Shown: positions 1 to 64,000, counted from the first letter of the stretch. The stretch: 64,000 nucleotides of DNA from Amoebophrya sp. A120 (GCA_905178155.1 CAJINV010000002.1:7346743-7410742), one strand, 5' to 3'. Program-made: numbers and translations. Notes: generated by a model from the sequence alone, not told the origin.

Positions 1-3000
1 TGACCGAACTTTGGCGAGGAAGATTCTAGGCGAAGACCTGAAAAAGGTCGTGGAGAACTGCTTGACTGAGGACCACCTCCAAGTCCAAACGGGTTCTTTG
101 GAGGGTCGACGTGGGGTTGAAGCCGTGAAGCACAGCCTTGGTACACGACCAACCGTCGAGACCAAGAATCCAAAGGTGTCCGATTTCTACCTGGCGTACA
201 ACATTTCCTGGGCGCAAATGCACAAGATGGGCGACATTTTGGACCAGTTAAACCAGCACGTGCAACAGTCGCCGCACTTGCGAGATCTCGGCATCGAATT
301 TTCCGTCGAGCAGACCACACTCGAGGAAGTTTTCAGCTTGGCGGGCGAAAAGGCGGAGCTTGAGGTGTTGAAGCTGGAAGCAGCCGCGGAGGAAAAAACA
401 GGAAGTACATCTTCAGAACAAGTTCACAAATCTGTGGAGGAGCAGCTTGAAGCGAAGAAGTTACAGAAGAAGAAGGACGAGTTTCTTTCCAAACAGCCCC
501 TGCGGAAGCGAACCTTGGCGTTTTTCCAGCAAGTCGCGGCGATCTACCGCTTTCGCGTCTGCGGAGAGCTGTGGAAAAAGTTCGGCAGCTATATGAGCAT
601 CGGGATTTTTCTTACCGCGTTTCTCGTGTTATCCTATCAGGTGAAACCCGAGGTCGATAAGGACCTGCCCGGCATGTGGGTCAGCATTTTCAGCCTCTGG
701 CTTTCCTCTATCATGGTCGCGACGCTCCCCTTCCAGTTGTTCGGAATGAATTTGACCCGGAACATTTACGACAAGGAGAACAAGGAGGGCCTGCTATCCT
801 GAGTAAAAACGTCCCCACACCAGAGTTGTCATGCAAATCTGCATGGCAAAAGAGTTTGTCATGCGGAGCGCCATGAGAGGCATTTTATAGTCGTGCTTTG
901 GAATTTGTGATGCTACAATCGGCATGATATACTGGATCTGTGATGCTGCTGAGCTACCTAATCAGGATTACACTACGAGGAGAAACCTGTCATGCCAAAC
1001 GACCAAAGCTGGGCGATTTGTCTAGCAGATTCCCCATCTTGACTCTGGTGTGGGGACGTTTTTACAAATGATACCTGCTCCGGCACCTCACCATGCACGG
1101 GATGAAGCGGAGTGCGTTCCATTTCGGGTCGTTTCTCTCCTTCTTCACCTTTCCAACGGGCTTCGCCTATGCAATACAAATTTCCCGTACATGTACAAAA
1201 TGCATCACAAATTTCGCCAACTTGGAGCATGCCACTTGTCATGCTGAATAGCCTTCAGCGCTAGTTTTGTCATGCGGAGCCAGCATTCGTACGTGTACGG
1301 GAAATTTACTGTGAATATCGCCTGGGTCCTGTACACGATCTTTCTGATGATGATCTTCTCCTCCGTCTTCGCATCCTCGACCGCGATCGGGACGGTGTTC
1401 GTGTTCCTGTTCGCCTTCGTCGTGCCCGTCACGAACATCCTGCTCCCGATGTTCCTGGGCCTCACCTGCAGCAACGCCCTGTGGGTGATCTACATCGTGG
1501 TCAGCTACGCGGTGGCTTTCCTGCCACAGATGATCTACGGCATCGTGCGAGGGACGAGTAACCAGGAGATGTGGAACCCCACTTTTGATTGTAGAATGAC
1601 GGAAATGTTTCTCTCCAGCCACGCCCAGGCGTATGACACCAAAAAGAGCGTAATACGTAACGGAATTTTCATTTTGCATAAAGTATTGCATATGCATCAG
1701 AATTCATTGCACAAATTTGTATTTACTCAACATGCATGGTAGAGAAAATTAAAATTTTAACTTGATCTTGCTATGCATGACTACAATGCTTCAAAACTGT
1801 TTAACGTTAGCGCTTCTTTTTTTGGTTGATAAGGCGGCTGGCTTGGATATGCTGTTCTCGTTCGGCGTGCCTGATTGGTTCAACGCGATCTGGTTTGTCC
1901 TTGGCCTGTTCTTCCCCCCGGTCGCCGCATCAAGGGCGTTTACCGCACTGTACAAACTTTGGACGTATGACAAAGCGCAGGCCGTAATCCACTTCGCGAC
2001 CAGTGTCCGCGAGAATTACGTGCAGCTGCAGGGGATGGGCCTAACTGCCTCGGAGATCCAGAGTCTTCTGGGCCGCCGAGCCCAGAGGGGGCTGATCGAT
2101 CCACACCTGATTAAGAAGCTATTTCCGTACGTCCAGCCCACGAATTCCGTCTTCTACTATCTCTTCGGCGGCCCCGCTTTTGTTGTGGAAGGCGGAGATG
2201 TGACAAGCGACGGCTCTCCGAAATTATTTCCTCAATATTTGGACAACCCGCAATGCGGTCGAGCGTACCTGACAAAAACGGCCTGGTTTGAAGTCCTCGC
2301 CCCGGTTTGGGCGCTGCTCGTGATTGTCACCTGTTTCGTGCTCCACCAAACTTGGTGGCTCCGGCGCAAAACCTTCCGCCAGTTCGCGAACAGGGGTCTT
2401 GCGGGAGACCAACTGGAATTGCCGGCGAAGGAGCCAGAAGAAAAGCGGGACAGGGACGTCGTTGCAGAGGAAAAGCGGGCCCGTGGCGGGCAGGGCCACC
2501 AGGTCGACGCGGTCGATGTGCGTGATGTCTACAAGCATTTCAACGACGTTGGCACGACAACGCCGAACTGGGCGACCAAGGGCGTCACGCTTGGCGTCCC
2601 CGTCGGTGAGTGTTTTGGTTTGCTTGGCCCGAACGGCGCGGGAAAAACCACCCTGTTCAACCTGATGAGCGGCAACGACGAGATTGGGGGGCCGGACAGC
2701 GGCAGCATTTTCATCCAGAATAAGGACACGAAGACGGACTGCTTTGCCTCCAGTCGAGAGATCATGGGGCTGGCGCCGCAGTTCGACAAGCTCTGGCCGC
2801 ACATTTCGGGCAGGATGCACTTACGGCTGTTCGCAAAATGCTGCGGAACGTACTATGCTCCGAAAGAGGTCGTGGTCGGTGGTGGGCGTGGGGGAACTAG
2901 TGCTAAAAAAGCTCCCGACGGTAGTACAGAAAACTTCGAGGATCCGGAGGCGCAACGACTGCTCCCCAGCACAATAAACGCTGGACGAACGCATAATGCC

Positions 3001-4098
3001 TACCCCTTAACCGATTATGGAGAGGAGCGGATTTCCCGTTTTCTTCGTGAGGTTTCGCTCTCTGAAAAAGACGCCGATCGGAAGGTGGAGGAGTATTCTG
3101 GGGGTATGAAGCGCAAGTTGTCGGTGGCGTTGACTTTGATCACCGACCCAGGACTCGTCTATTTGGACGAAATGTCGGCAGGGGTGGACATTGTTGCGCA
3201 ACGATCTCTGTGGAACAAAATTTTGCATCGCCCGGACGGACAAACCATCATCACCACGACGCACTCCATGGCCGAAGCGGACGCGGTTTCCGACCGGGTG
3301 GGCGTCTTGGTTGCCGGCCGCCTGAAGTGTTTGGGGGAAACCTCGCACATTAAGAAAATGTACGGAAGCGGGTACCACCTCGAACTGACCGTGGATCTAG
3401 GGAAACAAGAACCGGTGGTTAGTACCGACGCTCGTGCACGACCAGGTGCAACCGCGGCTGGAGCTGCGATGTGCAACATTGAAAATATTACCGCCGACAA
3501 TGTCGAGCAAGTTGTGATTCAAAGTCTGTCGCAGCACTTGCAGGTGCAAGAGCATGCTGATGTGAACACAGCAGGTCTACTTGAGGCAGGTGGAGCTACG
3601 GCTGATACTACAACAACCTCCATTGCAGCGAAGACTCCCGCAGGAACAGAACGCCAGCAATCTTATTTCAAGCTGTTGGAGAAGCTCTCCTTCTCCCCGA
3701 CCCGTATCCGCTTGGTCTTGTCCTTTGAGAAGACCGATAGGATCAAAATTTCGGAGGTGTTCCGCTGGGTGGTCAGAGACCAGTTGAACATTATCGAAGA
3801 TTACGGCCTGGGTGAGCCGACGCTGGAGCAGGTCTTCTTAACGTTCGCGAAGGAGCAGGAAGAGGCGGACGCGGAACGCGATCTCCAGGAAGCGCTCGGT
3901 GGGGGGCAACACTACCTTGCAGGTGGAGCAGTTGCTGCTCCTGGTGGAGGTGCTGGGGTGATGTACCGCAATCCTTTCAACAATCAGGTCACCACGGAGC
4001 GCGTGGTGTTCGACCATGCGGGGAGGCAGCAATACTACGATATTGCCACAAACATGTGGTATAACCAGCAGACGCAGCAGTGGGTGCCGGCGGCGTGA
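1..4098 (+). CDS. ABCA-subfamily full ABC transporter, paralog 1 (5' part outside window). Exons approx. <1-794, 1079-1167, 1323-1631, 1837-4098
   Basis: NBD2 has Walker [10 protein letters not shown], signature YSGGMKRKL, Walker B VYLDE and H-loop TTHSM, plus ABCA-type TTLEEVF/TLEQVFL motifs. Removing three TAT...ATA elements plus one repeat copy each gives a continuous frame colinear with paralog 2 (GLL|RHLTMHGMKRSAFHFGSF...GFA|WVLYTI...AQA|AGLD). Confidence 0.92.
795..1073. mobile_element. Introner (non-canonical intron) in ABCA-1
   Basis: CCTGC direct repeats at 790-794 and 1074-1078; TATC...GATA ends; perfect 24-bp inverted repeat at 803-826 / 1042-1065. Removal restores [10 protein letters not shown]. 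Confidence 0.9.
1168..1317. mobile_element. Introner in ABCA-1
   Basis: TCGCC direct repeats at 1163-1167 and 1318-1322; TAT...ATA ends; inverted repeat AAATTTCCCGTACA/TGTACGGGAAATTT. Removal gives FAWVLYTI, matching paralog LGWLLFTI. Confidence 0.9.
1632..1831. mobile_element. Introner in ABCA-1
   Basis: AGGCG direct repeats at 1627-1631 and 1832-1836; TAT...ATA ends; degenerate inverted repeat (ACCAAAAA..AGCG / CGCT..TTTTTGGT). Removal gives AQAAGLD. Confidence 0.85.
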
Positions 4099-6058
4099 AC
4101 CAATCAAATAGTCCTCGTGTAGTCATGTTGATCATGATTCGCGCGAGCAACGGCTTGCTTTTAGTTTTACGTCAGACAAGTCTCCGAATTTTGGAAAGCA
4201 GTAGGGGATTGTTGCGAAAGCCTTCGCAGGCAGCAGAACGGAGAAAGCACAAAGAAGAAACACTACACAAGAAGTGATTTTTTTATTTCAAATATGCACA
4301 GCCACAGCCACAGAGTAAGCTGTATAGTTAGAATACCTTTTCGCACTCCCGTGTACAGAAATGGATAGGAAAGAGCGCACTTATGGAACCCCATACATAA
4401 GGTTAACAAGGAGTATACCTTCAACGTGGCGCAGGAAAGCGAGCGTAGCGTTTTTTTGATCAACAAATTGAGTGCATGCATTTTGTCATAATTCTTTTTA
4501 GCTTTCTCTTGTTTAACCTCGTTAGACATCCCTCCAAGAGGGATTTCATTTTCAAATCTAATCACCGAACTGCATCATAACCATTGAAATAGAAGACATG
4601 GAGAATAAGATATATTTTTCGAAGAGCGCATTATACATACCGTCAATGGAGTACAACACGGATCACACCATGACTGTAAAGTATTGATGAATATTTTCAT
4701 CCGCTGCATATGCATTCCCATTCTTATTCTAACTTTTTGTTTTTGGTGTTTGGCGAAGTCGATAACCAGCCGGAAATAGGAATAGGATGTTTTTACAGAT
4801 TAAGATTATTTATTTTTCTCCCGTCATTTCATGAGAGCAGGAACATGAACAGCTAGGATTTTGGTTCTTGTTTTGGTGACACGATTCATTTGCATGCTTT
4901 GTGTGGAGCAGGTTTAGGCCAGTTCAATGTTTTTTTCTGGCACGGACATGCGATTGCTGTGCTGTAGCTGTAGTGATCATTCTTGCGGGTGTATGATTTC
5001 AATTACTCGATGAAGGAAGCGATTTCATCGGGAATCGTAAGAGCAAAAACGAAAAGCTCCATTGACTGTTGCAAGCAAAGTCTACTTACGTTGATAAGAC
5101 CCAGCGCAAGTGTCAGCCTCGTTTTTGATATCTGCAAAGAGGCGGCCGAGGGCAAGTTTGGATTTGGATACGCTACTGCAGCTAGAGTGGCACTTTTTCG
5201 CATTTTCGTCAGCAGAAACATGAAATAAAGGTAGAAAGCACCCCACTACAAAAACATAAGCATTTTTTGTTGAACAACGTGACCACAGGATGCGTACTTT
5301 CAACAGTAAAAAAATGACTGCGCGAAACGTATTGTTAAGGTTTTATTTCCCTTGCGAAGACGTTGGCGTGACAACTACTGGTATTGACTACATGCTGCAA
5401 CGGTACACACACGACCGCAGAGCTTGCGTCACAGCTGGCTCTATTGATTCCCTCCGGTTCTGCTGCGATCATGGCTGCAATATTGAGATTTTGAAAAATT
5501 GCAGCCTGCTAAAATGGCAATTATAATATCGGTTCTTTCGGTGTGCCTCAATCAAAAATTGAGACAAGAAATTTTCATCTCGATCATCCGCACGGCACAA
5601 AATTCGAATTTCTCACGTCGGACAGCAAAAGACTAAAGGCGATCAGAAAGATGCCACGCGCTTATTGACCCTAGAAAGAAAGGTAATTTGTCGGTTTATT
5701 TATATTGTGGTCGAAGATATGAGTATGACTATGTCGGTCGACAAAGATAAGGCACACAGAAATTGTTCGGTTTACAATGATTTGCTGGTTGTGGTTGCTC
5801 TTTCTGAAAATAAATAGAGCCACCGCGAAGATCCATGATGACCTGTTGCTGAAATTGATCCATTTTCGACGATGTTGGACGCCAAATACAAGAAAAATCG
5901 GTGTTGTGCATGTTTGTAGGCAAGGTCAACTACAAAGTGAAGATCAAGTCTTGGGCTCAGAAGTAGTGCTCACGACCGTTGGCGGTCATTTCTGGTATTG
6001 TCTGAATTTGAATTTCGTATATATACCTACAGCCACAGACTCTGACACCAGCTTGAAC

Positions 6059-6228
6059 GACTGCTTGTTTTGATACCGAGTTCGCTACAAGAAATTTTCT
6101 TGTAGCGGTGTTTTGATACTAAGAGGATTCGACTGCTTGTTTTTGATTCGACTGCTTGTTTTGATACTAACTGCTTGTTTTTGATTCGAATACTTGTAGC
6201 GGTTTTTCGATTCGACTGCTTGTTTTGT
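6059..6228. repeat. Degenerate short tandem repeat, ~5 copies of (G)ACTGCTTGTTTT(T)GAT, upstream of ABCA-2
   Basis: CTGCTTGTTTT recurs at ~6061, 6133, 6152, 6171 and 6216. Confidence 0.7.
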
Positions 6229-6572
6229 TAAATTCCCTTCTAATATCGAAACACTTTTTCTTTTTCTACTTTTATGTGCTTTCGCATTCGCGAAATTACA
6301 AAAGCATCGATTCTACCTGTTGAACTCTTCTTCCTCCACAATTACCATTCCGAATAAAAGTTGATTCGAAAGCGAAAGACATCATCTTTCCTTTTCCACG
6401 AACGATTCCAAGTGATTTAAGAAAAAACGGTCTACACCATCTTTGCCATAAAATACATCAAAATTTCCGCATTAAGATAGACAGAGCGTCTCCGACGTCC
6501 ACCCAGAAAAAATAACTTGACTATCCTCGCGTCAAATCCTATATATTGCAGCCGAAAACAATTGCCGTCACA

Positions 6573-9500
6573 ATGGAACAAAGTCGTCAGGAGCAGGTTG
6601 TTTTGTTGCCGAGTGGCACTCCAGCTTCGTCGAGTGGCACTCCTTTTCGTCGGCAGTTGGACCAGCATCAGAACAACAGCAAGCCACTCCCCGCCGGGAT
6701 GAATGGAAGCACCACAAGCGCAGGACCTCCACAGATGTCTCACTTTAAGCTTTTGTGGAACAAAAACGTCGATGTCCATTGGCGGAACAAGAGCTGGATG
6801 CAGTTCGCCTGCGCGTTCATCCTGGTGCTTTTTTTCGGCGGGGTCTCGCGGTTTAGCTCGTTGCTGAACCGCCCCATCACCGGCAGTGACGAGTACGACA
6901 TCTGGCGCGCGGCCGTCTATGGCCCTGGCACGGAGAAAATCGGCACCGAGGGTGGCGGCGCCATTCTGTTCTTCGGCCCGCTCGGTGAGGGGATCTCGTT
7001 ATGGGCGGGCGTGTTCATCCCACTGTCTATCGTGTATCGGATTTTCGGCAGCCAGATTTTTATCGAGAAGGAAACGCAGCTGATGGAAATGCAGTTTGTG
7101 TACGGCCTGTCGAAGGTCAAGTACTGGCTGTCCAACCTGCTCTTTTTCGGCGTCGTGCTCGGCGGCGCGTTTTTACTCGCCCAGGTCATTTTGGTGGTCT
7201 TCGAATCCATATGGATTGCAAATATGTCTGGGTCTGGAAGAACCAAACTTGTGATGCTGCATATGGATGCTAAAAAAATCTGTATTGCATCAGCAGCAAG
7301 AGGAGTCAAATTTGGCTACGCGGAGAGGGCATTTGTCATGCAGGATGCGCATCGATAGGCGCTCAAAAAATCTGTGATGCTACGGCATACATCGCAGACA
7401 TCATGGATTATGGAAAATGTGCATGACAAACTTCTCCTCTTCCAGACCCAGACATTTTTACATTTGATAATCAAAGTGGGTCAGCGGCGCCGTGACGCGG
7501 GACTGGACGAGCGGGGAGATCTTTATGGCGCTCTCAAACGTTACACTCTCAACTGTTACACGAATCTGTGATGCAAGAACAGCAAAAGTGAAAGCGGGAA
7601 GATTGCGCGTTTCGCATTACAAATTTGGGACGGAGTGTGATGCTGTTTAGCCCTTCGAAAATTTGTCATGCTGAGCACCTTGATCAAGTGGAGGCAGGCT
7701 CAGGCTGATGGCAATTTTGCATGACAAATCATGTAACAGTTGAGAATGTAACATTTGGGAGCTCCATAGTCTTTTCTCTAGGTTTGTTCCTCGCGCCCGT
7801 GTTCCCGGTGGTTGCGGCGCTCGCGTTAGGCTCGACGTTCGCGGTGGTTTATCAGCAGAAAGAGAAGTTCGAAAGCTTCCTCAACGCGATGGGGCTGGGG
7901 GGCTCGCTGATCGCCCTTGCCTTGTTGCTAGGCGTGGAGTTTATCGCGCCAACGAAGACGAGCTGGATCCGGGTGGGGAGTAGTGCGTTGTTCAGTGACG
8001 ACGTCAGCGATTGTCCGGACACGAGCTTGACCTGGCTGAACAATGTTTTCTCTCTGCTCTTCGGCATCTTACTCCCCGGCTACTCGTTCGCAAAAATCAA
8101 CTACCGCGGGATGACCATGCGGTACGTGTACCTCGGCATGAAGATCCAGTACCCGAACGGGCTGCCGCCCACCGGCCTGCCCGGCTACGCCGGCTGGGGC
8201 TGCGCGCTCCGCAATGACCCACGTCCGCCGGGGGTGCCGCCCGTGGGAACGACCCCACTCAGTGTAGACGAGACGGCAGGGGGGTCGCTGACGTTTGGCA
8301 TTGTGCCGGAACCCGTGAAGAAAGCGTTGGAGGATGAACTGAACAACGACGCGGGCATGAGCTTCTTGGCGAAGCACTTGTCGTTTGGAGATATCACCTT
8401 GCCGATTTTGATCGACTACGTCGCACTAATCCTGAACGTCGTCTTCTGGCTGGGGGCTCTGTACCGCTGCGAAAAGCGACGCCACCAAGCGGAGCAGGGA
8501 GAGGTAGCAGCTGAAGATGATTATAATGCTGTGTCCTCGGAGATGGTGCACCACCGGCGTAGTGGCGCAGCTTCGGCAGTGCAGCTGGCTCGAGCTGGGA
8601 CCACGAACGACAAGCCGGCGCTGGTGTTACAAAACCTGAGCAAATCTTTCAAAGTCCCCCACGGCACTATCACTGCGAACAAGGACCTCAGTTTCGAAAT
8701 CCAGCGCGGGGAAATTTTTGGACTTCTCGGCCACAACGGCGCGGGGAAGACGACTCTGATTTCGCAGATTACCGGCATGATCCCCTGCACGAGCGGCAAC
8801 GCCTTCGTGAACGGGTACTCCATTCGGGACAACGACGAGATCGGGCAAGTCAGGCAGAACATCGCTTTGTGTCCGCAGGCGAATCCGATGTGGGAGAACT
8901 ACACCATGCGGCAGCACATCCAGTTTTTCGCCCGGCTGAAGCAGATCCCGGAGGAGGAAGTGGAGGCGACCATTCTTAAGTACGCGAGGCTGTTGAACGT
9001 CGAGCATAAACTCGACACGATCTGTGAGAAGCTGTCCGGCGGCCAGAAGCGGCGTTTGTGGGTGATCTGTGCGTTGCTCGGAAGTGCGCCCGTCGTCATC
9101 CTGGACGAGCCGACATCGGGGATGGATCCGCAAGCGAGACGGGATTTCTGGGCGTTTCTGAAGAAGCTCGTGAAGGAGGAGAAGCGGTCGATTTTGTTCT
9201 CCACCCACTATCTGGAGGAGGCGGACCTGCTCGCGGATCGCAAGATCATCATTGCCATGGGCAAAAAAGCGGCCATCGGGACGAGCCAGGAACTGAAGCG
9301 GCAGTTTGGCGAGGGGTTCTGGATTCAAGCGACGGTGGACAAATCGAAGTGCCTGGACAAGAACGAAGCCAGGGAAATCTTGCACGTGCAGCTGAAGGAA
9401 GTAGTCAGAAGTAGCTTGAATACAACAAACTTTATCAAGACCAAGAATCCCAAAGTCTCCGAGTACTTCCTCGCGTTCTGCATCCCGTGGGAGGAAATCG

Positions 9501-12500
9501 AGAAGCTGGGCGACATCCTGGACCGGTTGAGCGAGTATTGTGACAGCAAGGAATCGCTGAAATCGAAGAACATCGAGTTTACGGTGGAACAGACCACTTT
9601 AGAGGAGGTGTTTAGCATTGCGGGCGAGCGGGCGGAACTGGAAAAGCTGAGGGAAGAGCAAGATGATGAGGAACAGGTAGAACAGACCATGTTGGAGAAG
9701 AAGCAACAGGAACAGAGGGACCAGCAGCTGTCCCGCATGCCGTTGCGGAAGCGCGAAACTTCCTTCTTCTCCTCCGCCGCCGCGGTTCTGCGGTTCCGCC
9801 TCACCGGGCAGAACTTTTTGCGGCCGGGGAGCTACATCTCGATGCTGATTCTGTTCGGTATTTTCATCGCGGTGTCCGTGCTCGTGGAACACTCCCAGGG
9901 CACCGAAAACCCGGGGTTGTGGGCGAACCTGTTCGCGACGTCGCTGAATGGCTTGTTTCTCGGCATGTTGCCCTTCCAGCTGCTCGGGCTGAACATCATC
10001 CGGAACCACTACGACAAGGAACGGTCTCACGGCCTGCTCCGTCACCTGACGATGCACGGGGTCAGCCGCAGCAGTTTCCACTCCGGCAGCTTCCTCTCCT
10101 GGTTTTTGTTTCCCACCGGTCTGGGGTGGCTGCTGTTCACGATCATCCTCATGGTCTACTTCAGCAAGGTGCTCGCGTCCACCTGGACCATCGCGTTAGT
10201 GTTTTTTGTATTGTACGCGGTTATCACCGCCTCCTCCAACATTCTGTATCCCATGTGGATCGGGGTCGCGCTACCGGGGAAGTACTGGTTCGTGGTCCTG
10301 ATTATGCTGGGTTGGCTAATCGGGCTGCTGCCCGCGATGCTAGCAGGCGCGCTTTTCAACGCGGGTGACGTGTCCCCGACCTGCCAGAACGTCGGCCTCG
10401 TGGTGTCCGCGTTCGCGCAAGCCCCGGGCAACGCGCTGAACTTCCAGATTCCGGTCTGGTGGTCGGTCATGTGGTTTTTCCTCGGTCTCCCCTTCCCCGC
10501 GGTCGGCAGCGCCAACGCGTTTGCCGGGTTGTACAAGCTGTGGGCGTTCGACAAGGCGGTGACCAGCTTCTCTTGGATCGCGAACTACCAAAATTGGCCA
10601 ACACTCGTAAACGAGTTCGGGTTGAACCCCCTCGACCCGTCCACCTGGCCGGTCCGGGTCGATCCGCAGGGGCAGGTGGTCAGCTTCAACAACGAGTTAA
10701 TGTCGAAGATCTACTACGAAACCTCCGCCTCCCAGTCGCTCTCCTACTACCTGTTCGGAACCGACTTGGAGGTGCCGTCGTTCATCCCGGGCACGGACAA
10801 CCCCGTGCAGCCGCTCGCGAACCGCCTCGTGGACGAGTTTATGGGGCAATTTCGGGCCAACACCGAGTGCGGGCAATCGGGTTTGACGCAGGCGGCGTTC
10901 TTGCAGGTGTTGATGCCGGTCTGGTCGTTTTTCCTGGTCGTACTATTCTTCGTTCTCCACCATACGTGCTGCTTGCGGCGGAAAATGCGCAAGAATTACG
11001 GAGCCCGCCGGAACGTCGGGGCAAACGGAGACGTCGACTTGCCGAGAAAGGAACCGGCGGAGGAGCGGGACTTGGACGTGGTAGCCGAGGAAAACCGGGA
11101 ACGCAGCGTGAACCCGCCCGACACCATCGACATTCGGGACGTCTACAAACACTTTAAGAACCCCGGGAGCGACGAGCCAAACTGGGCCACGAAGGGGGTC
11201 ACGCTCGGTATCATCATACAAAGCATTTGGTTGTTGCATAAGGGAAATTTTTGCGTTCTAGTAAATCCCTACTGACCACTTTTGCAAAGTTGACGGCCAG
11301 AGAGGGTTCGTGATTTAATTCTCCCTGTGTTCGATAAAATGAGAAATTCGCTTCTACTCGCCCCATAGATACATTGAACTTTGTTTATGCAAGTTTCACC
11401 ACCCAAAACAACAACAGGCATCCCTGCCGGCGAGTGTTTTGGTCTGCTGGGACCGAACGGTGCGGGGAAAACCACGCTGTTCAACCTGATGAGCGGTAGC
11501 GACGAGATTGGCGGCCCGGACGCGGGCGCGATTTTCATTCAGGGCAAAGAGGCCCTGGACGACTACTTTATGGATTGCAAAAGTATCGTACTCGTATAAA
11601 TGCATTACAAATTTCCTCAGCATGAGAAATAAAATCTGTAATGCTGATTTGCCTTAAGAACAAGATTTGCAATGCATGACTGCAATACGAGTACGATACT
11701 TTTGCACAGGATAATCTTCGAATCGAGCCGCAAAATCATGGGTTTGGCCCCGCAATTTGACAAGTTGTGGCCGGACATCAGCGGGCGGAGACATCTGCGC
11801 TTGTTTGCGAAGTGCTGCGGAACCTACTACCCGCCGAAAGGCATGAATAAAACAGCAGGAGGAGCACTGGGTGGAGGTGGACGACAATCCGCTGATGAGC
11901 TCGACCCCGAGTCCCAACGGCTGTTAAGTGACAATGAAAAATTGTACTTCGACTACGGGGAAGAACGGATTTCCCGCTTTCTCCGCGAAGTCTCGCTTTC
12001 CGAGAAGGATGCCGACCGGAAGGTGCTCGAGTATTCTGGCGGAATGAAACGCAAACTGTCGGTGGCGTTGACTTTGATCACTGACCCGGAGCTGGTGTAT
12101 TTGGACGAGATGTCGGCGGGGGTCGATATCGTCGCGCAAAGATCTTTGTGGAACAAAATCTTGCATCGCCCGGAGGGGCAGACGATCATCACCACGACGC
12201 ACTCCATGGCCGAAGCGGACGCGGTGTCGGACAGGGTGGGCGTTTTGGTCGCTGGACGATTGAAATGTTTGGGCGAAACCTCGCACATCAAGGACGTGTA
12301 CGGGAGCGGCTACCATCTGGAACTCACCTGCGACTTGTCGAAGCAAGATGATAAATTTGTTCCTCAAACTATCACCGTTCAAAACGTGGAGGAGATCGTG
12401 ATCGCTTCTCTTCTGCACCACCTGAAAATCGGTGATGACGTGACGATTGCCACCGCGAAGAAAAAGATCACCAACAGCTTTCAGCTGCAGCGCACAAAAA

Positions 12501-13338
12501 GCAGCCTTTTGGAGAGTGGCATGATCGAGGAGGAAAATATCAAGAATAATAGCGACGAAACGACTGCTCAGGAGCCCAAGCCTTTCGAACTGCTCGAGAA
12601 GATCGTGTTCTCGGAGCACAAGGTCCGCCTCATCCTGGCCTTCAAGAAGCAGAACAACAGTGCAACTGATAATGATAAACCGCTGCAAAAGATCATGAAG
12701 CGAAATATCAAGATTTCCGAGGTGTTCCGCTGGGTAATCAAGGACGAATTGAAGATTATCGAAGACTATGGTCTCGGGGAGCCGTATGGATGTGTCAGGA
12801 TTGAAATCGTCAAAGTTGAAATGACTTGCCATGCATAAAATGCAAGGCATGAAGTGCCTGTCTTGCCGGGATGGCAAGTGAGGCAGATTGTGAGCCTATT
12901 TAGGGTTTGGGATAGAGCTGCCAAAGGAGCATGACAAAAGCAGTCTTCTGTGCCCAAGCAGCATGACAAATTGGATTCCGGTGCTCCGAAAATTTGTCAT
13001 GCGCCGCTTGGAAATTGGTCTTCCAACTGGTATCCATTTCATGCATGACAAACCATTTCAACGCATGTCGATTTCAAACCTGACGCCTCCATAAGCCGAG
13101 TCTGGAGCAAGTCTTCCTTAGGTTCGCCAAAGTACAGGAAGAGATGGACGCGGAGAAAGAGTTGTTGGCGAACTTCGAAGGGACGCTGTATTACAACCCG
13201 TTTACGGAGAAGTATGGGATGGAACGAGTCGTGTTTGACCAGAAGAAGAACGAATGGTACGACATCGAAGCGAGGCAGTACTACGACCAGGACGCCCAGG
13301 CGTGGTACGAGCCGCTTTTTTCCAAAAGTCCCCAGTAG
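6573..13338 (+). CDS. ABCA-subfamily full ABC transporter, paralog 2. Exons approx. 6573-7209, 7475-7523, 7774-11207, 11418-11568, 11719-12784, 13099-13338
   Basis: TMD-NBD-TMD-NBD layout with the ABCA motif [25 protein letters not shown]1: GHNGAGKTT / LSGGQKRRL / [13 protein letters not shown]2: GPNGAGKTT / YSGGMKRKL. The frame is restored by 4 introners plus 1 GT-AG intron. Confidence 0.92.
7210..7469. mobile_element. Introner in ABCA-2
   Basis: ATCCA/ATCAA flanks; TAT...ATA ends; inverted repeat ATGTCTGGGTCTGGAAGA / TCTTCCAGACCCAGACAT. Confidence 0.85.
7524..7768. mobile_element. Introner in ABCA-2 (same family as 20264-20498)
   Basis: ATCTT/GTCTT flanks; ~50-bp imperfect TIR TATGGCGCTCTCAAACGTTACACTCTCAACTGTTACA / TGTAACAGTTGAGAATGTAACATTTGGGAGCTCCATA. 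Confidence 0.88.
11208..11417 (+). other. Canonical GT-AG intron in ABCA-2
   Basis: CTCG|GTATC...CAACAG|GCATC restores [12 protein letters not shown]; the paralog has GVTLGVPVGECF uninterrupted. Confidence 0.85.
11569..11713. mobile_element. Introner in ABCA-2
   Basis: TACTT/ATCTT flanks; TAT...ATA ends; perfect 22-bp inverted repeat TGCAAAAGTATCGTACTCGTAT. Removal gives DDYFESSR (paralog TDCFASSR). Confidence 0.88.
12785..13093. mobile_element. Introner in ABCA-2
   Basis: AGCCG direct repeats at 12780-12784 and 13094-13098; TAT...ATA ends; ~55-bp imperfect TIR. Removal gives [11 protein letters not shown] (paralog LGEPTLEQVFL). Confidence 0.92.
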
Positions 13339-15242
13339 TTGTGGGGGGATGAAGATTTCTGAGTGCTGACTAAGTGGTCTACTCGGCAAGTGGAAAAAGC
13401 TTTTATAATCGAGGGAAACCCGAAACAAGATGAAGGAAGAGAACTTTGAAGGGAGTCGACGACGATTTTGCCGCCGTTAACCGCTTGAAGCGGTGTTGGC
13501 TAAGCCAAGCGGGGGCATTTTCTTCCCAAGTAGAATTAGATGGCAAAAGTGGTTTAAGTTAACTTTTAACTCATGAAAATCTGCCACTGGATCTCTTCAG
13601 AATCTTCTAAAACTGAAAACTGGTAGTGGATTCACGATTGTTGTAGTGAAACAACAAGAATGAATGCACTTCCACTTTAATTTGTCATCGCCTGGAGTTC
13701 AAGTTCGCACACGAACTTTTATTTTTGATGTTCTGGCTCAGGAAAGGAATGACATTAGGATGAGCTGGCTCCGCTTTTGCAAGCGGGTGCTATCCACTTC
13801 ATCTTCAACACAAATAAGCAGAAGTCGTCGACATTGTGCGCAACACTTCTTCTACATAGTACGTGATAGTATCTGTGTTTTGATTGATCATATCAAAAGT
13901 CCGAGCGAGCTGTAGTTTGATTTTGATGCCAGTGAAGAAAGCATCAAGATTACGGAATCCGCTGCTACAGCTTGATTATTTTTTGGTTGAGTACCAGTCC
14001 CCTGTGTAAGTAAGTAAGTAAGTATGCGATCACAGTAGTTGCAATACGCTTTTTATGCAGTATGATCATGACGAGCCTATGCATTTTGCTTTTGGTGTGG
14101 TAGAGTGCAGCGGTGGTCATCCAGTACAAAAACCGTTCTAATAATCCATTCCTCGCTAGGATCTGAAAGGAGTAGACATCGAAGTAAAGCAAGCACATGA
14201 TGCAGCTTTTCAGGTCCTAGCGAAGGAAATTGTTTTGGAGGATCATGGAAAGTAAAAAAGACCTGCATTAGCTTGCACTTAATGTGGTCGTGTTTTTCCG
14301 CCGGAAAGGAAAGTTGTGTTCGAATGGCGCGATGGTGATGGATTGGCTCAGAACGCAGCTGCTCAGACACCAGGCTAACCATAGAGAAATCGGCAAATTA
14401 CAATCTGACTCCGAGTTGCCTCTTTGGGAATCATCTTGGTGTTACATTCATATCCATAAGAACCGGCGGCCAATTTCCTATTCGAGGTATGTCCGAGAAG
14501 TAGTATGCAACACACACAGAGGACACGGTCTGTGTCTAACAGTTGCCGTAGCATCGGTTTCGGTAGGTTCGAGAGGAAGAAAGAAAAAGAAATCGCGTTT
14601 TTGCAGCCGCGTTCACTGTGTATCAGAGCACACAACGCGATAATTTTGGAGCGATACACACCTTGCACAGCATTACTTCTAGTTCTACTAGGGGATGCAT
14701 ATTACTAACGTGCAACTGCAAGAGGGACGACAGAGACATACTGTAGAAGATACTTCTGAGCTGCATTTTTTGTGTCCCGTGGGAACCACGAGGGAGCAGA
14801 GTGCAGCTACGTGTGTTGTTTTTTCAGTTGAAGCCAACTACACTTCAACTTCTGACTGCACTGGCAGCACTATCTTCATATTCTCAGTGTCCAACAACCT
14901 GCATGTTTTGTTACCCTTACAACCTCCATGATCTTCGTCGCCCTCGCCTCATCTCAATCCCCTCTCATGGTACACCTCCTTGAATTGTATTCGTACCCCC
15001 ACGCGCAAGAATAATATTGTAATTTATCACAACAAACGTTGTATCTATGTTGTAGGTTCTTTTTCTATGATCGACGCATTGACTACTGCAATGATGAAGA
15101 TTACTCATGTTTTACAGTTGCTGTCCACCAGCAGTAGGACGAAGAAGATGTCTTGACGCAGGTAAGCACATACACAAGCAACCTAGGTATATGTTTTTCG
15201 TTTGAAAGGTATCAGTCCTGAAAGAACTCCCCATCTGACAGG

Positions 15243-18020
15243 ATGTCCGCGTTCCTCACCTCCGCGTACACGGTGGTGTCCGCCAGTGCCAACCTGGTCA
15301 TCGGCACCAAGCAGATGACGGACAAGGCTCGGCGGTTTTTACAGAACAGCAACGACCCCTACGATTTCTATGGAAGCAATTCCGCGAACAGCTTGTTCGG
15401 TTCGTTTGAGGTGCGCAAGCGGCTGTTTACCCTGCAAGCCCGCTTGAATTGCCTCGTCACGCCATTGTCTTTCCTGCTCCTCTGGTCGATGGACAAGGAC
15501 TCGTGCATCCGCCAGCTCCTGTTAAACGCCATGAGCACGGTGGAAAACGTGGACTTGTTTCTCAACGGTTTGGGCTTCTGCGGGTACGGGCTGGGCAGCG
15601 GGGGAGGAGGTGCGACGAGGAACAGTAAATTATTGACCCCGCGCGGGGGCAGCGCGTTGCACAACAACTCAGCGGGAGGAGGAGGTGTGCCAGGTAATTA
15701 TGGAGCTGGTTTTGCTGATGACAGAGACCACGGCGGTAGCGGCGGCAATATCAATCTGAATCCGATGGACCTGAACGCTCCCGGTGGACCACAGGTAGAC
15801 CAGATGAACAAAACAGCGGGCGAAAGCGGCACCGGAGCAAATGCGAACTCCACGACATCCGAACAAGACATTCTGGACAGTTTGGATTTTCACATTCGCG
15901 AATTGGATTTTGCGCAGCAAAGTGTCACCATGGCACTCACCATGGTGAATACTCCTGGGTGTCTTGCGGCAGAAGGTGGAGGAACAACTGTCACTAGTAG
16001 TAAAACGCTCGCTCGTGTGAATTTAGACTGTGGCCAGAGCAGGACGTCGGGCGCCACAGGATCCTCTAACACGACCCATCATTCGGATGCTCCTCATCCA
16101 CCACTACTACCCACCAGCGTTTCCCCCTCGGCCTTGCTGAAGGCCACCAAGCGCATTCAGGAGGTGGCCCTGGTGCCGGGTGGGGGCGAGTTGTGCGTGT
16201 GTGTGGGTCAACTTTCGGTCAACGGCGAAGCGTTTTTCCGTGCGCGGCTGAAGATTCTAATGCAGAACAAGTGCTTCCAGCTCCGGCTTGACCCCGTTTG
16301 GAACGTAGACGAGGAAGACCACGGAACTGTAAAAGACATAAATAGCGCCACAACCAGCAACATCGCCAGCACCCAATTTCCCATTTCTGTAGCGCTCGAC
16401 TTTGAGCTCATGAATTACGAGAACAAGAATCACGGCGCGGCGCCAGCGGCTGCTTCGAACAACACGAAATCTTCCGATGTCGCCAGCACATCTAGAACCA
16501 CAACAGCACATCACCATTGTGGAGGAAGTTCGGGGACCCCCGCTGCCCAGTCTACTCAGCAGGGACAACCAGCCCTCCCCTGTCTTGCGGTGAAATGGAG
16601 CGAGAGCGGCATGAGTTCGGTTATCGAGACGGGCGACTTTGTACATCTTGAGGACGACTTCATGGCGATTGATGCTCCCGAAGACGATGCGCTGTTTGCA
16701 TCCACCAGCGCTGGAGCAGGCCCGGCAGGCGCGTCAACAATAAACAAGCTCGCACGAGGCATAGTCAACGGTGGAGTAAGTTGTAATGCATCAGGAGCGA
16801 CGAGCAAATTACAGCCCCGAAACTCGTTGATCGCCGGCGGAGCTACGAGCTCGACGACCGCAAGAGCCGGCGTTGCCAGTCTGAATACTTACCACTTCCT
16901 GTTCGATTTGCTCGACGGAAACGCTTGCGCAACGGCACAAATTCCAGCTACTTCTTCCACGGGCAGCTCATCAACGACCGCCGGTGGTTTTTCTCGAGGG
17001 TCTACTGGTGCTAGAGGAGGTTTGATAGGCGGTGGTAGCACGACGACGAACACCACGACAATGACCCCTATCGAGTTCTTCTACACGGCGCGGCTGTGCA
17101 CCGTGGCCGACCCCTCCGTCGCGTTTTCAGCGGGCGCGGGGAAGATGAGTCCGGCGTTGTTGAAGGCGTTTAGCATGATCAGTGCGGGCCGGAAATCGAG
17201 CGGTGGTAACGTGGAGGACGTGATTTTGTCTCTGCCGGACGAGACCATGCGAGAACTACTGCGGACCAAAGGCTTGACAAACCAGAGCGAGTTGTACGCG
17301 CAAAAATTGGCCGAACAAGAGAAAATCAAAAAAGCCGCTGCAGCCAGGGCCGCGTCCTCTAGTACGAGTGCAGGTGCAGCTACTGGAGGGGCGGGCGCGA
17401 AAAGCGGTAGTGCTGAGCGAGGTCCAAAACTAACAAGAAACGCGCCGAACCATGCAACTACAGCGAAGAGCTCGATCCTTTCGGGCAGCAGTTGCGACGA
17501 GGGCTATGCCGACGGAATCAAAACTTCAGACGCAGGCAGTTCTCATGGCGAAGATACAACCAGCAAGCACCTCTTTCGCCCAGATGAAAGACCCCCTGCC
17601 CCTTCTTCACAACGCGTAGCGGGCAGCGCCGACAATTCTGTCTCGAAGCTGCACGAAGACAAAATACTAGTGAATCCTGGAGGTGTAGGAGCCGGTGCTG
17701 TGGCAGGTAGTAGTTCCCTAGAAGCGCAAATAACGACGTCCACTAGCACGACATGTGCTCCCGTGGAACAAAATCTTCAGCCAGGAAGCAATAACATGAG
17801 CGCAGCTGCGACCTCAACGTCATCCAGTGAGAACGAAAGCAGTAGTGAGGTCTTAGCGTTAGGTGGGAGCTGCAAGAATGGTGCAAATTCTACTGCCGAG
17901 AAGCATGGAAGTGTCCTCCGAGCGGAGGCTTTTGACGGAGTTACGCCGACGTCGTCCAAAGAGCAAGCGGAGTCGTGCCAGGAGCACGAGGAAGAGTCGT
18001 TTCTGGATGCCTGTCAGTAA
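15243..18020 (+). CDS. Hypothetical protein (925 aa; globular blocks separated by S/T/G/A-rich linkers); probable 5'-UTR GT-AG intron at 15162-15241
   Basis: Long ORF with GC-rich coding bias; no family recognised. Confidence 0.7.
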   Translation: MSAFLTSAYTVVSASANLVIGTKQMTDKARRFLQNSNDPYDFYGSNSANSLFGSFEVRKRLFTLQARLNCLVTPLSFLLLWSMDKDSCIRQLLLNAMSTVENVDLFLNGLGFCGYGLGSGGGGATRNSKLLTPRGGSALHNNSAGGGGVPGNYGAGFADDRDHGGSGGNINLNPMDLNAPGGPQVDQMNKTAGESGTGANANSTTSEQDILDSLDFHIRELDFAQQSVTMALTMVNTPGCLAAEGGGTTVTSSKTLARVNLDCGQSRTSGATGSSNTTHHSDAPHPPLLPTSVSPSALLKATKRIQEVALVPGGGELCVCVGQLSVNGEAFFRARLKILMQNKCFQLRLDPVWNVDEEDHGTVKDINSATTSNIASTQFPISVALDFELMNYENKNHGAAPAAASNNTKSSDVASTSRTTTAHHHCGGSSGTPAAQSTQQGQPALPCLAVKWSESGMSSVIETGDFVHLEDDFMAIDAPEDDALFASTSAGAGPAGASTINKLARGIVNGGVSCNASGATSKLQPRNSLIAGGATSSTTARAGVASLNTYHFLFDLLDGNACATAQIPATSSTGSSSTTAGGFSRGSTGARGGLIGGGSTTTNTTTMTPIEFFYTARLCTVADPSVAFSAGAGKMSPALLKAFSMISAGRKSSGGNVEDVILSLPDETMRELLRTKGLTNQSELYAQKLAEQEKIKKAAAARAASSSTSAGAATGGAGAKSGSAERGPKLTRNAPNHATTAKSSILSGSSCDEGYADGIKTSDAGSSHGEDTTSKHLFRPDERPPAPSSQRVAGSADNSVSKLHEDKILVNPGGVGAGAVAGSSSLEAQITTSTSTTCAPVEQNLQPGSNNMSAAATSTSSSENESSSEVLALGGSCKNGANSTAEKHGSVLRAEAFDGVTPTSSKEQAESCQEHEEESFLDACQ

Positions 18021-19289
18021 CGAGGAGACCAGCGATTGGCCATAGGAACGCGCATGGCAGTGAAGCCATTCGAGATCGGAGGTCCCCGGTGCTCCACTGA
18101 CTATTTTTTGCTCATGGGCCGGTAGTAGTTGGAAATTTCAATTTGACATGTCACTTGGGCTCACAACTGTTGGCAATGGCAATGCGATCTTCACGATAGT
18201 CGATGAAAAAGGACCATGCGCACTCTTCTTCACCTGCTGCAGAGCTATCCTGTACAAACTTTCGCGAGCGGTCTTTCATTCTGGTCGCTACGCGAAAATT
18301 AATTTCAGTGTAGACAGAGAGTAAAAAAAGCACACGATCACCTGTGTGCATCTGCATGCCATACGATTCCTTTGCCTGTTCAGAACCATGCGAAACTCCT
18401 AGATTCCTATTTCATTGCTTGAATGAGTATGAGCCGGTCGGTAGGAAACAGAAGTAGACACGAGTCGTCTGCATGTTTCAAAAAGCTAATCGGTTGCTTT
18501 GAACACTGTAAGCAAATCCAAATCGCGCGATTACGATTTGATATGAAGCAAATTAATCGTAGGGCACCATTTCGGTTTCTCCTCAAGATCGCTCATCCTT
18601 CTGATGAGTGCCTCAAGTACCTCATCTGGATCTGTCAGCAACATGCAGATTTGGTCCCTGGTGTTTCTACCTAGCGCCAATCGCAGTCTTCGGTCGTTTC
18701 ACGTTCGGTTTGATTCGACGCAGCCTCGGTGGACCGCATATCATGCAAAGCACATGCACTGCTGATGTTGGAGTTGGACATTGTTTTTAAGTTTGATATT
18801 GATTATCATATTTTGCCGAATATTCGACTCCCAGGATGTGGTGTTTTGACCTTGAGTACGAGATTTCGCTTCGGCATTCCTTACAACGAAGACACACATT
18901 CCAAACCACTTTTCTGTGCTCGACGCGCTCCTTTCTCATGAAGTCATCTAATACTAATATTAAGCCCTCTTTGCCTTTCCTGCACCGATAACCACATTGC
19001 TCTTCGTGCACCAATATCCTCTACTGTACAGACCACAACCTTTAAATTTTATCCCTAGAATTTGTGCTCACGCACCAGCTTTGACTTTCTCTAACTACCG
19101 TGCGTTGCTATTCCTATTCCTATTGTGTTGAAAAAAAGTTACATGTTTTACGAACGAAGCCTGCTTTTTCTCTTGAACCACATCCATTCTATGCTCGCAG
19201 AGGTTGTTGACTTCTAGACTCTTTCCCGGGCCAGCAGTCCCTGAGAGGACCACAGCCACACCATCGTTATCTCACGGAAAATCAAAAAC

Positions 19290-22200
19290 ATGTCGTCAAC
19301 TAGTACGACAAACACGCCGCCTTCTTCTTCCGGCACAGACACCAAAACCATGCTCCCGAAGCCGGGCACGGAAATCTGCCGCGAGACGCTCCACGTCTTG
19401 GATGCGAATTTGATCCGAATCCAGGAGCGCATGCTCAAGATTCGGTGCGGCTTTTCCGAGGCGCTGGCGGACGAGGCGGCGGCGCTGCTCACGCTGAGTG
19501 GCAACAGCGTGGATTTCAGCCACGACGGGGAGGCGGAAGACACCATCGTGGTGCGCCCGCAGGACTGGAAGCCGCGCGATGCGGCTGCACCAGGAGGGGA
19601 GATTTATGACGAAGGAGGTTTCGTCAGAGGTGCTCTAAGTAGCACGAGCAGCGCAAGCGCTGGTACAACCAGGTCCACTTCTTCTTCTTCAAATTCTACT
19701 ACGGCGCAGAGGACTAGCGATGGGCACAGAAACACAACAAGCACAAGGGCTGGCGGGACGAGGAGCGGCTCTAGTACTACAAGCACTACCAGCACTACCA
19801 CGACTTCACTTTCTGGAATTCCTCCTGCCAGCCGGACTCGAACCATGTTTCTGTTGGTGGAGCAGCAGAAGCTCCCACAATACAACTCGGCCGCCGTATT
19901 ACAGTGAAAAGTGCCCCCCACCCCCAAAGTTGCAAAAATTTGTGATGCGAAGTTTCCAAATGAAAACTTTTTGTCATGCATCAAAGAAGTACGAATCTTT
20001 ATCTTTCTGATGCAGAGTCTAGTCGTGTTTCGCATCGCTTGCATGACAAGCACCGCTCTTGCTGGGATCTTTTGCAATACAAATTTTCGCTATTTACCAT
20101 CGGAAATCTGTGATGCTGATACATGCAAGAGGGCGAATGTTTCATTTGGAAAGGTTTGCAATACAAATGCTTTCAAGTTCGGGGGTGGGGGCATTTTTCA
20201 TTGTAATACGCCGAAAACGCGACGGCGCTTCTGTCCGGGACCACGTCGAGAGTGGCGAGTCTGTATGGCGTTCTCAACTGTTACACTCTCAGCTGTTACA
20301 TGGATTTGTGACGCAAGAATGGCAAAAGTGGAAGGGGTCACCTCGCGCGTCTTGCATGACAGATCTGGCAAAGATTTTCAGCCTGTTTGGCTCTTCGAGA
20401 ATTTGTCATGCGAAGCAGCTCGATCGTGTCGATTCTGATTGTGGTTTTGCATTACAAATCATGTAACAGTTGAGAATGTAACATTTGAGAACGCCATAGC
20501 CTGATGAGCCGGCTTTTGTTCTCGTCCTCGTCTACTTCCGCCGCTCCTGCGACGACCGGCGCAAGAACCGGGGATGGCGCCGCGGAAGGAGGTGAAGGAG
20601 CCCAAGACAGCACGAACTCTTCCGCGAAGCAGGATAAAGATTCCCAGAAAGACCACAACAACGCGAAGCCCAAGGCGAGCTACAATTTCGCCTCAGCCGC
20701 ATCGAGCTCGCAACTACACAACACCGAAATTATCCAGTTTGAGCCTGCCTGCGCAGCACGCGTGACTCTACACGGGTTTTTTGATCATCATGACCAACAA
20801 CTCGGGGCTGCGGCGGGGCATAAGTCTTCTGCGGACGTGGGGCAAGTTTCTTCTGTTTCTTCTTCTTCCTTTGCAGCCTTTCCAGAGGCAGCTGCAACTA
20901 TCGAGGAGGAGTGGGAGATTGTGAGCAAGGACGACGCTTTAGAGCAGTCGTCCTCTTCCTCATCCGCGTCTACCTCGGCCGTGAATATTCAAAAAGCGGA
21001 GAACTACTTCAACGCCTCGAGTCTGGAAGAAATCTTTCGTGACTACGAGTACGACTTTCCAAAGCCGGATCATGTTGTTGGCCAAACAACAATGACCACG
21101 GGCGGGACTAAAAGTGGCAAAAACGGCACGATCAACATGAACAAGTCTAGGACATCAAATGTGAAACAGCAGAAAACCATCATCCTCGAAGACATTTTCG
21201 TGCTGAAGCATCTGAAGCAGGTCGGGCTGGAATTCCGCCTGGTCAATTTCCTCCAGGATTTAGCGGAGGCGGAAAACGCAGATCTCTGGATGCTGTGCCG
21301 TTCGCAAACGGAGAAAGGGTATTGGAAGTGGAAACTGAACTGCGCCGACCAGCAATCGAATTATCACAACTCAGCGACATCTTCTTTTCGTGGCAAAAAT
21401 GGTGCTCAACACATGACGAAGAGCCTGACACTGCAACAACGCCACCTGTCGTCGTCGACGACACAGGTGACTGCAAGCGGTTCGTCCGCAGCTGGTACTC
21501 CTGCTGCGCCTTCGAAAAGTTCCTTTAGCTTGAGCATCAACCTGCTAGGATCATCTTCAAACAACGGCCCAAGTGCGACTGCTGGTCGTGACGGAGCCTC
21601 TAGTACCCACGCTATGAAAAACGCCACTTTCCCCTCGATGCTCAACAGTATCATCGCGGAAAATAGCAACCACAGTGTGCACAGGGGCGGGGTGCTGGGG
21701 AACCATCAGAGCAGTGGTCTCACGCAAACAACGGTGACCGACCTCGTGGAATCGGAAATCCTGCAAAGTCGGCCATTTGCGCTGTGTATCCGCCGGCATG
21801 TGGAGGAAGACGAGCTGCAGTTCGGCGCCTTTTGCAGTGCCACATCGACCTCCTTCGCAGGCACTGGCTCATGTGCGGTTGCGACTAATGGAACAGCTTC
21901 TAGTACTCCAGGAGGCTCTCTGCATTCCAGTGGCCGGAGTGCGGCTACAACTACTTCAAGCAGCTCTAACAGCACTTCTTCTATCACCAGCTGGATGAAG
22001 CAGACAAGCGCAAGTAGCACGGGCGGAAAAGCGAATTCGAATTCCCTGGGTTCAGCGCCACCTCTAGTGCCAACCACAACAATCACGGCCACCGCATCCT
22101 CCGGCATCGCGGCGAACAGCAGCATTCGAAAGGTGGTGACTTTTCCGAACAAGAAGGAAAATTATACATCCAATGCTGGTCATCTAGCGCAAGTTTCGAA

Positions 22201-23323
22201 CACCGCCTCCCGGACAGCAGCACCCGGACTGCACCAGCCCACGCAGAACAGCATGCACATCAACCAGGTTGCAATGTTGAGCAGCAATTTAGTTTCAGGA
22301 GCCCCCGCAGCTCCAGGAACGAAGAAGAACAACGTGGAGTTCGAAATGAAGCCACTATTTGGCAAGGCAACAACACCAACTGGTGCTCCATCAGCATCGG
22401 GCTCTTGTTCTTCATCCTCAGACTCTTCTTCCTGGCCGCTGGATCTGATGAGCTCTTCTATGTTTTTCGCGCCGAGATTGCGTGCGGGATGTGGAGTTGC
22501 AGCAGGAGCAAATACTCCCACGACAGCACCAGCCGGTCTCCAGCACCAGGAGGTAGGGGGTGGAAGCTCCCGGGTCGGGAACACGACGACCAACGGGAGT
22601 ACTGTCAGCACGAAGAAGGAGGACAAGACTCTGGCCCAACTGTTTTCGGAAGCTGGCGATGTTGGCACCGAAAACTTTTTGAATTTCGGCAGTTCATCTT
22701 CTGTGAAGAAGCAGGATAGTACAGCAGCTGATGTTAATACCAGGCAGCTGCAGGAGCGCATCAACCCGAGGAACAACTTGGTCAACCTGATCCTCCGCAG
22801 CTCCGACAACACGCCCCTGCTGACGTCCGCTACAACTTCTACAACAGGCGTAACTAAAAATTCTGGTCGTGGGGGTGCAACGGATCGCATCCTTTTTCCG
22901 GCGCCCGCGAACAAAATTGGAACGGCGGGACAAGCTGCTGCTGGACCAAGCAGCCAAGTTCATCTCGGGGCAGCAGCTACAGTACCGGCAACGCAGCAGC
23001 AACACACGCCCCCGCTTTTCCCGACAACGGCTGTCCTCGGCGTGGATCTGGTTCCCGTGCTGACAGCCGCGGCGGCGTCCGCGGCAACGACAGCACGCCG
23101 AGACTGCAACGCATCTCAATCTGGGGCAGACCAGCAGGACAAGAAAAAAACTGCTGCGGTTTCATCTACAGGGGGGAAAAACAAAACCAAGACCGACTCG
23201 GAGACTGAGGTCGAGGAGCTGATGACGGCGGTTGCCGCAAGCCTGTCGACGGCGGAACAAGAAGACGAAGAGCTGGCCGAGGCCATTCGACTGAGCCTTC
23301 AAATCAAGGACTCCATTGTCTAA
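19290..23323 (+). CDS. Large low-complexity protein with C-terminal tandem ubiquitin-interacting motif (UIM)-like helices. Exons approx. 19290-19896, 20214-20263, 20504-23323
   Basis: Removing two introners joins the ORFs in frame (YNSAA|ENATALLSGTTSRVASL|MSRLLF). C-terminal EVEELMTAVAASLS and EDEELAEAIRLSLQ match the UIM consensus. Confidence 0.75.
19897..20208. mobile_element. Introner
   Basis: CGCCG direct repeats at 19892-19896 and 20209-20213; ~70-bp imperfect TIR TATTACAGTGAAAAGTGCCCCCCACCCCC / GGGGGTGGGGGCATTTTTCATTGTAATA. Confidence 0.92.
20264..20498. mobile_element. Introner (same family as 7524-7768)
   Basis: GTCTG/GCCTG flanks; TIR TATGGCGTTCTCAA / TTGAGAACGCCATA. Shares ACAAATCATGTAACAGTTGAGAATGTAACATTTG with ~7725-7758. 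Confidence 0.9.
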
Positions 23324-24502
23324 GTAGCTACTTCTACGCGGCTGCAGAAGTAACGCTCGTCTTCACGGCCTGTGCGCGCACAGTTATGAATTGCAATCCT
23401 TCAAATTCAAAGAGATTGCGATAAAATTCACTTGATAATTATTGTCAATTCCTTTATAGATTTCTTTTTCGCCATGAGTTGAACTTTGAAGAACGAGTTA
23501 AACTGATAGCAAAATCTGTAGAACCTTCGAATTCATTGCCTCATATTGCAACTTTTTATTCTGCACAGAAACGTTTACTCATCTAGACCTGTGTTATTGA
23601 TTCAGATTCACAACTTATTACATACATACTTTCAATCGGTTGTAGCAATCCAATAATTATTGCACCATCGTGACACTGTAACAAAAAATGAAGAGGTTTA
23701 GAACCTAAAAATCGAGATCCGATCGACGTCTACTCTATGCTTTTTCATGAGAAGTTTTCCTAACGTAATTGAACGAACAACATTTTTTTAGTTGACAAAT
23801 TCACATTGAATGCGCCCGCACGCTCGTATAAGTAGTATCATGGAAATTTCAAGTATTCATTTGAGCAGCAGCACTACATTTGCCCGTAATGGATATTCCA
23901 CGGAACAGATCAGCTCTCAATTTTGTATGCAACCGTTTGCAAAAAATTAATCGAAAACTTGATATTGTCTCCTCCGGTGCCACGTAGACTCTCAGGTTGT
24001 GTCTGACCAAGCATGCCAATGCCTGGCGCTAATCTCTCTGTTTTCATTTCTCCTACTCGAAGTCGGCTTCTATTTGTAATTTGCATTTCGCTATGTCTAT
24101 GCCAAGTGACCGCTTTCTTTCCCTGCGCTTGACGTTGATGGTGGGTGGTTTTCTTGGTCACGTTTTGCTTTAAAACCTTTGTGCACGCTCTCATGTCTCG
24201 AGGATCTCCATCTTTGCGTCTTGGTCGTTCTTGTCTGGTACGAGCCGTAGCACCACAAACACAAACACTACGTAGATCCAGCACTATAGATTAAGTATCA
24301 TTTTTTCGTTTTTGATTCTCTTTTATCTGCCATACTAGTGGGCTCAGATGACCGGCGTGCATTGTGCAAGGGGAAAGTCCCCAACAAAAGAAGTAGGTTG
24401 TCCGTGGTTCCTTGGACGTATTGTCGTGAAAAACGATATGCGTGCACTATCAGTGGCAGAGCGTGCCTAGATGATAATAACGGTGGTTGAAAATGAAATA
24501 AA

Positions 24503-27500
24503 ATGACTCAATTGCAGCATCAGGCGGGAGCACCGCCATTGCCGCAGGGACTTCGATGTTCTCGTTATGCTCTTTATTTCTTCTCCCGATGGCTGCAGTG
24601 CTTGTTCCTCACCTTTCTCAGCACCTCCTTCTGCTCGGCGCCAACAAGATTCTTGGTTCACGGTTTGAACTGGCTTTCCTTGCCCGATTTTGATTGCCGG
24701 GAGAATAACGGAGACTTTGACTACCTCGACTTCACCAACAAGCACGGTGCGGTCGGCACCAAGTTTAGCCTGTTGTGGGAGCAGGCAGGGGAGAGCGAGA
24801 AGCTGGTGAGAGTGAGAGAGGAGCAGGAAGCCTCTCCTTTCTCTTCTGAACAAGATTCCGCACGACCGCCAACGGACCGGGTCGCGATTTTCGCGAAACT
24901 TCTGCGGGAAAAGGTGCTCGTCCCAGCGTCCGAATCGCTGCGCCTGTTCGACCCGGAGTACAACAAAAAACAGCTCTGGCGGCAATGCCCATACGCGGTT
25001 TTGCTGCAGGAATTTGCGCAGCGGATTTTCTGCCTGGCGCTGCTGGAAGATCGTTCTGGAGGTGGAACAGGAAGAGGAGCAGCCGCTGCGCTACAAGACG
25101 CTACTGGTAAAAATGCAGACCCGGCACACCTTTCGAATGAAGTCGCGCAATTGAGACGGAAGTGCCAGTCCCCTGAAACCAAGTTGCAGGGCTTCTTCGA
25201 AGAACTCCTTCAGAAATACACGCTGCCTCCCTTGCTAAACAGTGAGTACATGCACTTGCTCAATGTTTACGCGGCTTTCGGACGGGTAATTGGCAAGTAT
25301 GCCGTATTCCACATAAAATTTCATTTACCAGCACCATACATTGGTGATGGTGCCCATGCACATATAGTTTTTAGTACTCATAGCTACAGGTTGAACAGGA
25401 CTGCAAAGTACATGGAAGTCGCACGACAGCATCCGGTCGTGCAGTTGCAGACGCAAAAAGAATTCTTTGCGTCTTTTCCCAAGCTCCAGCATGCAGCGCA
25501 TGAATATTGGCATTGGATGAGGCTGATGGTGCTGGTATCCTTTCCAAGAGGATAGCCCAGGCCACGAATGGATAGGACAGAGCTGGTAGGACGGCAATCA
25601 GATGAAGACGAAAACAGTATTGATGCCGCCCCGTCGTCCCCTCTCGCAGCTGCTGCTGGAGCTTCTCCCGCGAATTTCGACATAGATCGCGTCCTGGATT
25701 GCAAGAACATCCCACACAGCGAGCAGCTCTTTGACTGGGAGGATTTCTTAAAAGGTATACGTCACTTTTTTCGTTTACTTGCATGCATTCCACCATGGAA
25801 TCGAGCCACCATCTTCTAAACAACACTGCTACAGTTGTTGGTCAGTGTCGCGTGCTCCTGTTCTTCTTCTTGAAAAGAGATCAAACAAAACAGAGGTTTT
25901 TCGTCCGGCAAAGATTTCGTCCGCGGAACGCAGAAGTACGTCTGGCGCTCGGTGTTCAAAGACCTCGAGCAGTATTATTTCCAGTGTCCGCTTGGGCTAC
26001 TGACGTTGCTGCTCGTGCGGATGATGGTCGCGTCCAAAGCCACCTCAGACCAGTACCTGCTGTTCGAGTCCCTGCTGCTGTTCTACCTGAAACGCCTACC
26101 GGAGCAGCTGGAAGCGCTCGTGGATTCTCGTGCTAGTACGTCAGCGCAGGTAGAAGGAAGATCACACCAACGTCATGAAGATGAACAATCGACGCACGTG
26201 GGGGATAGGGATAGCACCACCGGCGAAAACCGGCACCAGCTGACCGACGTGCAACATGAAAGGACAATACAAAATACTTCTGGAGTAGATCTGATTCCCG
26301 ACCTGCTCACAATCCTGTTTATCACTGAGTGGGTTCCGCTGGACGTTTTGACTCTCATCGGCCGCCACACCAGTCAGCGCACGGCCGACGGGAAAATTAC
26401 GTACCAGAACAAGCCGTACTCCTTGGACTTCCACCGAAAAGAGTTCTTGCTGTACTACGACAACGAGGAGGCTGAGGAGGAGGATGGAGAGTCGAAGGAA
26501 ATAACCGGGTGGAGGGACTGGTTTCACTTCCGCCTCGACGACGGGACGGACCCGTCGACGAGGACGTCAACATTCGGAATCTCCGGCGAAGATGCAGGAG
26601 TGGTCGGCCAAAATTTGCAACTGACGGACGAGCAAGCTGTCGCTGAATTCGAAGAGGAAATCGTGTTTGTTTCGAAGAACGTCCTAGTGGTTCCTGATGA
26701 CTTTTCTCGACGACCGGTTCCAGCTGGTGGACTGAGACAAGAAGTAGATCAAAGCAGCGGTAGCACGACCTCCGCTCGTCTATCATCTTCACATCTGCAA
26801 GACGGCTCGCCCTCTAGATCGAAAGGGGGAGATCTAGATCCAGGACCTGCGCTCTCTCCATCCTCCTTCGAAGAGGCTCTAGCGACCGCCTTTCCGCTGC
26901 AGCACCAGGAAACACCAGAGCGAGGTGACCCGAAAAAATTCAAGCACCATACACGCATCTACTCGACGAGCTACAATCCACTGGTCATGCCTGGAGAGGA
27001 GCAGGCCGCTGCTTCTAGGGATTTTTCTGAGGACACACTGGAGCAGGACGTCGTATCTGACACCGATGCTGGTCCGCGAACCTCTCCGCTACTTTCCACC
27101 TCTTGCGCTAACTCACAGTCTGTGTCTGGCAGTGCAGCCACTGAATCTGTCTGCAGCAACGCGGAGAGCGTTCGGGGCTCCTTCGTGGTAGAGCCAGCTG
27201 GGGGATTCTACGGCAAGGAGCTGGTGGTGCTGGGTGCCGCTGAACAAGATCCAGTGGCTGAAAGAGAACTTCAACAGGAAGAGTTTCCTCTTGAACGCCT
27301 TCGAGAAAAAAAATTAGCACCCGGCACCACGCACTTTTTCAACCTTTCCTGGCGACAGCATTTTCAGCTGCTGCAGCAGTACGCCAAGAATATTCAAAAA
27401 TCCCTCGCCTTGTACAATTACACGTTTTTCTCCCTGCTTGCAGGCCTGCAGCTCATCTTGGAATTGTACCAACTGAAGGAAGAGGAACAATTGTTTGGGA

Positions 27501-28858
27501 CAGTAGGGGAAGATGAGGAGGCAACAACTTCAGCCGGGGTAGTTGCTCAAGCGGAAGCCGAACAAACACCAGCAGAACCAGAAGGGCCAGAAGCAGGACA
27601 GAAACAGGACATAGGCGATTCGCAAGTAGAGGTAGATGTAGATAAACTTCAACACGCGAGGAAGACCATGACGCACAGCAACTATGCCAGCAACACTGCT
27701 GGCCACTTCGAGAACGATCAGTTACTGGAAGCTCTTTTCGAGGACGATAGCGGAAGTGCATCTTCAACCGCAGCATCCTTTTCCTTGTCAAAGCAACGCG
27801 TCGATGAAAAAATAAAAATCGAAGATGAGGTAACGAGCAACAAGAAGAGAACCACCACCACGCCGAGGAGAACTACCAAGCGAACACCTGACTCAACACC
27901 ACCACCCGCGCGTCCGAAGCGCCGCCTGATCCCCCGGGTCCACGTGACGATTCTGTGGGGGGAGCGATTGTCGAAGTACTTAAAGAATTTCCTGAAGCGC
28001 GCCAAGGCCTTCGACCTGGACTGGCGGTTCTTCGTGTTTGCGCTCGACGAAGTGGCCTACGAGAGCTGCAAAGTGGCTCGCAGTTCGGGCGACGTCTTCG
28101 ATAGTCGGATCAACCAAAATCTGCTCTGCATCGAGGGCTCGCGAAAGACGATCTACAACAAGTACGTCATCTCTTCCGTAATCAACCGGCTCGGCTTTGA
28201 CGTGGTCTACCAGGATTTTGACACTGTGTTCCTGAAAGACCCGAATCCGCTTTTTGACCGGTACCACTTCGATCCCTCCATCGACATCGTCACGGGCCGT
28301 GACTTCGGGGTGAACTGCGCGAACACCGGGGTTCTGCTGTTCAAGGCCACGCCGGCCACACAGCTGTTTCTGCAAAATTGGCTGGTCTGGACCTGGTGGC
28401 ACCCCTACGAGTTCTCCCAAAAAACCTTCTCGTCCTTTTTCGACATCGAGAAGACGGCGATGCGCAACCGCAGCCCCCCGGGACCGGGGTTCTATCCGGA
28501 TACCGCGGTGCGGAAACCCCGCCTGAAGTTTTTCGAGTCCATCAACACGGTGGTGACACAGCTGGTCTACGGGGACGCGGAGGGCTGGTATGGGGCGATC
28601 GAGAATATTGTCATCTTCCACTTCGTCGACGGCACCGGTGGCGTGGACGAGACTCTCGCGGTGCAGGGCCGGTACGTCAACGCCTTTGACGTGTTTTACG
28701 ACAACGAAAACTTGGACCTACTCGACCCGCAGACGCCCCTGCACGTGCAGGACCAGTCCGGCGGTCTGGCGCAATTTCTCCTGCGCAGTCGGCACGCAAA
28801 GCCGCCGGAACGACCGCTGAAACAGTGCGTGCTCTACATCAGCACGGAAGATCCGTAG
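24503..28858 (+). CDS. Protein with C-terminal nucleotide-diphospho-sugar transferase (GT77-like, GT-A fold) domain; at least 2 introns (one within ~25242-25580, one GT-AG at 25755-25895)
   Basis: Motifs FFVFALDE..Y..C, LGFDVVYQDFDTVFLKDP (DxD), NCANTGVLLFKAT and IFHF. The GT-AG intron joins DWEDFLK|GFSSGKD in frame. Whether the N-terminal ORF belongs to this gene is less certain. Confidence 0.7.
25298..25574. mobile_element. Candidate degenerate introner
   Basis: TAT...ATA ends and an internal 12-bp inverted repeat TACCAGCACCAT/ATGGTGCTGGTA. Element + 5 nt = 282 nt, which removes an in-frame TAG. The flanking repeat is poor (GCAAG/GGACA), and a GT-AG intron at 25242-25580 fits equally well. 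Confidence 0.45.
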
Positions 28859-29535
28859 AGGTGCGCATGCTGGTGGTCGAAGTTCGTTGCGTTACAGTCT
28901 GTAGTTGTTACTGCAGAGGAAAAGTTGAAGAACTATCGGAGAATGCAGGAACCATGAGAGGATAGAAACATGTCTGTCATAAAGTGATCTGCATCCGCAT
29001 ATAATGCAGCTTGCTCGCCCCTGTCGAGCGGCAGCGATTGCAGTGTCCTCCGTTGTTCGTCGTGTTATTTTTTGTTTTCACTCTTTCCTTGCTACGTGCA
29101 CTTCGACTTTGCACTACACCTTGGGACTGGCACCGTGACGCAATTTGAGGGGCGGGCGAAAGACCCCATCTATGAGTCGCAGCTCCATGATATTCAGTTT
29201 CTGAAACTTCTTCACGAGAGCCAGTGGTCCCCAGGAAAAAGAATCTACTAGGCATCGTTCCTCCGGTGCCACGACTTGCGAGGAAATTATGAGCACCCGT
29301 GCAAAAGTTAATACGGTACTACTAGGAGGTAGCGATTTTTAAACGAATTTGCGCAAGACCCTTTTGGTACTTCTAGCAGCAATGTAGGATTTGAAAATTA
29401 TCTAATATGCTACTCCATCTATTTCTACCAATCTCTTCATTGCTCTATTGTGTTTGGTAAAAAGACGCGCACTTATTCTTGCGACGCGCATGCTCCCTCC
29501 GAGGCTGCTTGTGCATAAGTTGACGCGAAGCCATC

Positions 29536-32500
29536 ATGGTCGGGAAATTTGCCGGCGGCACTCGAACGAGCACACCGACGTTCCGCATAAATCTCGCAGC
29601 GGACGACGAACAGGATTCGGACGTGCAAAACCAAGACCACCAGGAAGCTGCTGACTACAGCCGCGTTATCGACACGGCCCCTACTTCATCAGATGTTGAT
29701 GCAAACGTTGACATCCGGCACCGTGCGGAAGTGCAAGTACTACCGCGCGGAGTTTCACGCACACGTATGTCGCAGGAAAGAACAAATCTTGATTATCAAC
29801 AAGTTGAATCGGAAGCGCCGGATCGCGAAGCTTACGTCGAGCACTCCTACCCCCGCCGGATCGGGTCGGAAAAGGATTCGTCCCTTTCAGATTCAGACTT
29901 TGCAGAAGAAGACTTTCAGGATGAAGTAGAGGTAGGCGCTCCGATTATTAGCGTACTTCAAGAGTTCTCTGAACTGAGTCGCCGTCAACAAGCTCGCGGA
30001 AGAAGGCACGAGGAACCGGCTCCACGAAGCAAACACCCATCTTCCGTTGCACCAGACGCACAGCTTGCGCTTGGTCTGCCTGTCGCGCCCGTGTCTGCCG
30101 TCGACCTCTTTGACGATATTGAACAACCGAGTGCGCCCAGTACTAGCCTTGGGAAAGCTGATGTGATCTGCGCAGCGCGGGCGAATGGCGACGATGAGGC
30201 GGTCGATATTTTTTCATCTTCGTCCTCATCAACTCAAGTACATGATAAAGTCAAACACTGCGCCGTCGCTAGTAGAGGAGCTGCTGGCCCCGCCCCGGCG
30301 ACTGCTTTTACCACCAGAACAAGTTCGGCTCAACTCATTTGGAAGAGGATTGCGATTGACAAGCACAAAAGAAACCGGGAAGATCGAAAAAGGGCAGGCG
30401 GTGGTAGAGAAAACATCAACGAGAAAAATCTTCCCAGCAATGAACGACAAGTACTGGCCTCGCGAGGACACTCGTTTCTCGATCGGTCTCCGGACAATTT
30501 TGGATCGTGCCAGGACGAACAGCGCCGGAACTGTCGCCATCTTGATTCTCCCTCACCCTGCTCCACAGCAAAAACTACATCTCGTGCCAAAACTAAGCAC
30601 CTGTCCCTTTCCAGCTGGGAGCAGCGCTTACAGAAGAAAGAAGCGGAACTGCAAGCCCGCGAACGGGCATTCGACCAGCGGGTGGCGAGGGAGCAAGGGG
30701 TGGTGGTGGCGCACGACTGTACATCCAACACTAACCCTGCGCAGCGAGAGCCCAGTCCGCCGAAGCAACTGGTGGGGCGTCGGGTTCCAAAAAAAATGCC
30801 GGTAGGTAGTTCGTCTCGTAGACCCGCTTTCTCCACGGTTTCCTCCCCCACAACCTCCACCTTGACCAGCTCCTGGTCGTACTCGTCTACTCCCTCGATC
30901 GGGGACCAGAATGCCCAGGCCGCCCTCCGATTGTTGAAGAAAACGTACCAAAGCAGTAGTCCTCGACTAGTACACCAACGTCTTGAAGAGCAGACTGCGC
31001 CAAGAGTAAGGGAAAGGGCTGCAGCCGCTGCACCAGACACACTGCACAACAAGGCGAAGCATTCGACAGCGCAAACCCAAAGTAGCACCAGAGTCAAATA
31101 TGTCGATCCAGCGGCTCCAGCTGGATGGCGACCAGCAGTTGCGCCTAGTAGTTCCTCTTCCGTGGGAAATGAACGAACCACGCGACAAGTTCCAGGAGAA
31201 CGACCTTTCGTTTTCAACCCAGACACCCGGACGGGGTTTGCGGGGGAGTATGGCGTTGCTCTTGCTGTGCCGACTGCTGTATCAAAGAGAATGACCGGAC
31301 CCGCTGAAAAAAAGAGCTGCTCGCAGATGAACCACACCGGGACTAGCAGTAGCAGCGCAAGGGTACAGCTGCTGCAGCAGAGGCCACCAAGACCACAGCG
31401 AGCGCATCGCTCGGCACAGAGTCGCACCGCAGGTACGTGGTCAGAACAAGGGAAGAATGCCAATACAGTGCTTCATGCGGGCTGTACAACTCAAGCGGCG
31501 CCATCGCCAAATAGCACCAGCACTACGACCAGGATAGTGCTCCATTCACCACTGTCGTCGAATGGGAATGCTGCAGGTAATAAAAACGCCACTGATACTA
31601 CTGCTGCTGCTGCCCCATCATCAGCAACACGGCAGCGGCAAAACGAAGAGGAAGTACGACCACCAGCAGACTCATTACCTACCCGACCTGCAAAGACCAT
31701 ACCGAGAGCTTCTGCCGTCCTGCGACGAGCGGCGTTGGAAGAGTTTCGAAAAGACTGTCGACCCGACACGGACGCCGCACCATGGGAACAAAGCGGAGAA
31801 AAAGTAGAATCCTGGTGCTCATCAACATTAACCGCATCTTCGTCAGCAACATCCTCTGGCGTAGCTGCTCCGATTGGAGGTACGTCTGCTCGGATGAACC
31901 TAGAGAAGTTGGCACCGTCAGTTCTGGACGGCAACGGCATAAAGAGCTACATGCACTTCGAAAAGGACAACAGGAGCTGCAACCGTAGCCGCAGCGCCGT
32001 CGGAACTGAAAAAGAAAAAATCACAACAATAACTTCCGCATCTTTTCAATTGTCCCTCGCTAACGAGAAGACAGCAGTAGGCCCGAGGACTACAAGTGAA
32101 AAAACCAACGCCCTGGGGAAACTACATCACCCGCGGACCATGACGGCATATCTGATGCAGAAGCTGCTCGACCAAAGATTGTCCAACGAGGTCGACAAGC
32201 AGACTTTGATCGTGAGTAAACGCATCAAGTCCACCTACGCGCGACAGCGCATGCTGACGACGGCCTACAGGAAGCATCCTTGTGCGGTGGGCGTGGCGCT
32301 GGCGGCGACAGGTAAAACTGGCCAAGAACAAAGAAGCGTCCGACGCAACACAGACACGCACGCACCAACATGGAATCCGAAGCGCGAGAAGTTCAGCGTG
32401 GACATCAATGCGGCCAGCAACAGCACAAGGCCCAGTAGAAATTCGCGGGGTTCTACTGGAAAAGCTCCGCGCGCCTCGCCAATCACGTTAGATCTCTGCA

Positions 32501-32751
32501 GCGAGGCCGAGGTAGAAGATCTTCACGGCGCTGGGGACGGTATAATAAAGGAAGAGCGCAAAAAAAAAGCAGGAACAGCCTTTGCTTTTGGATTGAAAGA
32601 CAGGGCGGGGGGCGCGCAGCAGGCACGAGAAAAGAGTGTCCGAACTAGCGCAATAAGCGCTTCTACGAAGATGAAAACAAGTAATACGCAGGGCAATTAC
32701 CTGCAGCAGATGGAAGATGCCCTGCTGCGGCGACGTTTCAAAAGAAAATAA
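29536..32751 (+). CDS. Hypothetical low-complexity, basic S/T/R-rich protein (1071 aa) with a short coiled coil
   Basis: Single long ORF; no recognised domain. Confidence 0.6.
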   Translation: MVGKFAGGTRTSTPTFRINLAADDEQDSDVQNQDHQEAADYSRVIDTAPTSSDVDANVDIRHRAEVQVLPRGVSRTRMSQERTNLDYQQVESEAPDREAYVEHSYPRRIGSEKDSSLSDSDFAEEDFQDEVEVGAPIISVLQEFSELSRRQQARGRRHEEPAPRSKHPSSVAPDAQLALGLPVAPVSAVDLFDDIEQPSAPSTSLGKADVICAARANGDDEAVDIFSSSSSSTQVHDKVKHCAVASRGAAGPAPATAFTTRTSSAQLIWKRIAIDKHKRNREDRKRAGGGRENINEKNLPSNERQVLASRGHSFLDRSPDNFGSCQDEQRRNCRHLDSPSPCSTAKTTSRAKTKHLSLSSWEQRLQKKEAELQARERAFDQRVAREQGVVVAHDCTSNTNPAQREPSPPKQLVGRRVPKKMPVGSSSRRPAFSTVSSPTTSTLTSSWSYSSTPSIGDQNAQAALRLLKKTYQSSSPRLVHQRLEEQTAPRVRERAAAAAPDTLHNKAKHSTAQTQSSTRVKYVDPAAPAGWRPAVAPSSSSSVGNERTTRQVPGERPFVFNPDTRTGFAGEYGVALAVPTAVSKRMTGPAEKKSCSQMNHTGTSSSSARVQLLQQRPPRPQRAHRSAQSRTAGTWSEQGKNANTVLHAGCTTQAAPSPNSTSTTTRIVLHSPLSSNGNAAGNKNATDTTAAAAPSSATRQRQNEEEVRPPADSLPTRPAKTIPRASAVLRRAALEEFRKDCRPDTDAAPWEQSGEKVESWCSSTLTASSSATSSGVAAPIGGTSARMNLEKLAPSVLDGNGIKSYMHFEKDNRSCNRSRSAVGTEKEKITTITSASFQLSLANEKTAVGPRTTSEKTNALGKLHHPRTMTAYLMQKLLDQRLSNEVDKQTLIVSKRIKSTYARQRMLTTAYRKHPCAVGVALAATGKTGQEQRSVRRNTDTHAPTWNPKREKFSVDINAASNSTRPSRNSRGSTGKAPRASPITLDLCSEAEVEDLHGAGDGIIKEERKKKAGTAFAFGLKDRAGGAQQAREKSVRTSAISASTKMKTSNTQGNYLQQMEDALLRRRFKRK

Positions 32752-34227
32752 AGTTTCACATCAATCACATCGTTTCGACATTTGAATGATGCTTTTTCGC
32801 GAAGTGGTTGAAAGTTTCAAGGTACAGCTAATTCCCCCAGTACTGCAGTCTGTGTGGATCCATATCCATCTGGATACAAAGATACAGTTTTGAAAGATCA
32901 AGCATAGAGTCTGGACGCCGGCACCTCCCTTGAGAAAGTTGAATAAACCGAAACACTCTTTGAGATCCATTTTGCACGAGGTGTTGTCCTCGAAGACGAT
33001 GCGTTACTAGTCAGTGTTCCTTGCTGTCCGCGCAGGATTTGTTTGCATGTATTTTCTCGAACTCGAATGCTAACTACTGGTAATGACAGTTGCAATTCTA
33101 GTTAACTTACTCCGACGCTTGATTCCTCGAGCCACGCGCACCTGTTTACTCAGACACTGCCAAAGCTTCGCTACGCATCACCGCACGACTTCTTCGACGA
33201 ACAATCCTTGATCTTGATAGATTCTACAATGTGCGACTACTTGCCGAGTCCTTTGATAGGCGATCCAAATCTATCACCACAATTTGTAGTTTGATGATGA
33301 TGACGTTGGTCTTGACGTCGAAGTGTTTTTGTTCACATAAGCGATACTAAATAGAGAACTAAAAGACGACTCGACTTGTGTTTGCAGGGCTAGATGACGA
33401 CAACACCTTTTTTACTCCATATTCATCCTATTTTTACCATTGTAATTCCCTGACCTCGTTGCGACGTAAGTATAGAACAAGTAGCGAAGCCTAAGTAGCG
33501 AAGTCATGGCTTCTAATCATGATCATGATCTTCCCTTTCAAAATAAAAAGCACGTGAGTATTCGCTTAGAGAGGTTACACTCGTAGTTCCCCGAGATCGG
33601 CACCATAAAGATTTTTTTTAGCCATGAGTATCATTACCAAGTCTTGTCCCGCCTCCAACAATTTGTTTCACCCGCGGACCACAGAGTAGTTGTCACCACG
33701 TGAACCCCCGCTTTGGACGACGAAAAGAGACGACCACTGGGCGACCGGGCAACGCCAGCGCTCAAAACAGCCACTTCCCAGCAACGACTGATCGCAGTAC
33801 TGACGAACGGCGACAGTGCGTGCGACGCAAGAACAGTCCCATACTGAAAAATACATTACCCGTCGCCAGAACTAGGGAGCCTGGAGCTCGAGCGACAACT
33901 TACCATCACGGCCAGTTCAGAAACAACAACGATTTAATCGGTCTTTTCCCCCCATCGCAGTGTTGGGACCGCAAGTTCAAGTGCTGGCAGAAAGCTACTA
34001 TCCTGCTTGTCATCTTCACTGCTCTTTCTTCGCCTTCCACCCCGCGACTTGCTTTGTCCTCCGAACAGCAAGTTTAGAACGCGCAAAAGATTGCGCTCAC
34101 CAGAGCAGATCAACGATTTCTCCTTCTCCAGGAAGAGAACCACCAGTATCACCAAGCGACGGTACCAGACGACACCGGAAAACGGCTAAAACCCGAAGTT
34201 TAATATCTTCCCCTTTCGTAGAGCAAA

Positions 34228-37068
34228 ATGGACAGCGCAGGTAATGTGATAAAGAAGGGCCCGGCGGCCGAAGAGGACGAGCCGGAAGTGCAGCCTCTGG
34301 ATGAAGACGACATTGAAATTCTCAGAAATTACGGCCTCGGCCCGTACACCGTACCAAACAAAAATGTGGAAGGTATAAAACATACATGCGAAGTTCATTT
34401 TGTTTCATTGGAGGTTCGAGATAGTTTGCTTTTGCTCGATGCATGAAACCAAATTTGGATCGAAGCTTCAATCTGTGAATTGCCCCGCCCGCTTTGATCT
34501 CTTTTGTCTACTTCCTCTTGAAGTCCATTCGTACATACGTGTTGCATTTTCAGAAAAAAAATTACCATCAAACTTTGATTAACATTGACGCAACAGGTGG
34601 CGTGAAAGACTACCTGAAGAGGATAAACAAAATTATCGGCATCCGCGAGTCCGACACCGGATTGTGCCCCCCAAGTCAGTGGGATTTGGCCGGCGATCAG
34701 CAGATGATGAAGCAGGAGCAGGCACTGCAAGTTGCAAGGTGTACCAAAATTATCGACGCCGGGACAGACGACGCGAGGTACTATCTACTCATGAATGACA
34801 ATTTTATCAGATTCTTTAGCAGGTCGCGCCTTAGTGACTCTGCATGCAAAATTTGAATTTCGCACACAAACAGAAAAAACAAAACATTCACACCAATTGC
34901 AAACCCTGATTAATATTGAATGCCCGTGGTCGACAGGTATATGATTAAGATCCGGGAGTTTGCGAAGTTTGTGGTCGGGCTGGGCGAAAAACTCTCTGCC
35001 GCGGACGTCGAGGAAGGAATGCGGGTTGGTGTGGACACTAGTCACGGCGGCAAATACCGGATTCAAATCCCGCTACCCCCAAAAATTGATCCCACGGTCA
35101 CCATGATGACGGTGGAAGAAAAGCCCGACGTCACCTACGCAGACATAGGCGGGTGCAAAGAACAGCTGGAAAAACTGCGAGAGGTAATTATAACCCATCT
35201 ACTTCTCATGATAAGCAGCAGCATCGTTGGCGTGCTAAATGCTATCTCATTTCAGCGCTTTTCTTGGCACCGTGCACGTGAAAATCATCGTCAGTGGCCA
35301 ACAAAGAAGCTGATCAAGTTCGAGAATTGTTCCTGCAAAAATGAAAGTGTATCTTGATCTTCCAAATTGACGCATGAGATAAACCCTCTCTTCACAGGTA
35401 GTTGAAATGCCTCTGCTGTCACCCGAACGCTTCGTGGCATTGGGTATTGATCCGCCAAAGGGGGTGCTGCTGTGGGGCCCGCCCGGCACGGGGAAGACCC
35501 TGACCGCGCGAGCCGTGGCCAACAGAACAGACGCCTGCTTCATCTGCGTCATCGGTTCCGAGTTAGTCCAAAGGTATTTTTATCGTGTTAGAACAATGAT
35601 TTTTTTAAACCAGGTTTCTTTGCATAGCTGCTGCTGCAGGCTCAGACGATTATGAGCGAAGATGACAGTCATACCTACGGATGATGTCCGCATTATAGCA
35701 TCCGCATCGCCTCCGGACGAAACATAAACAAACTCCCTGCACAGGTACGTCGGTGAGGGTGCGCGCATGGTGCGCGAGCTGTTTGCGCTGGCGAAATCGA
35801 AGAAAGCGTGCATTCTTTTCATCGACGAGGTCGACGCGATCGGCGGCTCGCGCGACGAGGGTGGCGACAACGAGGTGTCACGAACAATGTTGGAAATCGT
35901 GAACCAACTGGACGGCTTTGAGTCCCGCGGCAACGTGAAAGTCCTGATGGCGACCAACCGACCGGATACTCTGGATCCCGCGCTGCTGCGACCGGGCCGA
36001 CTGGACCGCAAGGTCGAGTTCGCCGTGCCGGACCTCGAGGGCCGCTATCAGAGTGCACAACTCTTCCTTCGTTTCGTTTGTCATGTGAAATATGCACTAC
36101 TTTTGGATTTGGAACTTTGCGCATGAAAACATTCACAAGCAGGACCAGGATGTCAAAGACGACTGAAGTCCACTCTCTTGCTCGGATTCGTTGCGCAATA
36201 CGACCACTACCAGCACTAGAAACTCAAACTCCTGCTTGTATGAAGGATTTATCGTCGGCGCATCTGTTGCTGCGGCAGTTATACAGGACAATTGAACGGA
36301 GCGCGGGGGTTGTGCACTCTCATAGCCGGGCTCACATTTTCAAAATCCACGCGCGCACCATGAGCATGGAAAAGAACATCCGTTTCGAGCTCCTGGCAAG
36401 GCTCTGCCCAAACGCAAGTGGCGCAGAACTGAGAAGTGTCTGCACGGAAGGTAATAATACAGGCCCTTTTGCTCGCCGATTTTCATCGTGGCTATTTTAT
36501 TTGTGCAGCAACAGATAGATGATCATCTTCGGATTTTTCCCTGCTCTATTCGAATTCATCTCGTTGCACTGCATATTTTGTTGGAGCATCACCTTTTCGT
36601 TTTCTTCTCTCGGGGTGGAGGACGAGTGTTTTTGGGATACAACACTACACACAACCGAAAACGAAAAATCACATCAACAGCTGGTATGTACGCGATCCGA
36701 GCTAGAAGGAAGATGATCAGCGAGAAGGACATGATTTATCCAGCCGAAAAGTGCGCAGTGTCATTTGACGTACGTTACAGGAATTGCATAAATGTTTTGC
36801 AGTGCTGTTTAAGTTTATACTTCCAGAGGATTCTGATTCAAGTTCAACCGAAACAAATGAACCACGCACCGGCTGCGCGATCTCTTGCTCACACTGCAAA
36901 TATGCGCACGCACTGTCGAAAACTTGAAGATTTTTTATGTTGCATCAAAAGCAGAAACTTACAAATAGCACGAGCACTTTTTGGCCTGATATGCTCGAGG
37001 CGATCAACAAGGTGATCAAGGGGTACGCGAAGTTTTCCGCCAATGCCAAGTACATGGTCTACAACTAG
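34228..37068 (+). CDS. RPT1: 26S proteasome regulatory AAA-ATPase subunit 7 (RPT1/PSMC2). GT-AG introns 34373-34596, 34778-34936, 35184-35397, 35574-35744, 36451-36680, plus two introners
   Basis: [78 protein letters not shown], and C-terminus [20 protein letters not shown]. The start codon is uncertain. Confidence 0.95.
36046..36324. mobile_element. Introner in RPT1
   Basis: GCCGC/GCCGG flanks; TIR TATCAGAGTGCACAAC / GTTGTGCACTCTCATA. Removal gives [12 protein letters not shown]. Confidence 0.92.
36737..36991. mobile_element. Introner in RPT1
   Basis: TGATT/TGCTC flanks; TIR TATCCAGCCGAAAAGTGC / GCACTTTTTGGCCTGATA. Removal gives [11 protein letters not shown]. Confidence 0.9.
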
Positions 37069-37700
37069 TGGAATTGAAACACGAAGGTGGAAGCGACAAC
37101 ATCAACATTTTTTCAATCACCTCTACTGTGGAAGAACTTCTAGCTTGTTTTCATCGCCGTCATCAGTCGTTCGGCTTCTGGCAGACGAGGACACGTGTGG
37201 GTGATCAGATCTGTCCTCCATGACAGGATGCGGCTATTGTGCTGCCGCTGGACGGAAGAAAACAGAATCTGATGATCAACTGGTTGATAATATCCCTCTT
37301 GATGAAGATGATTTTTCCACCACCTGAATACACAAGCTAAGCAACTCAACAATAAATGCAAAAGCCTGAGTGGTCGTCCAGCTTCGAGAAGCCCAAACGC
37401 AAACAAGCACATGCGTTTATCTGCTTGATGTTCGGCGCCGCATGTTCTTGTACAAAAACAATTTCAATTTCTAAGATTGTAAGATCTTGCGCTGTGTTAC
37501 ATTTATTTTCATCGAGTGGATTCTTCACTTTCACTTTCAACATGAGAGAAAGATTATACCTGTAGTTTCAGTGTGTGTTTGTGATCCGTTCAATATCGAC
37601 GCAGATCAGATTGAATGGATGCAACATCGATCAATATGGATTATGGTTGGGTGGTTGGGATTTTTTTTAAAGAACCTAGAGTTGTCATTCCAGAAAATAA

Positions 37701-37718
37701 GATGATGATGATGATGAT
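37701..37718. repeat. (GAT)6 microsatellite in AT-rich intergenic DNA
   Basis: GATGATGATGATGATGAT seen directly. Confidence 0.8.
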
Positions 37719-38267
37719 GGATCGAAATTGATTGATTCTTATTTTTTTGATTGTGGATTGTGTTTGTGATTGGTCAATATTATTATTAAAGGAAAAAAAA
37801 TCTCAGAAAGTTGGTTGTTGATTTCATGTCATTCTCCGATCAGGATATAGATGTCATGAGGTCAATCCATCCGATCAATAGTTTTGATGTATTTGCAAGA
37901 AAAATATGCCATTGATTTGGATTCAATTCATTGATTAGAAATTTCAATTAGGTATTTCTATCAATCTGGAATGAAAAGTTCGAAAATAAATAGGTTGGTG
38001 AAAAATTTTCGTAGGGTATAGTATAGGATCCAGCGTATGCAGATCGCAAGGCCGGTGATCTTGGGGTGGTAGGTTGGAAATCGGCCGGTGATCTTGGGAT
38101 ATGAGAAATGATGATATTCGCAGGCAACTAGTGTTCAATCAAGATACCGGTGCGGTTGTGGTTTGAGATGAGGTTGAAGTTGAGAAGATCAAAGTTTTCG
38201 TCGTTGGTTTTGAAAGTCACTTTTGACTCTCGACTTGTGTCTCGAGCCTACAAGCTACAAAACATGA

Positions 38268-38739
38268 TGTGAAACAACTCAAGACAAGAGCCGGGAGGAC
38301 ACTGGACAGTGTCGCGACGTCTCTGAAATCGAGACGTCAACGTAGCGGATCAGCCGCCAACTAAACTGTATTGTCACAACTTTGAACTTGAAATGTACTG
38401 GGAACTTGCAACAACAAATAAATAAAAATAAAACGAAACGACACGCCCTCGCTCTTGGCACGAGCTTGTCCGTGTGCTTGCACAGGAGGTGCGAGCCCGC
38501 AAGAGCTTCTCCGCTTGTTTTGATCAACGTTTGCTCAGTCGTCGTTATCGCTGCTGTTGTCGCAACTAAATCAGCTTACAACTGTGCGATCCCTCCTCAC
38601 CAGTTAGACCCACAAAAATCCCTAAGTGGTGGAGTGTATGGGCACGGGTGCAACTGGACAACAAATCACTGAACCTCTTCTACATCCCCTCACAACAAAC
38701 AGAACAGCAGCGAATATTTGGAAACCAAACGCAGTTCCA
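38268..38739 (+). repeat. Candidate 5' LTR
   Basis: TG at 38268 and CA at 38738-38739 followed by 2 nt and TGG; AATAAA motifs near 38417-38433. No second copy lies in the window, so the start is a guess. Confidence 0.4.
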
Positions 38740-38741
38740 GT

Positions 38742-38764
38742 TGGTGTTGCGCGAGGAGCTCGAA
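38742..38764 (+). promoter_or_regulatory. Candidate tRNA primer-binding site TGGTGTTGCGCGAGGAGCTCGAA
   Basis: CA-NN-TGG arrangement. The reverse complement TTCGAGCTCCTCGCGCAACACCA has T-loop-like TTCGA at tRNA spacing from a CCA end. The tRNA is not identified. Confidence 0.55.
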
Positions 38765-39549
38765 ATTCCCCGGATTTAAAGCAAAGAGAGGCACACTAGG
38801 TGCTTCCGATAGTACTTCTCAAACCCGGTGGACTTCGAGGCAAGAGAGGCCATTACATTAGGCCGGACGTAGTAGATTTGTTAAAAGAATAACAGAGCTG
38901 ACACCAAGTAAGTAGGTAGACAAACCAAAACCAAGCAGGCCTTGGTTCTATAGGATCTATCGTAAATTCGTTTTGGCAGTGCAGCTTGGAGAGCCAACCT
39001 GAACCACGAAGATCCTCGCAGAGCTTAAGTTTAAACGAACGATAACCATAGAAGCTAACACCTCTTGTCCTAAGCAGCGTAAAAGGTTACAAGACGTTCG
39101 CTTCAGCAGCGTTACGAGATCTGATCTCTCCTTGTCACATTAGTTATCGCTTCATTCTTATCCCGTAACGTGAATAAAAGTTGCCTGGACTTCAACTTTA
39201 AGGTGTTTCGGTTGCCAAGGTTGCATACAACGCACGCAATTTCCAAAATCTCAAACCGAACAGGGCTCGACGGATGCAAATCCACGAGAACAAAGTTGAC
39301 ATGTTTTACAATTTTAAATAAGTAGTATCAATCTTTAAGCATACTTTCGAGTTCAAATTTAAGCAGAGTAAGTCCAGACATTCAATACTTCCTTTGGAAA
39401 TAACCCTTAGCAGTAATTCAACAGTCCTTTTCGATACCTCGTTTCGGAGTTACAAAACATCGCATCGCTAAGACTTCAGAATTCCGTCCTTTTATACAAG
39501 AATACTAGTGCACTAAATTCTAACACTCGCAACATCATACTAAACACGG

Positions 39550-42500
39550 TTGGCTAGCCCACCCGAAAACCAGATCAGGATGCCAGGTCCAGGGATCAAA
39601 GACGACAAACTTGTAGCTGGGGAGTTGATCCAAATCAAGGGCAAACACTATCGGTGTGTCTCGTACAAGGCGCAGAGTCGGATTCTCTGGTCATACCAAG
39701 ACCAAGAGTTCCAGCGGCTCACTCGCCACTCGCAGCACCTGCTCGAGAAGGAGAAACCCCCGACCAAAGTTTACAAACTGATCAACGACCCTTACAAGTA
39801 CACTGGGCCTACGGACCTGCACGCCGTGCTCGCCGCGCACCCCGTGCATGGAGCTAAAAACGGATTCCCGGTTCGCCACCTGTGCGATGTCGTGCGAGGA
39901 TGGAACGTGCGTGACGCTTGCCCGCCCACTTCCGCTGGGAACACGCCCGTTGTCACGCCGCGCTTCCAACCGACGGAGATAGAGGTCAAACGACAGGGAC
40001 CCGACTTTCCTTCTTTGGTCGACGACGGTAGCTTCCCCGTGCTAGCCACGGGTACCAAAAAGGTAGACGCCAATCCCAGCCCGGCGACAACGACGGGTGT
40101 CTCTTATGCGCGGCAGGCGGAGTTGTTGGCGTTGGATGGAGACTGCCCGGCAGAGAAATTGCAGGACAAGGTGATCTTCGAAGGACCCCGCAACGCCACA
40201 CAGGTCATCTCTGTCTCCAACCTGGGAACGCAGGAGATCTATTCTTCGAAACTCCTGATCAACGCGCGGGATTTGTCGAAAGAACCCGAGGAGCGGTCAT
40301 CCGGCCTGTCGTCGTCCAAGAACGAAGAATGGGTTGCGGTGCCCGCCGGAAGTGGGTTGCTTGCATCCCCTTTCTCGTTGAGTGGAGGCGGATCAGGGCT
40401 CGCTTCTCTGCGTACCAGTCCCAGCACGCTCGAGGAGGAGATCCAAAAGGGGAGGATCGAATCGCCGACGCTTGTGAAAGGCCAGGTGAAGGACTCCTGG
40501 GTCGACCACTATTCGCGGTTGAAAGGAGGCGTCAAGCGACATTTCGAGGAAGGGGTGTTACCGGCAGTAGCGAGAGAACGTAAGAGGTCTTGCACACCTC
40601 AGGGCCGCTCCTCAATCACGCAGCAGCAAAACATCTCGTACCAGCCCATCCCGTTCCTGCACACCGCCTCCGGAAGTGGCGGAAACATCCCGAAGAGAAA
40701 AAAGAAGGTGCGGTCCGCCAAAGCTAAGAAGAAGAAGTGCACTCAGTACAAGGGCTCTAGTCGCCGCGGAAGCAAGTCCCCTTTCTCCGCAAGCAGCATC
40801 GCTTCGGGAGCCATGAAAGATGTGGACAGTGACGATCGCATGGAGGACGCTTCTAGTCCAACGGTGTCCGAGGAGAATTCAGACACCAGTATTGTCACGC
40901 CGGCCTTGCTACAAGAGGAATCCACTCACCTGAAGAAGACCGTAGTGCAGGACTTACGCAGTTCGAGCCCTTCGCAGGTGGTTCTGCAGAACACCAAAAG
41001 CGGAAATCCGCCCGCAGCTCCCGAAACTTCATCCAAGATCCGTTATCGGGACGATTTCCTTTCGTCTGATACGGATGGCGATATTCCCGCAAGAGGTCGT
41101 AGTGCTACGACCAAGACTGTCATTGGCAGCGGAATCGAGACGACCCACGCAGGCACGCTCCTCGGGGCCGGCGCAACTGGAAAGGCCACGATGCAAGGTG
41201 CAAATCTAACTCTCCCGCCCAAAATGGAGAAACCACAGCAGCCTCCGCGTTCAGGTTCCCTGAAGTGGCAAGAAACTCCCTGGCCGGTGATTAGCGGAAC
41301 GCATACACCGATGAGCCCTCCAAGAGGAGGCGTGGAGAATGGTGGGGTGCCCGCAGCAGGCTCGGCTGCCGGTGCGGACACCGAAGACAGCATTAGTAGC
41401 GGTCTCACCATACCGCGCGGCACTATTAGGGAAGAGGAGGACAATGAAGAAGATGTCGAAATTCGCAGCGAGAACACGCTCTTCTACGAAATAGGGACGC
41501 CAAAGGGAGGTAGTACACCCGCACCTCAGAGAGGAGGGACCGAAGACAAAAACAGGTTCACCGGCAACGTTACCGGCGCCTTCAGTGCCTTTGCTGGGGG
41601 AACGACACGCCAACCTTCCCCTGGACGACAGGAAGAGCAGCCTCGCACAACCTCGACTCCTGTGGTTGGCACGTTGGAGTACTACAAAGATATGGTCGCA
41701 CGCTTACAAAGCGAGCTTAGTGGTTGCAGTACATCTCGTCGAAAGCTGGAAGCTGAGCTTGCCTCTGCGAGTGAACACATACAAGAAGCAGAAGCTGCGT
41801 GGTCTCGCGCAGAGCAGAAGGCGGAGCAAGCGGGTCTCACCGAGGACGTTGGCGGAAACATCCTCGAGCACTTCAACGACGAAGCCCTTGCGGAACTCGC
41901 TCGTACCACCTTGTTACGGTACGAATCTAGGTTGAGCGAGGAGAGCAAAAGAGCCGAACCAGGAGAGGACGCGGATGTCCTCCAGGATGTGATCGAGAGC
42001 AGTCTCTGGTGGCTCCGGATGAAGTGCGACAACATTTCGGGGACGGAGCTGAAGCGAATTACCAAAAAGCTGTCCGATGCCCATGGTGCCTCGGAGACGA
42101 GCGTTGAGCAGGCACAGCGAGATCTGCGAACCAGTCAGCAGGAGTTGGAGGTAGTTCAGGCCGAGCTTCAAGACACTGGTTGCAACTTTGCTAACTTCCG
42201 CCTAACGTCGTCCAGCGAACAACAGCAACTGAAGGACAAGATCAAGGTCCTTGAGGACGAGCGAAGTGAAGACTACCTCAAACTCGAAGGAGACTTCTCA
42301 TCCTTGAAGTTAGAACTGGACGCATCCCAGCAAGCAACGGCTGCTCTCAAGACTTCGCTGCAGGAATCCGAGAACAAACTTAAAGAGGCGGAGTTGAAAC
42401 TTGTCTCAAAGGCTAAAGGCGGGCGCCTGTCGCTGGATGCCGAAACAGGCCTTCGATGGGAGGACGCGAGTGCCGAGACGAGTCGCCACAAGGAGCTGCA

Positions 42501-45500
42501 GGCACGGATTTCTGCGTTGCAAATCGCTCTCGAGACACGCGACAGAGATGTAGCAGCTCTCGAAGCGCACAACAAGGATGCCGAAACAGCGGTGGAAGCA
42601 GAACGCGAGCGTGGGCGTAGGCTCCTTCACAACCGTGTCAGTATCCTCAACGGGCACAAGAAAGAGTTGCAGCGCAAACTACTCCAGACGCAGCGGAAGG
42701 TCGAGCGGGCCACTGCTCAAGAAGCGACGAACGACGCCCACACTGACTTGGCAGAAAGCGTTGGCAAGCCCGCGCGGAACTTGCAAGGTGACATCCTGTC
42801 GGCGTCCCAAACGGATCTGCATACGAAATTACAGGACATGAAGCAGCAGTTCGAGAAGGAACGTCAGTCGCTGGTGGACCGCCGCAGTGAACTGCATCAG
42901 CAGCACGAGAAGCTTTGTGACGAGATAAAAGAATCTCGCCGTTCCGAGATATCTCAACTCAACAATTCAATGTACGACATGTACGAAGAAACGCGGAAAA
43001 CGCACTTGGCCCGACGTGCCGAGTTAGAAGAGCAGCAACGACGTGAATGGCAGGAGTTGCAGACGGAGCACGGAAAGAGGATCCACCAAAGCAAGCTGGA
43101 TGTTCATGGTCGTCTGCAGAATGCCGAGGCGGAGTTCGAGCGGAAGTACACCGTGAAGAAAGCTTCTCACCGCCTAAAGGCGGAGGAGCAACACAAGAAG
43201 AACATGGAGGAGCTCCTGCAGCAGCATCGGGAAGAGTTTGCCAACTTCAAGCAAGGTTTGATAAGCCGTGGGTACGAGTTCTTGGCTGCAGAAATGCAAG
43301 GAGAAACGCTGCAGAAAGGGAGTTTGTCGCTCGTCAAGGTCTTAAAGGATATGCAGGAAACGATATCGCGTAAAATTTCGAAGCAACCGGTTGGCGACGC
43401 TGGGCCCACCGCAGATCCGCGCGAGGAAAAGGAACGGCAAATGCAGCATGATGTGCGGATGCTCTCGCTGCAAATACAGAAGGATCAATTGCTTTCGCAG
43501 CAAACGCGCATCAAGGTTGAGGAGGAAAGCCGTAAGCTCGGGGGGGTGCTGAACATGACACCAGGCCAGGCCCCATCTACCTCACCATCGGCCCCTCCAG
43601 GTCTCCAAACCCCTTCTAGCATCGCCGTTGGTTCCGCTGCTTTCGCCACCCCGGCTAGCCCGGTTGTGGACGCGGTTATCGGAGACAAGAAAAAGACAGT
43701 CCATTTCTCCTCGGGAGCTGGTCCGGAGTACGAACAGTTTTCAGAACAGCTTCAAACATCGCTGCAAGGGTGCATTGGCGGCGGCTTTGAGCTGGGTGCG
43801 AACCAAAGCACTGTGATCAGCAGCGCCAACAAGACTGGAAGCGGTGATCTCCCACGATTTGGTCACCCCGCATCAACTCCTCAACCGGAGACGCACTTGC
43901 AGGAGAAAAAGAAGAGCGAGCTTCTCTCAGAGGAAGCGAGGAACCGCCTTTGGTGCGATGACGAAGCCCCTTACCGAGTTCCCCGCGGTAACAGTCGCGA
44001 CCGAAGACACCAAGCACGAGCCGCCACCCGGGTCGGTACATCAGGCCACCATAATGGCTACGCCTGGACGGCGGATGAAGACGACATGTACTCGCGGCCT
44101 GAGACCTTCGCCGACGGGTCTGTCCTGAAAGAAGATCTCGACGAGGGCGCCGTGGCATACGATCGAATCGCTGATGCGATGCACCAGACCAAGAAAGATA
44201 TGGACGCTAATAACACGCCCGAGACGGTTCGACGACACAAGTTTGTTGAACAGTTGTATCTCTCGGTGTCGTCGATGTGGGAATACAACTATGAAGGGGT
44301 GGTTGAGTTCGACTCGTGTCGCTTGATCCATGGGGCTGTTCCCAGTGAGGCAGCTCTCGTGTCCACTCACACCGAGAACGGCCAAACGGTCGTTGGACAA
44401 CATTACTCGCGCGTCGATGGAAAAGGAGACGAGGGGTATCGCTTTAGTGCGACTCAGCAGAAACTCCTCGCCTATGGACGCGGTCAGCAATTGACAGCAG
44501 AGTGGGTCGAGTGGTACCGCGATCACTGCGTTGCGGACAAACTTCCTGAAACAGTTCCACAAGCCAAAAGCCTGCGATCGAAAATCACCAAGGAGGCCGC
44601 GCGGTTGCTCGATGAGGACCTCGGCACGAAGGTCAACCCCTCTCTATCCGGAGTGACCATTCCTGTCCCCGCCTGTACCCACACGTGCAAGTCGGTAGCT
44701 GCTGGAAATAGTTACCGCTTCTACACGGACGTTGACTCACTGTTCAATTATTTCCGTGCGTACAGCTTTAGCTGGACACTTATCCAATCACAACTTCTAG
44801 GACACGTTGATAAAGACAAATGGAGCGACGAGGCTAAACGAGCGTTGCAGAAAGCGAACGACCTCGAGCCGACCGAAAACGATGGCATGGTTAGACTGGT
44901 CGCGTTCGTGGCGTTCTACGCCCACGAATGCCGGTGGGACTACATGCATACGGTGGTCGAGGTGCAGCGGGAGCGATATATCCCGCTCGATCACAGCCTC
45001 GTGGCTGCTCGGGCTCGTGGACATGATTGGGGTCAAAAGCAGAAACAGGTCGCGATGAAGCTTGAACGACTCGGAGTTGAGAAGTGCTACATCTGGCCTG
45101 CACTCCAGGAGGGCTGCTGCCAGCACATCGTGAAGGCCCCGGGGGTGTTCAGCCAAGATTGGGTCGAGACTTTGAACTCGAAGATGGCGCGGGAAATGAA
45201 CGGACGCGGCGTCCGAGACAGTTTGGCTCTCGCAACAGCTCGTGTCCGCACCATCACGCTGGAAATCATCGTCGACTATGTCATGCAACAAGGTCTTGCC
45301 ATCCTCGCCTTCGGGACGCGCACGTTTTTCCGCACTCGCGAAGACGATCCGGGAGCGCGCTACAGCTCTTACGGAGATGGATTAGCGGACGGATTCGACA
45401 TATGGGAAAACCGGGTTACGCAGAACGCGATGTTGACGTGGCCTGGCTCTTCGGCCGAGGGGTACAGCAACATCTGTAACGAGGGCACACTGGTTGATGA

Positions 45501-46721
45501 TGAGACTCTCTGGGAGTCCTTCTACCAACGAAATGCGGATGCCTTCGCGGACGTACGCGAGACTGCGCTCCTCGTGGGACAGGATGCGGTGAAAGGAGCG
45601 GTGCTGAAGGGACGACAAGAAGCACAAGGCAAGGCGTCCAAAGGTGGTAAGCGCTATGGACCAATGGGGAAAGGAGGAAAGAAAACCCATAAGTCCTCCG
45701 GCAAGGGCAAGTCGGAAAATGGCAAGGCCCTCTCAAACGCCTCTGACGAGAACAGACGGAGAGGTAAAGACACCTCCTTTACCGTGGCAGTCCTCCCGTG
45801 CAACTCGCCGCTGCACTCCAACACGTCCCATGCTGTGTATGACACAGCAACAGGAGTCATGACTGTGACGGGTCAGGGCCGGTTTGTCAAGGAATACTGC
45901 TTGTTCTGCAAGATCGACCACGTCCTCTTTGTCATCTTGATAGGAAACATGGAGGTCAAGTGGTGCCCCGGGTACTTCGAGGATCTTTACCGTTCCAAGG
46001 TGTCAGATGCGGCTCCGCAAGATCGCCGATGCACTCGCTCCGCGCCCACCTCGGAGTGCAGTGCGATGGCCGCGAAGGTGTCTAGCTTCGCGCGAGCTGG
46101 CGGCTTTAGCGGCTGGTTGAAAGAGGACCGACAGAAGGATATTCGCGGGCGTCTCTCCCTGATCGGCCTCGATGGATACCTGGAGCAGCAGGCTGCCGTC
46201 GCTGCGACGTGTCCGCCGGAAGCCGCTACAACTGTCGCACAAATGCTCGATTTCTTCGACGACCAGGTCTGGTGTGATGAGGTCAACGGACCTTGGGTGG
46301 CTTCCTTGCACCAATTGCGCGTCTGCGGCTGCTTGGGACACTCACAAGACATCGGATACGCCTCCATGCGGTCGCAGTACGAGCGTATCATGCCGGAGTT
46401 ACGACGCAACAATCCGCTCACAGGTCCTTCCGTCACGCCCAGTCCTCCTGCCCCGATAGGTACCCAAGCGAGAGACACGAGTGGCCTTTTCCAGGCATTG
46501 TCGTCTGTAAATCAGGGCGCGGCTTGTACGACCGCTCTTGGACTTCTGGGCATTTTGCTAGAGTTTAGGCACCTTTCCTGGCTCAAGCGTTCAAGAAGTG
46601 TCCACCGTCTTTCTTTGCTTGTAGTCGCTTCCCGCAGCGCACTACGCTCGACGGTATCGGTTAGGTTCAAGCGCATAAAGTGTTTGGCACGCTCGTTTTG
46701 TTGCGAGCCCTACATTGATTC
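39550..46721 (+). CDS. ORF1, Gag-like protein (>=2,390 aa; first ATG 39580; true end hidden by the assembly gap)
   Basis: Located before pol; long coiled coil (~41700-43500), basic KGGK/KGK tract (~45630-45730) and a zinc-knuckle-like CLFCKIDH...C (45898-45966). Confidence 0.65.
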
Positions 46722-46821
46722 NNNNNNNNNNNNNNNNNNNNNNNNNNNNNNNNNNNNNNNNNNNNNNNNNNNNNNNNNNNNNNNNNNNNNNNNNNNNNNN
46801 NNNNNNNNNNNNNNNNNNNNN
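46722..46821. other. Assembly gap (100 N)
   Basis: Run of exactly 100 N; the true size is unknown. Confidence 0.99.
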
Positions 46822-47026
46822 CAGATCTGGGATCTATCCTGTATCCATCGAGGTACTGCGATCAGAATCTATGATCTCCGAAGGAATCAAATGGAAATGC
46901 AAATAGGATCCTGATGGCCGTGTGCCGAGACTCTTGGGGATTACCTGGCCTATTCGGCTATAGGTTCTCCCCGAGGCGTCTCCCGCGAAATACTCACTTC
47001 CGCTGCAAACACTCCAGGATGCAAAG

Positions 47027-50000
47027 ATGCAGGAGGCTTTACAACTCCAGCGCATGGCACAGCAGTTTAACAACAACTACCTTAACATGAGCTTCGATCC
47101 GTACAGCATCGCGGCACGAGTACTGCAGAATGCTTGCCACGCAGCGCCGCCCACTGCCTCAGAGGGCGCTCCTGTAGGAAACAGCATCACGCCTTCGCAA
47201 CAGCAGTCAGCAGAGCAGCACCGGCAGGCCGCGACACCGATCGCATCGAGCCTTGGCAACCCTCTGAAAACCGCCAGCACAGCTGTCCAACAGCCTGACC
47301 TTAGCCTACCTGCAGGTGTTCCTGCCGCAGGCGTTGTCGGGAACTCTCCCAGTCCGACTCTGGGGCAGCCGCTGCAGTCGGGCGGAATTCTGAAACGCAT
47401 GGGCAACTCTGAAGCACCTGTAAGAGATGAAGTGGTGTTCGTGGAGAACACCACCACGGCCGGTGGCGGGTTGTCGGGGTTGTTGCAACCGATTAGCAGT
47501 ATTGCCGGAGTTATCCGAACCGGAACGCAGGAGCCAAACGTCAGGACGGGTGGTGTCTACGAAGAGCGCTCCCTGCTCCCCGCGCACGTTACTACTTCTG
47601 TTAGCCCAAGCCCGGCAGAAGAACCGAAGGAACCCGCAACGAACACGCAACCTGCCTCGACCTTCAAATCGTCAGGGAGAGCCTGTGGAGCTCAAATTGA
47701 ACTACCGGCGAAGGCTGAGACTAGTAGACCTGACGAAGACGAAGAGGTTTCGAAGTTAGTCTCACTGTGCCGGAGCGCGGGAATTTTATCCTCCGTGTGC
47801 GACCCACTGCCAGGGGCTCTGTCCAAACCCGAAACCCAAAACGTTGCGAAGGAGCAGTCCAACCCTCAAGAACATCTGGCTGTCTCGACTAGTTCGGGCG
47901 AGGGAGAGTTTGTTTCGACAGTGGTGCGGCTCAAAGGAGCAGAAGAGCACCAGCTTCGCTTGCACAACTACCGGTCGTCGGCTACCGGAGTGGCAGACCA
48001 GCTCCCTGGCATGACGAAGCCGAAAGAACCTGAGCGTCGCGTTGCCATCGTCGTGCCACCGGGTACGGCCATCAGACGCGTTTTCTCTCAGCACGTCACA
48101 CCGGGCCTGATCAAGGATCAGAGAGTCCTCAAGGACGGGAACGCGGCCCTCGAAGAGACCGCTGCTACCATCCCAGGGGCTTGCTGGGACGGGGCGCTGG
48201 AGGATGACGTGTTCGAAATCACACGTGCGGATCTCGAAGTGGCCCTACACCGACCGCACAGCAATCCAGTTGACGCATTCCTAGCACAAGAAAGCCTTTC
48301 AAACCTGAAACAGGCGCTGGAAACGGGTGATCATCGCGTGCCGAATCTGAGTGCAGACCAACTAGTTACGGCCATGTTCGTTGGATGCGAGGATCCCTTC
48401 AGTCTACGTGACGCAGTGGAGCATGGCCTCGATGTGCTCAGCCTGGGGCCTCATGACGATCAACTACGGCAAGAAATACTTGACATTCTTGAGGAAGAAT
48501 GCGTGAAGTCTGAGGACAAACGGCGCGAAACCTTCACCAGTAGCATGTGTTTACTACGCTCCAAGATGAAAATGTTGCAGAACAGGGGATTATTGCGGGT
48601 CGACCAGCTTCAGCGACGACAACGTCGGTGGCAACATCGAGGTCTCCGACGCACGCCGCGAAAGGGACCACGCAAGGTCGTCCTGGCACGCCGCAGGGCG
48701 AAGGCGCGAGTCGAGGTAGGCAAAGATAACTTCGAGACCCCACCGATGGTGACTGCTGGCTCCTTTGTCTCCTCTGTCTCGCCGCAAGAAGATTTCAATA
48801 ATCTCTCCTTCCTCTCCGAGGTCTCGTGGGAGGTCGAAGCAGAACATCTGAGCGACCCTGAACTCGAGCAGCCCAGCCGCGGAACGAGTGAGGCCAGTCC
48901 CATAGGACCAAACGGGCCGGACCACGTCGACTTCGATCCACGCCCGGAAGAAGGGCATGGTGAGCGGGACACGCCCGCTGCGGCGGCCACAAGGCTCGCT
49001 GTCTTCACGGCGGCGGCAGCGCGAGTAGACGAAATTGCATGGGGTCGACAACCTCTCGTCGCTGACCCGGAGACGACCTTGGAAGGGGTGCTCGATGAGT
49101 ACGCGGAACCGCACGTCATCGGTCCGGATGGGCAGGGCTTACCGGAGGTGGCCGCCCCCGCTGTTCCAGTGGACATAGCACTTCCCGAACAACCCCCAGC
49201 TCCGACTCCTCCTCCTTTCGTCGGAGACCCTCGTATCGACTCGGATTACGATGAGTGGTCGAATGGTGACACCGACGACGACGACTCGGCGGTTCGCCCC
49301 GCGCGGGTAAGGTTTTGCGAAACCACGCGGGTCTGGCCAGATGCTCTGCTTTGTGAGATTGAGCACCGCGCAAGCCACCATGACGGCTTGATAGCTCCTC
49401 ACACCACAGTGGAAGACTTTCGGGAGCAGATAGCATCACACAAAACCCGGAGGAGACGTTCTCGACGCCGCATCCGAGTGCCACCCACCAGCAGCGTTGA
49501 GTCCGAAGTGCTCTCGGGTGTCGCGAACACAAACCAAGATTTGAAATTGCGACGGTCGTGGCTAGCGGGCGTGGGAGTCAAGCACAGTGACGTCGGCCCT
49601 TCCGCGGTGGGCCAGTCTCACCCGGTCAAGCGAGACCTTGTGCCTCACCCGGGTTGGAAGTTTTGGCGTGCAGTCCCAAACAGGGCACGTCGAAGTAGAC
49701 AGGACATCGAAACCATCATTGGTTGGCGTCGCCGAGACGAGGTCGTGGTCACGGAGGAGTGGTGCCTCCAGCTTCTGGGATATGCTGTGGGAGATTCCAG
49801 ATACCCGATCCAGGAGATGATGGTGCGGTACATTGCGCAGGTTTATTGGCGGGTTTCGTTGCGGGTCGACGTTGTTACGAACAAAACACCGCTGCCTCGG
49901 TTGTGGAAACACCTCGGACGTGCTTTCGCGCTAAGTTCAAGAGCGCCTCTCGACACAGTCGTCCGTACCGAGTCACCCGCCAGAATGATCGCCGAGGACC

Positions 50001-53000
50001 GGCTCTACAGCAATGGGCATCCGTTCATAACCACGAGGAGACGTGGGCACTGTAGTCGCCGTGCCAAAGGTCACCAAGCGGAACTGCCTTATCCGTTCCT
50101 GAAGAGGGCACGACGAGTACTAGACGGGACCAAAACAGTGGAAGATCTCTGGATCGAGAATGTGCGGGACAGGCCGTGGCAGGTCCTGTCCTGGATCTGC
50201 GCTTGCTTCTGGCTCGCTTACTACAACTGGACTTGGGCCTTGGGAACTCTCGTGTTACTTTGCCTCGGCCTGTCTATCGCTCGCGCTTTCGGCATCTGTT
50301 GCAACTGGATCTGCAAGGCCCTGCGCGAAATAGACCTCGAATTCCTCGACCCTCCACCGCTCCGGCACCTCACGCGGCAGCGCAGCAACAACAACCCCTA
50401 TCGGATAGTTCGGGATTGTCAAATCGAGAGTAACCATGAGGGTCATACGTGTTGCGACAGATACGCTGTCGTCACCAACTGCTGGTCCATTGTAGGCACC
50501 GGGTTCCTGCATTCACGGGAGATCGAGTCGAATTTCTACAATGTAGGCAATGATTGCGAGAAGAACATCGGAACCATGGCCGAAATCAAGCGGATGTTGC
50601 AACTAAAGCACGGAAGGTACTCACCCCGGTCTCGCTCACGAGTTTATGGGATCTTTGCGATCGGGCGCCACTACCAGGTGGACAACCTGCGGTACTTTGA
50701 TGCGAAAAGAGGCGTCTGGGTAGGGGCAAAGCCCTCCTACAGCGTCCGCACCGGCTTCGATCGCGTGGGGGGTCCTCTCAACATGGTGAACGTTGTAGAG
50801 CGTCTGCGGGGTGACGGATCAGACGACAACGTCCGCAACTGGAATGCATTGCTCTGGAGCTGCATCAAAGACATTCGGGGTTTGTTTTCTGGATTGAACG
50901 AGGTCGCCAGGTCCAATTACCAGCAGTGGACTGCAATACGAGATCTCGAGCCGGGGCGTTACGATCGACGGAGCTGGTTCGAAGGAAAGTTTTGCGACTT
51001 CTTCGGGGGTAATGAACGTTGTGCCATCGTTCTCGTGCTGGAATTGCACGAAGACACCCCGTTGAACATCGAGAAGCAGCTCCTCCGTGCCCTCAGAAAC
51101 GAGATTCAAAGTTGCATCATCCAACACGCCGACAACTCGCAGGAGGGACGTCGCCACTGGTACGATCCAAACGGGTTCTGGGCGCGCAGCGAAATACACC
51201 GCGTACATGCACGACTCCTGGAACGTGTCGTCGTGACGGCGGTTCGCCATGGGACGATCGTGGGAACGGAAACGGGTCACAGCGCTGATACGTATTTGTT
51301 ACGGAACGAGTACGCACTTCTTGCTGGACTCGACGTCCTTGGTGTCAGTGGGGCCTATTTTGGGGATATTTCCCTGGCCTCCAGTACACCTGTCCGTGAC
51401 CGCACGGTGGACCGCTGGCAAGTCACGGAGCAGCAAATCGAGAGGGCAAGAAGATACAACTTCCTGGGTGAGGTTACACATGACAGCCCTTTCTGCCTCG
51501 CCATCCCCTACGAAATGGGGTCCGGGCTGGTCAACGGCTACATGCGACACGGGCGCCTCGTGAGAAATCGCAATTGCCTGTTGCACGCAGCGCCACCAGG
51601 AGGCGGCTTCACAAAACTCACCGGTTACTTCTTCGACAGTTTCGGACGACATCGGAAGTGCGAGGTCCTGGCCTACGAACTAGGACACACTTTCGAACTC
51701 AGTATTGAAGGTGGTGTGAGCGCTGAGGAGCTTTTGCGGGTTTGCTGTGGCATCACGGAAGACGAGTTCCGTCGGACGACGCCAAGCGTTCGACGCTTGC
51801 TGTCCCAAGTCCGGCGTGCCACGCCAGGAATTGTGCAGACTTTCGGAAACAACATCGGCGCGCGAGTCGAGATAGACCGTGATATCCACTACAGCAGCGC
51901 TCCCGTGCAACGCGAGCTGGAGAAGAATCGTCATTACCTTGAGAGAAGGACGACTTTCAGCAATTTCGCCAACGGGTTTAACGGCATCCGCGGGGTCATT
52001 TCGTGGTTCCTGCGACAGGTCGCACACACAATCGTGCAGTTCGCCTTCAACATTGAGGGACCACAGGGTCTTGTCCGTAGCAGCATTACGGTCGAAGAGC
52101 AGTCCCGGTCCCGATACGGCGGAGTAGAGGCATTTTGGAGGCAGTCAGACATCGAGAAGCTCAACAAAGACGAGAGAGCCAACATCTGTCGCAAAATGGG
52201 GCGAGATGAGAAAGGTGAGTTCTCACAAGTCCGCAGCGACCCCCTTGGAAACAGACTGGTCGTTGGTTTCAAGTGCAAAGATGGTCGCTACATACTGACA
52301 GTTGTGCTTGTGGACACAGGGTGCAAAGTGTCGAAGTATGTCCTCGGAGAAAACCTTCTGTCCGTTTTCTTCGCTGCCCTGTACGGAATCCCTCGCGTAC
52401 ACGTACCGGGGCTCGAGGAAATTTGCCTTTTCGGTTCTCCGAATTGCGGGTCAATGTCCTCTACCCTGGCCCTTGCCTTCGTGGACCCTTTTATCCCGTG
52501 CTTTGATTACACGCTGAAAGGGGCCGAGAACAGCGGACAAGGGGAAGTCGGGCGTTTCTATTCCGTCAAGGACGGTTGCGGAATAGCGCGCGGCTACGCT
52601 CCCGGGCACAATCGCGTGGTCTCTTTGAGCGAAGACCCCGCTGCAGACATCGCTCGCGGGCTGCGGATTTCCGAAGTACGGGACACAGCGTCTAGGGCGG
52701 TCTTGAGCCGTGGGAGCCTGGCCATGGTCGCGGAGTGGCTTTTCCGCTACGACGGCTTAATACTGGGTATGGACACTATTGTTCGTCTCGGGCTCGAGTT
52801 GCCCGTTCCGTACAGCTTCTTGGACCAACTGGGGATGCTCTCGCTCGTCCTCGAGGAGGCAGCCACTGGAAAGGCCCACCGTCGAATGGCGCAGCGCGTT
52901 CCCACCCGGGGAATTGGGAACGAAGATTATATGGGGCTCTTCGAAAATCGCGTCACGCCGGCCGGCAAGAAACTGTCGCCGAAGGAGCTTGTTGCCATTG

Positions 53001-56000
53001 CCATGCGCGATTCGAAACCGCTCGACGCCAGCAAGGCGGAGGATCAACCAGTCATCCGCCTGATGCACAGTAGCAGCTTGATGCAGCAAGTTGCACAGGT
53101 ACCTGCCGGGGCAACTGTGATCGCCGCCACACCACCAGCCGAGAGCGGAGGAGCCAATGCGACTGTTTCTGCACCCACTCCTGTGCCCGCTGCCAAGAAG
53201 GTCTCTTTCCAGGACGGACCGCCTGCGACGATCGAGATCGAGCAAAATCAGGCGAGCTCTGGTTACCTCCGGTTCAGCTACGGCGACCTCCACGACACCA
53301 ACGACCTCGCCCCTAATGGTAGTTACACCTGCACCGTTGACTTCACAGAGTCAAAGCGGAGATTCGAAAACGGAACGCTGCAACGGGTGCATTTCGACTT
53401 CACGTCGGAGGAGCTCAAGCACCTTGCTGAAAATTACATATGCGAGGACGATGCTCCGGAGGGTGTTTACAAGCACCGGGCGGACCTGGACCTCGACAAG
53501 GTCCGCAGCAAAGGTGTCGCTTCTAAGAATGTCGATCTCGGATTGAGCAGCGCTGGTGCCCCGCTCTCTAACACGAAGAATGCCATCAAGCATCGTAAGA
53601 AGCGCGAGCAAGTACGTCGTCTGCGGCAGTTCGACCAATACCTCCGCAGTGGGCTTCCGAGTCTCTTCCGAGAAGCGGCTTCCAGCGGTCCATCTGAAGT
53701 ACAGCCCGGCACGCCTGAAACTTCACCTGACGAGAGCAAGGTGCCCGAGGATCCTACAGTTCCGGAGGAAGAGGGACCAGGAGAAGAGGAATTGAACGAG
53801 TCTGACTCGGAGGACGAAGTCGAGACATCGAAGACCAGTGCTGATTTCGAGTGGCCTGATAGCTTGCGCCTCAGTGCCAAACAACGTGCTGCCGCTAAAC
53901 GGTGGGGTAGCGACGCGAGTGGTACCCGTGAGTACGCACGAACGCTGCGGAGACGCCTGCGAGGCGAAACTTGCTGTGGCTGGCGCTTCGTGCTGTTGAT
54001 GGTCTTACTGGCCTACTCGGTGATGGAGGGCTTTGTCTGCGAGGTGCATGCAGCTGATCCAGAAAACGACTCCTTCGAGACAGGCTCCACCGAGAAGGAC
54101 TTGAGTAAGGACGCTCTAAGGCGCGGCGTGAAGTATCTCGCTGCGTTGGATACCGAATCAGTGAAAGGCATCGCCAGCCTGGACTGCGCCAAGGGCTTCT
54201 TGCAATATAAGTTGTCCTCGCGTTTATGGCGCTACACCTCATGGGTGTACCGGTGCGTAGTAAAGCGGCCCCTCAGACTCTTCCTGGGTCTGACGTGGGC
54301 ACCGCAGATTTTCTGCACTGGGTCCCAATTATCCTTCGGGACGTTGCGGGACCCCGACATAGAAGTCGCAGAACTGATGCGGGCCAGCGAGAAGGTGGGA
54401 GTCCATCTCTCCGCAGATATCAGCGAGAGTGACCTCGACAAACTTGTCCTTCATTTTGCAAAAGAAAAGGGCCCTGCTTGCGTCACCGACGAGAGAAACG
54501 CAGAGGATTTGTTTTCACGATTGGAGGGCCCGCGAGAAGCCGCCGAACGTGCGTTACGCAAGCAGGAGCAGTCAACGCTGGACGGAAGCGCAGCTGCTGG
54601 AGACGATGATAGCGATTTCTCCGAAGTGGATGTCATGCAGGACGCCGACAGTGACAGCACCAGCTCCTCGGAAGGCGAAGAGCAGTCGGATTTTGGCGGA
54701 AAACTGACGCGCGAAGATCACCTCTTTTCCTTTTATCAACAGCAGATGGAGAAGCAGGGAGTCACGTCGGTTTACAAACAACAGAGTCCCTCCTTCACCA
54801 CGGAGTGCACTGACACCGCAGAAACCGTATCGGGCAGTGATACTGAGGGATCCCGAACTTCTGACGACGAGTCGTCCGAGACCACTTCAGAGGTTGGCCC
54901 GGACAACGCGAGCTCCCCGTCACGTGGCCCCAAATCAAAGAAGCCGCGTACCACTATCCCGGTAAACGAGAAGCGCGTTCGCACCCTGCTACAGGCGGCC
55001 AAAGCCTTCGGTCCGTGGCGTTGGGGCGAGCACGGTGTTCGTCTACTTTGGAGGTATCTCAAAACTAAGGTGAACCAGGCCAGCCCTGGTGGGACACGCA
55101 GGGAGAAACGTCGACGCGGACAGAAACTTTTGAAGAGTCTTTTGGAAAAGATTCCGGGATTGGAATTCGTGATTCCGTACGTGGACGACGTGAATTTCAC
55201 GTTCCATGGGCTGTGGAACCTCCTCGTACGTCTCGGGCTGGTTTTAGGCAGAAGTGAGCAGACAGGATTGGCTTTCAGCGTCAAGAAGGTTCAGGCGGAC
55301 CGCGTGCTCCAGGTTCTTGGATGGCTTATCGATGCCGCTCAGGGATTCCGGACGCCTGACCCAGGCAAGGTTCGTGGTTTGCGCGCGTTTACCTGGCAGC
55401 GGGTGTCGAAAGATCTGAAGGTCTTGAAGCGCTTCGTGTGCGTGGCTGGGTATCTTCGGGAGGCCTACCAGCGCACCGATGAGCTCGACGCTGCGGAACA
55501 ACTGCTGAAGGACTACCTGCAGAATCCCAAGGCATTCAAGACAATGCGCAGCGACCCAAAGGCTCGAGCTGCCTTCAAGACCTACCAGCGGAAACTGTGC
55601 GACACCGTCGAGATAAGCCAGATCGACGTCGCTGCAGCGCGCAATTGGCGACTCTACACACCCGGAGAAAACCCTATCCTCAGGATCATGCTCGATTCAT
55701 CCGCTGCCCGATCAAACGCCACGGGCATGCAACGCCAACGTGGCACCGATCGCATGGTGTTCAATCGAACCCATAAATGGGCGAAAGAAGAACGCGACAA
55801 GAACGGCAACTTGTCGGTGATGATGGAGGTGAACGGGGCCGTATGGCTGGTACGCGAGGTCTTGCCACGCCTTCCAAAAGTCCCCTTTGCGCTTTATTTC
55901 GACAACACGTGTTTGTCAGAAAAGCAGTTGTGGTCGATATGCGCTTCGGCAACAGTCAGGAAGTCCCTGGTCTCCAAAAGTGCCGAGGTCATCTGCGCAC

Positions 56001-59000
56001 TGGCGGAATGGGAGGTGTACTTCGAAACCGCGAAGGGTGCGGGCAACAGTATCCCGGACCACGGCAGTCGTTGCGACCCTGCTGGGCCCGCCTCCCAGAA
56101 AGCAGGGGAGCAAAAGGATGCGTTCGAGATGCTGCGCGATCGCCTCAAGTGGCTCTTTGGTAAAGGAAAAGTCACTCCAGACAGCGACAGCGAAGAAGAA
56201 GAAAAGGGTGGGGGGCCCGGGAACGGAGCCGCGAAGTCCTACACCAACATCGCCCCGCAGAACACAGAAGAAGATGGTGGCCTTGCTCGGGAAGATCGGG
56301 TCGACGCCTGGATGGGTCTGCATCGGTTTTTGTCCATGGATGCTTTCCTATCCTACTGGACCTGCTCCCAAGCCACGCTGCACCCCTTTGTGGAGGCGAG
56401 TTTCTTCGTACAAACAGACGATTTTTACGAAGTGCCTTTTGAAGACGGCCGACTGGTCCAGTATTACGTCGACTTCCACTTCTCTTCGGTGCAAGAAATC
56501 ACGATCCTCCCTCCCAACCGATGCGCGAGCAGACTTCAGCTGATGGAGGGTCTGACGTATCGCGTTACCGCGACCACAGACAAGCCGGTTTGCGTGACGC
56601 CACGGCTCTTTGTCCTACCATTCGAAGGGAACCGCAAACACGTCGATCTCAAAGGGCGATACCGAATAGTGCAGATGTCGGGTGTGCTCGACACGCATGT
56701 GCGGGAAACCACGCCGCAATATGGGGCGTCGTGTGACACGGTGGACACCGAAGTCGAGATGCCCTTCCACCGCGAAGGATCTGCTGCTGCCGCTCCGAAG
56801 GACACTGTGGATTCTGAGTTTCCGCTGCCCGATCCGTCGACACTCCCTCCCTCGAACAACCCGATCTTGAACAACGCGACACCAGAAGAAGTCGTGCAGG
56901 CGATCATCACTAGGCTTCGAAAGGCCCGCAGTTCCATCACAGTCGAGGATTTCGAGAAAGCTTGCGTCGCCAAGTTCGAAGAGGTCTGTGGCAAATGGCC
57001 AACCGGTGCCCGTTATTGCATGATGAGGCAAATGTTGTTGTTGCGTCTCGCGCTTTGGACGGAAGGAGCCCGGTTCCCCACCGCTCGCTTGCCGAGTGCG
57101 TACCATCCAGTTAAAAAGAACTGCAAGTATGCGGCGTTCAGAAAGATTCAGCTTGAACCTCTCATGGACCTTGTGTTGAGGTTCCATTTAGCTGAACAGA
57201 CCCTTGAAGGTCTGCTTGCCGACTATGACCCGCACATGGGGCTGCCAGTGCAGTTGTCCGCTTTGTTTCTCGCTATACGTAAGAACGACTGTCTGGCCCG
57301 GATCATAGTCGATGCGTCGACTTCGAATGGGGTCTTCGAAGCCGCGGTTTACCCGCTCGCAGCAGTCGAAGCTGTGTGGGCTAAACTCCTCAGCTGCTTC
57401 CCTGCCATCACCCGAAAGGAGTACCACGAGAAAACAAACGCCATGCTGTCGCTGCGGTCCATCGGGAACTGGGGACAGCTGGCTCTCCGGACGGTGAAAG
57501 GGGCACTCACGTTCGCGGGCCTCGACTCTGCCTCGCGCGAAGAAAAGCCCGTGGGAAACTTCCTCGATGCACTCCGGACGGAACCTGTCTTCGTGCACTA
57601 CAGCGGGTATCTCGACAAGACAGAGGCCATGCGGTTGGCTGGTTTGAAGCCAAAGACCGGAGACTCGATTGTCTTCAAGTCTTGCCAGAGCGTGCTGCCA
57701 CCTGGGGGTGAACGCTGGTTAAACCGCCGTGCCGAATACACGGGTCTACGGCCGTGGTCCCGGGCCAAGTCTATTCTGATGCGCACTATGCCTGGCGCTC
57801 TGTCCACGCACCCACCACGACCGACCACGTTTCGGGTGCTACATGTACTTCCGGTTGAAGAGACGTTCGAGGACCTCTGTTGGCGCGACGGTGGCTGGGG
57901 TGCGGTCTTCAAGCAATTCACGGACCGAAGCTCGTACGACACCGTCAGACTCGGTTTCCCGTCCGTCGATTGGCTTTGCAAGGAATGCATTCTCGTATTC
58001 CGAGGTGACAACTACACGGACTACATGTGCGGCGCAGCTCCGGGTCCTAAAGAAGAGCTGCACCTCTGCGAGCCCGTGCCCGGTGATGATAGCCCTGGAA
58101 CCTCAGGCCAACCCCGGTGGTTTCGTTGCCGCGACGAGCTTGAAGGATGTTCCCTACCAGGATTCCAGCCCAAGAAAGCTGGAGATGAGGTAAAAGCCTC
58201 ATCAAAGAAGAAAAGGAATAAGAAAGAGACCTTGCTTCCGACTGAGGACGGGACGGATGAAGACGAGGTCCACGAGGAGCAGAACAAAGCTCCGGCAAAG
58301 AAAGCCAAAACAAAACCTGCTGTCGCGCAGAAGCAGAGCAAGTCGAAGGGTGTCGCTAATAAGAAGTCTAAGGCGAAAGCCAAAGCAAAAGGTAACCTAG
58401 TGGTCGAAGATGATGCCGATCTTGACCTCCAGGCCGAAGCCGATGAGTTTGAGCTCGACTTCGAAAACGAACAGGACTCTAATGAGGTGCAGCTGGAGGA
58501 CGTCGAAATGGAAGACGCCGAGCTGCTCGAAGATGATCTCTCGCAAGAAGAGGCAGAAGAGCCTGGCGTCGACCTCCAAGGGCAAGGATTGCGCCTCGAC
58601 GAGGAGAACCCCAAGAGGAAAGGCACCCTCGTGCGTGAAGCGGTTGAAACTCAATTCAAGAAGCTGATTCCGGAATTCGAGGCGCAAGTGGGTGACGACG
58701 AGGACAAAGTCAAACGCCTTACCTGGACCACCACGAGCAACAATTGGAGCGTCCTCCTCGACATCAAGAACGCCAAGTATCCACGGGACCAGTCAAGAGC
58801 TCCGTCACGCGTCCTCGGATACGCGACAACCACCAAACGGAAGGACGTGCTTGTTCCCCTGACCAAGGACGTTGGCCGAATTGCGCAGTTCCATGGTAGT
58901 ACCGGGAAGTGCGAAAAGTACGGCACCTTGGTTGATTTCGAAGTCGTTGGATTGTCTGTGCTGCTACGTCCACGTCGCTTCTACCTATTCTTCGCGCGAC

Positions 59001-61624
59001 AAGCGGTGGACGTGCTGTTACTTGATGACGAGTTCGCAATCCAAATCAAAACTGCGGTCGCTGCTGAAATGCCTGGCACAATCACAGCTTTGGAAGCCCG
59101 CAGCAGAGACTTGTCCGCCAATGAGATTCATGCCGAGGTCAAGCGCGCCTTGATCAAAGCCAAAGGTAACTGTACCGAACGTTTGGCACGACGGGTGATT
59201 GCAGACAGCTGGCGCTTCGTGTTGCACGAAGGGTACCTGATGGTACACAGATCACTAGAACGTTGCTGGAAGCTCTGGATCCCGAATGTCTACCTCGACA
59301 AAATTTCCATCGAGGACACGCAGTACGGCAGAACCAGCCCTTTGCGCGCGCTTGTTGATCGGACACATGTGAACCGCGACCATCTCACCCAAGGACCTCT
59401 ATACGAGGAGGTGATCTCGATGGGGTTCTGGCACGACGACCTTCGCAAGGTTTGTGATTGGCTCGTCCGCAACTGCCTGCTCTGCTGCAGCCTGATCACA
59501 GCGCCGTCTCTCGCTGGAGCACCCCGTGCTGAGAGATACGCTAATGTGGTGGGGGCCGTCCTTTTTATAGATTACATATGCGGTCTCCCCAAGAGCAAAC
59601 CGGGCGGACACACCTGCATTTTCACAGCAAATGACGCAGTGTCCGGAAATATGTGGGCGTTCGTCGGGCCGCGAGCCACAGCGGACTTCGCGGCGAAGTG
59701 CGTTAAGAGCATCTTCCAGGTCGGAGGGGAGAAGTATCGCGTCATCCGGTGCGACAATGGCTCACACTTCAAACGCAAATTCCAAGCTTGCTTGCGTAAG
59801 GAGCTGCAGAGTTTAGGAGTGGCCTTTGTTATGCCCGAGATCAAGCACGGTCCGCATTACTCGGCGCAGTCGCAGACCCCGGTCGAGAGACCGCACCAGT
59901 TCATCAATCGGGGGATTCGCGTCGCACTCTTCCCGCATGCGACTTTCAGCCGTGAAGTGGTAGAGGACGTCCTGGCGGACGTGGTTGTCTTCGACGAAAG
60001 TACCGAGGGCGACGACGACCTGATGGATCGTGAGGAGACGGAAGTCACCGATGTTGCTGATCTAACCGCCTGGCACAAACCGGTACAGGGAGTCGTTTCG
60101 AACTTGATGGGCCGCGCCCTACCGCATTACGACAACCTCAGCATCGATCACCTGCACAAAGGTCGCAGTGTTTGCGGTGGGACCCCTCGGTTTTCACGCG
60201 GTTACCGTCACGATGTCGCCGAGAACGCTGGCGTCCTGAAGGTTGTTCAGTCCTGCGGCCACCTCCAGCAGATGCAGACACGTGAGATGCGCGCCGTCAA
60301 GGAGAGGCAACGCTTCTTCGAACTACCAGGACAAGATATGTCCTGGTTCAACATCGGCACCACCGTCGCGCGCCTGTTGCCCAGTAGAAGCAAGTTTCAG
60401 CCCATGGATATCCGCTGTTTGTTCGTCATACGACGCGTCTACACCAACAGTTGTGATATCCAGACGCTGACTGGGTACGCCTACTTCGGAGGCAATCCTA
60501 TTCAGGCGTCACAGGTCCGGCCACGCAACCTCACGCTGGGTGCCTGTCGCGTGTACTTGTCCCTTTGGGGTTGCGTGGGTGAAGCACAAGAGACGCGTGT
60601 AAAAGAGCTTCTGAACATCGGGGTGGTGTTCCTCGAAGAAATCGGAGACCGTGAGGTGCAAAGTTTCCAGAGGCTAACGGGCGATATCCGATTTCGCGTC
60701 GGTTGTTACAATGTGGATGGGGTAGCAGCAGCTCTGGAGAGACCGTGGAAGTTCAGTTTCCTTTCAACAGTCGGAGTCTTCTCGGATGGTCTTTCGATAC
60801 AAGAAACGAAACTTCAGTTCCGCGACGTGGACCCTTGGACGGACATCCTGCGCAACATCTTCGGTTACAACAAATTCAAAGCTTCTGACTTCGCTTGGAG
60901 GTGTTGCACACCGCGACCGGGAAACTTCGGCACGGTGTGGGTCGGTAAAGGAGCCACCGACACTATCCCCACGCTTACCTGTGGCCAGGAAGAACATAAC
61001 CCCTCGTTCGAGGGCAGAATCGTGGTTGCCGAGCCGTTGGGCAAAGGCCAGCTGCTTGTCGTCACGTTGTATAACGTCAACTCTGGTCCTTGGCTGGCTG
61101 AAAAGGGCGAGTTTCAACGCAGCTCTGTTCGAGAAAGATGGGACCGTGCCGTGCAAGATTTCTTGAGAAAGGCACCACACAGCCACGTCATCTTTTGCGG
61201 GGACCTCAATGCCCTCTGGCCAGGTATTGAGGGCACCCATATGCGCAAAACGGATTGGCAGGGCGTGCCCATCCCGTCGTTGAGCAGTCGCGAGTCTCGC
61301 TCGCTGCAGACGCTGGTACGTGCCTGCGACTTCCGGCGGTGCAGTACGACGAGTAGTACCGACGGCTGCGCTCTGAACTTTCGACTGAAGAACGAGGGTA
61401 CCGCAACGGCGTTCAGTCTCTCTCACTTCCTAGTACGCGGAGGATTTGCGTCGCCCCCGACATTGGATTATGTTGGTTGCGAGCCAGTCTACGAGGTCGA
61501 GCCAGAAAAGGGAAGTACTACCCGATGTGGTCGCGTTTACACTTTGGCGAGTTACTACGACCACTGCGCTCTGGTAGGAGACTTCGTTCTGACCCAAGAC
61601 GTGTCACTCAGAGCTCGAGAGTAG
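47027..61624 (+). CDS. pol: ORF2, Pol polyprotein (4,865 aa): unknown N-terminal region, aspartic protease, RT(C-half), RNase H, RT(N-half), integrase, EEP nuclease
   Basis: Protease: VLVDTG (52313) and LILGMD (~52757). RT C-half: SLDCAKGFLQ (D at 54182), GLTWAPQIF, YVDD (55178), VLGWLI. RNase H: MLDSS (55694), MME, YFDN, NSIPDHGSR. RT N-half: SALFLAIRKND..RIIVD..SN....YPL (57257-57358). Integrase: H-x4-H...CLLC, IDYI, CDNG, VER (59366-59890). EEP: YNVDG, QETK, GDLN, DH (60686-61600). Confidence 0.9.
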   Translation: MQEALQLQRMAQQFNNNYLNMSFDPYSIAARVLQNACHAAPPTASEGAPVGNSITPSQQQSAEQHRQAATPIASSLGNPLKTASTAVQQPDLSLPAGVPAAGVVGNSPSPTLGQPLQSGGILKRMGNSEAPVRDEVVFVENTTTAGGGLSGLLQPISSIAGVIRTGTQEPNVRTGGVYEERSLLPAHVTTSVSPSPAEEPKEPATNTQPASTFKSSGRACGAQIELPAKAETSRPDEDEEVSKLVSLCRSAGILSSVCDPLPGALSKPETQNVAKEQSNPQEHLAVSTSSGEGEFVSTVVRLKGAEEHQLRLHNYRSSATGVADQLPGMTKPKEPERRVAIVVPPGTAIRRVFSQHVTPGLIKDQRVLKDGNAALEETAATIPGACWDGALEDDVFEITRADLEVALHRPHSNPVDAFLAQESLSNLKQALETGDHRVPNLSADQLVTAMFVGCEDPFSLRDAVEHGLDVLSLGPHDDQLRQEILDILEEECVKSEDKRRETFTSSMCLLRSKMKMLQNRGLLRVDQLQRRQRRWQHRGLRRTPRKGPRKVVLARRRAKARVEVGKDNFETPPMVTAGSFVSSVSPQEDFNNLSFLSEVSWEVEAEHLSDPELEQPSRGTSEASPIGPNGPDHVDFDPRPEEGHGERDTPAAAATRLAVFTAAAARVDEIAWGRQPLVADPETTLEGVLDEYAEPHVIGPDGQGLPEVAAPAVPVDIALPEQPPAPTPPPFVGDPRIDSDYDEWSNGDTDDDDSAVRPARVRFCETTRVWPDALLCEIEHRASHHDGLIAPHTTVEDFREQIASHKTRRRRSRRRIRVPPTSSVESEVLSGVANTNQDLKLRRSWLAGVGVKHSDVGPSAVGQSHPVKRDLVPHPGWKFWRAVPNRARRSRQDIETIIGWRRRDEVVVTEEWCLQLLGYAVGDSRYPIQEMMVRYIAQVYWRVSLRVDVVTNKTPLPRLWKHLGRAFALSSRAPLDTVVRTESPARMIAEDRLYSNGHPFITTRRRGHCSRRAKGHQAELPYPFLKRARRVLDGTKTVEDLWIENVRDRPWQVLSWICACFWLAYYNWTWALGTLVLLCLGLSIARAFGICCNWICKALREIDLEFLDPPPLRHLTRQRSNNNPYRIVRDCQIESNHEGHTCCDRYAVVTNCWSIVGTGFLHSREIESNFYNVGNDCEKNIGTMAEIKRMLQLKHGRYSPRSRSRVYGIFAIGRHYQVDNLRYFDAKRGVWVGAKPSYSVRTGFDRVGGPLNMVNVVERLRGDGSDDNVRNWNALLWSCIKDIRGLFSGLNEVARSNYQQWTAIRDLEPGRYDRRSWFEGKFCDFFGGNERCAIVLVLELHEDTPLNIEKQLLRALRNEIQSCIIQHADNSQEGRRHWYDPNGFWARSEIHRVHARLLERVVVTAVRHGTIVGTETGHSADTYLLRNEYALLAGLDVLGVSGAYFGDISLASSTPVRDRTVDRWQVTEQQIERARRYNFLGEVTHDSPFCLAIPYEMGSGLVNGYMRHGRLVRNRNCLLHAAPPGGGFTKLTGYFFDSFGRHRKCEVLAYELGHTFELSIEGGVSAEELLRVCCGITEDEFRRTTPSVRRLLSQVRRATPGIVQTFGNNIGARVEIDRDIHYSSAPVQRELEKNRHYLERRTTFSNFANGFNGIRGVISWFLRQVAHTIVQFAFNIEGPQGLVRSSITVEEQSRSRYGGVEAFWRQSDIEKLNKDERANICRKMGRDEKGEFSQVRSDPLGNRLVVGFKCKDGRYILTVVLVDTGCKVSKYVLGENLLSVFFAALYGIPRVHVPGLEEICLFGSPNCGSMSSTLALAFVDPFIPCFDYTLKGAENSGQGEVGRFYSVKDGCGIARGYAPGHNRVVSLSEDPAADIARGLRISEVRDTASRAVLSRGSLAMVAEWLFRYDGLILGMDTIVRLGLELPVPYSFLDQLGMLSLVLEEAATGKAHRRMAQRVPTRGIGNEDYMGLFENRVTPAGKKLSPKELVAIAMRDSKPLDASKAEDQPVIRLMHSSSLMQQVAQVPAGATVIAATPPAESGGANATVSAPTPVPAAKKVSFQDGPPATIEIEQNQASSGYLRFSYGDLHDTNDLAPNGSYTCTVDFTESKRRFENGTLQRVHFDFTSEELKHLAENYICEDDAPEGVYKHRADLDLDKVRSKGVASKNVDLGLSSAGAPLSNTKNAIKHRKKREQVRRLRQFDQYLRSGLPSLFREAASSGPSEVQPGTPETSPDESKVPEDPTVPEEEGPGEEELNESDSEDEVETSKTSADFEWPDSLRLSAKQRAAAKRWGSDASGTREYARTLRRRLRGETCCGWRFVLLMVLLAYSVMEGFVCEVHAADPENDSFETGSTEKDLSKDALRRGVKYLAALDTESVKGIASLDCAKGFLQYKLSSRLWRYTSWVYRCVVKRPLRLFLGLTWAPQIFCTGSQLSFGTLRDPDIEVAELMRASEKVGVHLSADISESDLDKLVLHFAKEKGPACVTDERNAEDLFSRLEGPREAAERALRKQEQSTLDGSAAAGDDDSDFSEVDVMQDADSDSTSSSEGEEQSDFGGKLTREDHLFSFYQQQMEKQGVTSVYKQQSPSFTTECTDTAETVSGSDTEGSRTSDDESSETTSEVGPDNASSPSRGPKSKKPRTTIPVNEKRVRTLLQAAKAFGPWRWGEHGVRLLWRYLKTKVNQASPGGTRREKRRRGQKLLKSLLEKIPGLEFVIPYVDDVNFTFHGLWNLLVRLGLVLGRSEQTGLAFSVKKVQADRVLQVLGWLIDAAQGFRTPDPGKVRGLRAFTWQRVSKDLKVLKRFVCVAGYLREAYQRTDELDAAEQLLKDYLQNPKAFKTMRSDPKARAAFKTYQRKLCDTVEISQIDVAAARNWRLYTPGENPILRIMLDSSAARSNATGMQRQRGTDRMVFNRTHKWAKEERDKNGNLSVMMEVNGAVWLVREVLPRLPKVPFALYFDNTCLSEKQLWSICASATVRKSLVSKSAEVICALAEWEVYFETAKGAGNSIPDHGSRCDPAGPASQKAGEQKDAFEMLRDRLKWLFGKGKVTPDSDSEEEEKGGGPGNGAAKSYTNIAPQNTEEDGGLAREDRVDAWMGLHRFLSMDAFLSYWTCSQATLHPFVEASFFVQTDDFYEVPFEDGRLVQYYVDFHFSSVQEITILPPNRCASRLQLMEGLTYRVTATTDKPVCVTPRLFVLPFEGNRKHVDLKGRYRIVQMSGVLDTHVRETTPQYGASCDTVDTEVEMPFHREGSAAAAPKDTVDSEFPLPDPSTLPPSNNPILNNATPEEVVQAIITRLRKARSSITVEDFEKACVAKFEEVCGKWPTGARYCMMRQMLLLRLALWTEGARFPTARLPSAYHPVKKNCKYAAFRKIQLEPLMDLVLRFHLAEQTLEGLLADYDPHMGLPVQLSALFLAIRKNDCLARIIVDASTSNGVFEAAVYPLAAVEAVWAKLLSCFPAITRKEYHEKTNAMLSLRSIGNWGQLALRTVKGALTFAGLDSASREEKPVGNFLDALRTEPVFVHYSGYLDKTEAMRLAGLKPKTGDSIVFKSCQSVLPPGGERWLNRRAEYTGLRPWSRAKSILMRTMPGALSTHPPRPTTFRVLHVLPVEETFEDLCWRDGGWGAVFKQFTDRSSYDTVRLGFPSVDWLCKECILVFRGDNYTDYMCGAAPGPKEELHLCEPVPGDDSPGTSGQPRWFRCRDELEGCSLPGFQPKKAGDEVKASSKKKRNKKETLLPTEDGTDEDEVHEEQNKAPAKKAKTKPAVAQKQSKSKGVANKKSKAKAKAKGNLVVEDDADLDLQAEADEFELDFENEQDSNEVQLEDVEMEDAELLEDDLSQEEAEEPGVDLQGQGLRLDEENPKRKGTLVREAVETQFKKLIPEFEAQVGDDEDKVKRLTWTTTSNNWSVLLDIKNAKYPRDQSRAPSRVLGYATTTKRKDVLVPLTKDVGRIAQFHGSTGKCEKYGTLVDFEVVGLSVLLRPRRFYLFFARQAVDVLLLDDEFAIQIKTAVAAEMPGTITALEARSRDLSANEIHAEVKRALIKAKGNCTERLARRVIADSWRFVLHEGYLMVHRSLERCWKLWIPNVYLDKISIEDTQYGRTSPLRALVDRTHVNRDHLTQGPLYEEVISMGFWHDDLRKVCDWLVRNCLLCCSLITAPSLAGAPRAERYANVVGAVLFIDYICGLPKSKPGGHTCIFTANDAVSGNMWAFVGPRATADFAAKCVKSIFQVGGEKYRVIRCDNGSHFKRKFQACLRKELQSLGVAFVMPEIKHGPHYSAQSQTPVERPHQFINRGIRVALFPHATFSREVVEDVLADVVVFDESTEGDDDLMDREETEVTDVADLTAWHKPVQGVVSNLMGRALPHYDNLSIDHLHKGRSVCGGTPRFSRGYRHDVAENAGVLKVVQSCGHLQQMQTREMRAVKERQRFFELPGQDMSWFNIGTTVARLLPSRSKFQPMDIRCLFVIRRVYTNSCDIQTLTGYAYFGGNPIQASQVRPRNLTLGACRVYLSLWGCVGEAQETRVKELLNIGVVFLEEIGDREVQSFQRLTGDIRFRVGCYNVDGVAAALERPWKFSFLSTVGVFSDGLSIQETKLQFRDVDPWTDILRNIFGYNKFKASDFAWRCCTPRPGNFGTVWVGKGATDTIPTLTCGQEEHNPSFEGRIVVAEPLGKGQLLVVTLYNVNSGPWLAEKGEFQRSSVRERWDRAVQDFLRKAPHSHVIFCGDLNALWPGIEGTHMRKTDWQGVPIPSLSSRESRSLQTLVRACDFRRCSTTSSTDGCALNFRLKNEGTATAFSLSHFLVRGGFASPPTLDYVGCEPVYEVEPEKGSTTRCGRVYTLASYYDHCALVGDFVLTQDVSLRARE

Positions 61625-62253
61625 AGCCTGCCTCTACTAAAAAAAGAAAGTGTTTCTAAGGACTAAAAATTCGACAAAGAAGTATACGAATTGTAGAGTT
61701 TAACAGAGATTCAAAAGGAAAACCAGCTCAACTAGTACCTGTGAAGGCTTAAGTAGCAAATGTAGTTTACTAGATTGGGAAACAAGAGAAAGCAATTCGA
61801 CAAATGTTCGCCGTGTTAGTTACGTGTATCTTCCGGTGCGTGCGTAGCTCGTAGTTAATGTAACAGTTGGAAGGCTACTGGAAAATAAGGCGAAGTAGAG
61901 ATCACCTGCGGAAGGTCAAAAGATGACAAGTTTGCAAGCATATCTAAAAGCATTTTCTTTGAATAAGCATCAAGTTAACTTCATACCCACAACGTCATCC
62001 AAGTGTTGCTTTCATGTCTGAGTGTCAATTATGAATAACAAAACCAACAGGCTAACCAGGTAAGCGTGCTTGCTTTGTTTCACGTAAGTCTATTTGTTTT
62101 GATTTGTGCCTGAATTACATAAAACGAACGCATCTGTAAGAGTGTTTTAAGTATACCTATACCTTTAAGTTTACGACAGTGTCACACTCAGAATTTTGTA
62201 ATAGAAGGACGTAACTAGAACGTGCTTGCCACGTTCCATAAAGAAACTGCACA

Positions 62254-63708
62254 ATGGCGGCCCTAGGACCAGAATTCTCGATGCAAGCGAACAATGCGCT
62301 TTGTGAGAACCCGTATGCCCCGAATAACGACCACCTGTTTGACTTGCGAGCCCACGAGACGAGCGGGTTCTTCTTGAATAACCTGTCCGACTTGGGTGGA
62401 ATCACGAAGAGTCTGGAGCCCCAGAAGTTTTTCATGAAGGAGAAAACGCTGAGCTTGACCCAGTTGTCCCTCCTCGCAGGGGGAACAGGTGATGTCCAGA
62501 TCGAGGAGGTGTGGATCGGTTGTTGTTTTCAAGATTTTTCCTTTTATCATCAACCTGCTGCGGTTTCTGAATTTCGTCCGTACCTAGTCGTTCTTTCCGA
62601 GACAGTGTCCAATTTGTTGGCTCCAAGGATTTCGGAGTTACGCATGGGGTCCTATCACCTCCAGGATGTGTCGGGCATGCTCGCCACCGCCCGGGAATAC
62701 GGATTCGACAAGTTCTGGATCTACTTCGTGGTCTTCGAGCCCGAGGTCCTCCTTCCCGGCACCTTAAGCCTCATGAATCTTCGTCGGCCCAAATTCGTCT
62801 ATGGAGTTATTCGGGATCCTTTCGCGCGCCATCGCCTGACGCCGATGATCGAGATGATCAACATGGTTGTGCAGACCACCTCCCGTTACACTGAGGTGGT
62901 GCACTTGCAGCGCGTCGAGGAACTGGAGCGACAGTACCGCGACGAGCTCGCCAACTTGATGAACCAGAACATCTTGTTACGTGTCGAAAATGCTCGTCAT
63001 CGCGATACGCAGGAAGAAAGTAATCAGATGCAGATCGAGAACGAAGCGGTGCGCCTCGACATCTTAGAAGAGCGGGAACGCTGCACTGAATTGCGATTGG
63101 AAAACGAGCGTCTCCGCGGCGCGATCCGTCGGTTGACGGACCAGTTGCGCGCCCGTCGCGAGCGTGGATCCCGTCCCAACCGCAACCGCAACTTCGATTT
63201 GACGCCGCCCAGTTCCCCTGCCCTCGCGACAAGAGGTGGCTCCAGCCCGGACAGCACTGGTTCTGACACACCTAGTTCTCCGATTTCTCCGTTGTCGGGT
63301 TCGTCCGACTCTGACGAAGCCAATTCACGTCATGATCTTGAAATGACAGATGTCCAGGACGAGAACGACGCTATTCCTGGCGGCTCGCGCGCGCCAGTCA
63401 TACAAGATACTGGTTGTCGCACGATGCCCCGCTTGACAGCGGACATGAGTTTCTACAATCACATGAATATGCTTTTCCAAGAACGAGCGGCTAACCAAAA
63501 CACCGAAAACCGCTCCCCTCGTGTCTGGATCCACCAAAATGATGGTAATTTATACGAAGTCTCCCCCGAAGTAAATGTGGATGATCGCACCAGCTCCAAC
63601 AACGACGCTTTGTTTGGTTCGCCGGACAGTGGCACAGGCAACTCTAGTTCGTGGCATAGTACCATCCACGTGGGTCTGACCCAGGAGGATTTAGATCAGT
63701 TGGATTAA
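62254..63708 (+). CDS. ORF3, 484-aa protein: globular N-terminus, central coiled coil, S/D-rich disordered tail; probably an accessory ORF of the retroelement
   Basis: Intron-free ORF 630 nt after the pol stop, same strand, with no LTR copy in between. Confidence 0.65.
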   Translation: MAALGPEFSMQANNALCENPYAPNNDHLFDLRAHETSGFFLNNLSDLGGITKSLEPQKFFMKEKTLSLTQLSLLAGGTGDVQIEEVWIGCCFQDFSFYHQPAAVSEFRPYLVVLSETVSNLLAPRISELRMGSYHLQDVSGMLATAREYGFDKFWIYFVVFEPEVLLPGTLSLMNLRRPKFVYGVIRDPFARHRLTPMIEMINMVVQTTSRYTEVVHLQRVEELERQYRDELANLMNQNILLRVENARHRDTQEESNQMQIENEAVRLDILEERERCTELRLENERLRGAIRRLTDQLRARRERGSRPNRNRNFDLTPPSSPALATRGGSSPDSTGSDTPSSPISPLSGSSDSDEANSRHDLEMTDVQDENDAIPGGSRAPVIQDTGCRTMPRLTADMSFYNHMNMLFQERAANQNTENRSPRVWIHQNDGNLYEVSPEVNVDDRTSSNNDALFGSPDSGTGNSSSWHSTIHVGLTQEDLDQLD

Positions 63709-63780
63709 GTGTGTGGCTTGCCTACACAGAAAGCTAAAGAAAGCGTTAATCACAGATCTCTCAAAATCTCAAGAAATAAA

Positions 63781-64000
63781 ATGAACGTGCAACCTTCTCT
63801 ATTGCCGGTGCCTCTTGACGATCGGTATCCTTCCATCTTTACCGACGAAGTGTACCGGGCTGCGTCTCCAAGACACGTCTGTAAGAAAGCTGTAGTAAAA
63901 CACCCGAAAGCGACGCGTGCTGACGCCGACTTCCGGGGCATCAAAAACTTCAACTATAAATATAAAAGTTCCGGGGACGACAACACTTGGTCCGAAGACG
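63781..64000 (+). CDS. ORF4, partial (MNVQPSLLPVPLDDRYPSIF...), open to the window end
   Basis: ATG at 63781 after an A-rich context; no stop in 73 codons. Confidence 0.45.
   Translation, partial: MNVQPSLLPVPLDDRYPSIFTDEVYRAASPRHVCKKAVVKHPKATRADADFRGIKNFNYKYKSSGDDNTWSED

Follow-up and report, generated by a model that had tools for sequence, protein, structure and literature searches.

An ExoIII/APE1-family nuclease domain downstream of integrase in a likely 27-kb Ty3/gypsy-type retrotransposon from Amoebophrya sp. A120

We analysed a 64,000-nt stretch of DNA from Amoebophrya sp. A120 (GCA_905178155.1 CAJINV010000002.1:7346743-7410742; here termed the window) and observed that a retroelement polyprotein terminates in a 312-residue EEP nuclease domain of the ExoIII/ExoA/APE1 family (60686..61624, + strand), assigned by HMM, PDB and fold comparisons. 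The domain lies in frame behind an integrase with HHCC and DDE motifs and closes a frame of 4,886 codons. Its carrier is likely a Ty3/gypsy-like LTR retrotransposon of ~27 kb, bounded by two identical LTRs of 525 nt and encoding a polyprotein of ~7,200 residues, the size, class and LTRs being deduced as described below. We place at somewhat under one half (about 0.45) the probability that this ExoIII/APE1-family fold, behind the integrase of such an element, is a metal-dependent 3'-end nuclease.

All seven motifs quoted in a preliminary description of this DNA were located in one frame, inside the stop-free frame 46964-61624: YNVDG at 60707, IQETK at 60797, EGRI at 61010, LYNVN at 61067, CGDLN at 61196, SLSHF at 61415 and YDHC at 61556. 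The domain is intronless and complete from its first strand to the DH motif, and the polyprotein stop is its end. The Pfam search proposed in that description returned Exo_endo_phos (PF03372) at E=0.0016, with 18.7 bits against a curated cut-off of 24.5, and NCBIfam xth (TIGR00633) matched at E=3e-5, with 23.7 bits against 99.05; every HMM score for the domain is under its curated cut-off. The top matches in a PDB sequence search were APE1/ARP (E=1e-5), profile-profile comparison to ExoIII proteins gave a probability of 97% (E=5.8e-11), and Atlas features, which are independent of alignment, recovered PF03372 in 28 of 30 matches with a top score of 0.96. Also, a structure model built with an ExoIII alignment (pLDDT 69.6) matched EEP folds. 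Sequence and model alike point to the four-layer alpha/beta DNase I-like fold of the EEP superfamily.

HMMs, the PDB search and language-model features all class the domain as Xth/ExoA/APE1-like and not LINE-like, as had been proposed. PF14529 gave no match at E<=1, and LINE endonucleases were absent from the 35 PDB matches although present in the library searched. The same model, with its ExoIII alignment, matched class II AP endonucleases (B. subtilis ExoA, 5cfe; human APE1; Arabidopsis ARP; large-virus ExoIII) with a VIA Z of 24.1 (rmsd 3.1, 244 residues; Foldseek E=2.8e-12), whereas the endonucleases of LINE-1, R1Bm and TRAS1 scored Z 18.5, 17.1 and 16.4. With the ExoA/Xth/APE1 class the domain shares its fold, motif order, all catalytic residues but one, and the family-specific EGR and R-x3-R-x2-W motifs; it differs in its low identity (~20%, below HMM cut-offs), in the replacement of F266, R177, Y128, R281 and D283, in an insert of ~21 residues ahead of DH and in its fusion to an integrase. 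With the APE-type endonucleases of non-LTR retrotransposons it has in common an EEP superfamily domain in a retroelement polyprotein. Those enzymes, however, serve integration from a position N-terminal to RT, and a LINE-type endonuclease was rejected for the present domain, which is C-terminal, after a DDE integrase. The proposal that a host-type enzyme had been captured stood as regards the ExoIII/APE1 type but not as regards the host as donor, the scores for marine bacterial ExoA (37.6 bits), large-virus ExoIII (32.2) and human APE1 (28) not being separable. The branch that leads to the domain is ~4 changes per site long.

The catalytic set, which we take to be N68, E96, Y171, N174, D210, N212, D283, D308 and H309 of APE1, is kept at 8 of 9 positions; only D283 is lost, the Asp of the RLD motif being Ser here. 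The earlier reading that this Asp is replaced was thus borne out, and substrate-binding residues are altered as well. (Numbering follows a PDB alignment and the available part of PMC5785985.) In a comparison with 40 ExoIII/ExoA proteins, the domain keeps 21 of 38 invariant columns versus 11 of 97 variable ones, the catalytic positions (8/9) exceed the other invariant columns (13/29; Fisher p=0.023), and well-conserved columns are kept at 22/34 in the catalytic core versus 5/27 in residues 180-252, the second DNA-binding half, all of these counts being partly circular because aligners anchor on matches. At 4.3, the codon score of the domain exceeds that of every host window (n=20; maximum 3.5) and lies between the extremes recorded for the element (-3.8 and 19.2 in 22 held-out windows). 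Because 8/9 catalytic residues persist at such low identity and codon use is element-like, the domain has probably resided in the element for a long time and been under selection there. That a host gene fragment recently landed in frame by chance, as a passenger without a role, appears very improbable. Such an event would fit a codon score near the bottom of the span seen for the element and a single-copy element for which no sister was found; yet the domain is full-length, in frame and intronless, its score exceeds those of all host windows, and no second sequence of 85% likeness was present in two DNA runs of one sample.

Several substrate-contacting residues are replaced: F266 by Ala or Thr (non-aromatic in both alignment registers), W280 by Phe, R177 by Pro and Y128 by Asn; the pocket loop, modelled at pLDDT under 50, has two possible registers. 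R281, P173, H215 and the AGFT motif are also changed. As far as an uncertain loop register permits, the APE1-type AP-site pocket (F266/W280) and the R177 and Y128 contacts would be lacking. We therefore regard as unlikely a true AP endonuclease acting in base-excision repair of element cDNA (uracil, oxidised or modified bases), so as to protect the cDNA or block autointegration: other residues stand in place of F266, R177, Y128, H215 and the AGFT motif, and Pfam recognised no glycosylase domain in the element. Favouring such an enzyme are the facts that APE1/ExoA are the best matches in sequence and fold, and that the N-x-R-x-K-N-x-G loop is partly kept, with position 280 still aromatic, in one register. 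Also, host APE1 aids HIV-1 in avoiding autointegration (PMC2644782, in part), and transposons are marked with 5-hydroxymethyluracil in dinoflagellates, though maybe not in the present host (PMC11572971, in part).

The replacement of D283, R281, R177 and F266 instead predicts a metal-dependent 3'-5' exonuclease or 3'-phosphodiesterase rather than a strict AP endonuclease. According to the available part of PMC5785985, the F266A substitution makes APE1 20- to 50-fold faster as an exonuclease, and ExoIII and APE2, in which the pocket is reduced, prefer exonuclease substrates; D283A is predicted to retain ~10% activity (PMC3942487, in part). We suggest that the element acquired the domain in the distant past, from either a cell or a large DNA virus, and has since retained it under selection, and that absence of the F266 aromatic would open the active site to 3'-end substrates. 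The nuclease would accompany integrase on the element's own cDNA and remove mismatched or blocked 3' ends while an RT without proofreading makes unusually long cDNA; possibly, it would act instead at gaps left by strand transfer. Precedents for such a role are the DEDDy 3'-5' exonucleases of rotifer LTR elements (PMC5408684) and the aid given to HIV-1 by host APE1 (PMC2644782).

Counting against a 3'-end nuclease, the changes at D283, R281, Y128, P173 and H215, and across most of the second DNA-binding half, are also compatible with an enzyme that is weak or dead. Such a protein could bind DNA or chromatin and thereby target integrase to sites that are nicked, damaged or modified, a reading that we consider rather unlikely. 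The domain does occupy the slot right after integrase where chromoviruses have a chromodomain (Pfam gave no Chromo match), D283 and R281 are lost, and the top fold matches include Crc, an EEP protein of translation repression without a reported repair role. Crc is not known to be catalytically active. However, a dead binder should show the reverse of the pattern observed, in which the DNA-binding loops have diverged (5/27) and the catalytic core is kept (22/34). A relaxed-specificity nickase or ribonuclease that cuts target DNA or element RNA would likewise account for a conserved core with a changed AP-recognition surface, a combination also found in LINE endonucleases. We consider this improbable, since the integrase retains its DDE and HHCC motifs, so that a second target-cutting enzyme is not needed, and neither PF14529 nor LINE-1 EN matched.

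The remainder of Pol lies on the + strand throughout. The DDE core (59558..59890) matched Pfam rve at E=4.2e-5 and scored 36.7 by hhalign versus 19.4 for the best shuffle; as had been stated, the EEP domain lies downstream in the same frame. An HHCC zinc finger, H-x4-H-x30-C-x2-C (59366..59485), was read from the translation, the profile giving no match. A possible GPY/F or SH3-like C-terminal module (60389..60530) is visible by eye, as described previously, but was not matched by a 4-sequence gypsy profile, in a small-profile test that also missed the plain HHCC motif. The reverse transcriptase palm/thumb (54176..55462; Pfam RVT_1 E=0.16) is diverged and split, with an acidic insert of ~280 aa preceding YVDD; its YxDD-thumb profile scored 14.1 bits versus 4.8 for the best of 1,880 shuffles, and its motif A-B profile 5.7 bits, with one shuffle higher. 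An RNase H-like D/E/D/D region (55688..56122) was seen by eye (profile 3.5 bits, shuffles to 3.8; no hhalign match), as was an aspartic-protease-like DTG motif (52307..52324; no Pfam match). The order would be the PR-RT-RH-IN of Ty3/gypsy, with RT before IN supported and PR and RH as motifs seen by eye.

The inferred 5' LTR (38100..38624, +; 525 nt) forms a contig with a depth of 77.9, double that of its single-copy flanks (43.4 and 40.9), which is indirect evidence for an identical twin beyond the window and hence for the two direct LTRs of Ty3/gypsy elements (Metaviridae). A PBS-like stretch beginning TGG (38627..38644, +) starts 2 nt past the LTR, and the 3' LTR is expected at ~64828-65352, beyond the window; the contig bearing pol runs 857 nt past the window end. 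The first part of the polyprotein (39580..46546, +), in Gag position, is coiled-coil rich and has no Pfam match; the second, from an open-frame scan, is the 4,886-codon frame (46964..61624, +). Between them lies a younger, unrelated LTR element (46547..46996) with TG...CA ends, a duplicated 4-nt target, CTTC, on either side (46543-46546 and 46997-47000), a depth of ~16x single copy and other flanks at each of its ends. By length arithmetic, when this insertion is discounted the second part continues the frame of the first, for 7,209 codons in total; the present copy, interrupted upstream of the EEP domain, has probably lost the capacity to produce the polyprotein in full. The preliminary description had missed this interruption, the ~27-kb size and the ~7,200-aa polyprotein. 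A further coiled-coil frame of 488 codons, ORF3 (62242..63708, +), lies on the same contig with element-like codon use and belongs to no Pfam family.

An assembly chimera, a concern raised previously, is scarcely credible. The window does have a gap of 100 N (46722-46821), and the two supporting runs come from one sample, maybe the source of the assembly. However, the gap sits inside the younger LTR insertion, 14 kb upstream of the junction; in both runs a single unbranched contig of flat depth covers 46991-64000, and the integrase-EEP junction is crossed by independent, unbranched contigs of 17,867 and 17,890 nt that differ at 2 letters.

In the literature searched we found no ExoIII-type domain after the integrase of an LTR element. 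Enzyme capture by such elements is known, as the available parts of the following reports describe for DEDDy exonucleases (PMC5408684), dUTPase (PMC6431247) and DNMT (PMC5890265). The rotifer elements Juno and Vesta likewise have a cellular-type nuclease of putative function downstream of integrase; theirs is a DnaQ-like DEDDy 3'-5' exonuclease of unrelated fold with intact catalytic residues, in a separate ORF3 and in many families, whereas ours is an EEP fold within Pol, known from one copy (PMC5408684, in part). Planarian Burro, a giant gypsy element, also exceeds 25 kb and has a single huge polyprotein with captured domains, but its ORF1 has 4,873-5,140 aa with dUTPase, BIR, BCL2 and env, and no EEP is listed in that part of the source (PMC6431247). 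Retrotransposons of dinoflagellates and Klebsormidium similarly carry a host DNA-modifying enzyme in Pol, kept under selection; these are methyltransferases in multi-copy families with Ka/Ks evidence, unlike our single-copy nuclease (PMC5890265, in part). For Kuafuorterviruses/Troyka, the accessible rows of PMC11673190 show the name Exo_endo_phos sporadically in LTR elements, in a few rows after rve. Of the 15 mentions listed, most concern the LINE-type Exo_endo_phos_2 and/or occur in oversize copies next to an additional RVT_1, so that we read most of these rows as nested LINEs; an in-frame fusion is not displayed there.

We tentatively propose that this is the first LTR retrotransposon with its own ExoIII-type repair nuclease in the integration complex, converted from an abasic-site cutter into an enzyme for 3'-end proofreading or cleaning, which would enable a ~27-kb element with a polyprotein longer than the Burro record to be copied and inserted, and that its lineage, one of giant protist retroelements whose RT is rearranged, is so far undescribed. 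Host repair enzymes are believed to fix the cDNA and seal the integration gaps of LTR elements and retroviruses; the RT of these elements lacks proofreading and their usual size limit is about 10 kb, and in large RNA viruses proofreading exonucleases are held to relax the size limit. An element that is nearly three times as large as this limit and has its own repair-family nuclease would allow one to ask directly whether end-processing by the element itself relaxes the limit. Retroelements would also have recruited the EEP fold independently of the LINE endonuclease, and the domain would be a naturally occurring variant of APE1 in which the active site is opened.

The open frame at 46964-61624 extends for 4,886 codons without a stop, and its last 312 residues (60686-61624) constitute the EEP domain, an ExoIII/APE1-family nuclease domain at the C-terminal end of the polyprotein of a putative Ty3/gypsy-like LTR retrotransposon (the element). 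All 7 motifs quoted in the preliminary description were found in this frame, at 60707-61567, and they follow, as it had proposed, the integrase core in the same frame. The integrase combines this DDE core with an H-x4-H-x30-C-x2-C finger. The core was detected by the Pfam rve profile (E=4.2e-5) and by hhalign (36.7 vs 19.4 for the best shuffle). A GPY/F module, also proposed there, is visible by eye, but the GPY/F profile gave no signal, and neither did the HHCC or RNase H profiles on the element, whose protease and RNase H are motifs picked out by eye only. The RT was matched by a YxDD-thumb profile at 14.1 bits, vs 4.8 for the best of 1,880 shuffles; judged from these motifs, the order of RT then integrase fits Ty3/gypsy.

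Several other features of the frame were observed. An RT-fingers-like motif (R-x3-D-x4-N...YPL spacing) is located at 57269-57394, after RNase H, and none was evident before the RT palm. A profile of gypsy fingers ranked it as top match (19.3, against 15.7 for the best shuffle), with a probability of just 2.8%, and HMMER, Pfam, PDB and Atlas searches with it returned nothing; possibly, the RT is permuted or duplicated. An acidic low-complexity insert of ~280 residues (54317-55160) separates RT motif B from YVDD, and the linker between RNase H and integrase gave no Atlas match above 0.77. The region from the Gag position to the protease motif (47000-52300, ~1,750 residues) has no Pfam match and one hydrophobic stretch, at 50234; further captured domains may be hidden there.

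The EEP domain matched Exo_endo_phos in Pfam (E=0.0016) and xth (E=3e-5), and among solved structures only APE1/ARP matched it at a significant level (32/35 rows, best E=1e-5), while by language-model features 28 of 30 Atlas matches were to PF03372. These results bear out its assignment as a real EEP domain, and because every HMM score fell under the curated cut-off, we regard it as very diverged. Folded from the single sequence it gave a pLDDT of 31, and with an input alignment of 40 ExoIII/ExoA proteins from IMG/VR contigs, 69.6. Foldseek with the resulting model returned APE1 first, and fold scores were highest for ExoA (Z 24.1), the Xth family (22-23) and APE2 (20) and lower for the LINE-type enzymes LINE-1 (18.5), R1Bm (17.1) and TRAS1 (16.4), a ranking that is biased by the ExoIII/ExoA alignment used to build the model. 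The same ranking agrees with two other observations, namely that PF14529 in Pfam did not match the domain and that no LINE endonuclease appeared among its solved-structure matches, although present in the library searched. The domain is thus of the ExoIII/APE1 type, as first described, and not of the LINE type.

We considered whether the fusion of integrase to EEP domain could be an assembly chimera, and rejected this as extremely improbable. Single contigs of 17,867 and 17,890 nt span 46991-64000 and 46968-64000, respectively, at flat depths of 42.6 and 19.9, in 2 DNA-type runs which, being from one sample, are not mutually independent and are possibly the source of the assembly itself. Each contig differs from the window at two letters; the difference at 60886, within the EEP domain, is synonymous as read from the codon. 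The integrase-EEP architecture is real and well supported. Apart from two 18-19-nt matches, no other contig of 85% likeness in either run lies on 46991-64000, so that the element is single-copy and there is no near-identical host gene as a recent source of the domain.

The 5' LTR was placed at 38100-38624 because a 525-nt contig there has a depth of 77.9, between neighbors at 43.4 and 40.9, which we read as an LTR with an identical twin. A PBS-like stretch led by TGG begins 2 nt past it; no tRNA gene to match was found within the window. Since the pol contig runs 857 nt past the window end, we infer a 3' LTR outside the window at about 64828-65352, which would give the element a length of about 26.8 kb; it would also be young. 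Its polyprotein gene contains a second, unrelated LTR element at 46547-46996 (TG...CA at its ends, CTTC duplicated on either side, a depth of 16-fold, and joins to other flanking sequences), so the present copy is interrupted. With this insertion discounted, the two large frames join in one frame totaling 7,209 codons, and the original polyprotein would thus have been about 7,200 residues, whereas those of planarian Burro are 4,873-5,140 (PMC6431247). The inserted family has about 16 LTR copies. Its LTR end connects to a contig of 16,336 nt whose depth is about 7-fold, and this suggests about 7 near-identical, recently active ~19-kb elements. Past the EEP domain, an orphan ORF3 (62242-63708, 488 codons) has a coiled-coil, the env position and element-like codon use.

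Host DNA was also surveyed. Tandem ABC-transporter (ABCA-like) genes were judged by eye at 1-12838. A spliced transcript of a proteasome RPT1-like gene marks the host as an intron-bearing eukaryote, which may be an alveolate-type protist. This gene contains at 36040-36325 an introner-like intron of non-canonical type (listed as GC..TA); it has terminal inverted repeats and related copies elsewhere in the genome. In one run (X7), contigs included the spliced neighboring host gene and lacked the 5' part of the element, an absence that is no sign of silence. Another run from the same sample (X3), DNA-like and rich in errors, covered 16/17 host bins but scarcely any of the 13 bins belonging to the two LTR elements (38186-46720), even the 16-copy one. 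The two elements may be missing from this DNA, or else their DNA may be hard to read, eg, through base modification.

Among 202 proteins, the best pairwise scores of the EEP domain were 37.6 bits (a marine gammaproteobacterium) and 32.2 (a large-virus type), and human APE1 scored 28 bits. A tree of 66 rows, none a eukaryotic APE1 or LINE endonuclease, left the domain unplaced on a branch of 3.97; neither these scores nor this tree point to one donor. No sister element was found in word-seeded searches of the EEP domain against proteins of 547-2000 and 171-546 aa or of integrase plus EEP against proteins of 2310-7350 aa, by exact look-up, or in IMG/VR, JGI metagenomes (second scan, 2/64 parts) or prokaryote genomes (3/64 parts). 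At most 247 in-frame residues lay upstream of the domain in every one of the 266 loci parsed of 280 EEP loci. A single known copy counts weakly against our reading, as these searches are insensitive to distant kin and cover few protist genomes.

The EEP domain keeps 21/38 invariant, 8/29 near-invariant and 11/97 variable columns, counts inflated by alignment anchoring. Of the 9 catalytic positions, all of them invariant columns, it retains 8, vs 13 of the other 29 invariant columns (p=0.023). Its codon score (4.3) exceeds all 20 host windows and lies at the low end of the range spanned by 22 element windows that were held out (-3.8 to 19.2). Together, column conservation, catalytic retention and codon choice argue for long residence in the element under selection, which could predate capture; that the domain is a passenger appears very unlikely.

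Conservation is uneven, with 22/34 well-conserved columns kept in residues 1-179 and 5/27 in residues 180-252, and it is unlikely that the domain is now a weak or dead targeting module. For the AP-pocket loop, a count of 1/12 is the upper view of loss, given two alignment registers (HMMER, MAFFT) and low model confidence. In APE1 numbering, neither register gives F266 an aromatic partner; Phe is the best reading for W280, and Ser stands at both R281 and D283, the latter being the replaced Asp of RLD noted at the outset. The F266A change makes APE1 20- to 50-fold faster as an exonuclease, and exonuclease substrates are favored by enzymes that have a single pocket aromatic or none (PMC5785985); D283A is predicted to retain about 10% activity (PMC3942487). 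By these precedents, and given the loss of F266 and the changes at R281 and D283, the domain may be a 3'-end exonuclease/phosphodiesterase (probability roughly 0.45), which would work on 3' ends of the element's long cDNA or, alternatively, at integration gaps. A true AP endonuclease guarding cDNA, by analogy with host APE1 for HIV-1 (PMC2644782), is unlikely, and a relaxed nickase/RNase quite unlikely.

Captured DEDDy exonucleases and GDSL esterases (PMC5408684), DNMTs (PMC5890265) and chromodomains and helicases (PMC6338049) are described in LTR elements. Exo_endo_phos is reported as sporadic in Kuafuorterviruses, mostly next to an extra RVT_1 in oversize copies (PMC11673190, Table S3), and we read these as nested LINEs. 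An ExoIII-type domain fused behind integrase was not found in the literature searched, subscription papers and Repbase being outside its scope. The EEP fusion adds a further type of accessory enzyme to those captured by LTR elements, and its carrier is unusually large.
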